DNA of 64,000 nucleotides from a virus (Duplodnaviria > Caudoviricetes). The notes beneath the pieces were generated by a model. The model searched no databases. It worked only from the letters and a program-made list of their open reading frames with translations, and had not been told where the DNA came from. A program made the position numbers and the translations under genes. Below are positions 1 through 64,000 of this stretch, piece after piece. The stretch spans positions 1 through 64,000 of the IMG/VR virus record IMGVR_UViG_3300024284_000007; one strand, 5' to 3'. How positions within the stretch are numbered: position 1 is the first letter of the stretch; the number at the start of each line of letters is the position of its first letter.

Positions 1-475
1 AGCACAGGAGATGATGTGGGGATTTTCTCACATGAGTCATCTCTGACCTGCGGTTTTACTAAGGTTGCTGATGATCTTGATGTTTTTTTTATTTTCCTTT
101 TTCTTTTTTTCAGTTCAAAAGACCCCCCCCCCCCCCCCCCGGGGGGCAGGACGGTGTTTTGCCAGCCGGATCTGTCCCGGAGCGCTGTTCTCGCTGCATG
201 CTAGAAGCTGCGGCAGGAACTCACTACCGCCAGCTTATGGTTCTGCGCCATCCCGTACCAGGTCTGCCTTGAATCCGGGCTGAGCATTCAGCTCTGGTTG
301 ACGTGGGGTTTACCGTTGGCACGGTGCCCTTACCCGGACGCTGACCGGGAGGTTTGGTATCGCAGTTCCACCGGGAGCGTGCTCCTGGGCCTTTGACCCT
401 CTGCGGGCGTTACGACTACGCCATTGACGCCGATCCTGTTGACGGGTAGGATGGACCCTAGGTTGTAGGCTGATT

Positions 476-523
476 AAATTGTAATGGCGCGCTTACTTGA
501 TTGCAAGCGCGCCATTACAATTT
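476..523. terminator. 19-bp perfect inverted repeat (hairpin; probable terminator of the leftward operon)
   Basis: AAATTGTAATGGCGCGCTT-N10-AAGCGCGCCATTACAATTT, just downstream of the last minus-strand ORF (543..788). Confidence 0.6.
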
Positions 524-542
524 GTAGGATCATACAAATGGC

Positions 543-2740
543 TTACAGGATTTCCTTCAGTCCCCTGATCGCCCCGTCACGGATGACCAGCTTCCATCCC
601 CCTGCCTGCACCGTCCAGTCCAGCTCGGGGACTTCGAGGGGGACAGGCGGACCGCAGGCGGGATAGACAGGACAGGGAGGCATCCCGTAGTCCCACGGCC
701 TCCCTGGTCCCAGCTTTATGTTCCCGCCGTTCCACAGGTCATCCAGGGCTGCGGTGATCATCTCCTGCGTCAGGTAGCCGCCGGTCATTCCCTCACCTTC
801 CAGTAGGTCCGCCCGTCCTCCGTCACGACATACGGCAGGCAGCTTTCCTCATCGCAGCAGGGCTGCATGATGAACCTGTCGACATGAAGCCACTGCGTCG
901 CGGGATTCCCGCAGGAGCAGTGCCTGCCTTTCAGGGAGCAGGGGTCGCAGAAGACCCTGGCTCTCCTTGTCTCGCAGTCAGGACAGGTCATTTCATATTC
1001 CACTGGATAGAGGTGAACTCCGGGGTCCGGATGGGAGTGAGATCCCCGCAGGCGATGCACTGGAACTGCCCGCCGGAGACAGTCTCCGTTTCCTTATCGG
1101 CGGTCCAGGTTACCCGGAAGCCTATGTTCTGGCACTTGCGGCAGAAGGAGTGGAACGTAGTGGCTTGATCCGGCATGCGGGACATCCTGGGTCACTCGGA
1201 GGGGACAGGTAGTTCAGCTCGCAGGAAGGGCAGGCAGTCATGTAATACCCCCTGGAATCGCTCCTGCTCCACGGAGACGCCATGTCACAGGCCCTGCGCT
1301 GGTTCCTCCTGCCTCTCGCGGGAATCCAGTCCTGGCGCTTCTGGCAGTGGCTGACCTTCAGTCCCGCAGGAGGCAGGCACCCGAAGCAGGGTGCGGTGAT
1401 GATCATGCAGGAGCAGTCCACGTCATTCCCTCCGTTTTCCCGGCGTAAGTCCAGGTGTCTTCCGCATCGCAGCCCTCGCCGTCGAAGCCGGGGCATGCCC
1501 AGATGGTACTGGTGTAGCCGCTGACGCTGCCCTCCCGGGGCTTCATCTCCCCGTGAAGAGGGCACCGGGGAAGGTAGGGCTTGCAGTACAGGTCCGCCCA
1601 GGTCACCCGCATCTCGCCAGGACCTCCTCGAAGAGCCCCTCGATGGTCTTGCCCCGCATCTCCCGGGTCCGGATGATGATCTTTCCCGGGCATCTTTTGC
1701 ACCCGAACGAGTACAGCAGGTCCTCCTTCGGGCGCAGGACGCTTGTCCGCGTGGGAGCGGTCAGCATCTGCAGGTGGTGATCGCAGCCAGGGGTGAATTC
1801 TTTGCTCATTTCTTCTCCTCGGTCGTGAAGGGGTGGCAGGCGCAGTTCCCGAGAGGGAAGCAGGTCACCTTGACGCCTGTCCCAATATGATGCCGCAGGG
1901 TCTGCAGCCCTCCCGCCCAGCCTTCCCAGAAGCTGGCGAGACCGCTGTTCCCGGCACTGTCTTCCATGTCAGATTCCTTGTCCGCCTCTTTTTCCATGGA
2001 TCTCATCAGGGCAAGGGCGTCATCGAGAGAATAACCCGTCAAGGCTCAGTCCTTTCAGCCCGGATTTCACCAGCGACTGCACGGTCTCCCCGTGGAGCGG
2101 GCAGTCCCGGTAGGCGGTGAAGATGAATCCGAACGAAGTGGTGAACTCGACGGCATCAGGCTCGATTCTCATCTTGCCGAGGACGCACTTGCAGCGGGGG
2201 TCCTTGTTCGGGATGGGGGTCACCAGCAGCACCTGCACTCGCAGGAAGCGCACAGCAGCTGCCCGCAGACCAGGATGTGAGATGTGCAGGGGCACTCCCT
2301 CGTCGCGGGAACGCCGCACCGGCATCTCAGCACCGAGTGCCGGGGACAGGGATCCTCGTTGGTGCACACTCCGATCCACGCGATGCCGAATCCGCAGTCG
2401 GTCATCATTCTCCTTCGCAGGGCAGTGCCAGCGGGCTATCCGGCTTGAAGGCGCAGAAGACGCACTGGTACTCCCAGCATATCCTGCACCGCCAGCCGGG
2501 GTTATGCGGGTCAGCCCCGTCCTCGGTCATCTCGGTGTCGTGAGAAGGATGCAGGGGAACTCCCCGGGTGTTATCGATCATCTGTCCCTGTATTCCCATG
2601 GTACGCGGGGAATAGCAACGCGCTTCTTCCCGCAGTGCCTGCACGTCTCCGGGTACTGCGGGGGATACGAGGTCAGCACGATATTCTCCCGCTCGAAGCA
2701 GTGCCCGCCGTTGCGGACGCATTCTTCCTCGGTCACCTGT
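543..2740 (-). other. Run of about 8 tightly packed short hypothetical ORFs, mostly Cys/His-rich (e.g. 543..788, 785..1060, 1603..1809, 1806..2042, 2220..2408)
   Basis: Overlapping stop/start junctions and GGAG-type RBS; CxxC motifs; individual starts uncertain. Confidence 0.6.
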
Positions 2741-2764
2741 TCTCCCCCTCTGTATCGTAGATCC

Positions 2765-3991
2765 TCAGAAAGGACACCAGCCGTCGCTTGCGTCACCAGG
2801 TGATACGTCACCAGGTGACGTATCGGACATCTTCCGCATCCACAGGTTCTCCCTGCCCCTGCCGTCGATGCATTCCGCCAGCCCTTCCGCGAGAAGGGCA
2901 TTGAGCGCCTGGCTGACCGTGGTGCGCTTGAGGTAGAAGCCATCCTTGTCATGCACCAGCTCGTTGATCTCGTGGTAGCCCTTGGGAACCCCGTCGAGAA
3001 CGGAGTAGACGGCGCGCTTGCTGGGGGAACCGGAGACCTCGCTGGGAGCATCTTCTGCTTCCTCCTGCCGGAACTGCGGGTCGATGACCCCACCGCCGGT
3101 ACCCACGTTCACCCGCCAGTTGCGCGGGAGGTGACCTCTCCGGTCCTTGGAGATGATCACCTTGAGGTCGCCGTCCTGCTGCCGGGTGAAAGGGGTGACC
3201 ATCTCCACCTTGATCTGCACGTCGAGAGCTGCGAGCTTAGCACCGGAACCCCTCGCGTAGCGAGACGCCTCGCTGGACTTGGTGTCGTGGTCTATCACGA
3301 GGACGGCAGCCCCGATGTCCCTGGCGACGGGAGTGAGAACGCGGCTCCACCAGTTGGTGACGGCGGGAGCGGAATTCTCATCCAGCCCAGCCCTGGCAAG
3401 GAACGCGGCGGAGCTGTCGATGAGCATCATGGCGGGCTTGATCTCCTTGGAGAAGCTCATCAGCTCCCCGATGTCATCATCGTCCCAGGACCTTCCCGGG
3501 AAAGGGACGTAGGTCATGAACTCCAGCTCGTCGTGAGAGACCCCTAGCGCGGTCATCTTCTCCACGACGATATCCTCACCTCCTTCCTCATCGAGGAAGA
3601 TGACGGGCTTTCCCTCCCTGAGCAGCTTCACCGCCCAGAACAGCGCCAGCGTGGTCTTGCCGCAGTCGGGAGCACCGGCTATGGAATGCAGCCCCCCCTC
3701 ATAGAGAAGCCCGTCACAGAGCAGCACAGGGGCGGGAACACCCCTTCTCGACGTCTCTGCGAGGGAGACAGTCCGGTATGGCCTCACGCTTCCTCCTGTA
3801 ATCGGTCCCCTGCCGTTGAGCTTCGCCAGTTCGAGGGCGGTCTCGAAGAAAGGACCCAGTGTCCCGCAGCGGTCACAGCTTCCCGCCGGACCCAGCGGCA
3901 TCGGCATGTACCCGTTGATCTCCGTCGAGCAGGCGCAGAGAATCCCGCCCAGGGACCTGACCAGCTCTTCCTGCTCATTGAGGCTACTCAT
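2765..3991 (-). CDS. RepA-like/AAA_25 P-loop ATPase (putative replicative helicase)
   Basis: Walker A GAPDCGKT, Walker B MLIDS, VLVIDHDTK and ARGSGAKLA motifs typical of RecA-fold RepA helicases. Confidence 0.8.
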   Translation of the reverse strand: MSSLNEQEELVRSLGGILCACSTEINGYMPMPLGPAGSCDRCGTLGPFFETALELAKLNGRGPITGGSVRPYRTVSLAETSRRGVPAPVLLCDGLLYEGGLHSIAGAPDCGKTTLALFWAVKLLREGKPVIFLDEEGGEDIVVEKMTALGVSHDELEFMTYVPFPGRSWDDDDIGELMSFSKEIKPAMMLIDSSAAFLARAGLDENSAPAVTNWWSRVLTPVARDIGAAVLVIDHDTKSSEASRYARGSGAKLAALDVQIKVEMVTPFTRQQDGDLKVIISKDRRGHLPRNWRVNVGTGGGVIDPQFRQEEAEDAPSEVSGSPSKRAVYSVLDGVPKGYHEINELVHDKDGFYLKRTTVSQALNALLAEGLAECIDGRGRENLWMRKMSDTSPGDVSPGDASDGWCPF

Positions 3992-4376
3992 CAGCCGCCT
4001 CGATGAGGATCACCATCTGACCTCCCGGAACGATATGATCACCGGGAATGAATTCCAGGCTCCGCACTACCTTGTCATTGTCATCGGTCCACACCCCCGC
4101 GTCAGTCAGCCCGTCGAGAGCCGCCTTGGAGCTGTGGAACAATACGTTAGAGGAATCCCGCCGCTGCTTGTTCGGGGGATAGTAGATGACCTGGACCCTG
4201 ACCTTCTCCATTTGCGGGATCCTGGCTTTCTTCGCAAGGTCGCAGGCTTGCTGCCGGAGAATGGCGGTCACCTTCGCGCGGGCAAAGCGGTTTCCTGCGC
4301 TCACGGCGTACTTGGAAGACCTGCCGTTGGCGTTGATCAGCTTGACGCCAGGAGGGAATTCGAGTCTATAGGTCAC
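3984..4376 (-). CDS. rusA: RusA-like Holliday junction resolvase
   Basis: RRDSSN...KAALDGLTDAGVWTDD acidic motif pattern. Confidence 0.75.
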   Translation of the reverse strand: MTYRLEFPPGVKLINANGRSSKYAVSAGNRFARAKVTAILRQQACDLAKKARIPQMEKVRVQVIYYPPNKQRRDSSNVLFHSSKAALDGLTDAGVWTDDNDKVVRSLEFIPGDHIVPGGQMVILIEAADE

Positions 4377-4732
4377 ACGCCTCGCTCATGGTCGGTCATC
4401 TCAATTTGCAAGCAGATCTCATCCTGGGCATCCAGGTCGTCGTAGGAGACATAGGCATAGTGAGGACTGTCGGACTCCAGCGTCTCCATGTTCAGCCACA
4501 CGTGCTGGTACAGCTCTTCCAGCAGCTCCTGCCTGGTCTTTATCACGACATCTCCTCCAGGATCTCCCTGACCCGCCGCTCGAAAGACAGGGCCGCGTCA
4601 TTGTCATCGAAGGTCACCGAGATATCCACGTCGAACGGGGGGACGGGATCCTGGGCAAGCCGGTCCCCGCTCAGGAAGTACAGCGGGTGCCAGCTCCGGA
4701 CGATCTGAACGGACCATTTCACCAGGTGAGTA

Positions 4733-5020
4733 TCAGAACTCATATTTCACCTCTCCCGGAACAGGAATATCCTCAGGATTCTCCCAGGAATGCACGAGCC
4801 AGCCCAGCTCGTAGGATTCTGCGGGATGGGCGTGGATCCAATTATGGCACCTGCGGCACAGCGAGACCAGGTTCGCCATGCCGCATTCGCGATCATTATC
4901 GGAGGTCCCGCCCATGCCCTTGGCTTTCCTGTGATGACAGTCCGTGGCGGGACGGAAGCATCTCCTGCACATGCCCTCGTCGCGGAGGAAGCAGGCTTGC
5001 TTAGCCGCTTTCCAGTTCAC
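4733..5020 (-). CDS. Small HNH endonuclease
   Basis: RD..MCRRC...ATDCHH...ANLVSLCRRCHNWIH. Confidence 0.85.
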   Translation of the reverse strand: MNWKAAKQACFLRDEGMCRRCFRPATDCHHRKAKGMGGTSDNDRECGMANLVSLCRRCHNWIHAHPAESYELGWLVHSWENPEDIPVPGEVKYEF

Positions 5021-5570
5021 TCACCTCATCCCCCCATGACATCCATCCCTCGCGGGGGTATCGTGCGAACAGCTCAAGACGGGGACCCGGGGAGCAGGAC
5101 TCGATGACCTCATACAGTTCGTCCGGCTTACGGGAATGCTCCCGCTTGCGCGTCTCGATGATGTTCACCTGCCTCCTCCCGGGGGAAAGAGTCCGCATCG
5201 ACCCGCGTACCCCGAACAGCACCAGCTCCGTGGTATTGCGGAAGTAGAACCCCACCCCCCTGCCGTCCGGACCCCCGTCCTTGCGGCGCTTCGCCCAGAC
5301 CAGGTGCGAGACGTACCGGAATCCCCATGCGCCCATGACCTGCAGCGCATCAGGAAGAAGGGCATTAGGGGACCACAGGTAGAGGTGGGAATTTCCTGCC
5401 GCGACCTCCGCGACCGGCAGGCTGCAGATATCCAGTACGGACATGGTGGCATATCTCCTGAGCCTGCCGTGCTCGGGAGATACCTTGCCAGTGCGATGGG
5501 TAAAGCGCCAGGGGGGGTCTGCCAGGATGCAAGCCCAGCCTCCGTCAGTTTCAGGAAGGGCTGTCATCAA
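5001..5570 (-). CDS. MT-A70 family N6-adenine methyltransferase
   Basis: ILADPPW catalytic motif, LYLW, GFRY...WAK, GVGFYFRNTTELVLFG, REHSRKP, LELFAR. Confidence 0.9.
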   Translation of the reverse strand: MMTALPETDGGWACILADPPWRFTHRTGKVSPEHGRLRRYATMSVLDICSLPVAEVAAGNSHLYLWSPNALLPDALQVMGAWGFRYVSHLVWAKRRKDGGPDGRGVGFYFRNTTELVLFGVRGSMRTLSPGRRQVNIIETRKREHSRKPDELYEVIESCSPGPRLELFARYPREGWMSWGDEVSELESG

Positions 5571-5726
5571 TTCGAGAGCTGCCTGATCCTGGCGACGATG
5601 GCATGAGCCAATTCGATTTCCTCGATAGGGATGTCATCCTCAGACTCGACCGCCGCGAGCCAGTCAGACAGGTCTTCCGGACCCACAAGCCTTCCGTCCG
5701 GGAAAGTCAGAACGACATCCACGAGG

Positions 5727-5993
5727 TCATTCATCCAGCCACTCCCAGAGAGTGCCGTACTCACTATGCCCGTGGACTTTCACCAGGTCCGCGAGAGAAC
5801 TCCACAGGGAATGACTGCGGAATTCCGTCAGCCACCTGACGCAGACCGTGCCGTCCGAGAAAACCACGCCCTCGAACTGGACCTCCTCCGGCGGGTTTGC
5901 GGTACCGCTTTCGAGATAGCCCTCCGGCGGATTTGGACGGTAGACCTTGAAGCGCCTCATGATTCTCCTTCTACGGTATGCGAGACCTTGCAC
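5727..5993 (-). CDS. Hypothetical phage protein
   Basis: ORF in operon; QFEGVVFSDGTVCVRW motif; start uncertain. Confidence 0.55.
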   Translation of the reverse strand: MQGLAYRRRRIMRRFKVYRPNPPEGYLESGTANPPEEVQFEGVVFSDGTVCVRWLTEFRSHSLWSSLADLVKVHGHSEYGTLWEWLDE

Positions 5994-6036
5994 CAGGTGG
6001 TATCGGGGAGGTATCCCTCCGGGACCTTGTAGCTCT

Positions 6037-6480
6037 TCAGGTCACGTACTCGCGCCAGGGGATGAACTTCCCCTCCTGCCAGAATCCCCAGCCGCTCCTG
6101 CGGGGACCGGTAAGGACCAGGGTCCACAGAGGGTCAGGGCTGATGCCGGTGATCATGTGCGCAGCTTCCCTGCCCAGTCTCGCGAGGCACCAGCGCTGGT
6201 GATAGCGCAGCTCATGTTCCGCCGGGTTCTTCTTGTCCGGGAAGACCTTCTCCGTATACCCCCCCGCCACCACGAGGGAGATGAATGCCCATGGATGGTC
6301 ATGCGGGTCCCGGTCGCGGTCCTCCCGGTGGATATGGTGCAGGTATACCCCGAACAGCGGGGTCTGGATAATGCGCAGCCGGTCCAGATAGGGGTCCCTG
6401 CCTGCCCCTATGTCCTCTCCTTGCAGGAATGCCCACGGCTTCCGGTCCCCGGGTTTCCCGTCCTGGGTCTTCTCGGTCAT
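6037..6480 (-). CDS. Cupin-fold phage protein
   Basis: LHHIHREDRDRDPHDHPW..ISLVVAGGYTE...H.I...WTLVLTGPR. Confidence 0.65.
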   Translation of the reverse strand: MTEKTQDGKPGDRKPWAFLQGEDIGAGRDPYLDRLRIIQTPLFGVYLHHIHREDRDRDPHDHPWAFISLVVAGGYTEKVFPDKKNPAEHELRYHQRWCLARLGREAAHMITGISPDPLWTLVLTGPRRSGWGFWQEGKFIPWREYVT

Positions 6481-8489
6481 CGCGGCACCTCGCAGACATC
6501 ATTGGCGCAATACATCTCACCCTCCGCCTCGGGGAGATCGGGGCTGCCGTAGAGGGCATCCCAGTCGATGGGCTTCACATTCTCCCGCAGCTTGGTCCAG
6601 GTGTCACGGCTGACACGCTGATACGGGGCTTGTTCGTAGGTTCCCTCCGCCATCGGGAGAAAGGAGATGGACTTGAGCTGACCGTCGTAGGCACGGAGGA
6701 TGGCAGGGATCTCCTTCGCCTCATCTTCAGAGAAAGTCACCGTACAGCTAACGGAGTTATCGCTCCAGAATTTTTGAGCCTGAGCCGCCAGCGCAACCTT
6801 TTCCCAGGCGCTTACCTGATGCTCAGCCCTCATTTCAGGTCCCTCGACCGGAAGATAGATGACGACGGTACTGTCCGGATCCGAGACACTCGGCTCGATC
6901 TTGTAACCGGCATCTTCCATGGCTTTCGCGAACGGGGAATCCTTCATCTCTCGGATTGTGCGAACATAGTAACCAGACTCGCGAGGCCAGTGCACGCCGG
7001 GAGTGACTCCCCACAGGAGGGAGACGGTACCGCTCGGCTTTACCGTGGAGACCCGGATGCTCTCTCTCACGCCCAGCCACTCGCTGTAAACTTTGTCCCA
7101 CTTACGGATCTCCTTGTATCCGGCATCCTGCCAGCGCCGGAGTTCCGCCCAGCCGTGAGACTCGGCAAACTGGGACACTCCGGTCATTGAAACGCCGATT
7201 CTCCGGTTGCGGGTCATGACCTCGTTCGACTCGCCCCACTGAACAGGGAGCAGGGTCACGGATTTTGAAAACAGAAATGCAAATTTGAGAACGCGGAGAT
7301 AATCCTGCAAACTATCGCACCTAGTCGGGAATGTCTCTACCAGATTGCATTTCTCGAAACTTTCCAGTGGGATTTCCCCGCAAGGATTTGATCCCATTGT
7401 CCGGTATTCTTTATGATCCGGCGGGTCGGCAAGCCGTCCGTAATCCCTGACGATATCCAGCCAGAAGATACCAGGCTCTCCATTGAGAATGATTCGCGGA
7501 ACAAGGTGAGAATAATCCCCGCCGCTTTGCGCGATTACCGAATTATTTGACAAATGCCCGTAACCATCAAGGCCATTCCTGACGGGATTCTTCCGGTAAT
7601 CCTTGAGATCCAGGAAGTCTTCATCGTCGGGAAGTCCCAGGGCGATTTCTGCGCTCCTCCTGACATTAGCGCTGACGACGCATTTTCCGAGCATATTATT
7701 CACATCCACGATATCGGTAGACGTGAGGACCTGCCCTCCTCGCTTTCCGAGGAGAGCTATGAGCTGAGCATGCACCTTCACCAGCGGAGCGGGACCGCTG
7801 GCGACGCCTCCGAATCCGTGTATCGGGGAACCGGCAGGGCGCACCTTGCTGTAATCGAAGACGGGAAGCCTGCGATTAGGGAGAAGGAATGCCCGGAGCA
7901 GGTTCGCTACTGATTCCGCCCAGCCTTCCCTACTGTCCGCGATCAGGTGAGGAACGCAGCCCTCCGGTTCGTGCAGAGTGAGCTTACCTGCTCCGAGAGT
8001 ATCGAATCCGACTCCGATTCCCAGCATGCTCTCAGTCATCAGCCGGGCGAAAGGCAGACTCGGATCATCCATGCCTGCAATCTGCGACGTGGAAATAAAC
8101 GAGCAGTTGTAGAGCGCACTTCCGTCGCGCTTTCCATTGACCATTTCCGTACCGCACATCCAGAGACCGCGACCTGGCGGTGACCACTTCCCGGCGAACG
8201 CCAGGGTATAAGCCTCCTGCGCGGAAGCCTGTGCGATGTCGTTACTCCAGGGCAGGCGGTTGTGTATGGCGTGATCGTACTGGATGCTGTAGAAACCCTC
8301 CGTCACCCGGCGGAGTCCTTCGTAAAACCTCTCGCGAGTTCCATCTTCCTTGCGCCTGGCATATTTGCTAACCCAGCTCTGCTCGCCCAGGCTGTTGCCT
8401 GCCCCGATCGGGAACCCCCAGTCGGGACGCTTGTCACGATACTGATTGACGAATTCATCCTGAAGACGGAAACTAAGCCATCCTGTCAC
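6477..8489 (-). CDS. nrdJ: Class II (AdoCbl-dependent) ribonucleoside-triphosphate reductase
   Basis: WSPPGRGLW, NCSF, NVRRSAEI, GSNPCGEIPL..KCNLVE, TVKPSGTVS, C-terminal CANDVC; GTG start after AAGGAG RBS. Confidence 0.93.
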   Translation of the reverse strand: MTGWLSFRLQDEFVNQYRDKRPDWGFPIGAGNSLGEQSWVSKYARRKEDGTRERFYEGLRRVTEGFYSIQYDHAIHNRLPWSNDIAQASAQEAYTLAFAGKWSPPGRGLWMCGTEMVNGKRDGSALYNCSFISTSQIAGMDDPSLPFARLMTESMLGIGVGFDTLGAGKLTLHEPEGCVPHLIADSREGWAESVANLLRAFLLPNRRLPVFDYSKVRPAGSPIHGFGGVASGPAPLVKVHAQLIALLGKRGGQVLTSTDIVDVNNMLGKCVVSANVRRSAEIALGLPDDEDFLDLKDYRKNPVRNGLDGYGHLSNNSVIAQSGGDYSHLVPRIILNGEPGIFWLDIVRDYGRLADPPDHKEYRTMGSNPCGEIPLESFEKCNLVETFPTRCDSLQDYLRVLKFAFLFSKSVTLLPVQWGESNEVMTRNRRIGVSMTGVSQFAESHGWAELRRWQDAGYKEIRKWDKVYSEWLGVRESIRVSTVKPSGTVSLLWGVTPGVHWPRESGYYVRTIREMKDSPFAKAMEDAGYKIEPSVSDPDSTVVIYLPVEGPEMRAEHQVSAWEKVALAAQAQKFWSDNSVSCTVTFSEDEAKEIPAILRAYDGQLKSISFLPMAEGTYEQAPYQRVSRDTWTKLRENVKPIDWDALYGSPDLPEAEGEMYCANDVCEVPR

Positions 8490-9024
8490 AGTACTCCTTG
8501 CGAGCATTGATGAGATTGAAAGCAAATGCCAGCAGATCATCGCCTGACATGTCGCCTTTACGGAGATTGCATTGCATGCAGATAACCCAGATGTTATCTA
8601 TGGTGTAACCCAGAGAAGGATCCCATTTATCCAGGGAGGGACTATCCATTCTCTGCTTTCCGTCACCGCTTATCATCTGGCAACCGCAGACGGGGCAGCT
8701 TTCGGGAATAAGGATATCTTCTTTGGTGATTGAAAAAGGAAGAGACTGCTTCCTGGCCCGGTCACGAGAGTTATAGAACATTGAAACTTCAAGGTGCCTC
8801 TTCAGCCATGCACTGCGAGTAGCTTTCGCCTTCTCGGTTTTCTTGTGCAGCCTCTCGGCGGCGCGTCTGCATTCATTGCACCATGGATGAAAGCCATCTG
8901 CTCTTTTCTTGTCACGACCAAAGGCGTCAATAGGTTTGCCCTCAGGGAACTTATCCTTGCAACGACTGCATATCTTCAGTCCCGTGACAGGGTTAAAATG
9001 CCCTTCACCTCTCTTGTTTTTCAT
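8473..9024 (-). CDS. Free-standing HNH-type (homing) endonuclease abutting nrdJ
   Basis: CSRC/WCNEC, CPVCG, PSLDK.DPSLGYT.DNIWVICMQCN.RKG; lower GC than flanks. Confidence 0.8.
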   Translation of the reverse strand: MKNKRGEGHFNPVTGLKICSRCKDKFPEGKPIDAFGRDKKRADGFHPWCNECRRAAERLHKKTEKAKATRSAWLKRHLEVSMFYNSRDRARKQSLPFSITKEDILIPESCPVCGCQMISGDGKQRMDSPSLDKWDPSLGYTIDNIWVICMQCNLRKGDMSGDDLLAFAFNLINARKEYCDRMA

Positions 9025-9419
9025 GTTTCCCCGACACCAGACAAGCTGATGAGCGCCTTCTCGCGTGACAATAGACTGCGCCCGATCTCGATGCGTTTGT
9101 GAATGGCACTGAGATTCGCCTGCTGGGTCCTCACCCGGGCCTTAGCCCGCTGCCATTCCAGGTAAGCCTCCTGGGAGTCCAGCCGGTATGAGGTAGTAAC
9201 GATCCTCGCCTGCGCCTTGCGGACCTCCACGCTGCCTCCTGAGGCTTCCAGGAAGCACTTGTCCAGCTCGTCATCGAAGGCTGATTCCTTGATCCGGTAA
9301 TGCCCCTCGGCATCGACGGCTTCCTCCTCGTACTGCCCGAGGTTCTTGACTTCATCATCTAGATCCCGTCCCAGCTGTGCCAGCTGGCGTGCCAGTACCT
9401 CGGCATCGAAGGATGTCAT
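9021..9419 (-). CDS. Hypothetical helical protein
   Basis: ORF coupled to both neighbours. Confidence 0.6.
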   Translation of the reverse strand: MTSFDAEVLARQLAQLGRDLDDEVKNLGQYEEEAVDAEGHYRIKESAFDDELDKCFLEASGGSVEVRKAQARIVTTSYRLDSQEAYLEWQRAKARVRTQQANLSAIHKRIEIGRSLLSREKALISLSGVGET

Positions 9420-10159
9420 GTCACCTTCCTCAGGACAGTTTCCGAGCAGTCATGGATCCAGGAGTACAGCTGCCTGCATGCCAAAAAGGCTTTCCAGCTC
9501 TCCTCCACGTGATCGATTTCCGCGATGTGCCAAGAACGGGGGCGGATATGAACTGCCGCGAGGGCGTCAACCTGCGGGATCTCCAGCTCCTCTCCCTCGT
9601 CGGTGAGAATGAAGTCCGCCATGGCAAGAGCGCTGAGCTGAAGGGCAACGTCTGAATGCAGATTACGCCCGCTCTTGAAATCGATTATGAAGGTCCTGTC
9701 CTTCATTATGCAGATGGCATCAGCGGTTCCGGCATAGCCATGTTTCCTGCTCCAGACGGTAACCTCTGAGTGCGAGAACTCCGGTTGCCTGTCCATCATG
9801 AACGAGATGTAGGAGTTCATGTAGGGATTCGTTTCCTTCGCGGGCTCGCAGGGTTCTCCTTTAATCCAGTTCTCGATCATGGCATGCACTTTCGTCCCGA
9901 GATCCCGCGCCTTGCCCCATTCCCGGTCGGAAGCATAGCGGATCAGCTCTACCCGCTCCCAGGAAGGCATCCGGCTCAGCTCCTCCCAGTTCTCGGCAGC
10001 GTATTTCCCCGACAGCCCGGTCGCCGCCTTGGTCAGGAAAGGCTTCCCGATGCCCTCTTTCATGATCGTGGTGACGCTCGGGGCTCTCTCGTCGGTGACG
10101 GGATGTACGTAAAGGCGAGAACCGTCAGGCTGCTCGACGGCAAGTGCAGGGCCGGTCAT
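9416..10159 (-). CDS. PD-(D/E)XK (Cas4/RecB-like) exonuclease
   Basis: PSVTTI, GTKVH, YAGTAD...IIDFKSG, QLSA motifs. Confidence 0.85.
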   Translation of the reverse strand: MTGPALAVEQPDGSRLYVHPVTDERAPSVTTIMKEGIGKPFLTKAATGLSGKYAAENWEELSRMPSWERVELIRYASDREWGKARDLGTKVHAMIENWIKGEPCEPAKETNPYMNSYISFMMDRQPEFSHSEVTVWSRKHGYAGTADAICIMKDRTFIIDFKSGRNLHSDVALQLSALAMADFILTDEGEELEIPQVDALAAVHIRPRSWHIAEIDHVEESWKAFLACRQLYSWIHDCSETVLRKVT

Positions 10160-10888
10160 GGATCTTCTTCGCGGAGATTGCAGTCCGGAATACATTCCGT
10201 CCCGCAGGCGAAACAGGACCCGCAGTCAGCGCAAGGATAATGCCCGTCGTCATAAGTCATGTGCACTGCCTGTCGCAGCCGGAGCAGATATAGCCATCAT
10301 CGAGAGCGCAAACTTCCCCGCCGCAGTCGTAGCAGTACATCGAGCCGTTCCACCATCCGTAGTACCAGTCCAGGTCCATGCCGGGAAGCTTGTCCTGGAT
10401 CCATTCGATACCTGCCATCTCACTCATCTCCAGGGTCCGCGCGGATCCTTGCCCGGGCCGCCTGGCTCGGTAGTACGCAGCGTGACGCGCCACAGCGGCT
10501 GCCGGGGCATGCCGTGATCCAGGTCCCAGTGCCGGGACAGTTCCTGGACGCGGAAACCCTGGGCTTCCAGCAGCCACACTGCCCACAGCCCGGCGTGGTC
10601 ATCGCCGTGGAACAGGATCTCCGGTGCCAGGCAGGTATGCCCCGGTCCGCCCTGGCAGGAGCTGAACGTGCTGATCTCGTAGTCAGCGAGCGCGTGCAGC
10701 GCCCTGGCGATACCGGGATCGATGTCATCCCAGGGAATCTCAGTCATCAAGGTCATCCTGCCCGCAGGTCTCGCAGATCCAGCAGCCCTCGCCGTCAGAG
10801 CGGAGCTTCTCGTCCTCGTAAATGGCATCCCCGCAGTAGTCGCACTCGCTTTGCCATCTGGCGGTAACCCACGGTCCGAAGCTACTCA

Positions 10889-11767
10889 CTAAGAACCTCC
10901 GCCAGCATCCCCATCTGCCTGAGCAGTGCTATCGCTGCCGGGAAAGGAAAGCTCATTGCTCCTACGGAGAAGGTACTTCTCCAGGATCATCTTCTCCCGG
11001 GTCAGCTTGCCTTCTTTGTTCTCCGGGACGGAAATCTGCGTCTTGAGGAACCCCATCTCCCCGGCGAGCTTCCAGGTACTGCGGAGCTTCTCGACGGTAT
11101 CGACGTCAAAGGCATCCTGCGCGAGGACCTGGACGGTGATCTCCGCGCTCTCGCGAGGCTCCTCCTTCTTCGTGGCGGGCTTCCTCGGGACAACCCTGAC
11201 CGGCTCGGGAGCGAACTCGGGCTCGTTCTCCTCTTCCACCTTGATCACGTCGTCGGTGTCGGCGGGCTGGTCGTTGCCGACCAGGGTCCACCTGACGATG
11301 GCATCCATCGAGCCCTTGTTGTACAGGCTCAGCCCGAACTGGTCGCCGAGGTTAATCGCCGCCCGTCGCAGGGCGTAGGTCTCGGAGTTGGTGACGGCGT
11401 TGCCGTGGGCATCCCCCTGGACGGGGTGAGTGGACTCCCCGACGTGGGAGCCATCGTGGAAGCACAGGTGAGATCCGTCAGGGCTGCGCACGGTGAGCCG
11501 CACGGTGGAGCGGTACAGGACGTAGTAAGCGTCGCTGCCGCCCTTGGTCTTGACCTGCCGCTCGCAGAGGAGGTCCTGGCGGAGCAGCTCCTGGTCCCAC
11601 CTGCCGAACCCGAAGACGCGGTTCAGCTCCGCCCGGATGTCATGCCCGGCGACGTACGCCATGTTCTTGAGGCTGAGCACTCTTTGCGGGTGAATGGGCT
11701 TGAGGAGAAGGGCGACCTGCTCGGCGGAAAGGTAATTCCGGGCAGCGTCATCGACAATATACGCCAT
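10889..11767 (-). CDS. Rad52/Rad22-family (Sak) ssDNA-annealing protein
   Basis: YVAGHDIRAELNRVFGFGRW, AVTNSETYALRRAAINLGDQFGLSLY. Confidence 0.85.
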   Translation of the reverse strand: MAYIVDDAARNYLSAEQVALLLKPIHPQRVLSLKNMAYVAGHDIRAELNRVFGFGRWDQELLRQDLLCERQVKTKGGSDAYYVLYRSTVRLTVRSPDGSHLCFHDGSHVGESTHPVQGDAHGNAVTNSETYALRRAAINLGDQFGLSLYNKGSMDAIVRWTLVGNDQPADTDDVIKVEEENEPEFAPEPVRVVPRKPATKKEEPRESAEITVQVLAQDAFDVDTVEKLRSTWKLAGEMGFLKTQISVPENKEGKLTREKMILEKYLLRRSNELSFPGSDSTAQADGDAGGGS

Positions 11768-11884
11768 GGGCTCTCCTGCCTGGGAAGTGTCCCGGAAGGG
11801 ACGGATCTCTCCAGGATAACACCGATGTAATTCACCCGCCAGCTCCTGACCGGCGTGTCGGCGAGGGTTCTGACCTGCGAAAAC

Positions 11885-11921
11885 AAAACAGGACAGCCTC
11901 CATCAAAGGCTGTCCTGTTTT
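11885..11921. terminator. Intrinsic terminator-like hairpin
   Basis: AAAACAGGACAGCCT-N7-AGGCTGTCCTGTTTT. Confidence 0.7.
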
Positions 11922-11930
11922 ACCTGGAAG

Positions 11931-12167
11931 TCAGGCGGGACTCGGGAGGTTCACTTTCGAATGATCAATGTAGTCGATCCGCATGCCACACCACGACCCG
12001 GAGCGGATGGTCCGGGTATGACTGGGGTAATCCCCCCGGTACTCGATGACCTCGCAGTAGTCGCACCAGCCGCCCGAAGGTCCGACCGGGTTCATCACCC
12101 GGTGGCAGGAGAAGCAGGGAATGACCTCCTGTTCCGGCATTGCGGGCAGTTTTCTCCTAGGTGCCAT
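11931..12167 (-). CDS. Small Zn-ribbon hypothetical protein
   Basis: CFSC...CDYC; follows whiB. Confidence 0.55.
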   Translation of the reverse strand: MAPRRKLPAMPEQEVIPCFSCHRVMNPVGPSGGWCDYCEVIEYRGDYPSHTRTIRSGSWCGMRIDYIDHSKVNLPSPA

Positions 12168-12168
12168 T

Positions 12169-12366
12169 TTACACCTTCCTGCGTTCTCGTGCGGGGAGCC
12201 CGCCGAAGATCCCGTGTGCTTCGTTAAACTTCAGGGCCTGCTCCAGGCAGTCATCTCTCACTGCGCATCCGGCGCATATCCTTGTCGCCATGTCCTCGTC
12301 TTCCTTCCGTTCGGGGAAGAAAATCTCTGTGTCAATTCCCAGGCATGCCGCGTCATTAGTCCACAT
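12169..12366 (-). CDS. whiB: WhiB-family Fe-S transcription factor
   Basis: W...AAC....FFP...CxxCxVxxxC...GIFGG...ERR. Confidence 0.92.
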   Translation of the reverse strand: MWTNDAACLGIDTEIFFPERKEDEDMATRICAGCAVRDDCLEQALKFNEAHGIFGGLPARERRKV

Positions 12367-12417
12367 GATTCAATAGTAATATCAGGAGTGCTTCCTGTCG
12401 GGACGTGACACGCCTTG

Positions 12418-12630
12418 TCAGGAAGCTTCCTCGCCGAAAGGGGAGCGGACGATGGCGGTGATTGTTTCCGGGGGCAGCTTCCGGGTCAGCAGCATCCCGG
12501 TCACCAGGTCCACCGCCTCCTCCATGGTGGACACCTCGTTCAGCAGCAGGACCACGGCTTCGATGTCGTTCGCCAGCCAGTGGCTGGTCAGGACGGCTGC
12601 GGCACGGATGCAGGGCTCGCTGACGTTCAA
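12418..12630 (-). CDS. Hypothetical protein
   Basis: 70-aa ORF in the divergence region. Confidence 0.5.
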   Translation of the reverse strand: MNVSEPCIRAAAVLTSHWLANDIEAVVLLLNEVSTMEEAVDLVTGMLLTRKLPPETITAIVRSPFGEEAS

Positions 12631-12793
12631 GGTGCTCCCCGGGGGCTCGGCGCTCAGGGGACTGACTGTAAGGGTCAGCCGAGGCGGGGCGCAACCTGCT
12701 GTCCAGGAAATTTTCCCCGGCCTGCCGGGCGTGTCCAGGCGGGAAATGACAGGAAGCTGCTGCTAGCATTAAACGGAGAACAGAAGGAGAGTT

Positions 12794-13417
12794 TTGGACA
12801 GCAACGTGACACTGCCCCCGATCCCCCCGGACATGGAGCATCATCAGCTCTCCGAGGCTGATTTCTGGGGGAAACTCCTGGCAGAAGCAGATACCGATAA
12901 CGGGCGCAATCCCCGGTGGGCAGAACTTCAGCTCTACGCCATCATCGACACCAATCCCGCGCATGCTTCCTACGGGAAGCAGATGTGGCTGCTCTATACC
13001 ACCGGGCATTCCCTGGTCTACCATGCCCTCGACGGCTGCGGGCTGGGCATCATGGCGAAAGGGGAGGAGTTTCCCTATCTCACCATCGAGAGCGTCGATG
13101 ACCTGGTTCCGTGCCCCGACTGCCATCCGGGAACCTGGGAGGAGAGCCGGGAGTACAGCCTGGAGGTAGCCCGGCACACCTCGATCCCCTGCCAGGGCGC
13201 GGGGAAAGTGATCCGCTCCTTGTGCCGCGAGCCCCGCTGCGAGACCTGCAAGCACTTCTCCCACGCGGACCGCGAATGCGGGCGCTGCGGCTGCGGCGAT
13301 TACGTCGCGGAGCAGCCCACCCTGTCCGGTCCGGGCAGGCAGCTGGTGGAGAAAGCACGTCGTCTCGATCCTGAGATCGACAGGGCGGCAACGGAGATGC
13401 TGGTCAGGAGGTTCTGA
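12794..13417 (+). CDS. Hypothetical protein with several CxxC motifs
   Basis: First gene of the rightward operon, coupled to the next gene. Confidence 0.65.
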   Translation: MDSNVTLPPIPPDMEHHQLSEADFWGKLLAEADTDNGRNPRWAELQLYAIIDTNPAHASYGKQMWLLYTTGHSLVYHALDGCGLGIMAKGEEFPYLTIESVDDLVPCPDCHPGTWEESREYSLEVARHTSIPCQGAGKVIRSLCREPRCETCKHFSHADRECGRCGCGDYVAEQPTLSGPGRQLVEKARRLDPEIDRAATEMLVRRF

Positions 13418-14163
13418 TGGGAAACGTCCCGAACATCCTCCTGCGCGGGATCACCGGCTCGGTTGCCTACGGGCTGAACACCCCGGAATCTGACGTGGAC
13501 CGGCAGGGGGTCTTCGCGGTGCCCACGGAGAAACTGCTGGGGCTGCACCCTCCCGCGCAGACCATCGACGGGCATGACCCGGACATCACCTGCCACGACG
13601 CGGGCAAGTTCCTGTCCCTCGCACTCAAGGCGAATCCCACGATCCTGGAGCTGCTGTGGCTCCCGGAAGACCTCTACGAGATCAGGACCCCCCTCGGAGA
13701 TAAGCTCATCGGGATCAGGCAGTGCTTCCTGTCCCGCAAGATGGTCCGCAACGCCTATCTGGGCTACGCGACCCAGCAGTTCAAGCGCCTGGAAAGCCGT
13801 GGCGACGGGACGTTCTCCTCTGATCTCCGCAAGCGCACGGCAAAGCATGCCCGTCATCTCGCCCGGCTGCTGACCCAGGGATGGCAGCTGTATTCCACGG
13901 GGACTTTCTCCGTCCGCCTGGATGACCCGGAGTGGTACCGCCAGTTCGGGGAGGATGTGGCTGCCGGAGACCTCACCCGCGCGAGGGCGCTGATCGCAAG
14001 TACTGAGAACAGCATGGACATGACCACTTCCCCGCTCCCGGAGAAGCCCCATGAGGAGCAGGCGGAAGAATGGCTGAGGAAGGTACGGCAGGTTTACTAT
14101 CATCCCGTCTGCGGCAGATGCGGCACTGCGGGATGCCTCGAAGACAAGGCGCTGGACTGGTGA
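13417..14163 (+). CDS. RlaP/YcgL-type DNA polymerase-beta-superfamily nucleotidyltransferase
   Basis: GSVAYGLNTPESDVDRQGVF, KANPTILELLW, KHARHLARLL. Confidence 0.85.
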   Translation: MGNVPNILLRGITGSVAYGLNTPESDVDRQGVFAVPTEKLLGLHPPAQTIDGHDPDITCHDAGKFLSLALKANPTILELLWLPEDLYEIRTPLGDKLIGIRQCFLSRKMVRNAYLGYATQQFKRLESRGDGTFSSDLRKRTAKHARHLARLLTQGWQLYSTGTFSVRLDDPEWYRQFGEDVAAGDLTRARALIASTENSMDMTTSPLPEKPHEEQAEEWLRKVRQVYYHPVCGRCGTAGCLEDKALDW

Positions 14164-14597
14164 TGACGAAGCTGTGGATTTTCGACGTGGACGGGACGCT
14201 TGCCCTCATGGACGGGCGCAAGCCCTATGACTGGTCCCGGGTCAGCGAGGACAAGCCGAATATCCCGGTGCTGACAGTAGCCGCTGCACTGATCATGGAC
14301 GGGCACGAGCTGGGATTCGTCACCGGGCGGATGGAGCAGTGCCGTGACGATACCCGGGACTGGCTCTCGGATAACATCGACGTGCACTCTCCCTGGCTGG
14401 ACCGGCACCTGAAGCGGCTGTGGATGCGCCCCGACGACGACTACCGCCCCGACGAGATCATCAAGCGGGAACTTTACGAGACTCAGATCGCCCCGCATTA
14501 CGACGTCCAGGGCGTCTTCGATGACCGGGCTAAGGTCGTGAAGGGATGGAGGACCCTGGGGCTTACGTGCTTCCAGGTCGCGGAGGGAGATTTCTGA
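14163..14597 (+). CDS. HAD phosphatase resembling the Pnkp (PseT) 3'-phosphatase domain
   Basis: FDVDGTLA, FVTGR, LWMRP.DDYRPD..IK, VFDDR..VV..WR.LGL.CFQV. Confidence 0.88.
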   Translation: MTKLWIFDVDGTLALMDGRKPYDWSRVSEDKPNIPVLTVAAALIMDGHELGFVTGRMEQCRDDTRDWLSDNIDVHSPWLDRHLKRLWMRPDDDYRPDEIIKRELYETQIAPHYDVQGVFDDRAKVVKGWRTLGLTCFQVAEGDF

Positions 14598-14766
14598 TGG
14601 ACCAGTCCGATCCGTTCCGGGACTGGCTGGAAGAAACTGATCACGGGGACCTGGATTTCTCCGGGGAGACTTTCACCCTGGAGCACGTGGAAGCCGCGTT
14701 CTATGCAGGAGAGCAGGCTGGTTTCGAGCGGGCGACTGACTATTACGGCAGGGGCGGGTTCTTCAA

Positions 14767-15402
14767 GTGAGGTCCTGGGAGCAGGCTAACCCGGAGGTCA
14801 TGAAATGCATCGAGAAGATGCACGCGGACATGCGGGCTGTTTACGGGATTCTCACGCCGATCCTGGAAGTAAGCGAACTGAAGGAAGCGAAGAAGATGGA
14901 TATAGGACCGCTGACGGTTGCATACAGGCAGGATTTTCCTCCGAAGGGCAAGACGTTGCTGAGCAAGCCGCATCCGCAGGAATGCATCTGCCCTAAGTGC
15001 ACAGCGAAGACCGGGGTTGTCTCCACGGTCCGGCGGATCGGGGACTCCGAGCGGGATGCCTGCCTTGCCCTGCTGCAGGAGCGTCATGTCAGCGGGCACA
15101 TCACTCTCGAAGAGTTCGAGTCTCGCAAGGACAAGGCGCTGGCGGCAAGGACGCAGCCGGAGCTGGACTACCTGACCCAGGACCTGCCTCGCATCCCGGA
15201 GAAGACCGTCCGCCCGGAGCCGCCTCCGGGCAGGGGGGCAGCTGTCGTCGTGTGGGTCGCGAACGTGGTGATGATCGCCTTCCCGCTGATGTCGGCGATA
15301 ACGGTAAGCTTTCACGGATCGCCAGCGGCAGCCATAGCGCTGGCGATCATCGCAGCAGTCGCCGGGGTGCTCGTGACCGTGCTGAGAGACGTCCGGAGCT
15401 GA
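14767..15402 (+). CDS. DUF1707 (SHOCT-like) membrane protein
   Basis: RIGDSERD...L......GHITLEEFESR.DKALAART..EL..L..DLP plus two C-terminal TM segments. Confidence 0.75.
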   Translation: MRSWEQANPEVMKCIEKMHADMRAVYGILTPILEVSELKEAKKMDIGPLTVAYRQDFPPKGKTLLSKPHPQECICPKCTAKTGVVSTVRRIGDSERDACLALLQERHVSGHITLEEFESRKDKALAARTQPELDYLTQDLPRIPEKTVRPEPPPGRGAAVVVWVANVVMIAFPLMSAITVSFHGSPAAAIALAIIAAVAGVLVTVLRDVRS

Positions 15403-15415
15403 TCCGCAGAACCGC

Positions 15416-15444
15416 TTGACGGCACCCCCAGGGGCTACTAGGTT
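15416..15444 (+). promoter_or_regulatory. sigma70/HrdB-type promoter
   Basis: TTGACG-17-TAGGTT upstream of the secreted-protein genes. Confidence 0.7.
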
Positions 15445-15551
15445 CATCCCTGCCGGAAAGTTAAGAACTGGTTCAGCAGGTCACCGGCTGTTCGTGGTAA
15501 CCTGGGCAGGTTAATCAGGTTACTCATTATACCTTCTCGTGAAAGGCACGT

Positions 15552-16319
15552 ATGTCCATCAAGAGCAAGCTATTCGCGGGAGCGGCAGCACTTGCCCTCG
15601 CGGGTGCCGTCAGCGCGGCTGGCGGTCTCACCGCCAGCGCCGCGACCCCGAGCTGCGGTTCTTTCTGTCCCGACGTCTTCAGCCGGGAGTTCGGCACGCA
15701 CCGCACTCCCAATTACGTGCTGGACGTGAAGCAGCAGGGTGCCCGCGTCGGTCAGCCGATCATCCTGTGGCGGACCAGCAATTCCGACCCCGCCGAGGAC
15801 TTCACGGCTGACTTCAGCGGCACGACGACCGCTGACTTCTACGCCGCCGGGCTGGTGCTGCCGCAGGTCGCGCTGCATTACGGCTGCGTCGCCGGGGTGA
15901 ACTTCCCGAACTGCGGCTTCAACGGCACCGATGACTTCGCCACGGAGATCGAGTACTCGCCGTACGGAGTGGGCTCCGGGCTCTGCGTGGGCCTTGCCAG
16001 CACTGCCGTCTCCGGCGAGGGCGTCACGCTGCAGCCGTGCGGGGTCAGCTCGAAGACCGTCTGGATCGTGGACACCAACGATTCCCCGTCCACAATCGGT
16101 CACGGCTACGTGCCACTGATCAACGGCTCCGACACGAACTTCTCGCACCCGTTCGTGCTCGATTACCCGCACAACAGCTTCCCGACCGATAATCCCCGGG
16201 CGCAGCTGTTCGTGAACAACCTGACCGGGTTCAGCCAGGGCAACCTGCCCCTGGGGACCCCGGTCGGCAACGTGAGGGACAGTCAGCTGTGGGGTGCCGA
16301 CTTCGGCATTCTCCGCTAG
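15552..16319 (+). CDS. Secreted ricin-B/beta-trefoil-like protein
   Basis: Sec signal peptide (MSIKSK...ASA), LDVKQQG..VGQPIILW and LCVG...VTLQPCG....VWI repeats. Confidence 0.6.
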   Translation: MSIKSKLFAGAAALALAGAVSAAGGLTASAATPSCGSFCPDVFSREFGTHRTPNYVLDVKQQGARVGQPIILWRTSNSDPAEDFTADFSGTTTADFYAAGLVLPQVALHYGCVAGVNFPNCGFNGTDDFATEIEYSPYGVGSGLCVGLASTAVSGEGVTLQPCGVSSKTVWIVDTNDSPSTIGHGYVPLINGSDTNFSHPFVLDYPHNSFPTDNPRAQLFVNNLTGFSQGNLPLGTPVGNVRDSQLWGADFGILR

Positions 16320-16327
16320 GACCTGCA

Positions 16328-16360
16328 GGCAGCCCCCGGGAACTCTCCCCGGGGGCTGCC
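16328..16360 (+). terminator. 13-bp hairpin after the lectin gene
   Basis: GGCAGCCCCCGGG/CCCGGGGGCTGCC. Confidence 0.6.
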
Positions 16361-16367
16361 TCACGGT

Positions 16368-16397
16368 TTGACAGTGCCTGGATCATGCATGTATGGT
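16368..16397 (+). promoter_or_regulatory. sigma70-type promoter
   Basis: TTGACA-18-TATGGT. Confidence 0.65.
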
Positions 16398-16426
16398 TCA
16401 GGCACCATCTAATGGAAGGAAACACC

Positions 16427-16723
16427 ATGAAGCTGAAGAACATCCTGCAGGCGCTGGCTCCCGTCGCGGTCGGTGCCGCAATGGCGGTCGGGGTAAACGC
16501 CCTGCCCGCCGCCGCGAGCACCCAGCTCACCGCCACCGTGCAGGCCCCGAACCGGATCCTGATCTCGCACGCCCTGCACCGCAACGAGAAGATCACCGTC
16601 GCGGGCTTCCCGGAGGTGGTCACCAGCGTGCAGAACAACGGCGGCGGCACCGTGGCGTGGCTGCAGGTCGCCCTGCCCTCCACCGCCCGGGTTCTGTCCC
16701 CGGTCGCTGTCACCCTCAGTTAG
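16427..16723 (+). CDS. Small secreted protein
   Basis: Signal peptide MKLKNILQALAPVAVGAAMAVGVNALPAAA. Confidence 0.65.
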   Translation: MKLKNILQALAPVAVGAAMAVGVNALPAAASTQLTATVQAPNRILISHALHRNEKITVAGFPEVVTSVQNNGGGTVAWLQVALPSTARVLSPVAVTLS

Positions 16724-16729
16724 GACACC

Positions 16730-17305
16730 ATGAAGCGCACTCTCAGCGCATTCGCGCTGACGGCAACGGCGGTTCTCGCGGCTGCCCTCCCCGCGAGCGC
16801 CAGCGTCCATCACGGGACGTTCGGCAATGCCACTACCATCCTCAAGAACCGCCCCGACAGCGGCAACTACAGCCCGCAGTGGGCAACGGACCAGATCCAG
16901 CGCACCACCAGGGTTACCTCCGATGGCGGGAGCACCTGGACGGTCACCATCACCGACGAGGGTTCCTTTGCGACCATCCCGGGAGGCATCAGCCCCAACG
17001 ACCTGGGCGTCACCCTGACCAGCAGCGTCAAGATGGGCTCCTCTGCGACGATCGCGGGCAGTGACACGTTCACCGTCGTGGCGACGTCAGAGCCCGACCT
17101 GAGCGCCGTCAACGGCAAGACCTTCACCGGCTCCAGCCCGGCTACCTCATCGTGGCCTGAGCTGATCTTCGGCGCGGGGAACGTCATCAGCTCCGTGCAG
17201 GATCCGTGGGGCTGGACGTACCGGCTGAAGTGCCCCTTCCAGGCGGCTGTCCAGACCTGGGTTGACGCCTCCACGGGAAGCACCGGCAACATCTCCGGCT
17301 GCTAG
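16730..17305 (+). CDS. Secreted Ser/Thr-rich beta protein
   Basis: Signal peptide MKRTLSAFALTATAVLAAALPASA. Confidence 0.7.
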   Translation: MKRTLSAFALTATAVLAAALPASASVHHGTFGNATTILKNRPDSGNYSPQWATDQIQRTTRVTSDGGSTWTVTITDEGSFATIPGGISPNDLGVTLTSSVKMGSSATIAGSDTFTVVATSEPDLSAVNGKTFTGSSPATSSWPELIFGAGNVISSVQDPWGWTYRLKCPFQAAVQTWVDASTGSTGNISGC

Positions 17306-17367
17306 AAGCTGCCGCCCGGGGCGCTCCCACACGCTCTCGCCCCGGGCGGTTCCCCTGAAGGGAATGA

Positions 17368-17886
17368 ATGGCAGGCTACATAGGGCTTGCCGCAATCGCC
17401 GGGATCATCTGGCTCCTCCTGAAGGCGGGGAAGAAGAAAAAGGTCACCAGGAAGAAAGGGTTCCTGGGTCCGGTCATCGTCTTGGGAGCAACCTGGTATC
17501 TCCTGTTCACCTACGTCTCGCCGGTAGCCCCCGGTCACGCTGTCCTCGATAAGACCGTGGGTGGCATCGTCCACGGCGGGGACCTGTCCTGCGCCCAGCT
17601 GGAGAACCTGTGGATCAGGGCAGGAGGAAGGCGTTCTGCCGCTTTCATGGCAGCTGAGATCGCCAGGGCGGAATCCGGGGGACGTCAGTATGCCCGGGAT
17701 CCCGCGTCAGGCTACTACGCTGACGGGAATGTGGATATCGGGTACTGGCAGGTGAACACGGTCCACGGGAATATCCCGTATGACCCCGTAGGAAATGCGC
17801 AAGCTGCTATAAGGGTATCGAACAACGGCTCGGACTGGACGCCCTGGGTGACATACAACAAGGGTGCCGAAGTCGGGCAGTGCTGA
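17368..17886 (+). CDS. Membrane-anchored lysozyme-like lytic transglycosylase (SLT-type)
   Basis: SCAQLENLWIRAGG...AAEIARAESGG, DIGYWQVN, NAQAAI.VSNNGSDWTPWVTY; N-terminal TM segments. Confidence 0.85.
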   Translation: MAGYIGLAAIAGIIWLLLKAGKKKKVTRKKGFLGPVIVLGATWYLLFTYVSPVAPGHAVLDKTVGGIVHGGDLSCAQLENLWIRAGGRRSAAFMAAEIARAESGGRQYARDPASGYYADGNVDIGYWQVNTVHGNIPYDPVGNAQAAIRVSNNGSDWTPWVTYNKGAEVGQC

Positions 17887-17901
17887 TAAGGGAGAAGGGA
17901 T

Positions 17902-18312
17902 ATGCATTTTCTCGCGTTTAACGCGCTTCACATGGTCCACGCCGCCCACCCGGGCACGTTCAAGATCTTCGGGTGGACCGCCCCCGCCCTGCTAGGGCAG
18001 GTCCTGCACTGGATCGCCAGGCTGTTCAAGATCCTGGCGATCAGCATCTCGTTCCTGCTGCTGTTCACCCGGGGATTCACCTCCACGGGAGGATGGCGGC
18101 TCATCCAGATGCTCTTCCTGGTGATCATCGGGCTGATCGGGCTGCCGAGCATCACCTCCAAGATCCAGCAGTGGCTCGGAAACATCACCAAGGGAGCCGC
18201 CATCGGGTCAACCGGCGCTTCCATCTGGATCGTGGTGATCCTGTCCGTGATCCTGGGACTGACCATCTTCTCCACGATCATCCGCAACCCCGCCCAGAGC
18301 GGTGAGGTGTGA
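17902..18312 (+). CDS. Multi-TM membrane protein
   Basis: Three hydrophobic segments. Confidence 0.65.
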   Translation: MHFLAFNALHMVHAAHPGTFKIFGWTAPALLGQVLHWIARLFKILAISISFLLLFTRGFTSTGGWRLIQMLFLVIIGLIGLPSITSKIQQWLGNITKGAAIGSTGASIWIVVILSVILGLTIFSTIIRNPAQSGEV

Positions 18313-18542
18313 GCGGGGAAGTCGGCAGGAAATCCGGCAGGCAGGTCAGCATCGGACCGGATTTCCGCAAGCTGAAGACCCCGCTGATCCTGACAGCGGC
18401 AACCGTCTTGCTGGTCATCGATGAATCCCGCTGGCATCTCCTGCGGCACGCTTTCGGCGCGTCCAGCAGCATCGTCGTGGTCGCCGTGGTCATCATCTGG
18501 ATGATCTGGGGCATCCGCAGGTACCGCAGGCGGGGGAAGTGA
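18309..18542 (+). CDS. Small membrane protein
   Basis: Two hydrophobic segments and a basic tail. Confidence 0.6.
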   Translation: MSGEVGRKSGRQVSIGPDFRKLKTPLILTAATVLLVIDESRWHLLRHAFGASSSIVVVAVVIIWMIWGIRRYRRRGK

Positions 18543-18674
18543 CATGAACCTCGCCGGGAAATGCCAGGGCGTCTTCCACTGCCATTCACTGTCTGCATGG
18601 AGCACTAACGATACGGTCGTCGCGGTGATTGTCGTAATCGTGCTGCTGGTCATTGTGGTGGCCAAAAGAGCAAG

Positions 18675-18704
18675 TTGACGTTCCCCCGCACGATGATGTA
18701 CTAT
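18675..18704 (+). promoter_or_regulatory. sigma70-type promoter heading the tRNA array
   Basis: TTGACG-18-TACTAT. Confidence 0.7.
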
Positions 18705-18881
18705 CATACGCATGACTACGCATGCCGCCATCCAGCGAGGGACCTCGCTACCGTGGCACGCGTTCAAGCAGCCTGAAGACCTCTCCGGGTAGACCTGAGG
18801 GAAAACCCGGGGAGGCTCTCCAGCAAAAACAGGAAACTGGTTGCGGGAGAGCCTTTCTCGTTGATACAACTGAAAACACAT

Positions 18882-18953
18882 GGGGGCGATGCCAACGGTA
18901 CGGTCGCCGGATTCCAACCCCGAGCTGTGAGGGTTCAACTCCTTCCGCCCCTG
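18882..18953 (+). tRNA. tRNA-Trp(CCA), imperfect anticodon stem
   Basis: GGGGGCG/CGCCCCT acceptor, G73, loop TTCCAAC, T-loop TTCAACT. Confidence 0.65.
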
Positions 18954-19070
18954 CGGAGCACCACCTCCTCGGAGGGTAATGTGCATGCGGGACAGGACTG
19001 CAAAGGACCTGTTCCATTAAAAACTGCATTGCTTTGAAACAGGCCGGGAGGTAATCTGCTCCCGGTCCAT

Positions 19071-19140
19071 GGGGACGACGCTCGGTAGCGGGCGCGCTTT
19101 GCAAGCGTTGCTGAAGTGGGGTCAGCACCCACCGTTTCCA
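19071..19140 (+). tRNA. tRNA-Ala(TGC), atypical T-loop GTCAGCA
   Basis: G3:U70, A73, loop TTTGCAA, T-stem GTGGG/CCCAC. Confidence 0.7.
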
Positions 19141-19312
19141 CGTAGTGATGATGGAAGGAAGGTAATCATGGAACGAGTCAGGGATGCCAACGGGAACAGC
19201 TTCGGCGGTGACGGCTCCTTCGGGATCACCAGCGGCATCAGACGCCCGGTTCCCCCGTGGAAGTTCGGAGTCAGCCCGGGAAGTCACAACGAAGATCGCG
19301 GCAGCATCTAGC

Positions 19313-19342
19313 TTGACAAGCCTCCAGGGGACCTGATAGGTT
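19313..19342 (+). promoter_or_regulatory. sigma70-type promoter
   Basis: TTGACA-18-TAGGTT, followed by an 11-bp leader hairpin. Confidence 0.75.
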
Positions 19343-19389
19343 TCCTGGTGCACGGTCCTGGTGCCTTCCCCGCTAACCAGGACCGTCAT

Positions 19390-19459
19390 GCCCCTGTCGT
19401 TCAAGACAGGATATCTCTGGCAAAGGAGAAGATGGGGGTACCGAATCCTCCCAGGGGCT
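19390..19459 (+). tRNA. tRNA-like gene with a Thr(GGT)-type body but an irregular anticodon loop (TGGCAAA); identity uncertain
   Basis: GCCCCTG/CAGGGGC acceptor, U73, TCTCT/GGAGA stem, 8-nt T-loop TACCGAAT. Confidence 0.55.
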
Positions 19460-19490
19460 CATTACTCCCCGCCGAGCTGGCGGGGCTTTT

Positions 19491-19561
19491 CTCCGGATCG
19501 TCTAAGCGAGGATGCCGCCCTGATAAGGCGGAGATGGCGGTACCGAATCCGTCGCCGGGGG
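19491..19561 (+). tRNA. tRNA-Ile(GAT), atypical 8-nt T-loop
   Basis: CCGCC-CTGATAA-GGCGG; T-loop TACCGAAT. Confidence 0.6.
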
Positions 19562-19566
19562 CTGAT

Positions 19567-19639
19567 GGGGCTATAGCTCAGCTGGAAGAGCACCTCCATG
19601 GCATGGAGGGGGTCCGGGGTTCGAGTCCCCGTCGCTCCA
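19567..19639 (+). tRNA. tRNA-Ala(GGC)
   Basis: Canonical host-like cloverleaf, G3:U70. Confidence 0.95.
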
Positions 19640-19779
19640 CGAAGGGGTGATGAGAATGAAGCGGAAGTCTTTCAACAGGCTCATGATGGGTGTCATGCTT
19701 GCTTTCATGCTTGGCGTGATACTGCTCTGGGCATTCTTTCCCCCGTGGCGTGTTCGCTGACAAGGGAAGTGAATGAAAG

Positions 19780-19917
19780 ATGATGATAGGGCATGTCTAC
19801 ATCAATGTCGTCTATGTCTGGGAAGCCTTTGCCATCGTGGCTGGGATACCTGCGGGGGTACTCCTCTACGCCATCAGGCGCAAGCGCCGGAAGCAGATCG
19901 GCGATTTATCATGGTGA
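19780..19917 (+). CDS. Single-TM microprotein with in-frame TTA two codons before the stop
   Basis: MMIGHVYINVVYVWEAFAIVAGIPAGVLLYAIRRKRRKQIGD-L(TTA)-SW*. Confidence 0.55.
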   Translation: MMIGHVYINVVYVWEAFAIVAGIPAGVLLYAIRRKRRKQIGDLSW

Positions 19918-20065
19918 CGTTCGTCATCATCGCAGCATTGAGTATCGCATTCATCCTCGTCATGTGGGGGATCGGGCGCAACCGAGACCGAGGAAGACGG
20001 TAATCCGCAGGTTCATCGAATGGATGAAGCTTTCTAAGCGGGACTACCGAGCCCGTGTTAAACTC

Positions 20066-20137
20066 CGGCTTATCGCGTAAGGGTGAGCGCGCCTGTCTCG
20101 GGGACAGGCAGACCAAGTTCGAGTCTTGGTAAGCCGA
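20066..20137 (+). tRNA. tRNA-Pro(CGG)
   Basis: C1-G72, A73, CCTGT-CTCGGGG-ACAGG. Confidence 0.85.
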
Positions 20138-20140
20138 CGA

Positions 20141-20211
20141 GAAGAGAGATGGGGGTTCGAATCCTCCCCTGCCTCATTGAGGCAGGTAGCTTAAGCGGCA
20201 GAGCGCTCTTC
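20141..20211 (+). tRNA. Circularly permuted tRNA gene (3' half precedes 5' half); identity unclear
   Basis: GAAGAG-AGAT-GGGGG TTCGAAT CCTCC-CCTGCCTC-att-GAGGCAGG-TA-GCTT AAGCGGCA GAGC-G-CTCTTC; all four stems pair. Confidence 0.75.
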
Positions 20212-20217
20212 GGTAAT

Positions 20218-20288
20218 CCGGATGTAGTGAAATGGCATCACGCCGTGCCTGGGACGCGGTAGCGGAGGTCCGATTCCTCCCATCTGGA
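20218..20288 (+). tRNA. tRNA-Pro(TGG)
   Basis: CCGGATG/CATCTGG, CCGTG-CCTGGGA-CGCGG. Confidence 0.8.
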
Positions 20289-20450
20289 CGAGGGTTTGCT
20301 GGACGGCATGACCCTACTATGATGCGCATGAAATGATCGGTGCCCGGGAAGAGGACAAGGCCGAACCCGTGCACAGGCTGCGGATGCTGCGCCGTCCCGG
20401 CAGTCCATCTTGAGGAACAGTGATCCCGTATTCGCGTACGGGATCACCTA

Positions 20451-20524
20451 GGTCACTTAGCTCAGCTGGCAAGAGCGCCCGGTTGAAGCCCGGGAGGTCT
20501 TCTGTTCGATTCAGAAAGTGATCA
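20451..20524 (+). tRNA. tRNA-Phe(GAA)
   Basis: Canonical cloverleaf. Confidence 0.92.
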
Positions 20525-20543
20525 CGGCACTATCCCTCTTCAT

Positions 20544-20615
20544 GCGGGTATGGTCTAATGGCTATGACCTCAGCCTTCCAAGCTGATGGTGCGAGTTCGA
20601 TTCTCGCTACCCGTT
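20544..20615 (+). tRNA. tRNA-Gly(TCC)
   Basis: Canonical, U73. Confidence 0.92.
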
Positions 20616-20768
20616 CGCAGTAAGAAAGGATTGCCGTGAAATTCTCACGATGCAAGACTTGCAAGAGGCTGATATCCCGGAAAACCGCCCAGCGCTATTC
20701 CGGGATATGCGGTAAATGCTTCAGGAAAAGTATCTCTTCTCTCGCGAGAAAAATGATTGGTTGACTAT

Positions 20769-20840
20769 CAGGCTGTAGTTCAGCGGGAAGAACGTCGGCT
20801 CGGGGAGCCGGAGGTCGCAGGTTCGAGCCCTGCCAGCTTG
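20769..20840 (+). tRNA. tRNA-Pro-type gene with a 6-nt anticodon loop (TCGGGA)
   Basis: CAGGCTG/CAGCTTG, A73, TCGGC/GCCGG stem. Confidence 0.65.
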
Positions 20841-21023
20841 ACGTGAGAACATGCGTGCACTGCAAGCGCAGCCGCTTCCGGCGGCTGATGGTCCGGTCTA
20901 GCCTGTCCGGGAGCAAGTGGCGCTGCAGGAACGTGCAGGCTTGCGCCAGGTACATAACAAGGAAAAAATAGCAATCCGAGGAGATCATCATGCGAAAGCG
21001 GAACCAGCCCCGAAAGCCTTAAT

Positions 21024-21095
21024 GCTCCGGTAGCTCAGTGGCAGAGCGGCTGGCTCTTAACCAGCGCGTCGCGAGTCCGATTCTCGCTCGGAGTA
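21024..21095 (+). tRNA. tRNA-Lys(CTT)
   Basis: GCTGG-CTCTTAA-CCAGC. Confidence 0.92.
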
Positions 21096-21207
21096 CGAAG
21101 GAAGAATGATGGCTGTATGCCCTAACTGCGGCGGTACCAAGAAACCCGGCAAGACCTGCCCGAGATGCGGAGCAAATCATGAGTAAACCGGACCTGCTTA
21201 AAGGCAG

Positions 21208-21279
21208 GCTCCCCTAGCATAGTGGCCATGCGTTCGACTTTTAATCGAAAAGAGCGGGGTTCGATTCCCCGGGGGAGTA
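21208..21279 (+). tRNA. tRNA-Lys(TTT)
   Basis: TTCGA-CTTTTAA-TCGAA. Confidence 0.9.
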
Positions 21280-21436
21280 CAGTAAGCGAATGCCGGAAAT
21301 AATGTGCCCGAAATGCAAGGGAACGAAGAGATACCGGGGACGCCCGTGCAAGAAGTGCTCGCCGAAGGATAAGGACGGGAAGATCACCGGTCTCCCGCTC
21401 GGAAAGATCTGGGTAGACATGGGCAGCGGAAGCTAA

Positions 21437-21511
21437 GGGCGTCTACGCCAACAGGCAGCAGCGGCTAGCTTCAAAAGCTAGTGGTTCAGGGTTCGAATCC
21501 CTGGTCGCCTA
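21437..21511 (+). tRNA. tRNA-Leu(CAA), short variable region
   Basis: CTAGC-TTCAAAA-GCTAG, A73. Confidence 0.8.
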
Positions 21512-21524
21512 CGGAAGTAAATGA

Positions 21525-21597
21525 TCTCGGGTGGGATGCGGGCATCCCAGCATGGCTCTGAACCATGCCCCCGTTGGTTCGAATCCAGCCCCGAGAG
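21525..21597 (+). tRNA. tRNA-Gln(CTG)
   Basis: U1-A72, G73, CATGG-CTCTGAA-CCATG. Confidence 0.88.
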
Positions 21598-21631
21598 CGA
21601 TCCCAGCTTGCCGGAAGCTAGCTGGGCTCAT

Positions 21632-21700
21632 GCCTGTCGCGTCGGCACGCATCTGTCCCTCGTAGCGACAGATCACCCGGATCGTCCCCGGGGACGGGCT
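21632..21700 (+). tRNA. tRNA-Thr(CGT) with non-canonical cloverleaf
   Basis: GCCTGTC/GACGGGC, U73; GCGT-CGGC-ACGC; ATCTGTCC-CTCGTAG-CGACAGAT; CCCGG-ATCGTCC-CCGGG. Confidence 0.75.
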
Positions 21701-21711
21701 CGGAAGGGAGA

Positions 21712-21993
21712 ATGATGGATACACGCGAACTGATCCTGAAGACCGTGGAGGACCTGGCTGAGGACTTCCTCGGGATAGACCGCCTGGAAGACGCCGAGCT
21801 GCCTCCTGGGGCGACCGAGCGGGCGGTCCTGGACTGGGAGACCAGCATCGGGGAGATTGCTCTCCGGTTTGAGCAGAAGCTCCGCGAGCTGATCCCCGTA
21901 CCCGTCGATGAGCCTGGTGCCCACGTCGGGCAGGCTGGTCATGTCGTCCGCGCGAAGAGGATCCATGCCCAGGTGGAGCAGATGCAGGGATAG
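21712..21993 (+). CDS. Hypothetical protein
   Basis: GGAG RBS; fills the gap between tRNAs. Confidence 0.6.
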   Translation: MMDTRELILKTVEDLAEDFLGIDRLEDAELPPGATERAVLDWETSIGEIALRFEQKLRELIPVPVDEPGAHVGQAGHVVRAKRIHAQVEQMQG

Positions 21994-22000
21994 GTTTCAT

Positions 22001-22074
22001 GCCCAGGTAGCCCAACGGCAGGAGGCACCACCTTGAGGAGGTGGGCAGTACGAGTTCGAATCTCGTTCTGGGTA
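22001..22074 (+). tRNA. tRNA-Leu(GAG), short variable region
   Basis: CCACC-TTGAGGA-GGTGG, A73. Confidence 0.85.
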
Positions 22075-22079
22075 CGGAA

Positions 22080-22146
22080 CGCCGGGAACGCAGCCACGGC
22101 TGGCGTGGTCGGCAGACGATCAGGGTTCGAGTCCTGATCCCGGCGG
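22080..22146 (+). ncRNA. tRNA-like element of unclear identity
   Basis: 8-bp CGCCGGGA/TCCCGGCG stem, T-arm with GTTCGAGT, no canonical anticodon arm. Confidence 0.5.
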
Positions 22147-22150
22147 GAGC

Positions 22151-22218
22151 GCCGCTACTCACGGCTGTGGCTCCGGTCTTGTACACCGGGTGAGACGGGT
22201 CGGCACCGTCTGGCGGCT
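22151..22218 (+). tRNA. tRNA-Thr(TGT), minimal D-arm, T-loop GTCGGCA
   Basis: GCCGCTA/TGGCGGC, CCGGT-CTTGTAC-ACCGG. Confidence 0.75.
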
Positions 22219-22361
22219 CGGGAGGAAGGAAGAAAGATGACGCTCATTTTCACCCTGAAATGCTGCGCTCCTCGCGGAGAGCCGTGCCGCTGCGCTAATC
22301 CGTGCCGCAGAGGACGATTCGGACGCCGCTGCAGGTGTCCCGGATGTCATTAGAGTTTCAT

Positions 22362-22433
22362 TGCGGGGTGGGGTAACGGCAGCCCGCGTGCCTTTGAAGC
22401 ACTGTAGTGCGCGTCCGAATCGCGCCCCCGCAG
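22362..22433 (+). tRNA. tRNA-Gln(TTG)
   Basis: U1-A72, G73, loop CTTTGAA. Confidence 0.85.
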
Positions 22434-22651
22434 CAGGTTGTCTCAAGTGAACGGGAAGGTACATGCCACGGCACGGAGGAAACACGCTGCGCCCTTGCAG
22501 GCGGCATCACAAGAAGATGTCGTCAGGCTCTAAAGGCAACGGCGGGGACGCCAAGATCCGCAAGGCGAAGCAGGTCGCCGGGGAGGCGGCTCACCCCAAG
22601 CCCCGGAAGAAGAACGGCAAGGAAGAGTTCGAGCCTACGTGAGCAGGTCAT

Positions 22652-22720
22652 GCCCTTCGGACCGGCGTCCACGCCTCCTTGGTATGGAGGCGTAGCCCGG
22701 ATCGTCCCCGGGGAAGGGCT
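22652..22720 (+). tRNA. tRNA-Thr(GGT) with non-canonical cloverleaf
   Basis: GCCCTTC/GAAGGGC, U73; GGAC-CGGC-GTCC; ACGCCTCC-TTGGTAT-GGAGGCGT; CCCGG-ATCGTCC-CCGGG. Confidence 0.8.
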
Positions 22721-22804
22721 CAAGAGATGCCGGTCATCCATCTCCTTACCGCGAGTCACCAGGTAGCCAGTCCTGTTCAGGCGTCCAGCGGGTATGATGA
22801 CCAT

Positions 22805-22877
22805 GTGACCGTGGTGTCAGCGGTTAGCATCTGACCTTGCCAAGGTCAGGGGGCGAGTTCGAGTCTCGTCGGTCACT
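22805..22877 (+). tRNA. tRNA-Gly(GCC)
   Basis: TGACC-TTGCCAA-GGTCA. Confidence 0.9.
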
Positions 22878-23002
22878 CTAGCTAGTAGCCCAGCATGAAG
22901 CTTATGGCGACATGCCCCTGAGGGGAAGCGCGGACTGCTAGCCTAGGCGGGACAACACCGGGCGTCGGCGCACCCACAAAGCCGTCCGCTGGTGTCCCTC
23001 AT

Positions 23003-23073
23003 GCGGCTATGGTGTAGAGGTAACATGCGATCTTCCCAAGCTCGTGTCGCGGGTCCGATTCCCGCTAGCCGCT
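23003..23073 (+). tRNA. tRNA-Gly(CCC)
   Basis: Loop TTCCCAA, U73. Confidence 0.88.
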
Positions 23074-23222
23074 CGGAGATGTGCACGATCTCCCGGGAAA
23101 GCTCAGCGCAATACCAGGCAGTCGATTGCGGCAGCCCACTCGCCTGTGAGCGTGCTGAAGTGAAAAGGAATGGGAGCTGTCGTCGCTATTCCCGGAAGCG
23201 GAAGTCAGGGATTTCCCGTCAT

Positions 23223-23307
23223 GCGCGGGTGGTGTAACGGTAGCCACGCACGGCTCAGACCCGTGTGGTCCGGAAGGATCGTGAGGGTTCAACTCCCTCC
23301 TCGCGTA
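23223..23307 (+). tRNA. tRNA-Leu(CAG), long variable arm
   Basis: CACGG-CTCAGAC-CCGTG. Confidence 0.9.
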
Positions 23308-23308
23308 C

Positions 23309-23704
23309 GTGGATAACGTCAAGCAGGTCATCGTCATCAGGAGAGACCTGAAAATGCGCAGGGGCAAGGAGATTGCCCAGGGTGCTCACGCTTCGATCGC
23401 CTGGCTGACTAACAGGATCACGAATTCTTCCAATGCTCTCATGTCGGTTACGCCAGCGGATTTCTCTGCAGCGGAATGGGAATGGCTTCGGGGGAATTTC
23501 CGCAAGATCTGCTGCGTTGTCAGTTCCGAGCAGGAGCTGCTCGACCTGTGTGATGCAGCGAAGGAAGCGGATCTGATCTATGAGCTGATCGAGGACTCTG
23601 GACTGACTGAGTTCAGCGGGGTTCCCACGTTCACCGCAGCGGCATTCGGTCCTGACTTCGATGAGAACCTGGATCCCATTACGGGTCATCTGGTACTCTA
23701 CTGA
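23309..23704 (+). CDS. pth2: Peptidyl-tRNA hydrolase, Pth2 family
   Basis: KQVIVIRRDLKMRRGKEIAQGAHAS...KIC.VV...L...I.DSGLTEF..PT.TA.AFGP...D.ITGHL.LY. Confidence 0.92.
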   Translation: MDNVKQVIVIRRDLKMRRGKEIAQGAHASIAWLTNRITNSSNALMSVTPADFSAAEWEWLRGNFRKICCVVSSEQELLDLCDAAKEADLIYELIEDSGLTEFSGVPTFTAAAFGPDFDENLDPITGHLVLY

Positions 23705-23793
23705 CATGCTCCAAGAAGAAGTCGGCAGGGCGTCGCTGGCGTGACCCTGCTAGTCCGGGCGGATAATAAGTCCTGGGGTAGAGCGCCAGCAAT

Positions 23794-23877
23794 GGAGAGT
23801 GAACGAGCCAGGGTGCTCGGCCTTCCTGCTAAGAAGTGCGCGGGTGATACCGTGGATTTCGAGTATCCCGCTCTCCT
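23794..23877 (+). tRNA. tRNA-Ser(GCT)
   Basis: GGAGAGT/GCTCTCC, loop CTGCTAA, long variable arm. Confidence 0.75.
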
Positions 23878-23878
23878 C

Positions 23879-24223
23879 ATGGCTAAGGAACTCGCGTTCT
23901 CGGTAACCCGCAAGGACCTGAAGATCGAGACTTTTTCTGCGGGCGGACCGGGAGGACAGCATCAGAACACCTCCAACACGGCGGTGCGCATCACGCACCT
24001 CGCGTCAGGGGCGTCAGGAGTGGCGAGAGACTCCCGCAGCCAGCATCAGAACATGAAGAACGCCCTGCGCCGCATGGCGGAATCGGGTAAGTTCAGGGTG
24101 TGGGTGAACCGGCAGCTGCTGGGGAATACCGAGCCGCCGGAGATTGCTGTACAGCGGCAGATGCACCCCTCGAACCTGCTGATCATGGGCAGGGAGGAGG
24201 GGAGATGGAAGATCATCGACTAG
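23879..24223 (+). CDS. Class I release-factor GGQ-domain protein (ArfB/PrfH-like, domain 3 only)
   Basis: IETFSAGGPGGQHQNTSNTAVRITHLASG...DSRSQHQN. Confidence 0.88.
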   Translation: MAKELAFSVTRKDLKIETFSAGGPGGQHQNTSNTAVRITHLASGASGVARDSRSQHQNMKNALRRMAESGKFRVWVNRQLLGNTEPPEIAVQRQMHPSNLLIMGREEGRWKIID

Positions 24224-24232
24224 GAAGAGACG

Positions 24233-24659
24233 ATGAAGAGATTCATGAAAGCAGGACCTCATCCTGCCGTGGGGATCCCGGTCATGACCCTCTGCGGGAT
24301 CGGGGGGATCCTGGAGCTGAGCGACAAGGGTCATTTCACCTTGTTCGGCAAGGTCATCCAGTCGCATGACGCCGCTGTCTTCGCGGTCATCGCCAGCGCC
24401 GGGTACCTTCTGCTGGAGCTGGTCTTGCTAGCCAGGAGGCACTGACATGGGGTGGCTTGCCTTCCTGGTCGTAAGCTCTGTCGCGGTCTTCGCGCTGATG
24501 AAATACGCGGGCAGCAATCGCAGGGCGGCGAAAGTGATCAAGGGGAAAGGGCGCTCATCTCCCCGGATCTGCCCTGACTGTCGCGAGCCGGCGGGCAAAT
24601 GCCAGTACCTGCGCCGTCAGGCTGAGCACCCTGGGGGCATGCTCGGGAAGAAGAAGTAA
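24233..24659 (+). CDS. Two small membrane proteins (24233..24445, 24447..24659)
   Basis: Hydrophobic segments; RBS present. Confidence 0.55.
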
Positions 24660-24664
24660 CTCAC

Positions 24665-24751
24665 GGAGAGTTCGCCTAGAGGCTTAGGGCGCTGCCTTGG
24701 AAAGGCAGTAAGGTGAAATATCCTTCACGAGTTCGAATCTCGTACTCTCCT
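24665..24751 (+). tRNA. tRNA-Ser(GGA)
   Basis: CTGCC-TTGGAAA-GGCAG, long variable arm. Confidence 0.88.
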
Positions 24752-24790
24752 CCGGGGATTAAGCCAGTCAGGGAGCTGGCATCCCCTTCT

Positions 24791-24872
24791 CGGGAGCATG
24801 CTACCGGCGTAGCGCTCCGCCTCGAAAGCGGATACGGGGTAACACCCGGGGGATCGACACCTCTGCTCTCGG
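24791..24872 (+). tRNA. tRNA-Ser(CGA), reduced D-arm, T-loop ATCGACA
   Basis: TCCGC-CTCGAAA-GCGGA, variable arm, G73. Confidence 0.72.
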
Positions 24873-24893
24873 CGCAGAATAGAAAGAAGGAAC

Positions 24894-25136
24894 ATGCCCG
24901 ACAGGAAGAAATGCCCGGCCTGCGGAACGATGATGCACCGGTTCATGAACCCTGAGCGGTATGTCTGCCCTAAAGAGAACACTCACGCAGCTCTTCTCGC
25001 CGAGAAGAGAAGGGCTGAAGGGCGTTCCCGGGGCGGAAAAGCCGCTCAGGCTAAGCGAGCTGCGTCTGGTCGCCAGCGGGAATGGGCGCGGATACTCGGG
25101 AAGAGATTCGGGGGGAAGAACAAGAAGAGCAAGTAA
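24894..25136 (+). CDS. Small basic Zn-ribbon protein
   Basis: CPACG...YVCP; RBS AAGGA. Confidence 0.55.
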   Translation: MPDRKKCPACGTMMHRFMNPERYVCPKENTHAALLAEKRRAEGRSRGGKAAQAKRAASGRQREWARILGKRFGGKNKKSK

Positions 25137-25142
25137 CATCAT

Positions 25143-25216
25143 GGGCATCAGTTCACCTGGTCGGTGGACTCACGCTGATAACGTGATCGCGCAGGGTTCG
25201 ATTCCCTGGGTGCCTA
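25143..25216 (+). tRNA. tRNA-Ile(GAT)
   Basis: TCACG-CTGATAA-CGTGA. Confidence 0.85.
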
Positions 25217-25217
25217 C

Positions 25218-25290
25218 GCCGCAGTAGCCTAACGGTCAGGGCAACTGTCTTATGAACAGCAGATTCCAGGTTCAAGTCCTGGCTGCGGTA
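25218..25290 (+). tRNA. tRNA with UAU anticodon (nominal Ile) on a Leu-like body
   Basis: Loop CTTATGA (G37), GCCGCAG/CTGCGGT, A73, D-region GCCTAACGGTCAGGGC. Confidence 0.75.
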
Positions 25291-25415
25291 CGGGAGGTAT
25301 CATGCTGACAGGAAGCTGGAATCCTCACGACGAGGATGACGAGAATCTCGTGCTGGATGTCGAGTGGGTCTTCATTCGCGGAGGAAAGTACGTTTACTCG
25401 GTGAGAGCCGAGAAT

Positions 25416-25489
25416 GCCCCTGTAGCTTAAAGGACAAAGCGGCTGGCTTCTATCCGGTCCAGATCCGGGTTCGAATCCTGGCAGGGGTG
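25416..25489 (+). tRNA. tRNA-Arg(TCT)
   Basis: Loop CTTCTAT, canonical arms. Confidence 0.85.
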
Positions 25490-25490
25490 C

Positions 25491-25562
25491 GCTCCATTGG
25501 GGAAACGGTATCCCGCCAGCCCCTCAAGCTGGAGATCCCCGGGTCGGCACCGGGATGGAGCA
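25491..25562 (+). tRNA. tRNA-Glu(CTC), T-loop GTCGGCA
   Basis: CCAGC-CCCTCAA-GCTGG. Confidence 0.75.
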
Positions 25563-25724
25563 CGGAGAAAAGATGAGAGAAAGAATGTCCAGCCAGTGTA
25601 CCGCTGCCCCAAAGGCGGTCTTCATCACTGGAAGCGCACTATCACGATTACCGCGATCCTGCGCCTGCGCATCTTCCACGCGCGGTGCACGAAATGCGGC
25701 GGGTATCCTCAGAAGAGGTAACAT

Positions 25725-25796
25725 GCTCTCATCGTCTATGGGATAGGATCTGATCCTTTCAAGATCGGGAACGGAGTTCGAGTCTCCGTGGGAGCA
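25725..25796 (+). tRNA. tRNA-Glu(TTC)
   Basis: TGATC-CTTTCAA-GATCG. Confidence 0.88.
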
Positions 25797-25811
25797 CGGG
25801 AAGGGAAGAAG

Positions 25812-26012
25812 ATGCCGCTCAGCGAGGATGAGCAGGATGCCATGGCAGCCAACTGCCCCTGGTGCTGGGCGGGGATGGGTGAGCGCTGCAAGAGCCGCAG
25901 CGGGAAAGAGCGCCTGCACCCGCATAAACGGCGGATCGCGCGCGCGCGGCGGCGCGGAGGTCTCGGCGGGGTGGGCAGGATGCTGCTGGCGGCGAGAAGG
26001 GGAAGCAAGTGA
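25812..26012 (+). CDS. Small phage zinc-finger protein
   Basis: CPWCWAGMGERC.....H..R. Confidence 0.6.
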   Translation: MPLSEDEQDAMAANCPWCWAGMGERCKSRSGKERLHPHKRRIARARRRGGLGGVGRMLLAARRGSK

Positions 26013-26028
26013 GTAACGGGAAATTCTA

Positions 26029-26065
26029 GCCTGCATGGTGAACTGGCTATCACATCATGTGATAA
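26029..26065 (+). pseudogene. Orphan tRNA 5' half
   Basis: GCCTGCA-TG-GTGA ACTGGCTA TCAC-A-TCATG..., no T-arm or 3' acceptor strand. Confidence 0.45.
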
Positions 26066-26074
26066 ACTAGTCGT

Positions 26075-26147
26075 GGCGACTAAGCTCACTGGTGTGAGCG
26101 GCACCCTCATAAAGTGCACGAGGTGGGTCCGATTCCCGCAGTCGCTA
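26075..26147 (+). tRNA. tRNA-Met/Ile2(CAT), elongator type
   Basis: GCACC-CTCATAA-AGTGC. Confidence 0.85.
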
Positions 26148-26148
26148 C

Positions 26149-26580
26149 GTGGGGAAACCGTATGATCCTGAATATTACCGAAAGTGGCAAGAGGAACGCC
26201 GCATTAAGTTCCTGGCGATAGCTAAAGAACGCCTTGGAGGATGCTGTGTTCGTTGTGGTACTACCGAAAATCTTCAGTTCGATCATATTATTCCAGGTTC
26301 CAGGATTCGTGCGATATCATCAGCAACTAATTGGTCGCTAGCTCGCTTTCTTGCCGAAGTGGACAAATGTCAGCTTCTTTGCGATGCGCATCATCGTGAA
26401 AAATCAAAGGAATGCGGAGAGCAAGGCGGAGGCTGGAATCGTATCGATAACCCAGAACACGGAACAGAGATTTGCTATACACGTGGGTGTCGTTGCGAAC
26501 CATGTCGTCAAGCCCGGCACGACGTGCGGGTAAGACGAGGTGAACTCAATGGCACGCGAGGACATTACAAAAAATCTTGA
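26149..26580 (+). CDS. HNH endonuclease (tRNA-array paralog 1)
   Basis: LGGCCVRCG...LQFDHI.P...EVDKCQLLC..HH; low GC. Confidence 0.88.
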   Translation: MGKPYDPEYYRKWQEERRIKFLAIAKERLGGCCVRCGTTENLQFDHIIPGSRIRAISSATNWSLARFLAEVDKCQLLCDAHHREKSKECGEQGGGWNRIDNPEHGTEICYTRGCRCEPCRQARHDVRVRRGELNGTRGHYKKS

Positions 26581-26606
26581 CATCTCCTCTTCGGAGGAGG
26601 TAAGGT
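26577..26606 (+). promoter_or_regulatory. sigma70-type promoter
   Basis: TTGACA-18-TAAGGT just upstream of tRNA-fMet. Confidence 0.75.
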
Positions 26607-26617
26607 AGATCTACCGA

Positions 26618-26691
26618 CGCGGAGTAGAGCAGCTTGGCAGCTCGGTGGGCTCATAACCCTCAGGTCGCGGGTTCGAATCCCGTCTCCGCTA
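26618..26691 (+). tRNA. Initiator tRNA-fMet(CAT)
   Basis: C1:U72 mismatch, GGG/CCC anticodon-stem pairs. Confidence 0.92.
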
Positions 26692-26721
26692 CCGGTCCCG
26701 ACAGGACCCTAAAGAGTCTAT

Positions 26722-26794
26722 TGGCCTCTAGCTTAACTGGCAGAGTCGCTCCCTGTTAAGGAGTTAGGTCCCGGTTCGAATCCGGGGGGGTCAG
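26722..26794 (+). tRNA. tRNA-Asn(GTT)
   Basis: U1-A72, G73, GCTCC-CTGTTAA-GGAGT. Confidence 0.88.
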
Positions 26795-26919
26795 CGGGAT
26801 GCAGGTGCACGCGATAAACTGGCTTACCTGCGCCTGGCAGATCAGCGCCCTACCCAGGGGGTGCCTCAGACGGAGACAGCGGGTCACGTACGTCCCAGTC
26901 CCCGCCGAGCTGATCACGT

Positions 26920-26975
26920 GGTTCTGTAGCTTAGCTGGTCTAAAGCACCGCCCTGTCAAGGCGGAGGTCAACGGG
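26920..26975 (+). pseudogene. Truncated tRNA-Asp(GTC): T-arm and 3' acceptor strand lost, directly upstream of an HNH gene
   Basis: Intact D-arm and CCGCC-CTGTCAA-GGCGG, then sequence diverges. Confidence 0.75.
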
Positions 26976-26991
26976 CTGATAAGATGACCGG

Positions 26992-27408
26992 GTGCCTTAC
27001 AGGGATCCTGATCGCCAGCGCGAGTATCAACGTCAGTGGGTAGCTAGTCGGCGTGCTGCATGGTTCAAGGATAAATCTTGCGTGATATGCGGGAGTGCCG
27101 AAGATTTGGAACTGGATCATCTTGATCCGGGCAAGAAAGTAAGCCATCGCATCTGGTCATGGTCAGCAACGCGACGCGAAGCTGAACTGCTTAAATGCAG
27201 GGTTCTTTGCGGTAGTCACCATAAAGAAAAATCTGCACTGGAGCATGCAAAAGGTATCGCGAACGGGACGGCGAAGCTAACTGAAGAGCAAGTCCGAGAA
27301 ATTCGTTCTTCAGGAATGGGTCACCGACCCGCCGCTAGGGTGTATGATGTAAATGAAAAAACCATCCGGTTGATCCGGAAGGGTAAAATCTGGGGTTCCG
27401 TGGTGTAA
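26992..27408 (+). CDS. HNH endonuclease (paralog 2) with C-terminal HTH-like tail
   Basis: CVICGS...LELDHLDP...ELLKCRVLC..HH, AKLTEEQVREIR; last codons overlap tRNA-Asp. Confidence 0.88.
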   Translation: MPYRDPDRQREYQRQWVASRRAAWFKDKSCVICGSAEDLELDHLDPGKKVSHRIWSWSATRREAELLKCRVLCGSHHKEKSALEHAKGIANGTAKLTEEQVREIRSSGMGHRPAARVYDVNEKTIRLIRKGKIWGSVV

Positions 27409-27466
27409 AGGTTAGCACACTACCCTGTCAAGGTAGAGGTGGGGGTTCGACTTCCCCTCGGTTCCG
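27394..27466 (+). tRNA. tRNA-Asp(GTC)
   Basis: CTACC-CTGTCAA-GGTAG; two U:U mismatches in the acceptor stem. Confidence 0.8.
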
Positions 27467-27568
27467 CTGGAGGCGTTCATGTGACGCTCATGTGGTACGA
27501 GATGCCGGAGACTGGCATCCTTCCCCGGGGGGTATCCTGGAGGGAGCTGGCGGATCACTGGCTGACCC

Positions 27569-27953
27569 ATGATCCGCTTCCGGAAAGAAGAGATGATGAT
27601 AAGCATGTGCGGGTCGAGTGTCCCGCTGTGGGAATTCCTGGCAGGGATACTGTGCGGACTGGTACTCTCGGTAACCCTGATACGCCTGTTCAAGCTGTAC
27701 GGGCTCCTGATCTGCCTGCTTATCATCATCGCGGGAGCTATCATTGTTAAGACAGCATTCATCAGGTACGGATGCTGACATGTCATTCGACGGGCAGGAC
27801 TATCCCTGGCTCCACCTGTGGATGCTGTCAGCAGTGCCGCTGGTGACATTCGCGGCAGGGGCGCTGTCCTGTAAGATCCTGGGGAAGTGGACCTGGCTGC
27901 TCATCGGGCTGGGAGTCCTGCTGCTGGTCATCCTGCGGGCAGCTGGAGGGTAG
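27569..27953 (+). CDS. Two small two-TM proteins (about 27569..27778 and 27780..27953)
   Basis: Strongly hydrophobic ORFs; starts uncertain. Confidence 0.55.
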
Positions 27954-28067
27954 ATGGCGATAAACAGGAAGTGCCTGGCATGCAGGTGGAACAGCCGCCT
28001 GCTGCGCTGCAGCTGCACCTACCGGTGCTCTGCGCTATGGTGCAAGGGCAGGGGAGTGAAAATATAG

Positions 28068-28140
28068 GGACGCTTAGCTCAGCGGTATGAGCGCTGCCCT
28101 GACACGGCAGAGGGCGGCGGTTCGATCCCGTCAGCGTTCA
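28068..28140 (+). tRNA. tRNA-Val(GAC)
   Basis: CTGCC-CTGACAC-GGCAG. Confidence 0.92.
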
Positions 28141-28143
28141 CTC

Positions 28144-28377
28144 GGCTGGAAGAAAAGGCTGCTAGCGAGCCGGATCTTCCCGCGCCGGGGATAGAGACCC
28201 GGCTCCGGCGGCAGACGTGCCGTGCGTTCCATGAGCACATGGGCAGCTGGACCAAGGGGATGAATGGTTCGACCGGGCTGCAAGACCGCATGCGGAACAG
28301 CCCGGGACCAGGGCTCGGTACCCTGCATCTCCACTGCCGGGGGTTAAGCGGCGCAAGCCTCAAACCCCCGGCGTCCA
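28144..28377 (+). ncRNA. Unassigned highly structured RNA between tRNA-Val and tRNA-Arg
   Basis: Nested perfect stems (CCGGGCTG/CAGCCCGG, GCCGGGGGTT/AACCCCCGGC, GCCGGA/TCCGGC, GGGGATG/CATCTCC) and a GCAA tetraloop. Confidence 0.55.
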
Positions 28378-28449
28378 GCCCCCATGGTGAAAGGGATATC
28401 ATGGGAGATTACGAATCTCCCGGTGCCTGTTCGAGTCAGGCTGGGGGTG
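28378..28449 (+). tRNA. tRNA-Arg(ACG)
   Basis: GGAGA-TTACGAA-TCTCC. Confidence 0.88.
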
Positions 28450-28463
28450 CGGAAAGGAAGAGA

Positions 28464-28670
28464 ATGAAGGCACTGAAGCCGCGTCCGGCAAAACGCGGGT
28501 ACGTCATCATCGGGGGACTGTCAGTACTGGCGGTGTGGGCATGCACGCAGGCTCTCCACGTCACTCCGCTGGTAGCCCTGGTCATCGTCGTCGCGGGCAT
28601 AATCCTGCTCGCGGGAGCATTCTCCCTGCGTTCCCGGGGAATTAACCGGGAGGTGAAACGCAGGAGATAA
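28464..28670 (+). CDS. Small two-TM protein
   Basis: MKALKPRPAKRGYVIIGGLSVLAVW...; RBS AAGGAAG. Confidence 0.55.
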   Translation: MKALKPRPAKRGYVIIGGLSVLAVWACTQALHVTPLVALVIVVAGIILLAGAFSLRSRGINREVKRRR

Positions 28671-28741
28671 GGGCGGCTCGTCCAATGGGAGGGCCTCTGC
28701 GTTACGAGCAGAAGACAAGGGTTCGATTCCTTTGCCGCCTA
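28671..28741 (+). tRNA. tRNA-Val(TAC)
   Basis: TCTGC-GTTACGA-GCAGA. Confidence 0.85.
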
Positions 28742-28742
28742 C

Positions 28743-28896
28743 GGGAATGAGAGAGGGTACGGCAGGGCTACTCAGGGAGTCCGGGTGCGTGCCATCCAGA
28801 GGAGTCCGAAGACGGCAGGACGGTTCCTGAGTCTGTCCTGCTTGCTTGACGGATCGCTCTCACCGAGCCCAGGGTCGTGGGCAGCTCTCATTCTCC
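28743..28896 (+). ncRNA. Unassigned structured RNA between tRNA-Val and tRNA-His
   Basis: Closing stem GAATGAGAG/CTCTCATTC and inner ACTCAGGGA/TTCCTGAGT, GTCC/GGAC, GGGTG/CATCC. Confidence 0.5.
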
Positions 28897-28898
28897 AT

Positions 28899-28973
28899 GG
28901 CGGATATAGCTCAATGGCAGAGCGCTGGCTTGTGGTGCCGGTAATCCGAGTTCAATCCTCGGTATTCGCCCCA
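28899..28973 (+). tRNA. tRNA-His(GTG)
   Basis: G-1:C73, loop TTGTGGT, encoded CCA. Confidence 0.92.
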
Positions 28974-29221
28974 CGCGATCATCCGGAAAGGGTATCATGA
29001 AGATATTCAGGCGCAGGAAGAAGCGCAGTCAGGTGAAATGCTTCATCTGCCATACTCGTACGCCCCCAGAGGGCGCAGCTGTCTGCGCGCACTGCCTGAA
29101 GCACAATATCAGGATGAGGAGTACGCAATGAGAAGTTATTATCCGGGTCAGCATAGCTGTCACTGACCCTGCCGGATCTTGCACTGGGATGCTTTGTGGT
29201 AAGGTATGATATAGTAAAACT

Positions 29222-29818
29222 ATGAACTATACCGCAGAGCAGATGCGAGAGTACCAGAACCGGAGGCGTGAAGCTCTTCGCGCCGAATTGCGCCTGTTGC
29301 TCGGCGGGAAATGTGCTCGTTGTGGCAAGACTGAGGATCTTGAATTTGATCATATAGATCCAAAAACAAAACTTTTCTCGATAGCAAATGGACTGGATAA
29401 GCCGCGTGCTGTTCTTTTGCAAGAAGTGGAAAAATGCCAGCTTCTTTGCACGCCTCACCATATCGAGAAAAACTCCGAAGATGGAACACGTGTCCGAGGA
29501 GAACGACAGTGGAAAGCAAAGCTCACTGTTGCCGATGTCCAGAGTATCAGGGCATCAACTCTTCATTATCGCGAACTGATGAAAATTTATGATATTACCA
29601 AGGCTCATGTATTCGCTATTCGCAGACGTGCGGCTTGGAAGCATGTAGACTTATCCTTGCCAGGGTACTCAAGCGGCCAACGAGATCTGACTGTAAATCA
29701 GATGGCATCGTCCTTCCTAGGTTCGACTCCTAGTCCTGGTACATGTATAACACAGCAAATAAATACGAATTCCCCAATAACACCGAAGTCTGGACCTATG
29801 AGATCATTGCCTATATGA
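29222..29818 (+). CDS. HNH endonuclease (paralog 3); domain ends at WKHVD, then TTA (29651-29653), and the ORF runs on through tRNA-Tyr
   Basis: LGGKCARCG...LEFDHIDP...EVEKCQLLC..HH, AKLTVADV..IR...WKHV. Confidence 0.85.
   Translation: MNYTAEQMREYQNRRREALRAELRLLLGGKCARCGKTEDLEFDHIDPKTKLFSIANGLDKPRAVLLQEVEKCQLLCTPHHIEKNSEDGTRVRGERQWKAKLTVADVQSIRASTLHYRELMKIYDITKAHVFAIRRRAAWKHVDLSLPGYSSGQRDLTVNQMASSFLGSTPSPGTCITQQINTNSPITPKSGPMRSLPI
29659..29741 (+). tRNA. tRNA-Tyr(GTA)
   Basis: TCTGA-CTGTAAA-TCAGA, variable arm. Confidence 0.92.
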
Positions 29819-29973
29819 TCACCGAAGGTAAGACTAGAGCTAGCGTCACTCTCGGATTCTATGGTGAATTGCGCGCTTCCGGAACTGGTGCAATCGTCGG
29901 GAAAGATGTTGGCGATACTGAGCAGCAGGTGATCCTCAAGCTTATCGGTACTGAGGATATCCAAAAGCTCTAA
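29743..29973 (+). CDS. Hypothetical low-GC protein
   Basis: 76-aa ORF. Confidence 0.5.
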   Translation: MYNTANKYEFPNNTEVWTYEIIAYMITEGKTRASVTLGFYGELRASGTGAIVGKDVGDTEQQVILKLIGTEDIQKL

Positions 29974-29985
29974 GGGGAACGTGCA

Positions 29986-30014
29986 GCAGGTTCGATTCCT
30001 GCATCCGGTACCCA
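29986..30014 (+). pseudogene. Orphan tRNA 3' half (T-arm plus acceptor strand)
   Basis: GCAGG TTCGATT CCTGC-ATCCGGT-A-CCCA with no D or anticodon arm upstream. Confidence 0.6.
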
Positions 30015-30299
30015 TTCGCCGATTAAGGACCGACATGAAGACCATTGCCATTCTCCCTTCCGAATGCCATACGATGATGCTCGGCATGCGGCTGTGCGTG
30101 GTATGCTGCCATGCATGCCGGAGGGGATTCCGGTGCGACTGCTGCAGGAGGATGAGAGAAGATGCTTAACGAGCTAGCCGCGACAGGGCATTCCGCCGGG
30201 TTCACTATCGGCGCGATAGTGCTCGGGGCGATCTGCGTCATCATCATCGTGGTGCTGCTGGTCATGACCCGCAAGCGGCGCGGGAAGAAATAAAGTAAT

Positions 30300-30369
30300 G
30301 CCCCCGGTAGCGGATTCTTCCACTGGGTTTCCGAAATCCGGATGCCGTGTTCGACTCACGGCGGGGGTG
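30300..30369 (+). tRNA. tRNA-Arg(CCG), degenerate D-arm
   Basis: GCCCCCG/CGGGGGT, loop TTCCGAA. Confidence 0.7.
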
Positions 30370-30375
30370 CTATGT

Positions 30376-30450
30376 GACGCTGTGGCGAAGATGGCATAAC
30401 GTGCACGTCTGCAAAACGTGTATTCGCGGGTTCGAGTCCCGCCAGCGTCT
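30376..30450 (+). tRNA. tRNA-Cys(GCA)
   Basis: CACGT-CTGCAAA-ACGTG, U73. Confidence 0.92.
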
Positions 30451-30471
30451 CTGATTTCCGGTCTGTTTCAA

Positions 30472-30546
30472 GCCCGAGTATCCCGCCTGTTTCCTAAACA
30501 GAGTCAGGGTAATGGACTGATGGGAGTTCGAGTCTCCTCTCGGGTA
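30472..30546 (+). tRNA. D-armless tRNA with CCT anticodon (nominal Arg) and a large variable-position hairpin
   Basis: GCCCGAG/CTCGGGT, A73; CTGT-TTCCTAA-ACAG; canonical T-arm. Confidence 0.6.
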
Positions 30547-30823
30547 CATGGCTGTCCCCTGGAGGATACGGGTATATTACTGCCCGAAGTGCTGGAAACC
30601 CGGGAGGAAGCCGGGAAAGTGCAAGAATTGCAGCGGAGGATGAGATGAGAAAGAAAGTTGCACGGCAGAGTGAGCGCCGCTCAAACCGCCCGGCGAAGCA
30701 CCTCCCGGAGAAAGGCGAGCGTGTCGTCGTCTGGGGGACCCGGGGCAGGTCAGTCCCGGAACGGGCAGCGTACATCATCATCCCGCTGCTGATCGTCGTC
30801 GTCGCGATCATCCTGCTCTCGCT

Positions 30824-31501
30824 GTGATGGCGGAAGAGGAGAAGAAGCTCAGCCCCCTCGCAGTGGGAGCGGCTGCCCTCGCGTCGGTGACCTCGATGGT
30901 CGTCGGGTCCCTGTTCGGGGACTCCGGCACGCTCCTCGGGGCGGCACTGTCCAGCGTGACCTGCTCCGTGGCGGGGTACCTGTATGAGGACAGAGCCCGC
31001 AGGGCTCACGCGAGGCTCAGGGCGCGGAAAGAACGGGGCAAGAGCGGGGAAGGTTACGCCGCCCGGCTGGAGGACATGCCGCTGGAACGCCATCTCCACG
31101 AGGACAGGGCGCACCGCATCCTGCACGGGTCCTGGGGGCTCAGCCGCCGGATCGGGGTAGCTGCCGGGCTCCTCGCGGTGATGGCGGGATCGTGCGTGGT
31201 GACGCTGACCGCGATCGAGAAGGCTACCGGGCAGACGTTTTCCTCCGATGTCCGCCACGTCACTTTCGGGGCTCCGGTCCAGTACGGCACCACCCTGGGC
31301 AGGCACGGCATCCAGAGCCCTTCTCCGGCTCCCTCTCCCACGGCGAGCCCGTCACAGCGGAGCACCTCTGAAAGTCCCTCAGCGACGCCTACGGCGTCTC
31401 CTGATGCCTCTCCGGACCAGAGCCCTTCCGTCTCTCCGGACGCATCCCCCGATTCATCCCCGGCGACGGAGACTCCCGTTCCTGCCGGATCGGGAATGTG
31501 A
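30824..31501 (+). CDS. Membrane protein with a Pro/Ser-rich C-terminal tail
   Basis: N-terminal TM hairpin, second TM, SPxP repeats. Confidence 0.7.
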   Translation: MMAEEEKKLSPLAVGAAALASVTSMVVGSLFGDSGTLLGAALSSVTCSVAGYLYEDRARRAHARLRARKERGKSGEGYAARLEDMPLERHLHEDRAHRILHGSWGLSRRIGVAAGLLAVMAGSCVVTLTAIEKATGQTFSSDVRHVTFGAPVQYGTTLGRHGIQSPSPAPSPTASPSQRSTSESPSATPTASPDASPDQSPSVSPDASPDSSPATETPVPAGSGM

Positions 31502-31513
31502 GAGGGTAAGGTC

Positions 31514-31954
31514 ATGGCTGACTGGGATGCCCGCTGGCTGGATCTCGCCGGGGAAGTGGCAAAATGGAGCAAGGACCGCTCTACCAAGGTCGGGTGCATC
31601 GTCGTCGGGGACGGGAAGCGGCTGCTGTGCTGCGGGTACAACGGCTTCCCCCGGGGGATTGATGATGATACCGCCGACCGTCATGAGCGCCCGCTGAAAT
31701 ACATGCTCACTGAGCATGCCGAGAGAAACGCCATCTACAATGCCGCCCGGGAGGGCGTGGATCTGCATAACTCGGTGATGTACAGCACCCTGTATCCCTG
31801 TGCCGACTGCGCTCGCGGCATCATCCAGTCAGGAATAGCGGAAGTGGTCACCCGTGAGCCGGACTGGAACCTCCCGATATGGGGCTTCAGCTTCACGGTT
31901 TCCCGGATCATGCTGCAAGAGGCGGGCGTTCATGTCCGTCTCGTCGCGCCTTAG
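31514..31954 (+). CDS. dCMP deaminase
   Basis: SKDRSTKVG, GYNGFPRG, HAERNAI, PCADC. Confidence 0.92.
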   Translation: MADWDARWLDLAGEVAKWSKDRSTKVGCIVVGDGKRLLCCGYNGFPRGIDDDTADRHERPLKYMLTEHAERNAIYNAAREGVDLHNSVMYSTLYPCADCARGIIQSGIAEVVTREPDWNLPIWGFSFTVSRIMLQEAGVHVRLVAP

Positions 31955-32285
31955 TGGTCTCGCAGGCGAGGAGGTTGAAGACGACGGCTGCCGCATGATC
32001 TTCATCTTCTTCCTCGCAGAGCCACTGCATCAGGTGACGGAACGCCGACCCCTTGAAGCGGGTTATCTCTTCCTCTCCTGATGCTTTCTCCCAGTTGCGT
32101 TCCCCGTACTTGACCGCACCCCGTGTCAGCAATGCAGCCAGCCTGGTCAGGAACTGCTCCTTGTAGGGGATTCCCTCCGGGAGGATCAGGTCGAATCTCG
32201 GTTTATCCCCGTTGATGTCCCGGACCATTCCCGAAGCGTATTCCTCGCGACGTCCGGAATCTTTCGTGATGTACTCGCGATTCAT
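31908..32285 (-). CDS. dATP/dGTP diphosphohydrolase domain protein (DUF5664-like)
   Basis: KDSG.R..YASGMVRD...KPRFDL, GAVKYGERNWEK, SAFRHL..W....DEDHAAA..FNL. Confidence 0.75.
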   Translation of the reverse strand: MNREYITKDSGRREEYASGMVRDINGDKPRFDLILPEGIPYKEQFLTRLAALLTRGAVKYGERNWEKASGEEEITRFKGSAFRHLMQWLCEEEDEDHAAAVVFNLLACETTKARRDGHERPPLAA

Positions 32286-32465
32286 GACTTCCAGTTCCCA
32301 GTCAGGTATGAAAGGCTGCCCTGCCGTCATCCGAAAACGATGCTCCATACCTGCAACCCGATGTAAAGACCTCCGGCGAGAATGCACAGCAGGCTCACCC
32401 TCCAGTCACGGGGGAGTTCCTTCCACGCCTGCCAGATGTACTCGAAATCCATGCCTCTCCAATGA

Positions 32466-32504
32466 GAAAAGGTGCCTCCCGTCTCCGGGAGGCATTTCCT
32501 TTTC
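32466..32504. terminator. Bidirectional terminator-like hairpin near the convergence of the two arms
   Basis: AAAAGGTGCCTCCC-GTCTCC-GGGAGGCATTTCCTTTT. Confidence 0.55.
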
Positions 32505-32508
32505 CGCT

Positions 32509-32793
32509 CTATGCGGTCAGCGCCTGTTCCAGGTCCTGGACCAGCTTGGCGATCAGCTGCTCCACATCTGCCTTGACGCCGGGTCCAGCTGCCCCGATCG
32601 CCTGCTCGACGTCGGATTTCGCAGCACTGGCGAGAGTCCTGACCCGCGCCTCGATGTCAGCGGCTTTCGCCTCCAGGACACTGATCTCCGTCCTGGCATC
32701 GGCGAGGGCGGATTCGACCGCTGTCCTGGCGTCTCCGGAGACCTCGGACCACAGCTTGCTCAGCTCGGCTTCGAGTCCTGAGAGAATGCTCAT
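32509..32793 (-). CDS. Hypothetical helical protein in the lysis region
   Basis: 94-aa amphipathic ORF. Confidence 0.6.
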   Translation of the reverse strand: MSILSGLEAELSKLWSEVSGDARTAVESALADARTEISVLEAKAADIEARVRTLASAAKSDVEQAIGAAGPGVKADVEQLIAKLVQDLEQALTA

Positions 32794-32931
32794 GATGTAA
32801 CTCCTATATTTCCTTGATGATGACGCTGGTGCGCTTGCAGTTCAGGCAGCGGATCCAGTTGCACTGACTGTTCTCGCAATGAGCCTGCGTTCTTCCCTCG
32901 TCACCGCAGTGCGGGCATTCCGGGGATTCTG

Positions 32932-33693
32932 TCATCCCCCGACCACCTTGCTCCAAGTATCCGGACCGCAGATCCCGTCGATAGCAAGCTTGTGCCGCCC
33001 CTGGAGCAGCCTGACGGCGTTGACGGTCATCGGGTCGTAGACACCAGTGAGGTTGCAGGGATAACCGTAGACGTAGTTGAGGATCGCCTGGAGCCTGCGG
33101 ACGTACCAGTGCGGCAGGTCCTTGTCTGCCATGCCCTTGCTCAGGACCGGGAGATCGTTCATGATCGCCTCCATTTCCGCCGGGGACAGGAATGCTCCTC
33201 CCGGGATGTCGCTGAAGAAATCCGGCAGCAGCAGGGACTCATCGAGATTGATCCCCCGGGACCTGTCGGTGAACTGGGTGCCGTCTGCGGAGATGTCCAT
33301 CTCCCGGCAGGTGTCCGGACCGCAGATGTGCGCCTGGTCCGTGTAATGCGCGCTCCACAGGCGCAGCAGGCTCCTCGGCACGCCCGCTGCCTTCATGTCG
33401 CTCAGCACTTCCCGCATCACCGAGGCGCTGGCGTACAGGCAAGGGCGCTTCAGCCCTCTCGCGAGCTGCCGGGAAACCCATCCCGCCGCCTGCGCGGGAG
33501 AAGCGTCGCCGGTCTCGATATCGAGGCAGTCCGCGTTATCCCTGGCGAATACCGCGATGGAAAGGACACTGGCATGAGGGAAGCGCGCCCGGATCTGGGC
33601 AGTATTGGCGAACCTGCCGTCAACATACCCGGCATAAGCGAATCCGCCAGGCGGGAGCAATGGCGTGTCCACCGTGTCGAACATGGTGATCAT
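32932..33693 (-). CDS. Endolysin: GH25-like glycoside hydrolase with C-terminal peptidoglycan-binding domain
   Basis: AYAGYVDG, DCLDIETGD, PCLYAS, WSAHYT, then VRRLQAILN...Q.RH.L.IDGICGP.TW. Confidence 0.82.
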   Translation of the reverse strand: MITMFDTVDTPLLPPGGFAYAGYVDGRFANTAQIRARFPHASVLSIAVFARDNADCLDIETGDASPAQAAGWVSRQLARGLKRPCLYASASVMREVLSDMKAAGVPRSLLRLWSAHYTDQAHICGPDTCREMDISADGTQFTDRSRGINLDESLLLPDFFSDIPGGAFLSPAEMEAIMNDLPVLSKGMADKDLPHWYVRRLQAILNYVYGYPCNLTGVYDPMTVNAVRLLQGRHKLAIDGICGPDTWSKVVGG

Positions 33694-33896
33694 GGCACCT
33701 CCTCTTCCGAGGGTAGCGATTCTTTTCCTGGCTGTCCATTGACCGCGCTGGCGTGAGCCCTGCTTTTCTCGTGCTCGGCGGTGATGTGCCTCTTCAGGCT
33801 GAAGTGATGCCACAGGAACATCAGGACGGTCCAGAAACTGATCGCGAACACGTTAGGCCACAGCTGAGCCCAGTCTTCCGCGATAAGCTTGAGCAT
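33690..33896 (-). CDS. Small TM protein (holin candidate)
   Basis: One TM; adjacent to the lysin gene. Confidence 0.5.
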   Translation of the reverse strand: MLKLIAEDWAQLWPNVFAISFWTVLMFLWHHFSLKRHITAEHEKSRAHASAVNGQPGKESLPSEEEVP

Positions 33897-34330
33897 GCTC
33901 ACGCCTCTTCTTCCTGCCATTGCGCAGCGCGCTCGTTAGCCCACGCGACACCGCACGGACCGCACATGCAGGTAAGCGCACACAATTCCGCGAAACGCCC
34001 GCAAGCGTGACAGTAGCCTTCTCTCACGGGTCACCTCGCAATTGCAGCCGGTACATCTATCATGCCACATTCCCGCCAGCGCCCGGATGGAAACCGCTTC
34101 ACTCTTCCCGTGCCACTCGATGCGGGATTCCTCTTCCAGGTACCCGGCGATCTCGCAGGGACGGCAGGTTACGGGACTCTGGGGTGTTCCGAAAGCCACC
34201 AGAACAAGATCCCGAACAGGAACAGGAACTGGTAGCCCCATACGCCGTGATGGACCGACCAGGCAAGGCAGATGATCGAGAGGATGAAGAAGACTCCGGC
34301 AATGACCCAGCTGATCTTCATGGTGCTCCT

Positions 34331-34869
34331 TTACGGATTGCAGTCACGGGGCTTGAACACGGTCTTCAGGTACGCCTCGAACAGGGCGACATTCTGCTTC
34401 TGCTGAGGCGTCTTCGGCGGTGAGGACAGTCCGATGATGTACTGCCACAGCTCGATCTGCTGGGCACGCGCCGTATTGCCCGACTCGCACAGGGCGCGCT
34501 GGTCCTGCTGCGCCACCTGCGCAATCTGGCTTGCCGTGCTGGCCACGCCGAACAGGAAGTACTCGCCGACCAGCGCGCTCGCCACCAGCAGGGCAATCGC
34601 CACGATTGCCAGCACCACCCGGGTCGCCGGACTCGCGTACAGGAAGTTCTTCATCGCTTGAGCCTGTCTTCCAGGACGGAAATGCGCGTCTCGTGATTGG
34701 CGTACATCGCCTTCATGTCGGAGACTTCCTTCGAGAGGTTCTGCACGGCGAGCGTGTTCTCCTCAGTGGCATTGACCTGCTTGAAGATGCCCCTGCCGAT
34801 GACGATGATCGCCGACAGCAAGACCACCAGCCCGCCGAGCCCGCCGATGGCGACCAGTGCGTTCAACAT
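34331..34869 (-). CDS. Two lysis-region membrane proteins (34651..34869 and 34331..34654)
   Basis: N-terminal TM plus coiled coil. Confidence 0.55.
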
Positions 34870-34875
34870 TTCTCC

Positions 34876-35277
34876 CTAGAGCAGGTCGGCGATCATCTCG
34901 ACATCGCGGCGGGCGGTCCCGGTCAGGTCATCCGGACGGGGAGTGAAATCCAGGTCACCCCAGGACAGGGTGTCGGAAGGGTCCCCGTGGAAACCGTGGA
35001 GAAGATACTCCCGCAAGGATGCCTGCCTTTCCTGCGCAGTCTCCCCGGTGATCTCGTGAGGTTCCACCACGACATGATTCCACCTGCCGTGGAACCGCAT
35101 GAAACGGCTGTATCTCTCTTGCTGGAAATGCAGGGGCTTGGGCTCGCCGGAGGCGGTTACTGACGATTCGCAGACGATATGCACCAGCCCGGGAACGCTT
35201 TCGAGGGCTTCCATCCGGGCTTCCAGCTCATCGAGGCGGTTTTCCGCCAGGACGATGCAGTCGAAAACACGCGGCAT
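34876..35277 (-). CDS. Short GT17-like glycosyltransferase domain
   Basis: VFDC...LDELEARM..L......IVCES..T.SGEPKPL...WGDLDF.P. Confidence 0.55.
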   Translation of the reverse strand: MPRVFDCIVLAENRLDELEARMEALESVPGLVHIVCESSVTASGEPKPLHFQQERYSRFMRFHGRWNHVVVEPHEITGETAQERQASLREYLLHGFHGDPSDTLSWGDLDFTPRPDDLTGTARRDVEMIADLL

Positions 35278-35314
35278 ATCAGCTCCAGTAGGACGTGGGC
35301 TCGTGACGGGAGAG

Positions 35315-38300
35315 TTAACTCCAGTATGTAACTGGTTCATAATCGAGCGTGAGGGTGACCTGCCCGGTGACGGGCTGGTTGTGCGTGCCGAAATCGAGAC
35401 GGCGCTTGATCTCCGTCACGCGCATCGTGTAGACGGCACCGCCACCCCCGATGATCCAGTCTTCCAGGGTCACGATGTCTCCCACGTTGATTCCCAGCAC
35501 CAGCGGCCATGCGGCAGGATAGGCGGCGGCATCGATGAAGACGTTCTCTGCCCTTCTCCTGGGGGTGCCGAACGTGGAAAGCAGCCAGTCCGCCTGCGCC
35601 TGCATCTCCACAGGATCCTGCAGCCAGGAAGTGACCTGCAGCGGCTGGGCTCCGTAGCGGATCTGCGAGGCATTCGCGGTCGTCGCGTCAGAGGGGGTGA
35701 TCAGTGGCAGCGCTGCGCCCGTGGGGGACAGCGGGGAGATGGTGATCGCGTTGTATACCCGCTGCGGGTCGGTCACCCAGTTGACCTGCTGGTAGTAGGG
35801 GATCTTCCCGGCAGAAGGACCGATCTGCCAGACCGGGGAGGAGTACTGCGAGGCAAGGTGGGGGCGCTCCCAGTAGGTGAGGTTGCCGCAGTTGTCGATG
35901 AACAGCATGCCGTCATCGGACTCCTGGATCGCCTGGACGGCGGAGCCGGTCTGGGTTCCCCCTCCGGTGCTCCCGGGTGCCTGCACCAGCAGGGGAGCCT
36001 GGTCGATGCATCGCTGCGGGCTGGAGCACCTGCCGCCGCGCATCAGCCGCTCGATCCGCTGTCCCACCGTGTCCCCGATGGAACTCGGCGCGGTCGGAGG
36101 GGAAGACCCGTCCCCGCCGCTGACCTGGCCGACGCCCTGCCCGTTCGCGGAAGCGCCGTAGCCGGAGTTGAAGGAGTCCCCCGCGCCCAGGACCACGGCA
36201 GCCTGCGTCTCGCTGCCCAGCGAGGAGGCGGTGTAGACATCGAAGGTGCTCGCGACCCCGCCCCAGCCCACCCACAGCGCGAACCACTGGGTACTGGACG
36301 GGAAGTACTGGGCACCCGTCGCCCAGGCGGACGGCCCGGAGGTGTACCCGCCGATGTTCGCGACGACCACCGCGCTCGCGGACGGCACGGAGTTCCCTGT
36401 GTAGCCCCCCAGGTTCAGCGAGCCGTCCGGGGTGAAGCTCGCGGAGCCCCCGAGCTGGGCGGGACCCACCCACTGCACGGACGGGGTAGTCGGCGCGGGA
36501 ATCTGCCCGAATGCCGTGGTGGCAGCCCAGTAGTGATCGTAGATGCGGTAATAGGGGAGAATGTAAGGATAGACCGCGATATGAGAGAAAGCGGCATTCC
36601 CCCCGTGCTGGATTCCCGCCGGGGAAGACCCTCCGCCGCTGCCGAAGTCAGCATTGGCGATAAGGCAGGTCCATGCGCTCGTCATTCCCGCGCCGGTACC
36701 GGAGACCTGGGCGGTGGCACCCCCGTTGATCCACACCGTCCACGCGCTCGTCGTGGCGGTCAGGGTGACCTGGAACCAGCTCTCCGAACGGAGGTCGGAG
36801 GCGGTGTAAACGGAATGGGTCGTCGGAGTGGAGCCATTATACGTGATGAGGTTCAGGTGCCCGCTGTTATTCAGCTGGAGAATGGCGACCGGATTGGACG
36901 AGGTAGCCAGTTCCAGCAATGTCAGGCTGGTGAAAGGCTGCTGGCAGGCGCTGGCGAAGCCGCTCTGCCCGGTCGGGACGTATCCGGTGGCGCTGCCGAG
37001 GTACTGGTAATTGAACCAGCCTTCCACGGTGATGCCGTTCGCCAGCGGGGGGAAACTGGCGTCATTGCAGATCAGGTACCAGCCGTAGGAGCCGGTCGTA
37101 CCGGCGTGCCCGGACTGCTGCCAGCTCGCGGAACCGGGCTGGGCGCTGACCGGGTTGCCGGTATCGAAGGAAGCAGGGGACTGCACGGGGTCCCCGAACA
37201 TCCACCCGGAGTTGGTGCCCGCCGCGTAAGTGGCGATGCTGGGCGGCACGATCACTCCCGACCCCGCTCCCAGCGAGTTGCCGTCCGTGTCGTAGATAGC
37301 CTGCGGCAGCGCCCCGTTCGGGGATAGCCTCACGCCGAGGGTCTTGGTGTTCCCTACCGCCGCATTGAGCATCTCGGTCGGCAGGACCCCTGCCGTGCCC
37401 GGCTGGTCATCTAGCGGCCACCAGGCGTAGGGTCCGTCCTCGAAGACCTCGCTGCGGTAGAACGTCGGCGGGGTGGCGCTCAGCGCGTTCCACAGGTCAG
37501 TGCCGGTGATGTTGACATAAGGGCGGAACTGCTCGTCGATCTTCTCGGTCCACTCCTGCGCATTTCTCTGCAGGATGTACCACCGGTTCACGGTCGTTCC
37601 CCCGATGGTGCCCAGTGCCATTCTCAGCCGCAGCGGGGTGCCAGGCTCGATGTTGGGGTAATAGGGAGAAGACGCGTTAGTGGACGTCAGGGCGAGATCA
37701 GGGTTATCTGCCTGGGCTTCGAGGAAGCTAGCCTGCAATTCGCCCAATTGATACTGGATTCCCGTCGTTTCATCCCAGTTCCACAGCCGTGATGTCAGGT
37801 CGGTCCAGGTCAGCTCGGAATTGGGGGTGTTGAATCCCGCCCCGAGCGCCGCCTCGAATTTCAGGTACGGCCAGTTCGCGTTCTGCCCGGCGGGAATGGG
37901 GGTGGCTGCCGACACCTGCACCCCGAGCATGAAGCCGGACATGTCCTCGGCGACGGAGGAGGTCCCGGTGATGCTCTGGGAGAAGACGGTGGACGGGAGC
38001 ACTGCCGCTGACAGGATGTTGTCCGCCAGCGTGTTGCTGCCGTTGCTCTGGGTCTGGGTGTCCAGCGGGAGCCAGCCCGCGCCTGCCTGGTAATGCTGGG
38101 AGACCTGGGTCGCGGTTAGCGCGGTCCCGTAAATCGCGCATTCCGCCATCAGCCCGTTCAGGTAGTTGCTGTTGAAGGTGGAACTGTACCCGATCCCGAT
38201 GTTCTGGGTGCCCGCTGGCATCGACCCGGAGAACGGGACGGCGGTAGCAGCGAGAACCCCCTGCAGGTAGACCTTGATATTAGAGCCGTCCCACGTCCCG

Positions 38301-40138
38301 ACGACGTGCGTCCACCCGGTAGCCGCGATCGGGATGGAGGACTGCACGAGGTTCCAGTTCGTCCCGTTCCCCACCCAGAAAGTCGGGAGATTGTGCCCGG
38401 CTCCTTCCAGCGAGAACATGAAGCCCTTGTTGTCGGCGGTGGGATTGTCATTGCTCATGATGACGGTAGGGCCGGGGGTGAGCCCGTTGTAGTTGACCCA
38501 GGCTTCCGCCGTCACCGCCGACAAGGCAGGATTGTAGGATGTCAGGACGTGGCTGGAACTCGCAACGGAGAACCCGGCGACGGTATTCCCGGGAACGAGG
38601 TCGTTGGTATTCCCGAAAGTCACTCCGGTCGCGGTCCCGGAATGACCGTTGCCGCTGGAGTCGGCGGCGGTTCCCGATCCTGCGGTCTCGTTGAGCTTCC
38701 ACCATGCCAGCGGCGAGGACCCGGAGATCAGCTGGTTGTAGGCGTCGGGGAAAGCCTGCCCGGAAGAGGCGTTGTCCCCGCCGAGCGCTGCGATGATGAA
38801 AGCCGCCTGCGAGGGCGCTCCCAGTGACATGGACAGCGAGGTGCTGGCGGCGTTATATGCTGTGGTCGTGGCGGTGACCGTATCCCAGGGACCCAATCCC
38901 GATATCTCGACCACCAGCACGTTGATGGCGGCGATCTCCATGTCCGGGGCGACGTAGACCCTGTTCACCACCCGGGCGGTATTGGGGGTATAGGCAATCG
39001 AGGTGCGGACGTTCCCGTTCGAGCCCGCTGCGGGGTACTGACGCCAGTAGGAGTGGATGTCATCCCCCACCCCGACGTGGACGTTCGCGATCGCCGGGTT
39101 CTGCGTCCAGGACGCGATGCAGAACAGCCAGTTTCCTGCTGTCGGGGTCCCCGAGCCGGTGCCCACCGAGCTTGCCGGGTTCAGCTGCACGACTGCGGAC
39201 TGCAGGGCGGAGGTGATCGCGGCGAAGGTGGTCCCCTGCCCGTAGCCGCCCGCCCACTGGTTGACTACCGCAGGCTGCGGGGCGGTGCCCAGGGCTGTCA
39301 GCGTGCCCGTCCCGGACAGGGCGGCGCTCGCGGGGATCCTTACCGGGGGCTGAGCAGGCGGCAGGGGGTGGCTTCTGTGCGGGGCGAAGCGCCGGAGCCA
39401 GGTGCGCCCCGGGGCTATCACCGACAGCGTGTTGTTCGCGCCGGGGGCGGCGGAGACGGCGGTGGCAGTGAGGGTGCCTGTCCCGGCGAGGGTCGCGGTG
39501 CCGCTGACCGAGGAGGTGAAAGTCAGGGTGATCTGCCCGGGAGCGCCCGTTCCCCCGGCGTGGTTGATGGAGCCGCCGCTGCCCCCGCCGCCCGCGCCGC
39601 TGCCCGGGGCGTTCCCGTTGCTCCCGGCGGAAGTGTTGCCGCCGCCGGTTCCCCCGGCAGCCCCCCCGCCCGAGCCCGCCGAGCCCCCGGCTCCGCCGCC
39701 GCCGAGTCCTCCGGCACTGCCGGTGCCGCCCGCACCGGAGCTGCCGCCGGAGCCGCCGCCGCCGGAGCCGCCGTCGTTGGATCCGGCAACCCCGGTGCCC
39801 CCGGTGCCCCCGTTGTTGTGGATGGCGTTGGTGCTGCCGGTGCCGCCCGCACCCGCGTTCTGCCCGGAGGCGTTCGCCCCGTGGTGCGCGGTGACGGTGA
39901 CGGAGGTCCCCGGGAAGCTGGTGTCGGTCCCGGTGCCCCCGGAGCCGATGGTGAAGCTGATCGTGCCGGAGACCGCGACCGAGGTGTCTTCCGCGTACTC
40001 GCCGCCGCCGCCGCCGCCGCCGGAGCGGACTCCGTGGGCGGAGGTGCCGCCGTTGCCGCCCTCGCCCCAGGCCTGGCAATCGACGGTGGGAGCAGCCGCA
40101 GCCCACGATCCGGAGGAGGTGAACGTAACGGTAGTCAC
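35315..40138 (-). CDS. Large minor tail protein (Gly-rich N-terminus, LamG/ConA-like domains)
   Basis: GGxG repeats, WWKLNET.G..A.DSSGNG, WTHVVGTWDG LamG signature; follows tape measure. Confidence 0.8.
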   Translation of the reverse strand: MTTVTFTSSGSWAAAAPTVDCQAWGEGGNGGTSAHGVRSGGGGGGGEYAEDTSVAVSGTISFTIGSGGTGTDTSFPGTSVTVTAHHGANASGQNAGAGGTGSTNAIHNNGGTGGTGVAGSNDGGSGGGGSGGSSGAGGTGSAGGLGGGGAGGSAGSGGGAAGGTGGGNTSAGSNGNAPGSGAGGGGSGGSINHAGGTGAPGQITLTFTSSVSGTATLAGTGTLTATAVSAAPGANNTLSVIAPGRTWLRRFAPHRSHPLPPAQPPVRIPASAALSGTGTLTALGTAPQPAVVNQWAGGYGQGTTFAAITSALQSAVVQLNPASSVGTGSGTPTAGNWLFCIASWTQNPAIANVHVGVGDDIHSYWRQYPAAGSNGNVRTSIAYTPNTARVVNRVYVAPDMEIAAINVLVVEISGLGPWDTVTATTTAYNAASTSLSMSLGAPSQAAFIIAALGGDNASSGQAFPDAYNQLISGSSPLAWWKLNETAGSGTAADSSGNGHSGTATGVTFGNTNDLVPGNTVAGFSVASSSHVLTSYNPALSAVTAEAWVNYNGLTPGPTVIMSNDNPTADNKGFMFSLEGAGHNLPTFWVGNGTNWNLVQSSIPIAATGWTHVVGTWDGSNIKVYLQGVLAATAVPFSGSMPAGTQNIGIGYSSTFNSNYLNGLMAECAIYGTALTATQVSQHYQAGAGWLPLDTQTQSNGSNTLADNILSAAVLPSTVFSQSITGTSSVAEDMSGFMLGVQVSAATPIPAGQNANWPYLKFEAALGAGFNTPNSELTWTDLTSRLWNWDETTGIQYQLGELQASFLEAQADNPDLALTSTNASSPYYPNIEPGTPLRLRMALGTIGGTTVNRWYILQRNAQEWTEKIDEQFRPYVNITGTDLWNALSATPPTFYRSEVFEDGPYAWWPLDDQPGTAGVLPTEMLNAAVGNTKTLGVRLSPNGALPQAIYDTDGNSLGAGSGVIVPPSIATYAAGTNSGWMFGDPVQSPASFDTGNPVSAQPGSASWQQSGHAGTTGSYGWYLICNDASFPPLANGITVEGWFNYQYLGSATGYVPTGQSGFASACQQPFTSLTLLELATSSNPVAILQLNNSGHLNLITYNGSTPTTHSVYTASDLRSESWFQVTLTATTSAWTVWINGGATAQVSGTGAGMTSAWTCLIANADFGSGGGSSPAGIQHGGNAAFSHIAVYPYILPYYRIYDHYWAATTAFGQIPAPTTPSVQWVGPAQLGGSASFTPDGSLNLGGYTGNSVPSASAVVVANIGGYTSGPSAWATGAQYFPSSTQWFALWVGWGGVASTFDVYTASSLGSETQAAVVLGAGDSFNSGYGASANGQGVGQVSGGDGSSPPTAPSSIGDTVGQRIERLMRGGRCSSPQRCIDQAPLLVQAPGSTGGGTQTGSAVQAIQESDDGMLFIDNCGNLTYWERPHLASQYSSPVWQIGPSAGKIPYYQQVNWVTDPQRVYNAITISPLSPTGAALPLITPSDATTANASQIRYGAQPLQVTSWLQDPVEMQAQADWLLSTFGTPRRRAENVFIDAAAYPAAWPLVLGINVGDIVTLEDWIIGGGGAVYTMRVTEIKRRLDFGTHNQPVTGQVTLTLDYEPVTYWS

Positions 40139-40178
40139 GCTGTCCTCCAGGAGATCAGGCTGTCAGGCACTCAGGCAC

Positions 40179-40574
40179 CTACACGAGCGATACGGTGATG
40201 CCAGCGGCGCTGACCTGGAACGTGTTGCCCGTCGCGACGTTGACCGGCTGCCCGGTCCAGGTTCCCCACAGGTGGCGCAGGGGGCTTCCCGCCGTATCCC
40301 AGATCTCCAGCCCGACAAGAGACCAGGCGCTTCCCGAATTAGTCCACGACACGGTGCCGGAATTGGATGTGGCAGCGGCGGAGACAGTATTCCAGGTAAT
40401 CGCCGATCCGCCCGTGGTGTATCCCGTGCCCCCGGTCAGCTCCGTCATGTTGGACGTAGCGGTAGGGGCGGTCGTGCCGAGCCGGATCTTCGTCGCGGCG
40501 ACCGTCGTGTAGGCGGTGTTATTGAGGATGGCGGCGAGGATGTTAGTGGCATCCGTCTGGTCGAACATTGCCAT
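40179..40574 (-). CDS. Minor tail protein
   Basis: Ser/Thr/Gly beta-rich; tail operon. Confidence 0.65.
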   Translation of the reverse strand: MAMFDQTDATNILAAILNNTAYTTVAATKIRLGTTAPTATSNMTELTGGTGYTTGGSAITWNTVSAAATSNSGTVSWTNSGSAWSLVGLEIWDTAGSPLRHLWGTWTGQPVNVATGNTFQVSAAGITVSLV

Positions 40575-40586
40575 GGAGATGTCCTT

Positions 40587-41195
40587 TTAGTTCAGCCCGA
40601 GGACGATGAAGCTGTAGACGGTGAGGGAATTAGACGCAGCGCCCCACAATGCCCCGAGTTCCACGTAATACGCAGCCTGAGTCCCCGAGGACCCGATCGA
40701 GACCGTGGTATTGGGGTTAGCCGTCGAGGAACTGCAGCGGGATGCCAGCAAAGTGGACGTGGTGGGATAGACCTTCATGATCCCGTCACTCAGGAACGTG
40801 TTGGTACCCGAGCCTCCGGGAGTCACGTTGGCGATTACCACTTCCAGTTCCCATGGCACGTTCGTCAGGGATGCGGTCTGGTTGACCGCCCCGGTCGTGG
40901 CGAGGATCCCGGCAGTACCGGCGGTCAGGTTCGCTGCGGTGAGGGATCCCTGGGTGGTGTTCGCGGTCACCGCGAGAGTCAGCGCGTTCGTGCCGGTCGT
41001 CGTGGAGAGCACTCCGTGCGCCTTGACGAGCAGGGACTTGCCGGGCGCGCTGTAGCTGGGCAGCCAGAAGTTCGCGGGCAGGAATGCCGCGCCGGTCGGA
41101 AGGATGACGGCAGCAGCGGAAGTTCCGGTGAATGCCGTGCTGTTCGCACTGGCGGAGGACAGTGCCTCCGTCTGGGTGCCCGTAGTCCAGGACAT
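40587..41195 (-). CDS. Minor tail protein
   Basis: Ser/Thr-rich; tail operon. Confidence 0.6.
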   Translation of the reverse strand: MSWTTGTQTEALSSASANSTAFTGTSAAAVILPTGAAFLPANFWLPSYSAPGKSLLVKAHGVLSTTTGTNALTLAVTANTTQGSLTAANLTAGTAGILATTGAVNQTASLTNVPWELEVVIANVTPGGSGTNTFLSDGIMKVYPTTSTLLASRCSSSTANPNTTVSIGSSGTQAAYYVELGALWGAASNSLTVYSFIVLGLN

Positions 41196-41382
41196 GGGAT
41201 GATTTCTCCTTTAAGCGGCGAATGCGGTAATAGTGACGGTGCGACAGCCGCGCCCGGCGTGATCGTGATTTTCGGGGCAGCAATCGCAGGACAGGGCTCC
41301 GTCCGGGTTGCTCCCGTTAAGAGTGCGCGCGGATTCCCCGCAGGAATCGCAGGTGACTTCCAGGAACATGGCGGTCCTTTCC

Positions 41383-44300
41383 CTATGCGGTCTTGCCGGT
41401 CTGCCTGATGCCGGTCTTGCGGTTGCGCTTCGCCTGCTTGAGCAGGGCTGCCTGGATCTTGGCGACCAGCGCGTTCAGTTCCTTGGTGCTCAGGTCAGCC
41501 AGGTCGCCTTTGCCGCCGCCGGACATCGAGATGTGAATCGAGACGTTGTTGTTGACGAACGTGCCGCTCTTGAGATTGGGCGCGAGAGTGCCGCCGTACT
41601 GCCCCATCGCCGCCTGCGCGCCCAGGCCCTTCGAGGCTTTCTGGATCTGCGACCACAGCTTGTTCACCGACTTGACGCCGCCCTGACCGCCGAGGATCGA
41701 CTGGGCGAGGGCATCTCCCTGCTGCGGTCCCGCCGCGATCAGCTGCGCCAGCACTGCCTTATTCAGGTGCCCCTTGCGCAGCTTCGCGATGTCCTTGGCG
41801 AAAGACTGCTCAGTCTTCAGGTAGTCCTTCATCTGGTCCTGCACCGACTGCGCCTGCTGGGTGGGATCGCCCTGCGCATACGCCGCGACGTAGGCGTTCC
41901 AGTCCTTGGCGTTGAACCCCTTCGTGCCGGGGCCTGCGGGGTGCATCTGCGCCGCCGTCAGCCCGGACGGGCTGGTCAGGTTCATGTTCCCGAAGATCCC
42001 GGTCCCCTTGCCGGACGGGTCGTAGCCCTGCCCGTAGGCGGCTGCCTGCGCGACGCCCTGGGCATACTTGATCTCCTGGGAGATCCGGCTCACCAGCTGC
42101 TGCGCGATCTTCTGCGCTCCCGGCCCGATGTTCTTCATGCCCGCCGCGATGCCGTCGATGATGCTGACGGAGATGTTCTTGAGGTCCTTCGAGTTCTTCA
42201 TGTCCCTGCCGAGCTGGCTGATCAGGGTGTCGATCAGGTGCTCGCGCTGCGGGCTTACGCCGTGGACGGGAGCGCCCGGATGGATCCCCAGCGACCTCAT
42301 CAGCGGATGGGGACCGGTCACGGGCATGTGCGGCACTCCGGAGCCGCCCTGGGTGCCCTGCATCTGCTGCTCCAGCATCGCGAGCAGGGCGGGATTCCAC
42401 TGAGCCATGCCGGAGCCCAGCCAGTACCGCATCGGACCGTAGATGGGCAGCCCGGCAAACCCCCCGGCGGCGAAGCCGGGGACATTATGCGCGCCGAGGA
42501 ACGGGGCGACGGCACTGACAAGGTGCTTGGGGACGACAGCCTCGCCGGGTTCGAGCATGGCGGGGAAGATGTCCCCGCCGCCGTAGCCGGGGATTCTCAT
42601 GCCAGCCTGCGCCCCGGCACGGAGCCGCATGTTCGGCGCTCCGGTCCCGGCGAACGTGGCGGGAGCTATTCCCCCTGCTGGCGTCCCGGCGGCTATGACC
42701 TGGTTGATCGTCCGGTTGATCGTGTTAATCTCGATCGTGACGACCTTGTTGTGCAGTGCGGCGATCTCGGCGTTCAATGCTGCTACCGCACCAGCGCCCT
42801 GCGCGTGCGCGGCAGCCTGGACCGTCTTGCTCCTCAGTGCCGCGATGGCGTTGTTCAGGGTCTTGACCTGATCGCTGCCGGACGCCTGGACCTGCGCCTT
42901 GACGACCTTGTTCTGCAGCTTCCCGAGCGCGGACTGCACCTGGGAAGTGTCCGCCTGGACCCTGACCTTCGCATAGGCTCCGCTGACCGCCGAGTTGATG
43001 GCAGCCTGGATTGACGCGGTGCTCCCGGCACCGGAGCGCTGGGCGACTTCTTTCGTCATGTCCAGCCCGGCTGCCTTCGGGATGCCGGAATTCGCCAGGA
43101 ACGTCGCGTAATCCCGCAGCGCTCCGGTATTGACGCTCTTCCCGCCGGAATGCAGGATGCTGTCCATGAACCTGTTCTGCAGGTCCGCCCCGTGCGTGGT
43201 GAGTCCCTGGGCGAGCCCCCCGACGATTCCCGAGCCGATCTGCTGGGTGAACTGCTGGGCGTCGCGGGGAATTTTCGACGCGGCAACCGTCCCCTGGTTC
43301 ATGTTCCTGTTGTAGGCTTTGGCATTCTCCGCGAACTGGTTAGTCCAGTCCGCGACTTTCTTGAAGTCCTGCTGCTGGTTCGTCCCGGAAATGGCGGGAC
43401 CGCCGAATTCCTGGGCGATCGTGGACAGCATCGACAGCCCCGCCGGGGACTTGCGCATCATCGGGAGCAGCTGCTGGATCTGGAATGCCGCCATCTGCGT
43501 GGTCTGCCCGGGTCCCAGTGCCCCCATCGTCTGCATGTTCCGCAGCCAGTCGGTCTGACTTCCCAGCTGCGGGATGAGTCCGCTCTGGGGATTAGTGAGG
43601 ACATTCCACGCCCCCGCGCCCTGCTTGGAGGTGAACGAGGTCAGTGCGTTCGCGAACGCCTTGAAAGCGGGAGGTGCCTGAAGCTTGATGCCGCCCCTGG
43701 AAGAGGTCACCTGAGCACCGCCGAGCGTGCCGAAGAAGCCGGAGGCTCCCGCCGCGCCTCCCGTCACGAGCTGCAGCAGCTGGTCGTAGGCCTGGTTGAC
43801 TGCCCCGACCTCGGAATGCTGCAGTCCCGCCATCGCGGTCTGCGCGCCGACCGCCGCGCCGAACATCCCGCTGCCGTGGACCCCGGTGAAGTTCATCGCC
43901 TGGTAGCCCGCCTGCAGGTTGGCGATCATCGTCTTCGCCTGAGAGGACAGCTTGCCGTTCTTCTCGAAAGCGCTCCCGAGCTGGAGCTGCGCCATGGTGG
44001 CGACGTCGTAGGCCTTGCCCATGTCCAGGGTGGAGCCGGTGATGCCCTTCCACACGTTCGCGACCTGCTGCCCGGCTCCGAGGGCGCTGACCATCGTGCT
44101 GGACAGGTTCTTCAGTTCCTGCTGCGCGACACTGAAGTTACTGGGAGTGCTTCCGCCAAGCCCGATCAGGGAACCGAGCGTGCCGAGCCCCCCGCTGAAG
44201 GCTTCAGTCAGTCCCTGCCATGCTTCGCCGGGCCTTCCTTTCCCGATGCCCGCGCCGATGGCACCGAAGCCCTGGAGGGATCGCTGGACGGGGCTCATGG

Positions 44301-46722
44301 ATCCCGCCGAGGTAGCGGGAACCTTCCCTGCCGCCTGCATCGCCGACAAGATGGAGGGAACCGCCTGCGCGAATCCCATCTGGTTAATGTCCTGCATCGT
44401 CCGGTCGGCGGCGAGCTGCGCCGGGCTCTTCCAGGTGACGCCCTTGTTGATCAGGAAGGCGCTCGCGGCGAGCGCGCCGATGTCCACCGCGCCCAGGCTG
44501 CCCATCGCCCCGGCGACGCCTCTCCCGGCGATCGTCTCGCCTTCCTTCGCGGCAAGACCTGCTGCCACGTCCTCGGCGGTCGCGGTCCTGGCGACCTGCC
44601 CGAACAGCCCGCCGGGGATCCTCGCCAGTCCGCGTGCGGCTCCTCCGACCAGTGCCGGACCCCACCGCGCCCCGCCTTCGAACGACAGGATGGGGCCAAG
44701 CGCGGGACCGAGCCAGCCGGTGAGCTTCGCCAGCCCGCCGGTAGCCCCCTGGAGGGTGGACAGCAGGTCCCCGCCGACGCCGGGAAGGTTCGGGGCGGTG
44801 TGCAGGAAGATGTCGCCGACGTTTGCCAGGACGTCACCGAGCTGCTGGAGGTATCCTGTCCCGCCCGACACGATGTCCCCGAGCTGCTTGCCGAGCCCGT
44901 GCTGGAACTCCTGGGTCATCGTCGCGGCGAACCGGTCGAACATGGCGACGGTGTTCGTGCCGAGCTGGACGAAAGCGTTCCCGGCCCCGGCGCGGAGCAT
45001 GTTGACGCCCGCCCCGGCAAGCTCGAAGGTTCCCCCGGTAGCGAGGTCCTGGGCAGTCTGCAGAGGGCTGTTCTTCAGCCCCCACGCCTGCCCGGTGGTG
45101 ATCCCGAGGGAATCCCCGAGGGATTCCGAGGTAGCGAAAATCGCCTTTGCCCGGGGGATGAGCTGCTCGCCGCCCTGCATGCCGACGAGCGTCCCCATGC
45201 CCGCCGCGACCGTCGCCGGTCCCACGGTCGCCAGCAGTTCGTTGGACAGCATCATCACCCAGTGCGCGACCGGGTACCACTTCTTGATGAACCCGCCGAC
45301 CGCCGCCGACTCGACGGCAGCCCTGCCCAGGTCGAAAGAGCCGCCTCCGGCTGCGTTCCGGACCGCTCCGAGAGCGGAGCCCGCGAGGCTCCCGGCTCCT
45401 GCGGCGGCACCTCCGAGGATCCCGCCGACGCCTCCGGCGTTCCTGACCGCATCCCCGATCCTGCCCGTGACGCCGGAGACTCCCGCGCCTGCGGCGGCGG
45501 TGGCAGCCGCTACCCCCCTGGCGATGCTGCCCGGCAGCGACTTGACCCCGTTGATGAAGTCCCTGCCCATGTCAGGGCGCTCCAGGAGATGCGCCAGGGC
45601 GGCGAACCCGCCCCCGGCGATCATGCCGGGGATCGCCGAGCTGTACCTGCGGCTCTCGTCGATCACCCGCATGACCCTGGCGATGTTCTCGCTGGAACCC
45701 AGGATGTCTTCCTGCTGACCGGGCCTGCGGGGAGGCCACGGGAAACCCGTATAGGTCCCGTACTCCCGGTGGGGGTCCGGTGTCCAGTTCGGGTTCCAGG
45801 CATCTTCCGGCGGCGCGGACCGCCGTCCCCTGCTGACGAGATCTGCCGCCTCCCTCGCGGCGTCTCGCATCTCCTGGATGAGGGACTGCCGGGGCTGCAC
45901 GGTCGCGGCAGTCCGCAGGCGGCTCAGCTCCGCTTCCGCCTGCGCCGCACCGGCATGAGCGCTCGTGGAGCCGGTGCGGAGGATGTCCATGAGCTGGCTG
46001 GAGGTGGCGATCCGCTGAATCCCGGCTTCGGCAGCCTCAGCATCCTGGGTGACGCCCTGCAGTTTCTTCCGGAAGGAGTCGATCCCCCGCTGGGCAATTC
46101 CCGAGGCGAAGGATTTCTCTATGGACTTCCCGGTTGACTCGATCTGCTGCTGCAGCTTCACGTGCTCGGCGGCGACTTCGCCGAGAGCTGTCATCTGGAT
46201 GCTCTTGGACGCCTGCACGACCTTGGCGATAGCCTCGTAGTGGGCTTTCTGCTCGGCGGCTGCTTCCTTCGCTGCCGCTGCCTGGATATTCCTGGAAGCC
46301 TGGGCTACCTTCGCAACCGTCTCGTAGTACTCCTGCTGCGCCTGCTTCTGGATCCCGATCGAGGCAACGGCGATCCTGGAGACATCCTGCTGCGCTTCGG
46401 CGGTGCGCTCGCTGGCGGCAGCGAGGAACTCGTACCCGTTGGCGAGCCCCCTGACCCTTTCGGTATATGCCTGCACGGAAGTGCCGAGGCTGTCGAATTC
46501 CTTCTGGACCCGAAGGAGCCGCTGGTACTGCCCTTCCGTTCCCGCGAGCGCGGCGGTGACCTTGATCTGCATGTCCGCCAGCTCGCCGAAGGACCGGCGC
46601 GCATCTTCATTGGCTCTCGCCATCGCGATGGCGGCGAGAACAGTCTCGTCAGCTCCCCTCTTGTAATCGGAAGCATCGAAAATCGCCTTCTGCTTGACGT
46701 CGGGAAGACCGGTTGCGGGCAT
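41383..46722 (-). CDS. Tape measure protein
   Basis: 1779 aa, Ala/Gly-rich helical, GYGGGD..PAMLEPGEAV motif; position in tail operon. Confidence 0.88.
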   Translation of the reverse strand: MPATGLPDVKQKAIFDASDYKRGADETVLAAIAMARANEDARRSFGELADMQIKVTAALAGTEGQYQRLLRVQKEFDSLGTSVQAYTERVRGLANGYEFLAAASERTAEAQQDVSRIAVASIGIQKQAQQEYYETVAKVAQASRNIQAAAAKEAAAEQKAHYEAIAKVVQASKSIQMTALGEVAAEHVKLQQQIESTGKSIEKSFASGIAQRGIDSFRKKLQGVTQDAEAAEAGIQRIATSSQLMDILRTGSTSAHAGAAQAEAELSRLRTAATVQPRQSLIQEMRDAAREAADLVSRGRRSAPPEDAWNPNWTPDPHREYGTYTGFPWPPRRPGQQEDILGSSENIARVMRVIDESRRYSSAIPGMIAGGGFAALAHLLERPDMGRDFINGVKSLPGSIARGVAAATAAAGAGVSGVTGRIGDAVRNAGGVGGILGGAAAGAGSLAGSALGAVRNAAGGGSFDLGRAAVESAAVGGFIKKWYPVAHWVMMLSNELLATVGPATVAAGMGTLVGMQGGEQLIPRAKAIFATSESLGDSLGITTGQAWGLKNSPLQTAQDLATGGTFELAGAGVNMLRAGAGNAFVQLGTNTVAMFDRFAATMTQEFQHGLGKQLGDIVSGGTGYLQQLGDVLANVGDIFLHTAPNLPGVGGDLLSTLQGATGGLAKLTGWLGPALGPILSFEGGARWGPALVGGAARGLARIPGGLFGQVARTATAEDVAAGLAAKEGETIAGRGVAGAMGSLGAVDIGALAASAFLINKGVTWKSPAQLAADRTMQDINQMGFAQAVPSILSAMQAAGKVPATSAGSMSPVQRSLQGFGAIGAGIGKGRPGEAWQGLTEAFSGGLGTLGSLIGLGGSTPSNFSVAQQELKNLSSTMVSALGAGQQVANVWKGITGSTLDMGKAYDVATMAQLQLGSAFEKNGKLSSQAKTMIANLQAGYQAMNFTGVHGSGMFGAAVGAQTAMAGLQHSEVGAVNQAYDQLLQLVTGGAAGASGFFGTLGGAQVTSSRGGIKLQAPPAFKAFANALTSFTSKQGAGAWNVLTNPQSGLIPQLGSQTDWLRNMQTMGALGPGQTTQMAAFQIQQLLPMMRKSPAGLSMLSTIAQEFGGPAISGTNQQQDFKKVADWTNQFAENAKAYNRNMNQGTVAASKIPRDAQQFTQQIGSGIVGGLAQGLTTHGADLQNRFMDSILHSGGKSVNTGALRDYATFLANSGIPKAAGLDMTKEVAQRSGAGSTASIQAAINSAVSGAYAKVRVQADTSQVQSALGKLQNKVVKAQVQASGSDQVKTLNNAIAALRSKTVQAAAHAQGAGAVAALNAEIAALHNKVVTIEINTINRTINQVIAAGTPAGGIAPATFAGTGAPNMRLRAGAQAGMRIPGYGGGDIFPAMLEPGEAVVPKHLVSAVAPFLGAHNVPGFAAGGFAGLPIYGPMRYWLGSGMAQWNPALLAMLEQQMQGTQGGSGVPHMPVTGPHPLMRSLGIHPGAPVHGVSPQREHLIDTLISQLGRDMKNSKDLKNISVSIIDGIAAGMKNIGPGAQKIAQQLVSRISQEIKYAQGVAQAAAYGQGYDPSGKGTGIFGNMNLTSPSGLTAAQMHPAGPGTKGFNAKDWNAYVAAYAQGDPTQQAQSVQDQMKDYLKTEQSFAKDIAKLRKGHLNKAVLAQLIAAGPQQGDALAQSILGGQGGVKSVNKLWSQIQKASKGLGAQAAMGQYGGTLAPNLKSGTFVNNNVSIHISMSGGGKGDLADLSTKELNALVAKIQAALLKQAKRNRKTGIRQTGKTA

Positions 46723-46745
46723 GTCTCACCTCCTCGCGGGAAAGA

Positions 46746-47246
46746 TCAGGGGTCGTACTTGCGGAACTCGTCCCGTCCCGCATCAGCGAGAGAGCCGTCA
46801 TCGACGGCTTCCTGCGTGGTCGGGCTGAGATAAGGGTGCGCGGGGATCTCCAGGACGTCGTGGAACCAGCCCTTGCGCGGGGAGCCGCTGTCCTTCCAGT
46901 GCAGCTTGTCCCTGTTCAGGGCGCTGACCACGCAGCCGAATTCGGTGACGCGGGAGTAATCGGAGTCGTTGCCGACCCAGGCGAACGCCCGGAGCCCCCC
47001 CCGCGAGGCGGGGATCCAGTACATGGCGTCGGCGAGCTTCCCGGTGGACATCGCGGGCGGCTCTCCCGGGCGGGCGCGGTGCCATGCGCCGGACGGTTTC
47101 TTCGTCCGGCGCAGGGTCACCCGCTGCGCCCGCTGCGCGATGTGCTTCGCCAGGGCGGTGGCAGCTGGCGCAGCTCCCTGGGCGGAGAGCTTGGCGACTT
47201 CCTGCCAGAGCCTGATGTTCTCCTCGAACGAGATCTCGCCGCTCAC
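46746..47246 (-). CDS. HK97 gp10-like tail-completion protein
   Basis: PGEPPA..TGKLADA, Y.RVTEFG, HPYLSP motifs. Confidence 0.6.
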   Translation of the reverse strand: MSGEISFEENIRLWQEVAKLSAQGAAPAATALAKHIAQRAQRVTLRRTKKPSGAWHRARPGEPPAMSTGKLADAMYWIPASRGGLRAFAWVGNDSDYSRVTEFGCVVSALNRDKLHWKDSGSPRKGWFHDVLEIPAHPYLSPTTQEAVDDGSLADAGRDEFRKYDP

Positions 47247-48385
47247 ATCCTGCGCGCCTCCATGCGCTTCAGCAGTTCGCTGACTGCGGGCTTCATGTAT
47301 TTCTCTGAGACGTTCTCCACGGAATACTCCCCGGCGAACTCACGGAGCCTGGCGTGATCGACCTGGTTACGGTCCTGGTATGCTTTCTCGTAGGCGATGG
47401 CGATCTCGGTAACTGACGGTTTCACCCACCATCCTTTGTGGACGCCGTTCCAGAACGGCTCGCCATTGACCTCGGTGCCTAGCGGGTTCAGCTCGCTCAT
47501 CGAGGACGCGGCGGTAGTGATGACCGGGGTCCCGCAAGCCTGCGCCTCCATGATGGGAATCCCGAAACCCTCCCCGAATGCGCAGGCGGAAAGGACATCC
47601 AGCATGCCGTACCATTCCGCGAGTTCCTCCGGGCGGATCAGCCCTGCCGCGTAGCGGTACTGGTCCACCGTCCTCACCAGGTGGGTGATGCCCAGGGACT
47701 CGGCGAGAGCCTCCAGGTCCTGCCCGCCATCGGTGTGCACTCCCGAATGCAGTGCCAGCAGGGCATCCGGGTGGCTCTTCGCGAATCTCGCGAATGCCAG
47801 CATCTGCTCGGGCAGGCCTTTCCTGATCGCGTCGTTGTTGGCACCGTTGATGCCCACCACGAAAGCGTCCGGGTCCACGCCCATCATCTCGCGCAGTTCC
47901 TTCTTGCCTTCCGGGAGGGCAAAGACGTCCAGGTCGATCCCGTGCGGGACGTAGACCGGATCGAAGCCTGCCGCGCGGAACCGGTCGTAGCCGAACCGGG
48001 ACATCGCGATCAGCTGGGCTCCGGAAGCCTCCACGTTCACCCGGTCCGCCGTGGACATCGGGCGGCAGTCCGCCGGGAGCCAGTGCGCTAGCGGCAGTTC
48101 CGAAAGAAGATTCGGGTCGAGGACCCATACGTCACCCAGGGTGATCACCAGGTCAGGACTGGTCATCTTGCAGTGCTGGTGCAGTGACGTCGTGCAGTAA
48201 TTGCTCCCGAAGCCGGGCAGGACGGGCATCCCGTTCCACTGGGTCGGGGATCCGGACAGCCCCCAGTAGGAGCTGATGATCACCTCGTGCCCCATCCTGA
48301 GCAGTTCCTGTGTCCAGACGGCAGTCTGGGTGCCGTAGCCGGACGGTGCCCAGGGGGCACAGGAATGCCAGACGATCTTCGCCAC
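47243..48385 (-). CDS. Glycosyltransferase, GT4 (GT-B)
   Basis: SGYGTQT, EGFGIPIMEAQACGTPVIT. Confidence 0.9.
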   Translation of the reverse strand: MAKIVWHSCAPWAPSGYGTQTAVWTQELLRMGHEVIISSYWGLSGSPTQWNGMPVLPGFGSNYCTTSLHQHCKMTSPDLVITLGDVWVLDPNLLSELPLAHWLPADCRPMSTADRVNVEASGAQLIAMSRFGYDRFRAAGFDPVYVPHGIDLDVFALPEGKKELREMMGVDPDAFVVGINGANNDAIRKGLPEQMLAFARFAKSHPDALLALHSGVHTDGGQDLEALAESLGITHLVRTVDQYRYAAGLIRPEELAEWYGMLDVLSACAFGEGFGIPIMEAQACGTPVITTAASSMSELNPLGTEVNGEPFWNGVHKGWWVKPSVTEIAIAYEKAYQDRNQVDHARLREFAGEYSVENVSEKYMKPAVSELLKRMEARRM

Positions 48386-48397
48386 TCGCGGTTCCTC

Positions 48398-49005
48398 TCA
48401 GTTGTCATGCTGCAGCGGGCGCTGCATTTCCGCCATCGCGCTGAGCGTTCCCAGGGCATCGGTCCTGGCTTGCTTTACCACGGGCAGCCAGAATTCTTCT
48501 TCCAGGGACAGCTCGTCTATCAGCCGGGGATGCCAGTCCATGTCCTGGATGAACTTGTCATAGGTCAGCATCCTCTGCGGGAATCCTTCCGGGAAATCCG
48601 GGGCAAATGCCGGGTCCCGGTTCTGGAAATGATGCAGGAAGACCTTGGCTAGCTGCTCGGCTGCTTTTTTGGGTCCGGGGTCCCGCGTCCGCCGATCTTG
48701 TCCATCAGCGGCTGGACTGCCTCTTCCAGGGCGGCGTAGTCATCAAGGTCCATCACGTCCCCGATGATCACGTCAGCGGCAGCGAAGGAATTCTGCGCCG
48801 GGACGGGGACCGGGTAGCTCCAGGCAGTGATGATCCTGCCGAGCAGGGCATTGCGCATGTCGTTCTGCATCGCCAGGAAGGACGTGGAATTGCTCGTCTC
48901 GCCGATCTGGACTTTCGCCACTTCCTGGACCTCGAAACGGTCCCGGACCTTCAGGTCGGTCCGGTATTCTACCCACGCTCCCGAGGGCAGTTCAATGCGA
49001 GCCAT
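48398..49005 (-). CDS. Tail assembly chaperone (48649..49005) with -1 frameshift extension to 48398
   Basis: Slippery C CCA AAA AAG (A AAA AAG at 48664-48670) just before the stop; the -1 frame is open for about 88 codons. Confidence 0.8.
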
Positions 49006-49035
49006 TCGCGCTCCTTTTTCCTGTGTTCTTGCAGA

Positions 49036-49078
49036 AAAACGCCCTCCCGGGAATCTTCCGATTTCGAGAGGGCGTTTC
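49036..49078 (-). terminator. Terminator after the major tail gene
   Basis: AAACGCCCTC...GAGGGCGTTTTT on the minus strand. Confidence 0.65.
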
Positions 49079-49087
49079 TGCGGGGTT

Positions 49088-50458
49088 TTAGTAAGTCGGC
49101 GTGCCGTTCACCAGCGTGACCGTGCCCGGCCCGAGTCCTCCGGAACCGCCGATGTCCGCGCTGTTCGCGACACCCTCGAACGAGTTCCCGTAGCCGATCA
49201 GGACCTTGTTCCGCATGATCTTGGACTTCACGTTCGCCACCTGGTTCGCGTTGAAGGTGAGCGTGAACGGAGTTCCCGAGTTGGGGATGTTCGCGTTGGT
49301 GATGGAGATGCTCATCGGTGCCTGGGCGTTGAGGAGCATCAGGTCCAGCGGGGTCTCCGAGTTAGTCGGGTCCCACTGGATCGTGCCGTCCATGGTCAAT
49401 GGACCCCTGGCGATGACATAGGGAGTCTGCGTTCCCGCGACCAGCCAGTAAACCTGCGTCTGGCGCTTGAAGGAGACATTGAACTCCCCGATTCCCGCGT
49501 AGCTGCCGGAACTGGAGATGGTATTCCCGGCGACGACAACCGTTGATGCCCAGTTGGGAATGGGGCGGCTGTTGGTGGTCGTGTTGGTGACCGCCTGCGT
49601 CGCCACGGTGGACTGCCAGGAATCGCCGGACATCTTGATTCCCAGGAGCTGCTCGGCGTTCCCGGAGAAGTCAAGGCTCTTCAGTACGGCGCTGGGATAC
49701 TGCCGGGCTCCGAACGTGTTCGTCGGGGCAGTGCCGTATGTCGCCGAGGTGAATACATTGACGATGTTGGTCACGTCGGTGAAAGTGTGCGTCGGCGGCT
49801 GAGCGCCGAATGCGCCGCCGTATCCCAGCTGCGAGTTCAGCGCCGCGAAACGGTGCGTGAACTGCGTTCCGGTCGCCAGGTTAGCGAGCGTGGAACCCGC
49901 GATCGTGGACCCGCTGATTACCGAGGGATGCGGGAAGCGGAGCGGTGTACTGGCGAAGTTGACGACGTTGCTCGCGGCGGTAGAGGAGATCTGGATGACC
50001 TCATTCACGTATGACCCGGGAGTCACGGCAGTGGTCGCCGTGCCGATCTGGAGATATGCGCCTGCTGTATATCCGGCGGGAGGCGCGGCGCTCAGCGTCA
50101 TCGCGATAGCGCCGATTCCCAGGGTTCCCGTAATTGTCGAAGGAGTCCCGATCGCGCTGCAGGTAGTGGACAGGTCTCCGAATACGTTATCGAAGAAGTA
50201 CCCGTGACTGTCGAGGAAGTTAGGTCCCCCGAAGGAAAAGGACGCGGATTCAACGCCGAGGGTCTTGTAGAACAAGTCCGTCATGCTTCCCCTGATTGCC
50301 TTGTCGTCAAGGAATTTCGGGGTGTCCTCGGGCTCGAACTGCGACTGATCGAGGGGATGGGTAATAACAGGGTTGACTACCGTACCGACTGTCAGCTCGC
50401 GGGCAATTCCGAGCCAGGACAGTACGCCCGGGTAGATGTTGGGGCCACCGAGTGCCAC
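49088..50458 (-). CDS. Major tail tube protein
   Basis: Position; LGIARE..GT, HTFT, beta-rich, internal insert. Confidence 0.8.
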   Translation of the reverse strand: MALGGPNIYPGVLSWLGIARELTVGTVVNPVITHPLDQSQFEPEDTPKFLDDKAIRGSMTDLFYKTLGVESASFSFGGPNFLDSHGYFFDNVFGDLSTTCSAIGTPSTITGTLGIGAIAMTLSAAPPAGYTAGAYLQIGTATTAVTPGSYVNEVIQISSTAASNVVNFASTPLRFPHPSVISGSTIAGSTLANLATGTQFTHRFAALNSQLGYGGAFGAQPPTHTFTDVTNIVNVFTSATYGTAPTNTFGARQYPSAVLKSLDFSGNAEQLLGIKMSGDSWQSTVATQAVTNTTTNSRPIPNWASTVVVAGNTISSSGSYAGIGEFNVSFKRQTQVYWLVAGTQTPYVIARGPLTMDGTIQWDPTNSETPLDLMLLNAQAPMSISITNANIPNSGTPFTLTFNANQVANVKSKIMRNKVLIGYGNSFEGVANSADIGGSGGLGPGTVTLVNGTPTY

Positions 50459-50492
50459 ACAGTCCTTTCTTTGCCCTCACGGGCGACAGCCG

Positions 50493-51008
50493 TTATGCGT
50501 TGAAGATTTCCCACATGGAAACGGTCATGAGCGCGTCATAGCGCTTGATGCGCTCATCGGCGGTTGATTCAACCCCGATCCGGTAGCTGATATCCTCACC
50601 GGTATTGTAGATGGTGGAGGTTATCTCGGTACTGGGGTCCGTGATGTACACCGGGTTCGGCATGGAATAGCGCAGCGCGAACATCACCGCGTCCACCATT
50701 CCCGGGAAAACCGGGTCCTGCTGCTTATCTGATCCCGCTGAGAACCAGGTCAGGTAGACATCCATCTTGTGCAGGATGCCCTTGGTCCCCGAGGAAGTCC
50801 CCGGTCCCGTATTGCGGGGAATAGTCCCGCCCAGTTCGGAGGACCGGTTCTCCTCGCCGTCAGAAGGCCAGATGTAGATCGCCGGGACCTTCGCCTGGAT
50901 CCGGGGATCAGGCGGGGTGATGTAGGCTTTCGCGGCAGGCTTCCCGTAAGGCATGGGAAGGTCATCGAGAAGGCTCAGGAGAAAGGACTGGGCATTGACG
51001 ATCGGCAC
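50493..51008 (-). CDS. Tail terminator-like protein
   Basis: GTG start after GAGGGG RBS; PAIYIWP motif; directly before major tail. Confidence 0.6.
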   Translation of the reverse strand: MPIVNAQSFLLSLLDDLPMPYGKPAAKAYITPPDPRIQAKVPAIYIWPSDGEENRSSELGGTIPRNTGPGTSSGTKGILHKMDVYLTWFSAGSDKQQDPVFPGMVDAVMFALRYSMPNPVYITDPSTEITSTIYNTGEDISYRIGVESTADERIKRYDALMTVSMWEIFNA

Positions 51009-51040
51009 AGTTATCCCCTCAGCTTTTATACTAGCATGAA

Positions 51041-51277
51041 TTAAGCTTTCTGCGCCTTTACTGCTTTCACCGGCTTCTGCGGCGTCACTTTCCCGCCGCC
51101 CTGGGGGGCGGTGACATGGTGATTGCCGGGAGCGGCGGTGCGCTTTTTCGCGGCACACTGCCTCGCGTGCGCGGCGGAAGCCTTCTTCGCTTTTGCCGTG
51201 CTGCGCTTCTTCAGCGAGGTAGACCTGCGCTTACCGGCGGCGGACTGCCGCCTGGTCTTGACTGGACCGCAGGACAT
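51041..51277 (-). CDS. Small Lys/Ala-rich basic protein
   Basis: Histone-H1-like composition. Confidence 0.5.
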   Translation of the reverse strand: MSCGPVKTRRQSAAGKRRSTSLKKRSTAKAKKASAAHARQCAAKKRTAAPGNHHVTAPQGGGKVTPQKPVKAVKAQKA

Positions 51278-51285
51278 GAGACCCC

Positions 51286-52276
51286 CTAGATCGTGCGCTT
51301 GTACGGATGGCAGAGCAGTTCCGCCTCCGTGGTGAGCCCTACGACGTCGCCGCCAGTGCTCTGGGAGTGACCGCCGATGTCGTGGATGGTGGTCGTGGTG
51401 GCACCCCTGGTCAGCGCCTCGGCGGTGGCGAAGTGGATGCACGCCTGCTCAATACTGGCGGGCAGGGTGGTGATGATCGTGCCCGCCACGTGCGGGTAGA
51501 CCAGCGGCGCGGACAGGCTCAGGGTCCCCGGTCCCGCCGCCGCCGACGCGGAGTTCGCGTGGACGGTCTCCTGCTGTCCGGAGTCCTTGATCACCCCGGT
51601 AGCCCCCGTGGTGCCCTGGTAGCTGGTGATGCCCCAGCCGGTGACGTCGCTGACGGACAGGGTGGTCGCGCCAGCGAGAGCGCTGGAGGTGATCTCCGCG
51701 TGCGGGAAGCCGTTGATGTAGCTCACCTGGATGACATAGCCGTTGCGCCCGAAGCACCAGTTGATGAATCCCGGTCCGATGATGATCGCCTGCCCGCCGT
51801 AGGCGTCGGTGGCAGGCGCGACCGAGTTGAAGATCCCGAACGGGGGGTACTCCGGCTCCGCCCATCCCGTGGGCAAGGTGGTCCACTGCCGGGGCCACGT
51901 GTTGTTGGGGCACACCTGGACCTGGGTGACTTCCAGGATGGGGAAGCGGGAGAGGATAGCCCTGGCATTGGACCCGGTATTGTTCCAGTAGGGCGTGCGG
52001 GTCGCTCCGCCTGCGCCCGGTCCGACCGTCACCCGGAAATCCGGACCCCGGAGCACCTCGATATCGACGGTGGCTCTCAGGATCTGGTTGCAATAGCTAT
52101 CGACCTTGGCAGTGGCTCTCGCGCACATGTTCCACCACTCGGCTTCGTTCTGCGCGGGAGTGATGTCATCTCCTACGGGAATGCTGGTCCAGTCCTAAAT
52201 CGATACCCGTAGGAGCAGTCAGGAGCGTCACCGGGGAAATGTACGGTGCTGTGATCAGCGGCATCGGGGTAGTCAT
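51286..52276 (-). CDS. Head-tail adaptor, interrupted by a 7-nt coding gap after codon 26 (GAT TTA G GAC)
   Basis: RBS GGAGG and ATGA-coupled start at 52276 give MTTPMPLITAPYISPVTLLTAPTGID; the other frame continues DWTSIP...MCARATAKVDSYCNQ.LRAT.D.E. Confidence 0.75.
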
Positions 52277-52473
52277 CGGGCATCACCTCCCCTCTTTCTC
52301 TCGCATTTGGTGCAGATCCACGCCTCAAGCGCACTGTCCCATACGGAATGCCTCGGGCAGATGTCATCACCGCAAGTGTCCACGGCGCACTGAGCCCACG
52401 GAGCAGCAGTCCTGGCGACACGTCCCCTCTTGGGACCTCCACACCTTCTACAGAGGCCAGGTGCTCTTGACAT
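52273..52473 (-). CDS. Small Cys-rich (Zn-binding) protein
   Basis: CRRC, C....C...IC..H, CTKC. Confidence 0.55.
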   Translation of the reverse strand: MSRAPGLCRRCGGPKRGRVARTAAPWAQCAVDTCGDDICPRHSVWDSALEAWICTKCERKRGGDAR

Positions 52474-52483
52474 GCACCACCTC

Positions 52484-52870
52484 TTAGCTTTTTTCCAGGT
52501 ATGCAGCAAGAGCCCGCAACCTGTCCGGATCGTCGTGAGCCCATCCCAGAAGCCTATTGCAGGTATTGCACAAGATGCCCCTGACGCAGTTCTCACATCC
52601 AAATCTTCCAGGGCAGCAAGAATGATCATGGTCCACGCAGAGCTTTTCAAAAGAACCGCAGACTTGACAGCCTTGCGACGCTGCGTACCCACGCCAGTAG
52701 GCTCTGGTCTTACCGGCGTGGGTTCTCGCATTATCGTGAGGGCGCGTAGCTTCAAGGTAAATCTCATGCGCAGCGCAGCATTCTTCGCATCGGCAGCCAC
52801 GCTTCTTGTATGTAGCGTTCTTGCCGTGACTCCAGACGCCGTTTTTGCAGCCTTCCCGGTGATTGCTCAT
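52484..52870 (-). CDS. Endonuclease VII family (free-standing)
   Basis: CQVCG...LCVDHDH.CC...C..CVRGILC..CNRLLG..DD. Confidence 0.88.
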   Translation of the reverse strand: MSNHREGCKNGVWSHGKNATYKKRGCRCEECCAAHEIYLEATRPHDNARTHAGKTRAYWRGYAASQGCQVCGSFEKLCVDHDHSCCPGRFGCENCVRGILCNTCNRLLGWAHDDPDRLRALAAYLEKS

Positions 52871-52926
52871 CAGGGATACCCTGAATTATCTTGCCTGCAC
52901 AACCCCGGGGCTCGGCTCATAGGCTC

Positions 52927-53304
52927 CTACGTCTTGTACTCGTAATCCGCGAGGGTGTCCTGGGAAACGGGGGTGAATGTCACTCTCGGAGGCCAGCTCC
53001 ACTGACCTTCCTCATCACCCTCATGCCGGGAAGTCGCCCAGAACAGGTCATTGCCGTCGAGGTGGACCTGGAGGTTAACGACGTCATGCGGGTTTCCCGG
53101 GAATATCCTGACGACTATCGCGGGATAAACCTCACCCGGGCGAACGGGATTCCCGAAATGCCCGACGTGACCGGTAGCCCCGGGATTGCCGCCCTCGCCG
53201 TAAGTGCGGGTGAAAGTCATGTAGTCATGACGCCTGCGGTTGATGTCCTGGGCGTCAGCCTCTGCGATCCGGTACTGGACGATGCGTCCTGCCGTGGGAG
53301 TCAT
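52927..53304 (-). CDS. Hypothetical protein
   Basis: PTAGRIVQY...PAIVVR...VNLQVHLDG...WSWPPR. Confidence 0.6.
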   Translation of the reverse strand: MTPTAGRIVQYRIAEADAQDINRRRHDYMTFTRTYGEGGNPGATGHVGHFGNPVRPGEVYPAIVVRIFPGNPHDVVNLQVHLDGNDLFWATSRHEGDEEGQWSWPPRVTFTPVSQDTLADYEYKT

Positions 53305-54002
53305 ACTGCCACCGGAGTAGTCTCCAGGCGCTCGATGAGCGCGGCTTTGCTGCCCTTGTCGGAGATGCCCGCCGTACGGCACATCTTCTTCAGGGTGGCG
53401 ACATGAAGCGCCGTCAGCGAGATAACGCTGTCGTGACCCGGCTCGAACGGGATACTGTCCGCCGGAGCTGTCCCTATTTCCTTCTGCTTCGCCATGGAGA
53501 TGCCGCACTCAGCGCAGAACTTGGCTCCGGCGGCGTTGTCGTGACCGGTGGCGCAGACGGTCTTGCCCTCGATGAAATGAGAGGGAAGCTCGCGCTTCAT
53601 CATCCACTCGGTCTCGAAGGGGATCTCGGTGCCCGCCGCCCGCAGCGCTGCCAGCGCCTGGATCATCTGGATCTGGTGGGTGGCACGCTCGGTGCGGACC
53701 GCGTTCGTGGCCTGCTCGTCGGGGGTCAGCGGGATGGACTCGGGAGTGGAGGACCAGTGCGGGTCCGCATCGGCGACGCGCTCCTGCTTGGCGGGGATGC
53801 CGAGCTTGGGGTCGCCCGGGGTGGTCTTGAGGATCTGCGGCTTGCGGGCTCCCCGGAGGTAAGCCTCGCAAGAAGGGCAGTCCAGCTCCCAGTCTTTCGC
53901 GGGAGCGCCTCTCACTACGGGTCGGCTGTGCGAGTCGCCGCAGCCTCCGCTCGTGGAGGGAATGGATACGCTCATGAGGTCAGAGCGTGCGTACAGGGGC
54001 AT
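53301..54002 (-). CDS. Zn-ribbon plus SAP-domain protein
   Basis: CATGHDN...KFCAECG; LHVATLKKMC...GIS..GSKAALIERL. Confidence 0.65.
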   Translation of the reverse strand: MPLYARSDLMSVSIPSTSGGCGDSHSRPVVRGAPAKDWELDCPSCEAYLRGARKPQILKTTPGDPKLGIPAKQERVADADPHWSSTPESIPLTPDEQATNAVRTERATHQIQMIQALAALRAAGTEIPFETEWMMKRELPSHFIEGKTVCATGHDNAAGAKFCAECGISMAKQKEIGTAPADSIPFEPGHDSVISLTALHVATLKKMCRTAGISDKGSKAALIERLETTPVAV

Positions 54003-54013
54003 TGGCAGTCCTT

Positions 54014-54340
54014 TCAGGGAACATATTGCCCGCTCGGTCGTTCGCGGGACATCTGGGATTCCGGGACGGTCTCCGACCCGCAAGAAGGGCAGGTTCTCGT
54101 CCAGGAATGGTGGATGGTATTGCTCGGGCAGTCCGGGCACCATCTTCCTTCAGGTCCTCTTCTCACGAAATGCTTCTCCGGTCCGGCATCGACAAGTCCT
54201 GCCTGGGCGTAGTTGTTGCCCTTCAGCGCCGCCATGTGATGATCGGCGACATCCACGAACGTTCCCGGCTTGGCGACATAGCGGGTCCCGTCATCCGCCT
54301 TGAATCCCATGCAGCCAGGGGGGAGGTTCACTCTGGTCAT
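54014..54340 (-). CDS. Hypothetical protein with C-terminal Zn ribbon
   Basis: CPDC...CPSC. Confidence 0.6.
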   Translation of the reverse strand: MTRVNLPPGCMGFKADDGTRYVAKPGTFVDVADHHMAALKGNNYAQAGLVDAGPEKHFVRRGPEGRWCPDCPSNTIHHSWTRTCPSCGSETVPESQMSRERPSGQYVP

Positions 54341-54347
54341 TGCGCTC

Positions 54348-54629
54348 CTATGTGCTGATGATGTAGCTGACGGTCGCGGTCTGCCCGTTCTGGGTGACGC
54401 AGAAATTCAGCCCGCCGCCCTTGGAGATCGCAGTGGTCACGAACGACGTGGGAAGCGCATTAGGCGTCAGCAGGAACCCCGTGGAGGAGGTGACTCCCGT
54501 GGCGGGTCCTACCGCCACGGTCGCGGGACCGATGTTCGCCAGGACGATGCTGCACAGTCCGGCAGGGACGGTGCACAGAGCTGTGGGGACAGTGTTGTCA
54601 TAGGACAGCTGCCCGGTGATGATGCTCAT
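54348..54629 (-). CDS. Small beta-rich virion-type paralog A
   Basis: GQ...PT.LCTVP.G...NIG..V.VG...VTSSTGF. Confidence 0.7.
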   Translation of the reverse strand: MSIITGQLSYDNTVPTALCTVPAGLCSIVLANIGPATVAVGPATGVTSSTGFLLTPNALPTSFVTTAISKGGGLNFCVTQNGQTATVSYIIST

Positions 54630-55207
54630 CAGTTCCCGGTAGAGATAATGAAGCAGAATGACGATGCGGTGCCGTTGCCGGTCGTGGCGTAGTACGTAGC
54701 CCCGCCGACCGAGTTGTAGGCTTCCTGGCTGAGCGGGGTCACCGGGACCGGCATGCCGCTCGCGGCGGTGACCCTCGCCGATGTCCCGAGGTAGACCGCC
54801 TGGGGGGTGGTCGGCTGGTAGAGGGTGAAGTTGCTCAGCCCGGCGGGGAGGATGAATACAGTAACCGTGCTGTTAGCAGGCACCGTTGCCGTTCCCATGA
54901 TCACGGACATGATTTTTCTCTGTAACGCCGTAGCAACATAAGTAACTGTCGTACTATTGCCCGTAGCTGCAATGGCATACAGGTCCTGTCCGGGATGCAG
55001 GTGCACCTGAAATCCGTAAGGAGTAATAGTGCTATACGGATTCCCCTGGAAGAACCCCGTTGATGATGTGACGCCGGAGTCACCAAAATAGATTGCACAT
55101 TGCGCGTACAGTGCACTTACTGTAACTTCGGTGATGTGTTCAGAATCTGCGGCGACAATCAAGGCAGGAGCAGAATCCGTTATACTTACCTGACCATAAG
55201 AAAACAT
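54629..55207 (-). CDS. Two small paralogs (B 54629..54910; C ends at TTA 54923-54925) joined in one ORF
   Basis: Each half aligns with paralogs A and D; TTA sits where paralog A has its stop; own ATG at 54910. Confidence 0.7.
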   Translation of the reverse strand: MFSYGQVSITDSAPALIVAADSEHITEVTVSALYAQCAIYFGDSGVTSSTGFFQGNPYSTITPYGFQVHLHPGQDLYAIAATGNSTTVTYVATALQRKIMSVIMGTATVPANSTVTVFILPAGLSNFTLYQPTTPQAVYLGTSARVTAASGMPVPVTPLSQEAYNSVGGATYYATTGNGTASSFCFIISTGN

Positions 55208-55213
55208 GATCCC

Positions 55214-55501
55214 TCACTGATCAGTGACGATGATGTAATTAACGAGTCCAGTGGTTCCGGATGTATTTGCCCCGTAAAGCGTAGCTCCTCGGGAGGAGAC
55301 ATAGCTTGAAAAGCTTGTGGGAATCGAGTGGCATTGCAATCCGTTCAGCCCGGTCACCGCTGTACTCGTCCCGACTGATACGACATTCGTAGCAGAAGTT
55401 GACGAGTTCCAGAACGTGGCATTGCACAACCCGGGAGGAACAGTGAAGAGAGCGATCGTGGATGCGTTCGGCACCGTGATCTGCCCCATGACGTAGGTCA
55501 T
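55214..55501 (-). CDS. Small beta-rich virion-type paralog D
   Basis: GQITVP...LFTVPPG...V.VGTST.VT. Confidence 0.7.
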   Translation of the reverse strand: MTYVMGQITVPNASTIALFTVPPGLCNATFWNSSTSATNVVSVGTSTAVTGLNGLQCHSIPTSFSSYVSSRGATLYGANTSGTTGLVNYIIVTDQ

Positions 55502-55516
55502 CTCAGCTTACTCCTT

Positions 55517-56224
55517 TTATACTTTCTCCAGGATCCACTGGACGTCAGGATTGAATTCCTGCCGGACGCGGGAAACGGTATTCGACAGATGCATCGCGCG
55601 CCATTCCCGGTAGGCGGTGAGATCGGAGCTGCCGCTGGACTCCTCAGCTTCGGCGTAGGTGACGTCACGCTCGGTACCGGGGGTGACGGTGTAGTGCAGG
55701 TGCTCGATGACCGCCTCGGGGACGTACCGGATCAGGTCAGTGCGCTTGCCGATCTCGCTGATGGCGTTGTCGCAGTAGAAGTGCCTGACTGCGGAGAGCG
55801 CGAACCAGCCGAGGAACCTCACGAGGTCGCTGGAGACCGCCCAGATCTCCGGGAAGCCGCTGCGGCGCTTGTCGTCGGGGTAGACCCACCCCGTGCCGCC
55901 CAGGTCTTCCAGGGCGTCCATGAGCGCCTTGTCCCATTGCGGGGTGGTGAACAGGTGATCGTCCCCGACTGTCATGATGGCATCGAAGTCATCAGCATGC
56001 TCCAGCGCGACCCGGTTGAAGATGCCGGTCAGGCAGTCCCTCGGGGAGAGCACCGCGTGCACGGCGGGACCCCAGTCCATATCCTCGTAGGAATCGTCGT
56101 CGTCGTCGGTGATGAACATCAGGACGGTCTCGTCGGCGGGGTCGCTGTCCGCGAAGGACTTGATCAGCCGGGCTGCCTGCTCCCGGCGGTTGCGGGTGGG
56201 AACCATTACCAGGAGGCTCTTCAT
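55517..56224 (-). CDS. Glycosyltransferase, GT2/GT-A
   Basis: VMVPTRNR, TVGDDH DxD-type motif, F.CDN, IEHLH. Confidence 0.82.
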   Translation of the reverse strand: MKSLLVMVPTRNRREQAARLIKSFADSDPADETVLMFITDDDDDSYEDMDWGPAVHAVLSPRDCLTGIFNRVALEHADDFDAIMTVGDDHLFTTPQWDKALMDALEDLGGTGWVYPDDKRRSGFPEIWAVSSDLVRFLGWFALSAVRHFYCDNAISEIGKRTDLIRYVPEAVIEHLHYTVTPGTERDVTYAEAEESSGSSDLTAYREWRAMHLSNTVSRVRQEFNPDVQWILEKV

Positions 56225-56583
56225 GCATCCCTCTCGATCAGCGGCACGGGAAGCCGCACGGTGTCGGATTCGTAGGCTTCGCCGCTTCGCGGGCCTTTCG
56301 TGAAGACCAGGACCCTGGTATCTTCCAGTGCCCGCCAGGCGTGCGGGATGCCCGCAGGCTCCTTCACCAGCTCTCCGGGACCATGAACGTCCTCATGGAG
56401 CCCGTCATCGGCGACACTGGCGAACAGCATCTTCCCGCTGACGACATACGCCCACTGGACGGTGTTGTGATGAACGTGATTACCCCGGACGGCTCCGGCT
56501 TTCGTGAAGATCTCGGTAACGGCATCGATCTCGCCCAGGAGGTCCTGGATGACGCCGCGCTCATCCTCGAATCGGTCAGTCAA
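56221..56583 (-). CDS. Cupin-fold NDP-sugar isomerase/epimerase (WxcM/FdtA-like)
   Basis: FEDERG.I, RGNHVH...Q..YV.SG, IPHA. Confidence 0.75.
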   Translation of the reverse strand: MTDRFEDERGVIQDLLGEIDAVTEIFTKAGAVRGNHVHHNTVQWAYVVSGKMLFASVADDGLHEDVHGPGELVKEPAGIPHAWRALEDTRVLVFTKGPRSGEAYESDTVRLPVPLIERDA

Positions 56584-57700
56584 CGATCCTCGCTTCAGGA
56601 AGGGGGATGATGAACTTGCCTTCGTAGCCTTTTTCGCGGAGCTTCGGGATCAGGTCATCCGCGATATGCCAGGACAGCAGGAGGGCGTACTGGGGCTGAT
56701 CCTCGAAAAGCTTCTTCTCGTCAACGACCGGGATATCCGTGCCGGGAATGCATGTCCCGATCTTCTCGCTGGAAGAGACTTCGCAGACATATTCCAGGAA
56801 GCCCGCGATATCTGCGTAATTAATCAGCGGGGTAGCGCGGGTGGTTGCCCCGATACCGCAGATGCTCCAGCCGTCCCGCCATAGCGGCTGCATCAGGTCG
56901 AACAGGGCATTGCGGGCTTTCCAGGCACGGGAAGCCAGTTTTCCCTGTTCCTTCACTGCCCAGATGCGGAAAGATCCGCCGTGAGTGGGGATCTTCTCGA
57001 TGTCCTCGATGATCAGCCCATGAAAGGCGAGCAGGCGGGACAGGGAGGCTACCGAGTAATAGCGGAGGTGCTCATGGTAGACGGTATCGATCTGCAGCCC
57101 GTTCGCAATGGATGCCCAGTCGTGGTTCTCGGTGACGAAAACGCCGTCGTCGGCAAGCAGGGTCAGCACTCCGGCAAGGAAGTCATGCGGGTCCGGGACG
57201 TGTGCCAGGACATTCGCCGCAGCGATGACTTTCGCCTTGCCATTGTCCCGGCGGATGACCTTCGCGATCTCGGAGGTGAAGAATTCCTGGTACGTGGCGG
57301 TAATGCCCTTACTCAGGCACTTACCCACCTGATTGGTAGGCTCGACGGCTACCGTGGTAAGTGACTTCACCGGGAGCAGTGACAGGAAAGTGCCGTCATT
57401 AGCCCCGATATCCACGACGAGATCATTCATGCACAGCCACGGCTTGACCTTTTCTGCCAGCTCGGCGAAGTGCTCTCGCATCGCCCTGGTATTGCCGGTG
57501 GCGTAAGGGTGATCCTCCGGGAACATGTCGCGCTGATCCGGGATGTAGCTCAGCTGGACCAGCGTGCAGTTCTCGCACTTGAGCAGCTTCAGCGGGTATC
57601 TCTGCCCGTTATCATGCTCCGCGAGAGGCTGCATGCCCATGTCGAGAACGGGAGCCATGTCCCTCTCCCCGCAGGAGCCGCAGCGGAGGATCTCAGCCAT
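56576..57700 (-). CDS. NDP-sugar C-methyltransferase (NovU/TylCIII-like)
   Basis: Zn-binding CGSCG/CENC, VDIGANDG, YHEHLRYYS, GIGA...T.LINY, LLLSWH. Confidence 0.88.
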   Translation of the reverse strand: MAEILRCGSCGERDMAPVLDMGMQPLAEHDNGQRYPLKLLKCENCTLVQLSYIPDQRDMFPEDHPYATGNTRAMREHFAELAEKVKPWLCMNDLVVDIGANDGTFLSLLPVKSLTTVAVEPTNQVGKCLSKGITATYQEFFTSEIAKVIRRDNGKAKVIAAANVLAHVPDPHDFLAGVLTLLADDGVFVTENHDWASIANGLQIDTVYHEHLRYYSVASLSRLLAFHGLIIEDIEKIPTHGGSFRIWAVKEQGKLASRAWKARNALFDLMQPLWRDGWSICGIGATTRATPLINYADIAGFLEYVCEVSSSEKIGTCIPGTDIPVVDEKKLFEDQPQYALLLSWHIADDLIPKLREKGYEGKFIIPLPEARIVD

Positions 57701-58661
57701 TCGCGCGATACCACGATCCGGTGCGGGTGACGCCTTCCTCGAAAGTCACCTTAGGACCGGTCCAGCCCAGCGCGGTGATCTTCGAGATGTCCGGGCACCT
57801 TCTCGGCGGGCTTCCCTGCGGGAGTTTCCCGGGAATGACCTTGATTTCCCGGTCGTAACACCACCAGGCTACCTCGCGGGCTACTCCGGAAATGGTGCGC
57901 TCTTCCAGCGTGCCCATGTGGTAGACGTTCATGTGCTCACCCGCGTCAAGCAGGATGATGAACTGGTCTACGCAGTCATCGATATAGCAGAAGCTGCGGG
58001 TTTCCTCCCCGGAGCCCTGGATCGGGAAGGGAATGGCTCCCTCATGATCCTGGACCAGGGAGTTCATCCGGATGCAGAATTCCGGGATGACGTGTTCCCT
58101 GCCCATGTCGGGACCGTAGATGTTATGCGGTCTCGTGATGATAAGCCTGTCGAGAATGCCTGTTCTCGCCCAGGCGAGGGACATGATCTCGCAGGCGATC
58201 TTCCCTCCGCCGTAGGAATAGCGGGGGTTGAGGACATCCGGAACTACGAGCGGGATGTCTTCCGGCGTGGGCACTTGCGGTGCCACCTGGTACGCCTCCG
58301 AGGAGGAAACCAGGAGGAGTTCGCTGCACCCCGTCGCCTCGCAGGAGGCAAGGACATTAAGCATCCCCCGCATCGCCACGTCGAGCACCTGCCGGGGCTC
58401 GGCGTAGAAGGTCTGCGTTCCCTGGAGATAAGCCAAATGCACGACGGAATCGCATCCGTGCATCGCGGCACGGACATTCTTCTCGTCGCGGATATCACCC
58501 TGGAAGATAGTGCACGGAACGCCCTTGAGGCGGTCCGCCTGCCCTCTGGACATGTCATCGAGGACATTGACCTCGCTCCCGAGGGAAACGAGCTTCTTCA
58601 CGAGATTGCTCCCGATGAAACCCGCTCCCCCGGTCACGAGATATTTCCTGCCGTTTCCCAT
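57693..58661 (-). CDS. NAD-dependent NDP-sugar epimerase/dehydratase (extended SDR)
   Basis: VTGGAGFIGS, SSSEAY, YGGGK (YxxxK), NIYGP, RSFCYIDD, RRCPD. Confidence 0.9.
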   Translation of the reverse strand: MGNGRKYLVTGGAGFIGSNLVKKLVSLGSEVNVLDDMSRGQADRLKGVPCTIFQGDIRDEKNVRAAMHGCDSVVHLAYLQGTQTFYAEPRQVLDVAMRGMLNVLASCEATGCSELLLVSSSEAYQVAPQVPTPEDIPLVVPDVLNPRYSYGGGKIACEIMSLAWARTGILDRLIITRPHNIYGPDMGREHVIPEFCIRMNSLVQDHEGAIPFPIQGSGEETRSFCYIDDCVDQFIILLDAGEHMNVYHMGTLEERTISGVAREVAWWCYDREIKVIPGKLPQGSPPRRCPDISKITALGWTGPKVTFEEGVTRTGSWYRANG

Positions 58662-58680
58662 GAGGAAATGGTAGCAGAAA

Positions 58681-59190
58681 CTAAACCACGCCTGCGGTAA
58701 CCCGCAGGGAGCCCTGCTGCACGACGGCAGTGGAAACGGTAACGCTCGCCGCGTGGTCATACAGCAATCCGGTGGAGACGGTGACAGCAGTCGCGGTAGT
58801 GCCCGCGACGACCGCCAGTTCCTGTCCCTTGCCGGTATTGCCGATGATCAGCGTGGTCCCGGCTGGCATTCCCGAGGTGGTGCCCAGGGTAAAGGAAGTG
58901 GCGCCAGCGGAGAGGGCTACTGCGGTCAGGGTATTGCTGACCGTTCCCGGGACAACGTTAGAGCACGCGTAAAGGGTGCTCGCGGCGTTCTGGAATTCAA
59001 CCGGGCGATTGCCCGGGTAAATCGGGAACCCGTTATATGGCGAGACGTTGCTCTGTCCCACCCAGACGACGTTAGAGCCCAGGTTGAAGAAGCGCACCGT
59101 AGACGGCGCGTTCGGCGTCGGGGTGAAAACCCAGTTGGGGATCGTAGTGGGGTTGACCACCTGATCGACCCCTGCACCGAGGTTAGGCAT
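58681..59190 (-). CDS. Beta-rich virion-type protein related to the small paralogs
   Basis: FNLGSNVVWVG...NGFPI motif, Thr-rich. Confidence 0.6.
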   Translation of the reverse strand: MPNLGAGVDQVVNPTTIPNWVFTPTPNAPSTVRFFNLGSNVVWVGQSNVSPYNGFPIYPGNRPVEFQNAASTLYACSNVVPGTVSNTLTAVALSAGATSFTLGTTSGMPAGTTLIIGNTGKGQELAVVAGTTATAVTVSTGLLYDHAASVTVSTAVVQQGSLRVTAGVV

Positions 59191-59199
59191 GTCGGCTCC

Positions 59200-59514
59200 T
59201 TAGATGACGGAAACGACGCTGCCCTGCCCGACGACGAGGGTTGCCGCCGAGACGCAGGTTGCGTAGATCTGGGTGCTGGCAGCCAGTGGTCCCTGGAGGA
59301 GCATTGACTGACCGGCGGGGATCCCGAAAGCAACCGAAGGCGTGGGCGCGGACGCGGTTGCCACGAAGATCGTGAACGCGGTGCCGGTGCTCGTGTTGGC
59401 GTTGGTCAGGATCAGGTCGCGGAACCCGGTATTAGTGCTGGGCACCGAATAGCAGGTCGTCGTTCCGCCTGCTGCAATCGTGGCAGTAGTCAGCGGAGTC
59501 GCTGCAAGAGGCAC
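59200..59514 (-). CDS. Small beta-rich protein following the capsid gene (decoration candidate)
   Basis: Same fold pattern as paralogs A-D. Confidence 0.6.
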   Translation of the reverse strand: MPLAATPLTTATIAAGGTTTCYSVPSTNTGFRDLILTNANTSTGTAFTIFVATASAPTPSVAFGIPAGQSMLLQGPLAASTQIYATCVSAATLVVGQGSVVSVI

Positions 59515-59541
59515 ACTTTCTCCTTTTTGATTGTGCCCTGT

Positions 59542-59576
59542 ACCAGTCCCGGAGAATCAGCTTCTCCGGGACTGGT
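59542..59576 (-). terminator. 14-bp hairpin after the capsid gene
   Basis: CCAGTCCCGGAGAA/TTCTCCGGGACTGG. Confidence 0.65.
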
Positions 59577-59583
59577 AAGTTGC

Positions 59584-61566
59584 TTAGCTGAAAGGCGTAA
59601 CGTCGCTTACCTGCAGTCCCTGCAGGATTCCGCTGTAGAATGGCGCGTGCGCCACCAGGGAACCGAGCAGGAAAATGGAGTAGCGGAAGGTGGCGTCGAT
59701 TACAGGCCAAGCTACTGAACAGTAGTCCTGTACGACGGTCATTTCCCAGGCATTATCGACCTGGCTCCAGGTCTGCGGCAGCTGATAAGACATCAGCAGC
59801 GCAGTTCCCTGGCTCATCCACGGGTGGACCGTGAGCTTGACGGTGGACCTGGTAACCGGGTTCACGAATTCGGCGACTGCCGCTCCCGCGCGGATCCCGG
59901 AAATCTGGTCCTGGGAGATGTTGAGCAGGTAGTTGAGGCTGTTTCCCTGCAGCAGCATGTCATTTGCCAGCCGCATGAGGTCACCGCCGTCAGCGACGAT
60001 CTCAGACGGGTCAGCCTTGTAGACGCCAGGGCTGACGTTGTTCATGCCGTTGTTCTCCCACATTGCATCCAATGCGGTGAAGATGGCATTCGTGGAAAGG
60101 TGAGTTCCCACGCTGGAGTTGACGTAGCCGCCCTTCCAGACATTGCTCGACCCGCCGAACCCGACATTGCTGTAAGGTCCGCTTCCCGTTGCGGAAAGAC
60201 CGGTCAGGGTGGGGATGAGGCCTTCCATCCGGTTGGAGCTTCCCGTTCCGGTGTCAACGGTGGTCGGGTTGCAGTTCGTGGTGCTCGAACCGGGTCCCGA
60301 GGCGTTGGTGCTCGTGGCGACCGGACCCTGTACGGTGAACCGCAGCCCGCCGATGGAGTTCGCGGTCTGGGTGCCCTGGTACGTGGTGGTACCAGCCGCG
60401 CCGGAGCCGTTCTGCACAGAGGTGCCAGCCTGCAGGAAATAGGTTCCCGCGTTAGTGGTCATGTACAGGTTGTACTGCTGGGCTCCTGCAACTGGCGCAA
60501 TCGTGACATCCACGACCTGCCCGGCGGAAATGGCGACGGCGCTGCCGATTGCCGCAGAGGCAATGGACTCGCCGAAGTAATTCAGCGCGGACACCTTGAA
60601 GTTGACGTTCGTGGTGAACCCGGTGATGGCGGTCTCGTTGGAACCGGCGGTCCGGGCAGTTGCGGTAACTGCTGCCGGGGTTGCCAGGTTCTGCGAGGAA
60701 CCGGCAATCATCTGGTATTCCTCGCCGAGCATCATCTCCTGGAGAAGGACCAGGTTCGCCAGCGCGGAAATGTCCTCGAATCCCTGGGATTCGAACTGGG
60801 CAAGCCACGAGAGCGACTCACTCAACCCGAAGAAACGATAAGGGACATTGAGCTTGTACTCGGTCTGAGTCCCGGTCTTGGGGATATTCAGCGGCCAGGT
60901 GGCGGTGGTCGTCAGCTGACCTCCGGAAGTGACGAGTTCCGGGATGGAAATGTCGATGACGCCCTGTCCGCCGGTCTGGGAACCGCTGATCCCGAGCAGC
61001 CCGTAAACCTGCCGCGAGGAACCCTGTCCCGCAGGGCGCGGGAACTTATTGCGGAAGAGGGTGTAAACCGGGTAAATGAGACGGCTCGGTGCCAGCAGGT
61101 CAAACGGGACCAGCCCGTAGGGGACTCCGGCGGTGCCCATGTTCGTGGCAGTGAAAGACTTCTGCAGCTGCGCGGTCATGGACTTGCGCATCAGGGAGTC
61201 GCGCGACGCCATCGAGTGGATGCCCGCGTACTGCGGGATGGAGCGGGTGGCAGCCCAGAAGTCAGGGGAAATGCGCCCCATGGCATTCTCGGTCTCCCAG
61301 GCACCTTCGTAGGTGGCTGCCCGGACATCGAGAATAGCCTGGTGGCTCTTCGTCATGATGTCGCGGTTGTGAGTTGCCTCAGTCAGGGGAGCGCCGTTGT
61401 TAGTCACATGACCGACGCCCTTGACGAGGCTCTTGGCGAGGGACGTCGCAGTCGCCTCGTAGTTAGACCGGCGCGCTACGCGCTCGGCGAAGGCATTTGC
61501 CCCGCCGAGGGAGGCATTCCCCATGGAAGGGGCTGCGATTCCCTCATCGGTGACGATATCCGCCAC
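59584..61566 (-). CDS. Major capsid protein (660 aa, with internal beta insertion)
   Basis: Follows the scaffold; FDLLAPSRLIYPV.T.FRNKFPR...G, YRFFGLSESLSW, HPW, W..IDATFRYS. Confidence 0.8.
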   Translation of the reverse strand: MADIVTDEGIAAPSMGNASLGGANAFAERVARRSNYEATATSLAKSLVKGVGHVTNNGAPLTEATHNRDIMTKSHQAILDVRAATYEGAWETENAMGRISPDFWAATRSIPQYAGIHSMASRDSLMRKSMTAQLQKSFTATNMGTAGVPYGLVPFDLLAPSRLIYPVYTLFRNKFPRPAGQGSSRQVYGLLGISGSQTGGQGVIDISIPELVTSGGQLTTTATWPLNIPKTGTQTEYKLNVPYRFFGLSESLSWLAQFESQGFEDISALANLVLLQEMMLGEEYQMIAGSSQNLATPAAVTATARTAGSNETAITGFTTNVNFKVSALNYFGESIASAAIGSAVAISAGQVVDVTIAPVAGAQQYNLYMTTNAGTYFLQAGTSVQNGSGAAGTTTYQGTQTANSIGGLRFTVQGPVATSTNASGPGSSTTNCNPTTVDTGTGSSNRMEGLIPTLTGLSATGSGPYSNVGFGGSSNVWKGGYVNSSVGTHLSTNAIFTALDAMWENNGMNNVSPGVYKADPSEIVADGGDLMRLANDMLLQGNSLNYLLNISQDQISGIRAGAAVAEFVNPVTRSTVKLTVHPWMSQGTALLMSYQLPQTWSQVDNAWEMTVVQDYCSVAWPVIDATFRYSIFLLGSLVAHAPFYSGILQGLQVSDVTPFS

Positions 61567-61592
61567 AGTATCTCCTTAGAATCGGAGCGAAA

Positions 61593-64000
61593 TTACTCAG
61601 TGAATCCGTACTTATCGAGTTCCGCCCGCGCAGCTTCCCGCTCGAAGGGGTTCTCGGAAGTGCGCCAGGTACGGTATGCCTGGCGCATGTGCGCTACCTG
61701 AGTACGCTCCGCGTTCTCAGCTACTGTCGTGACACCCGCCGGGCGCACGTTCTTATTCAGCGCAAGACCTGCCCAGGAGGCGGTCTTGGGGTCGGGGAGA
61801 TCAGCAGCGGCCTCCCAGCGAGCTTCCTGCTCGCTGATGGTCTTGTCCTGCTTCTCGATCTTCTCCAGCAGCGGCGCAATCGCGTCCGCTACCGCGTTCT
61901 TGATGACCTCAGGGTCAATTCCGTCCTTGGCGACCTCGGGCTCGGCACCCTTGATCGCAGGCGGCAGGAAGGTAACCTTGCCTGCATACTGCGGGTCGGC
62001 AGCCAGCTTCTCGATAGCCGCCTGAGCCGCCTTGGCGATATCCGCATCCGGGGCATTCAGCGGCTTGAGTCCCAGCTGCGCCCGCGCCTCATCGACGGAC
62101 ATGATGCCCTTCTCGACGGCATCTGCGAGGAACTGCTGCTGCTTCTGCGCACGCATCCTGCCGAGCTTGGAGCGTGCCTCATCGACGGTGAGCTTGCCGC
62201 TGAGGACCTTCTTGGCGAGCTTCTTGCGCATGCCCTTCTCGATGGACTCGTCGGAGAACTCTCCGCTCAGGGCGGCAGCCATCTCCTTCTCCGCGACCGG
62301 CTCCGGCTTGGCGTCTTCCGCCTTGCCCGCGATCGGGGGGACCGGCGGCTTCTGGTCGATGCGGTAGGCGTCCTGCTCGATCATGGGGCAGCCCTGCGGG
62401 AACTGGTGCTGCAGGTGGTCGTGCATCATAACCAGTGCCCGGCGGGCGTTGTCCTTCTCCATGTGCGCGTAGGTCAAAGAAGTCGGCATGCCGGTCTCGG
62501 ACGGGTACTGCCCGCCGCTCTTCATGAACGAGGGGCTCGGGGACTGGTGCCCGGCGCTGAGCGGGGGACGCCCGAAGGAGCCTGCGCTGGGGGGGGTGTC
62601 CGGGATGGTGGCGGACGTGTTCGGGCTGCCGTAGCCGGGGGAGTTCGCGGCGTGACCTCCCGTGATGACCGGGCGCTTGAACTTGCCGGGAGACATCATG
62701 CCCGGGGTCGGGTAGCTGGTCGGACCGGGGTTCGCGTCCCGGAACGCCTTGTGCAGCTCCAGCCTGAAATCGTTGAGGTCAGCGGCGTTAGCGTTCTTCA
62801 GCGTCTGCACCGCCTGCCAGACCCGGGTCATGAGCATGGCGTTCTCGACGGGACCGCTCGCCGCGTCCACTGCCTTGCGCATCCACAGGTCCTCATCGAG
62901 GAGAGTGGCGAAGTCCGCGAAGGGGTGGTACTTGGCTACCTCGTCCGGGTGGAACGCGGCGCAGCTCAGATCGTGGAGCCTGCCCAGGTCCGCGTCCATG
63001 CCGATGTGCTTGAAGCGCAGCAGCGCGGCGCTCTCCGGGGACATGCCCGCACCCTTGTGGTCGGGGGTGTCCCGCCCGGCGGGCATCGGGGAGTTCTGGT
63101 AGACGCTGGGGTTCGGCATCTCGTCCATGGACGCGGCATCAGAAGCGCCGGAAGCGGACTGCGGAGTACCTGACGGCATGCACTTCTCGGAATGCGCGTG
63201 GTCGAGCTTGCAGGACTCGGGAACTGCCGACTTGTCATCGGCGTCACCATCGTCTTTGCTGCCCTTGCCGTCGTCGTCGGACATCCACGGGGGCATCTTC
63301 TTGCCCTTCTTCTTGGATGCCTTCTTCGCCTCGGGCTCGGAATCCTTCTCCGGGTCCTTGGTCACGTCCGGGGAAGCCTCCTTGGGGGTGACATCTTCCG
63401 CCCCGTCCAGCTTGTCATTGTCGGTATCGGAGAGGGGATTTGCCACACCCAGTTCCTTTGCCCTTCTGGCAATAAGCGCTCGTGCGCCTTCTGCATTGCC
63501 GTGACCGGTGGATGCCAGGTGTGCTGCATTCTGCAGGTCCCCTGCATTCGCGATTGGATAAGAGCCATCGCTGAGCGCATGACCCTGGCTTGCGAGACTG
63601 CGGCGCTCCGCCGTGGTGACATCGCGCTTGTACACTTCGGCTTCGGCGTCATAAAGCGCCTTTGCCGCAAGTTCCTCGTAGTGACCCTCGATGATCTTGG
63701 ACTTCAGGATCTTCGCCAGGTCGTTGGGAGTGAACGTGAGAGACATATCCTCAGCCAGAGCAGGCTCATCGTGGTAATTCACCTTGATGACATCAGCGTC
63801 GGTGAACTTGGCGATGACATCGGAATCCCCGAAGACCTTCCCGGTAAATTCTGGAGAACCGTCATCAGCGGACTTGACCAGCTGGATGCCGCAGGACTTG
63901 TTCGCGGGGCGGTCCACCAGGGAGATCTCCACGATCTGCCCTCCGGTGATGATGCCGCCGCGCGCCTTGCCGGTGACGTCCCTCTCGATGGTGGGACGGG
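61593..64000 (-). CDS. Capsid maturation protease/scaffold fusion (5' end outside the window)
   Basis: EISLVDRPAN protease motif, ERR.LA..G.A..DGSYPI....DL.NA domain, acidic/Pro linker, coiled-coil C-terminus; frame open to window end. Confidence 0.8.
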   Translation of the reverse strand, partial: RPTIERDVTGKARGGIITGGQIVEISLVDRPANKSCGIQLVKSADDGSPEFTGKVFGDSDVIAKFTDADVIKVNYHDEPALAEDMSLTFTPNDLAKILKSKIIEGHYEELAAKALYDAEAEVYKRDVTTAERRSLASQGHALSDGSYPIANAGDLQNAAHLASTGHGNAEGARALIARRAKELGVANPLSDTDNDKLDGAEDVTPKEASPDVTKDPEKDSEPEAKKASKKKGKKMPPWMSDDDGKGSKDDGDADDKSAVPESCKLDHAHSEKCMPSGTPQSASGASDAASMDEMPNPSVYQNSPMPAGRDTPDHKGAGMSPESAALLRFKHIGMDADLGRLHDLSCAAFHPDEVAKYHPFADFATLLDEDLWMRKAVDAASGPVENAMLMTRVWQAVQTLKNANAADLNDFRLELHKAFRDANPGPTSYPTPGMMSPGKFKRPVITGGHAANSPGYGSPNTSATIPDTPPSAGSFGRPPLSAGHQSPSPSFMKSGGQYPSETGMPTSLTYAHMEKDNARRALVMMHDHLQHQFPQGCPMIEQDAYRIDQKPPVPPIAGKAEDAKPEPVAEKEMAAALSGEFSDESIEKGMRKKLAKKVLSGKLTVDEARSKLGRMRAQKQQQFLADAVEKGIMSVDEARAQLGLKPLNAPDADIAKAAQAAIEKLAADPQYAGKVTFLPPAIKGAEPEVAKDGIDPEVIKNAVADAIAPLLEKIEKQDKTISEQEARWEAAADLPDPKTASWAGLALNKNVRPAGVTTVAENAERTQVAHMRQAYRTWRTSENPFEREAARAELDKYGFTE

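What the first reader, a model, noticed from the sequence alone, without database searches (positions are those of the whole stretch)
30472..30546. D-armless tRNA with a D-loop-like hairpin in the variable position
Seen: a 7-bp acceptor (GCCCGAG/CTCGGGT, A73) and canonical T-arm, but only 7 unpaired nt (TATCCCG) where the D-arm should be. The anticodon arm CTGT-TTCCTAA-ACAG (CCU) is followed by a hairpin AGTC-AGGGTAATG-GACT whose loop resembles a D-loop (GG dinucleotide). It would supply the otherwise missing Arg(CCU). Established: D-armless tRNAs are typical of animal mitochondria, not bacteria. Inference: an arm-rearranged tRNA in which the relocated GG may still contact the T-loop.
Basis: partly seen in the sequence, partly recalled or inferred. 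Interest (0 to 1): 0.7.

Follow-up and report, generated by a model that had tools for sequence, protein, structure and literature searches.

The report
Rewired phage arginine tRNA (CCU)
This 75-base phage gene is very probably a working arginine tRNA for the AGG codon whose D-arm parts are strung in a different order from the textbook cloverleaf. It belongs to a large, mostly unannotated family of phage Arg and Ile tRNAs that gene finders miss.

Summary
The element at 30472-30546 (+) is real. It is the last gene of a 35+ tRNA array in an uncultured phage (87-kb IMG/VR record) and the record's only gene with a CCU anticodon. ARAGORN misses it and Rfam's tRNA model scores it 28.1 bits (threshold 29).

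It is not truly D-armless. U10-C13 pairs with GGGU (30507-30510) after the anticodon hairpin, so the two D-stem strands enclose the anticodon arm. The D-loop elements (A14, R15, G18-G19, A20) follow as a single connector that also serves as the variable loop.

Evidence: nine orthologues in related phage contigs, and at least 124 distinct relatives in IMG/VR and in cultured Streptomyces, Vibrio and Rhodococcus phages. When position 13 was forced to be non-C and its partner left free, the partner was complementary in 27 of 27 hits. All relatives carry Arg or Ile anticodons. The base after GG is A in 37/37 Arg and U in 86/87 Ile.

AGG sits at conserved Arg positions in the phage's reductase, so AGG keeps its standard meaning.

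Expression and charging are untested. Earlier agents of this scan reported the same family on other DNA; I found no paper describing it.

The parts
30472..30478 (+). Acceptor stem, 5' strand (GCCCGAG). Pairs with 30539-30545.
   Evidence: Family alignment: 98.9% of cells paired, and all 7 pairs show changes on both sides. Among close orthologues it is 100% paired.
30479..30480 (+). U8-A9, invariant.
   Evidence: Invariant in the 12 close relatives. Also kept in divergent members that the search patterns did not force.
30481..30484 (+). D-stem 5' strand, U10 C11 C12 C13.
   Evidence: Pairs with GGGU at 30507-30510. Position 13 covaries with its partner in 27/27 hits of a search that left the partner free. 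Pairs 11, 12 and 13 in the family.
30485..30486 (+). G14 C15, the short joint between the D-stem strand and the anticodon stem.
   Evidence: GC in this CCU subfamily and CU in most of the family. May pair with G32 U33 (C-G, G.U), but the evidence is weak.
30487..30501 (+). Anticodon hairpin: 4-bp stem CUGU/ACAG and 7-nt loop UUCCUAA. The anticodon CCU is at 30493-30495.
   Evidence: Stem 97.9-98.6% paired, with compensatory changes in 3-4 of 4 pairs. U33, A37 and the CCU anticodon are kept in all 9 orthologues.
30502..30506 (+). Five-nt return strand AGUCA between the anticodon stem and the D-stem 3' strand.
   Evidence: Position 31 varies freely. The rest of the family has NNGAAA here.
30507..30510 (+). 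D-stem 3' strand, GGGU (equivalent to positions 22-25).
   Evidence: Pair 13-22': CG 60, GC 13, UA 9, AU 4. Pair 11-24': CG 83, AU 5, UA 2.
30511..30521 (+). Connector AAUGGACUGAU, a fused D-loop and variable loop. A14' is at 30511, A15' at 30512, G18'G19' at 30514-30515, A20' at 30516 and U48' at 30521.
   Evidence: The base after GGGUA covaries with the last connector base: A-U 88 and G-C 30 of 124; AU 67 and GC 19 of 90. The base after GG is A in 37/37 Arg members and U in 86/87 Ile members.
30522..30538 (+). T arm: GGGAG, UUCGAGU, CUCCU.
   Evidence: 98.2-100% paired, with compensatory changes.
30539..30546 (+). Acceptor 3' strand CUCGGGU and discriminator A73. No CCA is encoded.
19491..30546 (+). 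The tRNA array that ends with this gene: 34 ARAGORN calls plus extra Rfam hits.

Best explanation
The gene encodes an elongator tRNA-Arg(CCU) that reads AGG during phage infection, built on a rewired core.

Proposed fold. The acceptor and T arms are standard (7/5). After U8-A9, the D-stem 5' strand (UCCC) runs straight into the anticodon hairpin. The chain then returns through a 5-nt strand to the D-stem 3' strand (GGGU). D-stem and anticodon stem therefore form one continuous arm of about 9-11 layers, about as long as the usual D-stem/26/anticodon-stem stack. The D-loop elements come afterwards, in one connector that also replaces the variable loop: A14', A15' (paired with U48'), G18'G19' (for the T-loop) and A20'.

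Inferred, not shown:
- The connector closes the elbow as in an ordinary L-shape.
- The host ArgRS charges the tRNA through A20', C35, U36 and A73.
- RNase P, the CCA-adding enzyme, EF-Tu and the ribosome accept it through the normal acceptor/T domain.

Why only Arg and Ile tRNAs use this design is unknown.
For: 1. Conservation. Nine CCU orthologues lie at the same place in related phage contigs, after tRNA-Cys and before a lineage-specific membrane-protein gene.

2. Substitution. Relatives carry an ordinary or a reduced-D-arm tRNA(CCU) at exactly this site, with homologous flanks. Rewired UCU and UAU genes likewise replace ordinary ones at their own array sites.

3. Structure. Acceptor, anticodon and T stems are 98-100% paired, with many compensatory changes. 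The D-stem pairing around the anticodon arm is supported as follows:
- 27/27 complementary partners when position 13 was forced non-C and its partner left free;
- pair 11-24' is CG 83, AU 5, UA 2, and pair 13-22' is CG 60, GC 13, UA 9, AU 4.

4. Tertiary signature. There is A-U/G-C covariation between the base after GGGUA and the last connector base, 118 of 124.

5. Identity. All 124 relatives carry Arg or Ile anticodons. The base after GG is A in 37/37 Arg and U in 86/87 Ile. The discriminator is A in 87/87 Ile. Ordinary Arg and Ile tRNAs of the same array show the same GGA versus GGT pattern.

6. Demand and meaning.
- AGG is about 23% of Arg codons in the window's long ORFs.
- AGG codons lie at conserved Arg positions of the class II ribonucleotide reductase (residues 62, 204, 294, 295) when aligned with PDB 1l1l.

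7. Feasibility. E. coli HisRS, EF-Tu and the ribosome accept a synthetic D-arm-less tRNA (PMC11551756).
Against: - No expression, processing or aminoacylation data.
- Standard finders reject the gene.
- The anticodon stem has only 4 pairs and U10.U25' is a mismatch.
- In this gene and its eight orthologues CCC and GGG never vary, so the D-stem pairing rests on the wider family.
- This CCU subfamily departs from the family consensus: GC instead of CU at 14-15, and NGUCA instead of NNGAAA.
- Part of the family sample was collected with patterns that fixed several bases, which inflates apparent conservation.
- The 3D arrangement was not modelled.
- Host unknown; no cultured close relative of this phage.
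Confidence: 0.7

Rival explanations
1. One reading: a truly D-armless tRNA with a 7-nt unpaired linker and an extra D-loop-like hairpin (AGUC/GACU) in the variable position, whose loop GG contacts the T-loop.
For: GUC can pair with GAC or GAU in all nine CCU orthologues, and the 3' strand follows an indel in the loop. With the 5' linker forced unpaired, the window sequence folds to -24.6 kcal/mol, against an MFE of -24.9. That fold, however, uses a different 5-bp hairpin (GUCAG/CUGAU) plus extra pairs in the anticodon loop.
Against: - Only 60.9% of cells pair, even on an alignment fitted to this hairpin.
- The fourth pair holds in 4 of the 8 CCU orthologues in hand.
- The hairpin cannot form in the UCU and UAU paralogues or in the wider family, which has NNGAAA there.
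- The 'loop' GGG covaries with the 'linker' CCC.
- RNAalifold does not predict it.
Confidence: 0.06
2. A tRNA-shaped RNA whose main role is not decoding. For example, a decoy or replacement that escapes or soaks up a host tRNA-targeting defence nuclease, the odd core being selected because the nuclease recognises the normal D-arm region.
For: Phage tRNAs are known to counter tRNA-cleaving defences (PMC10264068 and PMC11555353, listed). The design is restricted to two isotypes and is patchy among close relatives, as expected in an arms race. This role would not exclude decoding.
Against: Identity elements specific to ArgRS and IleRS, the anticodon-loop consensus and standard acceptor/T arms are all kept. 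That fits a charged, decoding tRNA. No defence system aimed at Arg and Ile tRNAs was tied to these phages here.
Confidence: 0.15
3. A decaying pseudogene left after a rearrangement in the tRNA array.
For: Sub-threshold Rfam score and no ARAGORN call. Neighbouring Arg tRNAs also have degenerate D arms.
Against: Compensatory substitutions in every helix, an invariant anticodon loop, and the same design in at least 124 distinct sequences from phages of unrelated hosts.
Confidence: 0.03
4. A recoding tRNA that inserts something other than arginine at AGG.
For: The unusual core could change synthetase recognition.
Against: AGG, AGA and AUA codons lie at conserved Arg, Arg and Ile positions of the phage reductase. 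A20', C35 and U36 fit ArgRS. There is no paired long variable arm.
Confidence: 0.03

Closest known systems
Canonical bacterial and phage tRNA-Arg(CCU) (E. coli argW type; Rfam RF00005). Examples here: the ordinary cloverleaf genes at the same array site in L071 (9694-9767) and L074 (858-934).
   Same: Anticodon and anticodon-loop consensus; 7/5 acceptor/T domain; U8, A14, R15-Y48, G18-G19 and A20 all present; same position in the array.
   Different: Order along the chain. The D-stem strands enclose the anticodon hairpin. The D-loop follows the D-stem 3' strand and is fused with the variable loop. The anticodon stem has 4 bp. The score falls below Rfam's threshold.
Animal mitochondrial D-armless tRNAs (bovine and human mt tRNA-Ser(AGY), nematode mt tRNA-Ser; PMC7609411, PMC9427863).
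   Same: No hairpin between the acceptor and anticodon stems. A three-way rather than four-way junction on paper.
   Different: The mitochondrial tRNAs have lost the D-stem and G18-G19 and are flexible or Y-shaped. Here the D-stem pairing, G18-G19, position 20 and a Levitt-type pair are all kept, and the T-loop is canonical.
Synthetic 'mini HisT', a D-arm-less tRNA used by evolved E. coli (Edelmann et al. 2024, PMC11551756).
   Same: Shows that bacterial synthetase, EF-Tu and ribosome can use a tRNA without a standard D arm.
   Different: It is man-made, truly lacks the D arm, is unstable and needed a pnp mutation. The phage family is natural and keeps the D-arm parts in a new order.
Permuted tRNA genes of Cyanidioschyzon merolae (PMC3728597).
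   Same: Parts of a tRNA occur in a non-standard order in the gene.
   Different: There the whole gene is circularly permuted and processing restores a normal cloverleaf. Here the 5' and 3' acceptor strands are in the normal order and the mature RNA itself would be rewired.
allo-tRNAs with 8/4 or 9/3 acceptor/T geometry (Mukai et al., PMC5389517).
   Same: Non-canonical tRNAs found in metagenomes and phages.
   Different: allo-tRNAs keep the cloverleaf order, have long variable arms and are Ser-type. This gene is 7/5, with no paired variable arm and Arg-type elements.

Membership tests
Canonical tRNA (Rfam RF00005) | Score at or above the gathering threshold (29 bits) | tested here: not met
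   28.1 bits in a local search. Not listed at the gathering threshold nor in the 12-kb E-value search.
Canonical tRNA (Rfam RF00005) | 7-bp acceptor stem and 5-bp T stem with a 7-nt T loop | tested here: met
Canonical tRNA (Rfam RF00005) | D hairpin (positions 10-25) between the acceptor and anticodon arms | tested here: not met
   Only 8 nt lie there. The Rfam alignment deletes the D arm.
Canonical tRNA (Rfam RF00005) | Anticodon arm with a 7-nt loop, U33 and purine 37 | tested here: met
   UUCCUAA. The stem has 4 bp instead of 5.
Mitochondrial-type D-armless tRNA | No D-stem pairing; the short connector is unpaired | tested here: not met
   C11-C13 pair with GGG after the anticodon hairpin. 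Covariation.
Mitochondrial-type D-armless tRNA | Loss of the G18-G19/T-loop elements | tested here: not met
   GG is kept in the connector (a GG with an isotype-specific base after it in all 124). The T loop is UUCGAGU.
Rewired phage Arg/Ile tRNA family (defined here and in earlier notes of this scan) | G7-UA, a D 5' strand, 2 nt, a 4-bp anticodon hairpin, a 5-6 nt return strand, a D 3' strand, then A-R...GG-N...Y, then the T arm | tested here: met
   The covariance model R2 gives the window gene 91.6 bits and ordinary tRNAs 33 bits or less. Note that R2 was built partly from this gene. The window gene departs at 14-15 (GC) and in the return strand (AGUCA).
Rewired phage Arg/Ile tRNA family | Anticodon for Arg or Ile, with the matching base after GG (A for Arg, U for Ile) | tested here: met
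   CCU with GGA.
Rewired phage Arg/Ile tRNA family | Expressed, processed and aminoacylated | not testable with these tools
Class II tRNA (long paired variable arm) | Conserved helix between the anticodon and T arms | tested here: not met
   60.9% paired; absent in the paralogues.
allo-tRNA | 8/4 or 9/3 acceptor/T geometry | tested here: not met
   The geometry is 7/5.

The most novel reading that the evidence does not exclude
Phages of unrelated hosts (Streptomyces, Rhodococcus, Vibrio, crAss-like and many uncultured ones) use a natural tRNA architecture that is not the cloverleaf. The D-stem strands enclose the anticodon arm, and a fused D/variable connector rebuilds the elbow. This design serves only arginine and isoleucine tRNAs and works with the host's cytosolic translation machinery. 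It would be the first natural non-cloverleaf tRNA class outside mitochondria. Its isotype restriction hints at a specific selective cause, such as escape from a host factor that reads the D-arm side of Arg and Ile tRNAs.
Probability: 0.6. Interest if true: 0.85.

Novelty: new variant of a known kind. Interest (0 to 1): 0.75.

Why it matters
The literature I could read states that all known bacterial tRNAs are cloverleaves and that natural arm-less tRNAs occur only in mitochondria (PMC11551756; review PMC7609411).

A conserved, covarying and isotype-consistent family with a different chain order would have several consequences:
- It would show that the L-shape can be built from another topology in ordinary bacterial translation.
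- It would expose a blind spot of tRNA finders. These genes are unannotated, or mis-annotated as tRNA-Phe or as a hypothetical protein, in GenBank phage records. Phage tRNA counts and codon-usage studies are therefore off.
- It would offer ready-made scaffolds for orthogonal tRNA engineering.
- It raises a concrete question: why only Arg and Ile?

Tried and rejected
- Exact 32-mer search in IMG/VR: nothing.
- BLAST of the region and of two proteins against cultured phages: no close relative of this phage.
- The CCU-subfamily pattern in 185,579 prokaryote genomes gave only two chance hits without tRNA shape. The same pattern in metagenomes gave three true and two chance hits.
- The dGTP diphosphohydrolase gene was a poor anchor. 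Three context look-ups landed in unrelated phages. The neighbouring membrane-protein gene worked.
- Thermodynamic folding cannot decide the core. Several alternative hairpins lie within 1-3 kcal/mol.
- Register UAUCC/GGGUA, which is the MFE and RNAalifold prediction, was rejected. Position 13 covaries with the first G, and L052 fits only the other register.
- Pairs 14-33 and 15-32 look compensatory among the 12 close relatives. In the wider family 32 varies freely against a constant U15, so only 14-33 may be real.
- ARAGORN in mitochondrial mode or with lowered thresholds finds none of the 12.
- No terminator-like or convincing promoter-like site lies next to the gene.

Full report
**Context.** The window is the first 64 kb of an 87,379-b IMG/VR virus record that CheckV rates about 71% complete. 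Positions 19.5-30.5 kb hold a tRNA array: 34 ARAGORN calls plus extra Rfam hits. The flanking genes are typical of phages. They include a class II ribonucleotide reductase, an HNH endonuclease, dCMP deaminase, a dATP/dGTP diphosphohydrolase, an endolysin and tail-fibre genes. No cultured phage is close.

**The observation.** At 30472-30546 (+), 20 nt after tRNA-Cys, the sequence reads GCCCGAG UA UCCC GC CUGU UUCCUAA ACAG AGUCA GGGU AAUGGACUGAU GGGAG UUCGAGU CUCCU CUCGGGU A.
- Rfam's tRNA model aligns it end to end at 28.1 bits, just under the 29-bit threshold. It deletes the D arm and inserts 16 nt after the anticodon arm.
- ARAGORN misses it in all modes.
- No other gene of the whole record has a CCU anticodon.

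**It is a conserved gene.** A pattern search and a covariance model (R1) found eight further CCU orthologues in related phage contigs from viromes, metagenomes and Logan/ENA assemblies. They are L004, L005, L008, L009, L048/L049, L073 and L075.
- All lie at the same place: after ...His, Tyr, Arg(CCG), Cys, and before a lineage-specific membrane-protein gene, dCMP deaminase, the diphosphohydrolase gene and the endolysin gene.
- Acceptor, anticodon and T stems are 100%, 97.9% and 100% paired, with compensatory changes in 5, 3 and 3 pairs.
- Other relatives have something else at this exact site. Some have an ordinary cloverleaf tRNA(CCU) (L071, L074). Others have a 70-nt form with a degenerate D arm (L002, L050, L052, L068).
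- The flanks of the L068 gene are homologous to the window's flanks. So the odd gene stands in for a normal tRNA-Arg(CCU).

**Paralogues and the wider family.** The same core turned up with anticodons UCU (L052, L073) and UAU (L008, L073). These sit exactly where the window and other relatives have ordinary tRNA-Arg(UCU) and tRNA-Ile(UAU).
- A second model (R2) scored about 85 of these at 60-79 bits, against 33 bits or less for ordinary tRNAs.
- BLAST found members in cultured phages: Streptomyces phages Mildred21, Braelyn, Persimmon, WhereRU, Navo and Coruscant; about two dozen Vibrio phages; Rhodococcus phage Peregrin; and a crAss-like phage.
- In those records the gene is almost always unannotated. 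In Mildred21 it is called tRNA-Phe(gaa), although the loop CUUCGAA reads UCG.
- In 124 distinct sequences the anticodons are UAU 79, GAU 8, UCU 17, CCU 12, ACG 4 and UCG 4. That is Ile and Arg only.

- Only a 3-bp GUC/GAY can form, and only in the CCU subfamily.
- The fourth pair holds in 4 of the 8 CCU orthologues in hand.
- The UCU and UAU paralogues and the wider family (NNGAAA there) cannot form it.
- Even an alignment fitted to it gives 60.9% pairing.
- Energy calculations do not decide between the alternatives.

What is conserved instead is UAUCCC before the anticodon hairpin and GGGUA after it. To test their pairing without bias, I scanned IMG/VR with position 13 forced to be non-C and its proposed partner left free.
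- All 27 distinct tRNA-shaped hits had a complementary partner: G-C 13, U-A 9, A-U 4, U.G 1.
- On a 90-row alignment, pair 11-24' is CG 83, AU 5, UA 2. Pair 12-23' is CG 87, GC 1, UG 1. Pair 13-22' is CG 60, GC 13, UA 9, AU 4. Position 10-25' is a conserved U.U.
- This fixes the register: position 13 pairs with the first G. It rules out the shifted UAUCC/GGGUA helix that MFE and RNAalifold proposed.

So the D-stem exists, and its two strands enclose the anticodon hairpin.

**The connector behaves as D-loop plus variable loop.** After GGGU comes an invariant A, then a purine that covaries with the last base before the T stem. The counts are A-U 88 and G-C 30 of 124, and AU 67 and GC 19 of 90. 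This is the pattern of the R15-Y48 Levitt pair.
- A GG follows 1-3 nt later.
- The next base is A in 37/37 Arg members and U in 86/87 Ile members. The ordinary Arg and Ile tRNAs of these arrays show the same pattern.
- From established knowledge, A20 is the main D-loop identity element for bacterial ArgRS.
- The discriminator is A in 87/87 Ile members.
- In the window gene these elements are A14' 30511, A15' 30512, G18'G19' 30514-30515, A20' 30516 and U48' 30521.

Inference: D-stem and anticodon stem form one continuous arm of near-normal length. U8/A14', 15'-48' and G18'G19' rebuild the corner and elbow, giving an L-shape with a different chain order. I could not model this.

**Function.** AGG makes up about 23% of Arg codons in the window's long ORFs, by a rough ORF set.
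- In the reductase, AGG codons fall on conserved Arg at residues 62, 204, 294 and 295. AGA falls on conserved R447 and AUA on conserved I240, when aligned with PDB 1l1l. The codons therefore keep their standard meaning.
- Together with the ArgRS-type elements, the best reading is a charged, AGG-decoding tRNA-Arg.
- A synthetic D-arm-less tRNA is accepted by E. coli HisRS, EF-Tu and ribosomes (PMC11551756). That makes use of a rewired tRNA by host machinery plausible.
- Expression and charging remain untested.

**Novelty.** Literature searches found no description of such tRNAs. One 2024 paper states that natural arm-less tRNAs occur only in mitochondria.

Earlier notes of this scan report the same family on other DNA, with essentially the same reading. 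One note prefers a pseudoknot wording, and one says that part of a related claim fell on checking. I read those notes after finding the family and proposing the D-stem idea, but before the decisive test. My test supports the nested D-stem pairing. This finding is therefore a further member of the family, a slightly divergent CCU subfamily in a soil-type phage lineage.

Noticed in passing
window 30300-30370; also L002 7637-7706 and 8005-8075, L004 959-1027, L050, L052 8214-8283, L068 about 1838-1907: The neighbouring tRNA-Arg(CCG), and in relatives the tRNA-Arg(CCU), have a degenerate D region (NNCGGAYYYYYCNC, at most a 2-3 bp stem, but GGA kept) and are only about 70 nt long. This is a second kind of non-standard Arg tRNA in the same lineage. 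ARAGORN calls only some of them.
   Followed up: partly
window 18882-18953 (+): My own acceptor/T-arm scan found a 72-nt tRNA-shaped sequence just upstream of the array. It has a 7-bp acceptor, a good T arm and a possible CCA (Trp) anticodon loop (AUUCCAA). Neither ARAGORN nor Rfam reported it.
   Followed up: no
window 26075-26147, 26920-26990, 19390-19459 (+): Rfam tRNA hits that ARAGORN does not call: 43.8 bits above threshold, and 26.5 and 26.4 bits just below. They may be further atypical tRNAs of the array.
   Followed up: no
L194 1195-1270 (Streptomyces phage Mildred21, MF155946.1 91367-91442): The record annotates this as tRNA-Phe(gaa). The sequence is a rewired-family member with loop CUUCGAA, that is anticodon UCG (Arg), and a compensated D-stem pair G13-C22'. 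An HNH endonuclease gene ends 2 nt upstream.
   Followed up: partly
window 29222-29818 (+): An HNH endonuclease ORF lies inside the tRNA array, and its reading frame runs over tRNA-Tyr (29659-29742). Homing endonucleases next to tRNA genes recur in relatives and may drive the patchy swapping of ordinary and rewired genes.
   Followed up: no
L073 12353-13987, 2716-3186 and 3426-3770; window 20148-20204: A related phage contig encodes a Ro60/TROVE protein, a PTH2 peptidyl-tRNA hydrolase and an RF-1-domain protein beside the array. The window has a weak YrlA (Y RNA-like) hit of 26.7 bits inside the array.
   Followed up: no
L002 6316-6400 and 7707-7779: In the closest large relative, an 85-nt stretch scores 48.9 bits on the tmRNA model. 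The tRNA-Cys homologue fits the tRNA-Sec model best (40.8 bits, long D stem). These are further odd tRNA shapes in this lineage.
   Followed up: no
L195 1494-1572 (Vibrio phage 184E37.3a): The Vibrio-phage members have about 5 extra nt after the acceptor strand and can form a long 8-bp UAUCCUAU/AUAGGGUA helix in the shifted register. Not every subfamily may use the same register.
   Followed up: no

Follow-up and report, generated by a model that had tools for sequence, protein, structure and literature searches.

A UUA-led gap in the putative head–tail adaptor gene of an uncultured soil phage: a probable short translational bypass at the 3′ edge of a proposed homing-endonuclease cassette

The adaptor locus

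The window, that is, the whole stretch of DNA analysed here (64,000 nucleotides), belongs to an 87 kb metagenome assembly deposited as an IMG/VR virus record. The contig derives from an uncultured soil phage and is 71% complete according to CheckV. The gene of interest, a putative head–tail adaptor gene, is encoded on the minus strand, and its reading frame is broken after 26 codons. The features at the break are as follows:

52199–52276, minus strand: adaptor segment 1, from the ATG to the take-off codon, 26 codons, frame 0
52199–52201, minus strand: take-off codon GAT (Asp), in the P site at the proposed stall
52195–52198, minus strand: gap TTAG, proposed to be untranslated, consisting of TTA 52198–52196 (proposed A site) and G 52195
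52192–52194, minus strand: landing codon GAC (Asp), 7 nt 3′ of the take-off codon
51286–52191, minus strand: adaptor segment 2, from TGG to the stop, 301 codons plus TAG, +1 frame
52166–52168, minus strand: TGA stop of frame 0, at which normal decoding of TTA would end, giving a 36-aa product

A first-pass annotation of this DNA, made from the sequence alone, had proposed a UUA-triggered bypass at this position, and all of its coordinates and sequence statements on the break are correct to the base. The start codon (ATG 52276–52274) overlaps the TGA of the upstream ORF as ATGA and is preceded by the GGAGG Shine-Dalgarno sequence that was claimed for it. Directly after GAC follows TGG (52191–52189); counted from GAC, the long frame comprises 302 codons and ends at 51286. 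Simple read-in is barred, again as claimed, by a TAG (52197–52195) immediately 5′ of GAC in the downstream frame, where the first start codon is ATG 52128. Joining the two segments gives a protein of 327 aa with the junction T-G-I-D-W. This peptide, which the annotation had predicted from the removal of 7 nt, is contiguous in nearly all aligned homologues (>500), relative to which the window gene possesses seven extra bases; segment 1 is colinear with their residues 1–26.

Local signals were sought around the gap. RNA folding gave a mean z of −0.54 for interrupted and −0.21 for intact genes (p = 0.10), and neither a conserved RNA structure nor an internal Shine-Dalgarno-like stimulator near the gap was detected across the interrupted genes. 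An 8-bp inverted repeat (CCTACGGG / CCCGTAGG) flanks the window site; it is absent from the relatives and was treated as chance. Transcriptional slippage at the gap was rejected, there being no homopolymer run.

Identity of the gene

The metagenomic homologues of the adaptor are mostly 323–331 aa long and are colinear with it over the whole of the joined protein. Searches of Pfam and PHROGs with the adaptor gave no match, and Foldseek against the PDB with the structural model returned nothing at E ≤ 0.001. The model was made with AlphaFold (AF2) from an intact relative 95% identical to the window adaptor (pLDDT 80, pTM 0.79). The fold assignment rests on VIA-align, with Z values that are moderate: 8.8 for the GTA adaptor (6tba), the neck of phage 812 (8q01) and Mycofy1 (9lw9), 8.4 for the Mu neck (5ydn) and 7.6 for HK97 gp6 (3jvo; 88/96 residues aligned). 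In the model two β-barrel domains are inserted between the N- and C-terminal helices, and it is these helices that match phage neck adaptors; those at the N-terminus, which align with gp6-type adaptors, comprise residues about 10–60. The only relatives in cultured phages, at about 25% identity, are annotated as head–tail adaptors. Fold and annotation both support the identity proposed in the first pass, and with moderate strength point to an HK97 gp6-like head–tail adaptor (neck) of the virion module. Distant prophage relatives were found in assemblies of Streptomyces, Streptosporangiaceae and Catenulispora.

A natural series of gaps

About 180 related loci were gathered from viral, metagenome and genome contigs, and 110 unique full-length genes were counted. 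Interruptions are present in 37 of these (34%), all within the motif A-P-T-G-I-D-W, which is otherwise free of indels in 103 intact loci. TTA is the first gap codon in 35 of the interrupted genes; in the remaining two, L245 and L248, it is TAG. Once the gap is taken out, the consensus motif is restored exactly in every case. The moves from take-off to landing measure 5, 7, 8, 10, 11, 15, 16 or 26 nt, so that all frames are covered. One locus, L264, has an in-frame gap holding a stop; the same is true of L249 and L237, which are shortened loci outside the 110.

The codon before the gap specifies Thr (ACA, ACU, once ACC), Gly (GGU), Ile (AUU, AUA) or Asp (GAU). Apart from the single ACC, these take-off codons are minor synonyms ending in U or A: within the family GAT accounts for 26% of Asp codons, GGT for 12% of Gly, ACT and ACA for 9% and 6% of Thr, and ATT for 14% of Ile. 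The Asp-type gaps of the relatives nevertheless use GAT every time, and their landing codon is GAC or GGC. Landing triplets mostly end in C. In 22 of 29 gap types the triplet agrees with a cognate codon at positions 2 and 3, against some 3.5 expected from composition; with G·U pairs allowed the figure rises to 26/29. Mismatches at position 1 are frequent (GCC for Thr, CUC for Ile, CGC or AGC for Gly).

On the tree of the family there are at least 22 gains or losses of the interruption and at least 35 changes of gap type, and near-identical genes bear different gaps. A mobile mini-element of fixed sequence was rejected as the source, since the gap sequences vary. When the DNA pattern P-T-G-I-D(GAT)-L(TTA) was sought in viral contigs the hits were mostly chance, with 2 of >80 loci relevant among the matches listed.

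Several loci depart from the common design. L237 (352–480) carries 12 extra nt in frame, with TAG at their end and no TTA among them, and in L239 (1530–1650) a TTA-led break lies one codon after the motif Trp. Two shortened loci, L003 (1500–1620) and L219 (1530–1600), have in-frame 9-nt TTA inserts without a stop, encoding D-L-P-D-W and D-L-P-G-W, respectively; here normal decoding and a 9-nt hop would both give a full-length protein, the two products being three residues apart. The longest gaps, of 26 nt, occur in L233 and L245. Near-identical 327-aa LAGLIDADG genes accompany both, and the first gap codon is TTA in the former and TAG in the latter, the total length being equal.

Conservation of the break

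Whether relatives keep a TTA-containing gap at this junction was one of the checks named in the first pass. The identical 10-base core is present in L001, L002/L059, L041 and L232, all from other samples, with 71–81% protein identity to the window adaptor (L001 81%, L002 71%). Codons around this core differ at many synonymous sites in L001 and L002, and L004 possesses TTAA where the window has TTAG. Among the interrupted genes pS is 0.65–0.74 versus a pN of 0.24–0.33, on both sides of the gap; for the 22 codons from the gap to Met 52128 the values are 0.74 and 0.24. This Met is replaced by Ile in L041 and L223. Taken together, the comparisons point with high confidence to a conserved recoding site.

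TTA usage and tRNA supply

Elsewhere in the family genes in-frame TTA occurs three times in 32,687 codons (0.09 per 1000), and the other two frames of these genes hold 142 and 135 TTA trinucleotides. Among the high-GC3 ORFs of the contig TTA is used 8 times in 17,580 codons. Other contig ORFs ending in TTA (78134, 12379, 51044, 57609, 75087) were considered and discarded as spurious ORFs or 5′ over-extensions.

The contig carries 35 phage tRNAs, among which tRNA-Leu(UAA) is absent. An array of 34 genes occupies window positions 19491–30451 on the plus strand and includes Leu(CAA), Leu(GAG), Leu(CAG), Asp(GUC), Thr(GGU) and Gly(GCC/UCC/CCC); the 35th, a tRNA-Lys, lies at contig positions 80284–80361. 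One tRNA-Asp(GUC) reads both GAU and GAC, as the first pass had stated, and a gene for it is present in the phage:

27394–27467, plus strand: phage tRNA-Asp(GUC), the candidate hopping tRNA

Within the tRNA island are also genes for a PTH2 peptidyl-tRNA hydrolase (window 23318–23701, plus strand, E 3e-27) and an RF-1/GGQ-domain protein (window 23894–24082, plus strand, E 3e-19). These proteins could perhaps handle UUA-stalled ribosomes or dropped peptidyl-tRNA.

A second gapped gene

Just past the end of the window, two further features of the contig are found:

L287:630–937 (G000:C1 64630–64937), minus strand: small virion-module gene with a TTA-led gap
L287:974–1642, plus strand: Endo VII-type homing endonuclease gene, about 40 nt from the start of the second gapped gene

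In this gene TAC is followed by TTA (gap TT), and a move of 5 nt leads to the landing codon AAC. When joined, its two parts give a product of 100 aa that aligns colinearly with more than 100 homologues encoded in a single ORF, and the junction is free of indels.

Homing endonucleases and the gap

Between near-identical genes of the family, nucleotide identity breaks exactly at the gap, as three comparisons illustrate:

L214 (intact) vs L233 (26-nt gap and LAGLIDADG gene): 100% after the gap, 70% over the first 63 nt, 55% upstream
L246 vs L254 (different gaps): 100% after the gap, 73% over the first 63 nt, 57% upstream
Window vs L006: 96% after the gap, 71% over the first 63 nt, 91% upstream

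L006 is otherwise 95% identical to the window. The first 63 nt of the window gene are 92% identical to L001, the remainder of that gene being about 75% identical. The high identity of segment 1 to L001, set against 71% to L006, suggests that this segment is part of a transferred patch.

At 13 of 33 interrupted and at 2 of 75 intact unique loci the gene immediately upstream encodes an endonuclease (Fisher p 2e-6); at 19 of the 33 interrupted loci there is no such gene nearby. Phylogenetically independent pairs gave four to six cases in the same direction versus none or one in the opposite (median p 0.125), a comparison that is underpowered. The upstream enzymes belong to LAGLIDADG_3 (L028, L254 and L075 above the Pfam cut-off) or to an HNH-like family of 144–156 aa. 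HNH genes are associated with gaps at Asp codons, LAGLIDADG genes with gaps at Thr, Gly or Ile codons. In the window the region upstream of the adaptor contains:

52277–52292, minus strand: cassette 5′ motif with a consensus Shine-Dalgarno sequence, equal to the last codons of the relatives' HNH ORFs
52273–52473, minus strand: small Cys-rich (zinc-ribbon-like) ORF, which by tblastn adjoins the adaptor in about 90 loci
52484–52870, minus strand: Endonuclease VII-type free-standing homing endonuclease gene (Pfam PF02945, E 8.6e-14)

The 5′ motif is common to all Asp-type interrupted loci and missing from the intact ones. The HNH ORFs of L041 and L223 end in it, and L036 retains about 45 nt of that ORF as a remnant; the last five codons of the small Cys-rich ORF in the window derive from this motif. 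Since the motif is the end of an HNH ORF in relatives, the window appears to carry an HNH-type cassette without its nuclease gene. The Endo VII gene is situated two ORFs upstream of the adaptor, at a position that is empty in L001 and occupied in L006; window and L006 both have this gene, yet the gap is present in only one of them.

In our model the gap owes its existence to its position as the 3′ terminus of a homing-endonuclease cassette. The cassette would consist of the endonuclease gene, the recoded first ~26 codons of the adaptor and the gap, and would spread by gene conversion. In the window only the last codons of the HNH gene, the recoded N-terminus and the gap would remain, the rest of that gene having been lost. 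The gap would presumably protect the allele that carries it from cleavage. The comparative data point to such a cassette boundary as the reason for the gap.

A different reason for its maintenance, close to what the first pass had inferred, would be that the hop is real and the gap serves mainly to sense tRNA-Leu(UAA) in the host, in the manner of growth-phase control by bldA, the endonuclease link being incidental. This is the model proposed for the phiHau3 terminase (PMC10732093); it is congruent with the interrupted loci that have no endonuclease gene nearby, and with the presence of gaps in at least two virion-module genes of the contig. Against it speak the identity breakpoints that fall exactly at the gap, the correspondence of gap type and endonuclease type, and the very fast turnover of gaps, and we regard it as possible but rather unlikely. 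A sensor role and a cassette role are compatible and do not exclude one another.

Decoding of the gap

Under the bypass model the ribosome would start at ATG 52276 and read 26 codons, whereupon peptidyl-tRNA-Asp on GAU would pause with the nearly unused UUA in the A site. The tRNA-Asp would leave GAU, with which it pairs by G·U wobble, the mRNA would move by 7 nt, and the anticodon would re-pair with GAC. UGG would be read next, giving the 327-aa adaptor with the junction typical of the family, while ribosomes that decode UUA as Leu would terminate 10 codons later. As a general rule for the family, a slow or undecodable UUA or UAG would occupy the A site and a weakly paired peptidyl-tRNA would re-pair a few bases downstream. 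Moves in three frames, together with in-frame gaps that hold a stop, are more than one frameshift rule can explain. The hop from GAU to GAC set off by UUA, as put forward in the first pass, is in our view the best unifying mechanism over the ~30 natural gap variants; we infer the hop itself, and its efficiency, from sequence comparison. The 2-nt repeats at take-off and landing could alternatively, at least in part, be microhomology left by the insertion event. We consider it probable that a short programmed bypass operates here and that the gap originated in a homing-endonuclease cassette.

The first-pass annotation had also offered a +1 shift after UUA. In a programmed +1 frameshift of this kind UUA would be read as Leu, the G skipped and GAC UGG read next, giving T-G-I-D-L-D-W. 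Such a shift fits the window, where its product would be only two residues longer, as well as every gap of 7 or 10 nt. TTA is mostly followed by a purine, with which tRNA-Leu(UAA) could re-pair at the wobble position, and the in-frame inserts of L003 and L219 suggest that extra residues, if translated, may be tolerated at this point. It is not general, however, as the relatives need +2, in-frame or stop-spanning moves: it fails for moves of 5, 8, 11 and 26 nt (+2 frame), for the in-frame gaps holding stops in L249, L264 and L237, and for UAG in the A site (L245, L248). Re-pairing from UUA to UAG has a central mismatch, and GAU also re-pairs poorly with AUU. In frame 0 the codon that follows UUA is by no means always a rare one (GGA, AGA, GGG, AUC, AUG), and a hungry codon at that position as the driver of the shift was rejected because it is AUC or AUG in some relatives. 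The lack of other indels in the motif among intact loci also speaks against the shift, and mass spectrometry of the phiHau3 product showed bypass, not frameshift (PMC10732093). The +1 frameshifts of the prfB or Ty type, which go in a single direction from a re-pairing P-site codon, do not resemble what is seen in the adaptor family. Altogether, a +1 shift seems improbable.

Translation with no recoding at all would yield a 280-aa adaptor from Met 52128, or two polypeptides, the 36-codon upstream ORF being independent or dead. Gene callers do annotate the relatives' proteins P0017, P0051, P0061, P0075 and P0099 in this way (278–282 aa). The 22 codons between gap and Met contain no start codon, yet they are conserved in frame, and purifying selection on both sides of the gap, together with the replacement of that Met by Ile in two relatives, argues against initiation there. 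The modelled N-terminal helices, which align with gp6-type adaptors, also speak against it. This reading is very improbable. Although the contig is an incomplete metagenome assembly, an indel from assembly or sequencing is scarcely credible, and so is a dead gene of a defective phage, as the identical core recurs in independent assemblies with diverged flanks, a third of the family is interrupted and under purifying selection on both sides of the gap, and a second gene of the contig has the same design.

Comparison with known bypass systems

To our knowledge, translational bypass has so far rested on very few cases, namely T4 gene 60, the byps of yeast mitochondria and three terminases of the phiHau3 type. 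For the last of these the proposal has "languished" for a decade.

The precedent cited in the first pass is real: bypass of UUA is known from the large terminase of phiHau3 and of two Streptomyces prophages (Smith et al. 2013; PMC10732093). UUA-led gaps of 7 or 10 nt were reported in 3/100 terminase genes (Antonov et al. 2023, PMC10732093), mass spectrometry identified a junction peptide in E. coli, where UUA had been changed to UAA, and regulation dependent on tRNA-Leu(UAA) was proposed (PMC10732093). The adaptor shares with this terminase a short, frame-breaking, UUA-led insert in an essential late gene, the flanks of which are adjacent in intact homologues. As in this actinophage, UUA is otherwise avoided, the ribosome is proposed to take off when UUA occupies the A site and to land a few bases further on, and the take-off codon GAU and landing codon GAC share a tRNA. 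The differences are equally clear. The genes affected here are an adaptor and a second small virion-module gene in uncultured, tRNA-rich soil phages of about 130 kb; the prevalence is 34% in place of 3/100; and there are some 30 gap variants of 5–26 nt, at five neighbouring codons. The link to homing endonucleases is undescribed for phiHau3, whereas the 5′ stem-loop or Shine-Dalgarno stimulator was not detected in the adaptor family.

The 50-nt bypass of T4 gene 60 is carried by the MobA element (Bonocora et al. 2011, in bioRxiv 10.1101/2022.08.31.505936). The order of parts is alike (the endonuclease upstream, a recoded target region, then the gap at the 3′ end of the element), the nuclease is often lost while the gap stays, and different endonuclease families occupy one site. 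Gene 60 has a 50-nt gap, a take-off hairpin, UAG after GGA and a nascent-peptide signal, whereas the adaptor gap measures 5–26 nt. The two have no sequence homology, and folding gave no hairpin signal in the adaptor family; the A-site codon of the adaptor is a rare sense codon and that of T4 a stop, and the adaptor is not split in two. The adaptor gap would work like the T4 gene 60 family without being a member of it.

The byp elements in the mitochondria of Magnusiomyces capitatus (Lang et al. 2014, cited in PMC10732093) are also numerous short untranslated inserts, whose take-off and landing codons match and in which the codon following take-off cannot be decoded. They differ from the adaptor gaps in measuring 27–55 nt, in being mitochondrial and scattered over many genes, and in having no endonuclease cassette.

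Origin and spread of UUA-led gaps

What is new here is the view of the gap as the 3′ edge of a mobile cassette, which ties short UUA gaps to homing endonucleases. This link offers a reason at the DNA level for the existence of UUA gaps and joins the phiHau3 and T4 mobA stories. On balance, and with some reserve, we favour the wider reading that, in soil phages of high GC content, short UUA-led gaps provide homing-endonuclease cassettes with both immunity and a boundary. Inserts of 5–26 nt would repeatedly arise or be imported when nucleases attack essential virion genes in their conserved 5′ part, and only the hoppable ones would survive, because a near-undecodable codon follows the take-off codon. 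If this is true, bypass would be common, affecting a third of the adaptor family and several genes per genome, and the series of variants would reveal the pairing rules, with a weak NNU or NNA codon at take-off and positions 2 and 3 deciding at landing.

The adaptor family provides about 30 natural variants of one site together with intact controls. The rules it suggests are testable: UUA or UAG in the A site, a take-off codon ending in U or A, a landing triplet matching at positions 2 and 3, and gaps of 5 to 26 nt in any frame. For annotation the consequence is that, at present, one in three of these essential genes is entered as truncated or split.

Neighbouring genes

On the 3′ side of the adaptor module a 456-aa ORF (window 49088–50458, minus strand) has nothing in Pfam and a weak PHROG match to a family of unknown function. 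A SAP-domain protein with a zinc-ribbon-like stretch is encoded at window positions 53301–54143 (minus strand) and is a member of the neighbourhood in nearly all relatives.

Follow-up and report, generated by a model that had tools for sequence, protein, structure and literature searches.

The window analyzed here covers the initial 64 kb of an IMG/VR virus record of 87,379 bp from an uncultured soil phage, a linear sequence of 61.5% GC for which CheckV gives a completeness estimate of ~71%. A total of 35 tRNA genes are found in the 87 kb, 34 of which lie at 19.5-30.5 kb and one outside the window. Genes of the early region include a B12-dependent ribonucleotide reductase (6477-8540), a Rad52-family annealase (10889-11767) and an RlaP-type nucleotidyltransferase (13417-14163). 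The only hints to the host are a DUF1707 domain of actinobacterial type and the matches of an HNH endonuclease gene to phages of Streptomyces and Mycobacterium; a 660-aa, a 456-aa and an endolysin-like protein used as queries gave no useful matches among cultured phages.

The locus considered here is a minus-strand late operon carrying four tandem paralogs of ~94 aa, designated D, C, B and A. The operon encodes, in order, an NDP-sugar epimerase/dehydratase, a C-methyltransferase, a cupin, a GT2-like glycosyltransferase, the four paralogs, a zinc-ribbon protein and a SAP-domain protein. The features of the tandem array are as follows.

55214..55501, minus strand: unit D, 95 aa, stop codon TGA, first of the tandem paralogs, with the strong SD sequence AAGGAG
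54926..55207, minus strand: unit C, 94 codons, with its own SD sequence GAGGGA 6 nt past the D stop
54923..54925, minus strand: TTA codon, codon 95 of the fused ORF (TAA on the plus strand)
54911..54922, minus strand: spacer CAG AGA AAA ATC, 12 nt, A/T-rich, in frame and stop-free
54629..54910, minus strand: unit B, 93 aa, with a TGA stop that overlaps the ATG of A (TGATG)
54348..54629, minus strand: unit A, 93 aa, the final tandem paralog
54629..55207, minus strand: the C-linker-B ORF, 192 codons under table 11 and 192 aa in the ORF list

The minus-strand sequence across the junction reads ...GCT ACG GCG TTA CAG AGA AAA ATC ATG TCC..., such that the ATG of B occupies 54908-54910 and the conceptual C-B product contains LQRKI as its inter-domain linker. 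The original prediction placed this TTA at the aligned stop position of paralog A, and both a four-way alignment of the units and a 28-sequence family alignment bear this out, since the A stop shares a column with the TTA; in the family alignment, B and D extend two residues past that column (GN and DQ, respectively). Reading the sequence and the ORF list likewise returned the predicted B start 12 nt past the TTA with correct coordinates, and the TTA is, as had been claimed, the sole such codon in the 192-codon ORF. Comparison of the D|C junction, CAGTGAGGGATCATG (55205-55219), with the C|B junction, CAGAGAAAAATCATG (54908-54922), on the minus strand shows identity at 11 of 15 positions, with the TGA of the former facing AGA and the GGG of its SD sequence facing AAA. 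This likeness may reflect a putative duplication of an inter-unit junction.

C and B are each predicted to fold as an independent domain. Because MAFFT aligned all homologs to the B part of the fused protein, C was folded alone, and the resulting AF2 model (pLDDT 89.1) describes a complete domain of 94 residues, with its final strand finishing at residue 93. The AlphaFold model of B alone (pLDDT 86.6) has the same strand order as C, and the predicted models give the unit fold as a small eight-stranded jelly-roll. Searches of Pfam and PHROG with the units returned no family, and Atlas matches were to unnamed viral clusters only, while comparison against BFVD gave TM scores of 0.7-0.8 to many uncharacterised Caudovirales proteins of 85-95 aa. 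The best PDB matches by Z score were a GOLD domain (8.8), an Ena pilin (8.4) and the PM2 spike (7.8), values that fall within the range expected of a common arrangement; phage cement proteins matched weakly. A virion-type assignment of the units is plausible from their position beside virion and glycosylation genes. A sugar-modification cassette (SDR epimerase/dehydratase, C-methyltransferase, cupin and GT2-like) and a GT1 gene are found among the late genes on the minus strand (47243-48385 and 55517-58760), and it is speculation that the Ser/Thr-rich units serve as substrates for glycosylation.

What do related phages carry at the position of the TTA? An exhaustive HMMER search of 1.84 billion representative proteins with the fused protein as query identified 19 relatives. 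The C-types P0014, P0018, P0019 (95 aa) and P0025 (103 aa) cover query residues 1-94, and the B-types (89-95 aa) all start at query residue 100, which is the ATG of B. The standalone C ortholog P0008, which is encoded on an 18,349-bp metagenomic contig, is 94 aa long, aligns at 73% identity without gaps, and ends ...ATA-stop exactly at the TTA codon; P0014 (92 aa) and P0018 (91 aa) end in the same way at the same codon. Given these orthologs and the model of C, C is a complete domain that ends at the TTA position in every relative seen. No fused C-B relative was found in the HMMER search of 1.84 billion representatives or in an indexed word search of 5.8 billion clusters, and a tblastn search of cultured phages with the fused protein gave no match. 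Three longer candidates were considered as tandem fusions and rejected. P0012 is a contig-end fragment, whereas P0013 (305 aa) and P0015 (312 aa) are single units of B type. In the latter two proteins, an inserted Ser/Thr/Ala-rich domain of ~210 aa splits the jelly-roll into its N- and C-terminal halves, and the family therefore accepts large insertions.

The locus thus shows the features of a stop-loss fusion: the upstream orthologs are standalone, the start of the downstream gene is conserved, the in-frame spacer is free of stops, and the codon in question is one substitution away from a stop. TTA can be reached from either TAA or TGA by a single transversion, and one of these two would have been the ancestral codon. 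Codon usage gives any one codon a chance of <1e-3 of being TTA, as compared to ~1/7 if a stop codon has been substituted once to a sense codon, and for this reason the coincidence of a TTA with a stop position is far beyond chance. We conclude that the TTA very probably descends from the stop codon of C via one substitution.

The origin of C itself can be traced by comparison of loci. D-B-A without C is the arrangement in all five complete loci of relatives, which come from IMG/VR and from soil and rhizosphere metagenomes of JGI (L001/L009, L002/L010, L003, L005 and L006). Their D|B junctions are TAATG, TAA-GTG or TAATCATG, and L012, a relative at greater distance, carries only one unit (L012:691-963). 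The unit copy number between the GT2-like and zinc-ribbon genes is therefore 1, 3 or 4. Scans of IMG/VR, JGI metagenomes and GTDB genomes recovered no further C-bearing loci. Relative to the D-B-A loci, the phage carries a net insertion of 304 nt (window 54911-55215) between the CAGT of D and the ATG of B. The composition of C (GC 0.49, GC3 0.44) differs from the phage GC3 of ~0.8 and from the phage-typical GC3 of B (0.85). The GC3 of D drops from 0.94 to ~0.5 past codon ~17 (55217-55453), and the low-GC3 tract ends at the C|B junction. D is 86-92% identical to the D units of L001-L006, and its third positions are A/T-biased; its dS against the relatives is 1.3-1.6, compared to 0.6-0.9 for the glycosyltransferase, B and A. 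Purifying selection is strong on D, B and A, with dN/dS values of 0.04-0.23 (0.04-0.10 for D and 0.14-0.23 for B). The drop in GC3 within D and a dS about twice that of the neighboring genes indicate a recombinant patch that includes C, and by these compositional signals C and most of D look like a ~550-nt patch from a lower-GC relative, with the TTA at its right edge.

The codon that now occupies the former stop position is one that the phage avoids. A crude gene set of 112 ORFs and 22,277 codons contains at most eight in-frame TTAs, most of which upon inspection fall in spurious ORFs of the tRNA array or upstream of true starts. The nine lowest-GC genes, which include 6477-8540, 29222-29650, 52484-52870 and 54926-55501, comprise 1,476 codons with GC3 of 0.43-0.72 and contain no internal TTA, versus ~10 expected from position-specific composition; AAA and GAA are freely used in the same nine genes. 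Because the deficit is seen in low-GC genes, the avoidance is selective and not compositional. TTA and CTA are both missing from the 126 Leu codons of the AT-richest genes, and in the relatives no in-frame TTA occurs in ~13,600 codons of syntenic regions, gene ends included. Five in-frame TTAs sit in believable genes, namely the one at the C|B junction (54925), one at 29651 in the HNH endonuclease gene, which is treated further on, and the three listed below; for the gene at 2034, no relatives were retrieved in which the codon could be compared.

2034, minus strand: TTA lying 8 nt upstream of the next ATG, with its own stop three codons on
19906, plus strand: TTA lying 2 nt upstream of the next ATG, with its own stop two codons on
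52198, minus strand: TTA in a believable gene

No tRNA-Leu(UAA) is found among the 35 phage tRNAs in 87 kb, and the only Leu anticodons are CAA, GAG and CAG; since the record is ~71% complete, the remaining ~44 kb could contain such a tRNA gene. That TTA has been selectively purged suggests that UUA is costly to decode during infection. An in-frame TTA in a strongly TTA-avoiding genome is also one of two features of bldA/TTA-dependent control of the Streptomyces type, the other being a host with a single, developmentally limited tRNA-Leu(UAA) on which expression depends.

A second TTA at a stop position is found in the HNH endonuclease gene.

29222-29818, plus strand: HNH endonuclease ORF, in which codon 144 (29651-29653) is TTA

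The ORF matches Streptomyces phage HNH genes through ...AAWKHV (residue 142), and the stop codon of gp247 of Streptomyces phage Emma1919 (144 aa) aligns with the TTA; a distant HNH homolog ends four residues past the AAWKHV motif. A tRNA-Tyr gene (29659-29742) starts 5 nt after the TTA with no canonical stop before it, and the frame past the TTA runs for 54 codons through the tRNA-Tyr gene. The relatives available for judging conservation of this TTA are ≤52% identical and lie in other contexts. If stop losses hit sense codons randomly, the chance of two stop positions holding TTA is ~1 in 50.

How would B be translated downstream of C? Pairing of the B upstream region to the anti-SD sequence is -2.9 kcal/mol, which is weaker than the median of random 20-mers (-3.8) and amounts to no usable SD sequence. 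B likewise lacks a usable SD in the relatives, where its ATG overlaps the D stop, and the combination of a missing SD with an ATG/stop overlap indicates that B is built for stop-start coupling. A stop at the TTA position leaves the B ATG 12 nt downstream, a workable reinitiation distance; with no stop, B is made only as a fusion, unless ribosomes are released at the UUA. RNA structure around the TTA is not unusual (fold z = -0.15) and was rejected as a signal on that basis. A -1 slippery site or transcriptional slippage at AGAAAAATC was also rejected, there being no X XXY YYZ heptamer and a run of only five A's. Two genes for candidate rescue factors are encoded within the tRNA array.

23309-23704, plus strand: PTH2 peptidyl-tRNA hydrolase, within the tRNA array
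23741-24223, plus strand: RF-1/GGQ-domain ArfB-like protein, 160 aa, adjoining PTH2 in the tRNA array

On balance, the explanation that we consider somewhat more probable than not is that the TTA is a former stop codon at the edge of the patch that may have been retained as a weak, tRNA-dependent terminator. This model begins with observations, namely the former stop position, the insertion, the patch, the TTA avoidance, the missing tRNA and the absence of an SD sequence before B, and would proceed as follows. C would have arrived with most of D in a low-GC patch bounded on the right by the C|B junction, and the ancestral C would have ended ...ATA-stop, followed by the 12-nt spacer and the SD-less ATG of B, which would have been translated by termination-reinitiation coupling. 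A single transversion to TTA, from either TAA or TGA, would then have abolished the stop of C, and because the 12-nt spacer contains no stop, the frame enters B to give a formal 192-aa C-LQRKI-B product. The change would have persisted because UUA would be near-undecodable in this phage-host pair. Ribosomes would pause at the UUA with complete C on the P-site tRNA, and some would be freed by drop-off or by rescue through PTH2 or the ArfB-like GGQ protein to yield free C. The remaining ribosomes would decode Leu via a host tRNA-Leu(UAA) to yield the fusion, such that the ratio of free C to fusion would track the supply of this tRNA. Two products may thus be made, and B may also be made free. 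The purge of TTA from gene interiors and its presence at two independent stop positions would both agree with the proposal that TTA is the sole stop-loss that selection tolerates, because translation still mostly ends there.

The role of UUA as a conditional terminator is plausible as a prediction from sequence, with circumstantial support from the avoidance of TTA, the lack of a tRNA-Leu(UAA), the SD-less start of B, the presence of PTH2 and the GGQ protein, and the TTA in the HNH gene. Conservation lends no support to the TTA, as the stop is normal in the one other phage seen to carry C. Moreover, the syntenic gene ends of relatives without TTA and the absence of any special RNA structure weigh against this explanation, and a recent mutation that is neutral or mildly harmful accounts for the sequence equally well. 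The fate of B also has no explanation if release at the UUA bars reinitiation.

An alternative hypothesis is a plain gene fusion, in which a host tRNA reads UUA adequately, C-B is the sole meaningful product, and the TTA has no role and will drift or vanish. We regard this as possible, if somewhat doubtful. The TTA event is a singleton that is not conserved, no RNA signal flanks the site, and ~2% of Streptomyces phage genes contain UUA (Antonov et al. 2023, PMC10732093). The plastic unit number (1, 3 or 4) and the domains inserted into the B-types P0013 and P0015 indicate that the family tolerates architectural change, which agrees with a fusion. However, TTA has been purged from all other gene interiors, AT-rich ones included, which argues that its decoding is costly; the TTA at the HNH stop position would be a 1-in-50 coincidence under random landing on sense codons; and no other fused form appears in very large databases.

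A more far-reaching possibility, which we consider unlikely, is that UUA acts throughout the genome as a dedicated recoding or termination signal and never as ordinary Leu, being a sense-codon leaky stop gated by a bldA-type host tRNA. If this were true, a scarce tRNA would result in free C, an HNH protein of normal length and perhaps reinitiation at B, with PTH2 or the ArfB-like factor freeing the peptide, and an abundant tRNA would result in the C-B tandem.

Recoding at a hungry UUA, either by a hop of peptidyl-tRNA-Ala to a downstream GCN or by a +1 shift, has a precedent in the large terminase of phage phiHau3 and two prophages (Streptomyces), for which UUA-led bypass is described as experimentally supported (Smith et al. 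2013, as cited in PMC10732093). Both cases are phages with a hungry UUA. As described there, phiHau3-type bypass restores a frame that is broken inside an essential conserved domain by means of matched take-off and landing codons, unlike C|B, where the frame is kept, there is no near landing codon and relatives encode the two sides as separate proteins. A +1 shift would read seven codons and stop at ATGTCCGTGA, at a TGA that overlaps B codons 3-4, restoring stop-start coupling. Nevertheless, the 15 nt past GCG keep the frame, which makes recoding unnecessary; the closest GCN lies 36 nt downstream, and landing there would delete the first strand of B; GCG is unable to re-pair at +1 (CGU); and neither a flanking structure nor a phiHau3-type upstream SD sequence is predicted. 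We therefore consider recoding highly improbable.

It is equally hard to credit that the lost stop is a TGA two codons further on, now AGA, with the TTA already a sense codon two codons ahead of it, like those at 19906 and 2034. Such a history would fit the 11/15 identity of the two junctions, in which AGA stands opposite TGA, and the two residues by which D- and B-type units run past the end column of C. On the other hand, three orthologs of C type, P0008 at 73% identity among them, stop right after ...ATA, more substitutions would be required, and the similarity of the junctions was noticed post hoc.

A sequencing or assembly error, with a true codon of TAA and separate C and B genes, is suggested by a sequence that is metagenome-derived, one base from TAA and matched by orthologs with a stop, yet it has very little likelihood because the exact 192-aa product is found on two contigs (the longest of 131,554 bp) and in JGI/IMG, Logan and ENA, three sources with differing assemblers and pipelines, because neither an exact standalone C nor an exact standalone B has any database record, and because a substitution at a non-homopolymer site is atypical of consensus errors. 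The original prediction had set error beside mutation of a TAA and conditional termination. Mutation is now the best supported of its options, with three standalone C orthologs that stop at this codon and no fused relative, and the comparison with homologous genes that it proposed turned up stops in place of ordinary Leu codons; its sequencing-error option has become unlikely, since the same product recurs on two contigs in three sources.

Returning to the reading of the TTA as a weak terminator, the C|B TTA would be a variant of known TTA-based translational effects, and the terminator role is what is predicted here. The closest comparisons come from adpA. For the UUA in the inter-domain linker of adpA, release by drop-off plus Pth or by frameshift-termination has been hypothesized but is unproven (PMC10732093). 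The phage TTA is similar in being a rare UUA in a short linker between independently folding parts in a TTA-poor, high-GC system. In contrast, the adpA linker UUA is conserved in 184 of 218 genes with a conserved element ~12 nt downstream, whereas the phage TTA is a singleton with no predicted downstream structure, and the phage TTA appears to have replaced a stop between C and B, which are normally separate genes.

The adpA upstream ORF offers a second comparison, and there a pause that occludes initiation at the main start has been hypothesized, also without proof (PMC10732093). The UUA of that ORF lies 5-6 nt before the main start, and the phage TTA lies 12 nt before the next cistron start; with a UUA only a few nucleotides upstream of a start, a paused ribosome would cover the initiation region of the next cistron. 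The TTAs at 19906 and 2034 resemble this arrangement more closely than does the C|B TTA. Furthermore, the stop of the adpA upstream ORF is located two codons past the UUA and overlaps the main start, whereas at C|B there is no stop and a fusion results.

More familiar translational and evolutionary events also bear comparison. In the Qbeta coat/A1 read-through, a leaky canonical stop is read by a near-cognate tRNA to give an extended virion protein. As in Qbeta, a weak terminator within one ORF at the C|B locus would yield mostly a short product and, to a lesser extent, a longer one; unlike in Qbeta, that terminator would be a sense codon, so that the logic is inverted. The locus resembles an ordinary stop-loss fusion in its separate orthologs, single substitution and in-frame, stop-free spacer, and it differs from one in that the replacing codon is excluded from gene interiors and that a second gene end (HNH) is the same.

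The adpA linker and the phiHau3 terminase are the known cases that bear on the behavior of ribosomes at UUA without a bldA-type tRNA in Streptomyces, and little direct evidence backs either. At C|B, an entire 10-kDa domain would distinguish the two outcomes, free C and the C-B fusion; the orthologs with their real stop supply a natural control, and the phage encodes its own candidate release factors. If the change is a mere recent stop-loss, the locus is a dated example of how a tandem paralog is gained by patch recombination and then fused.
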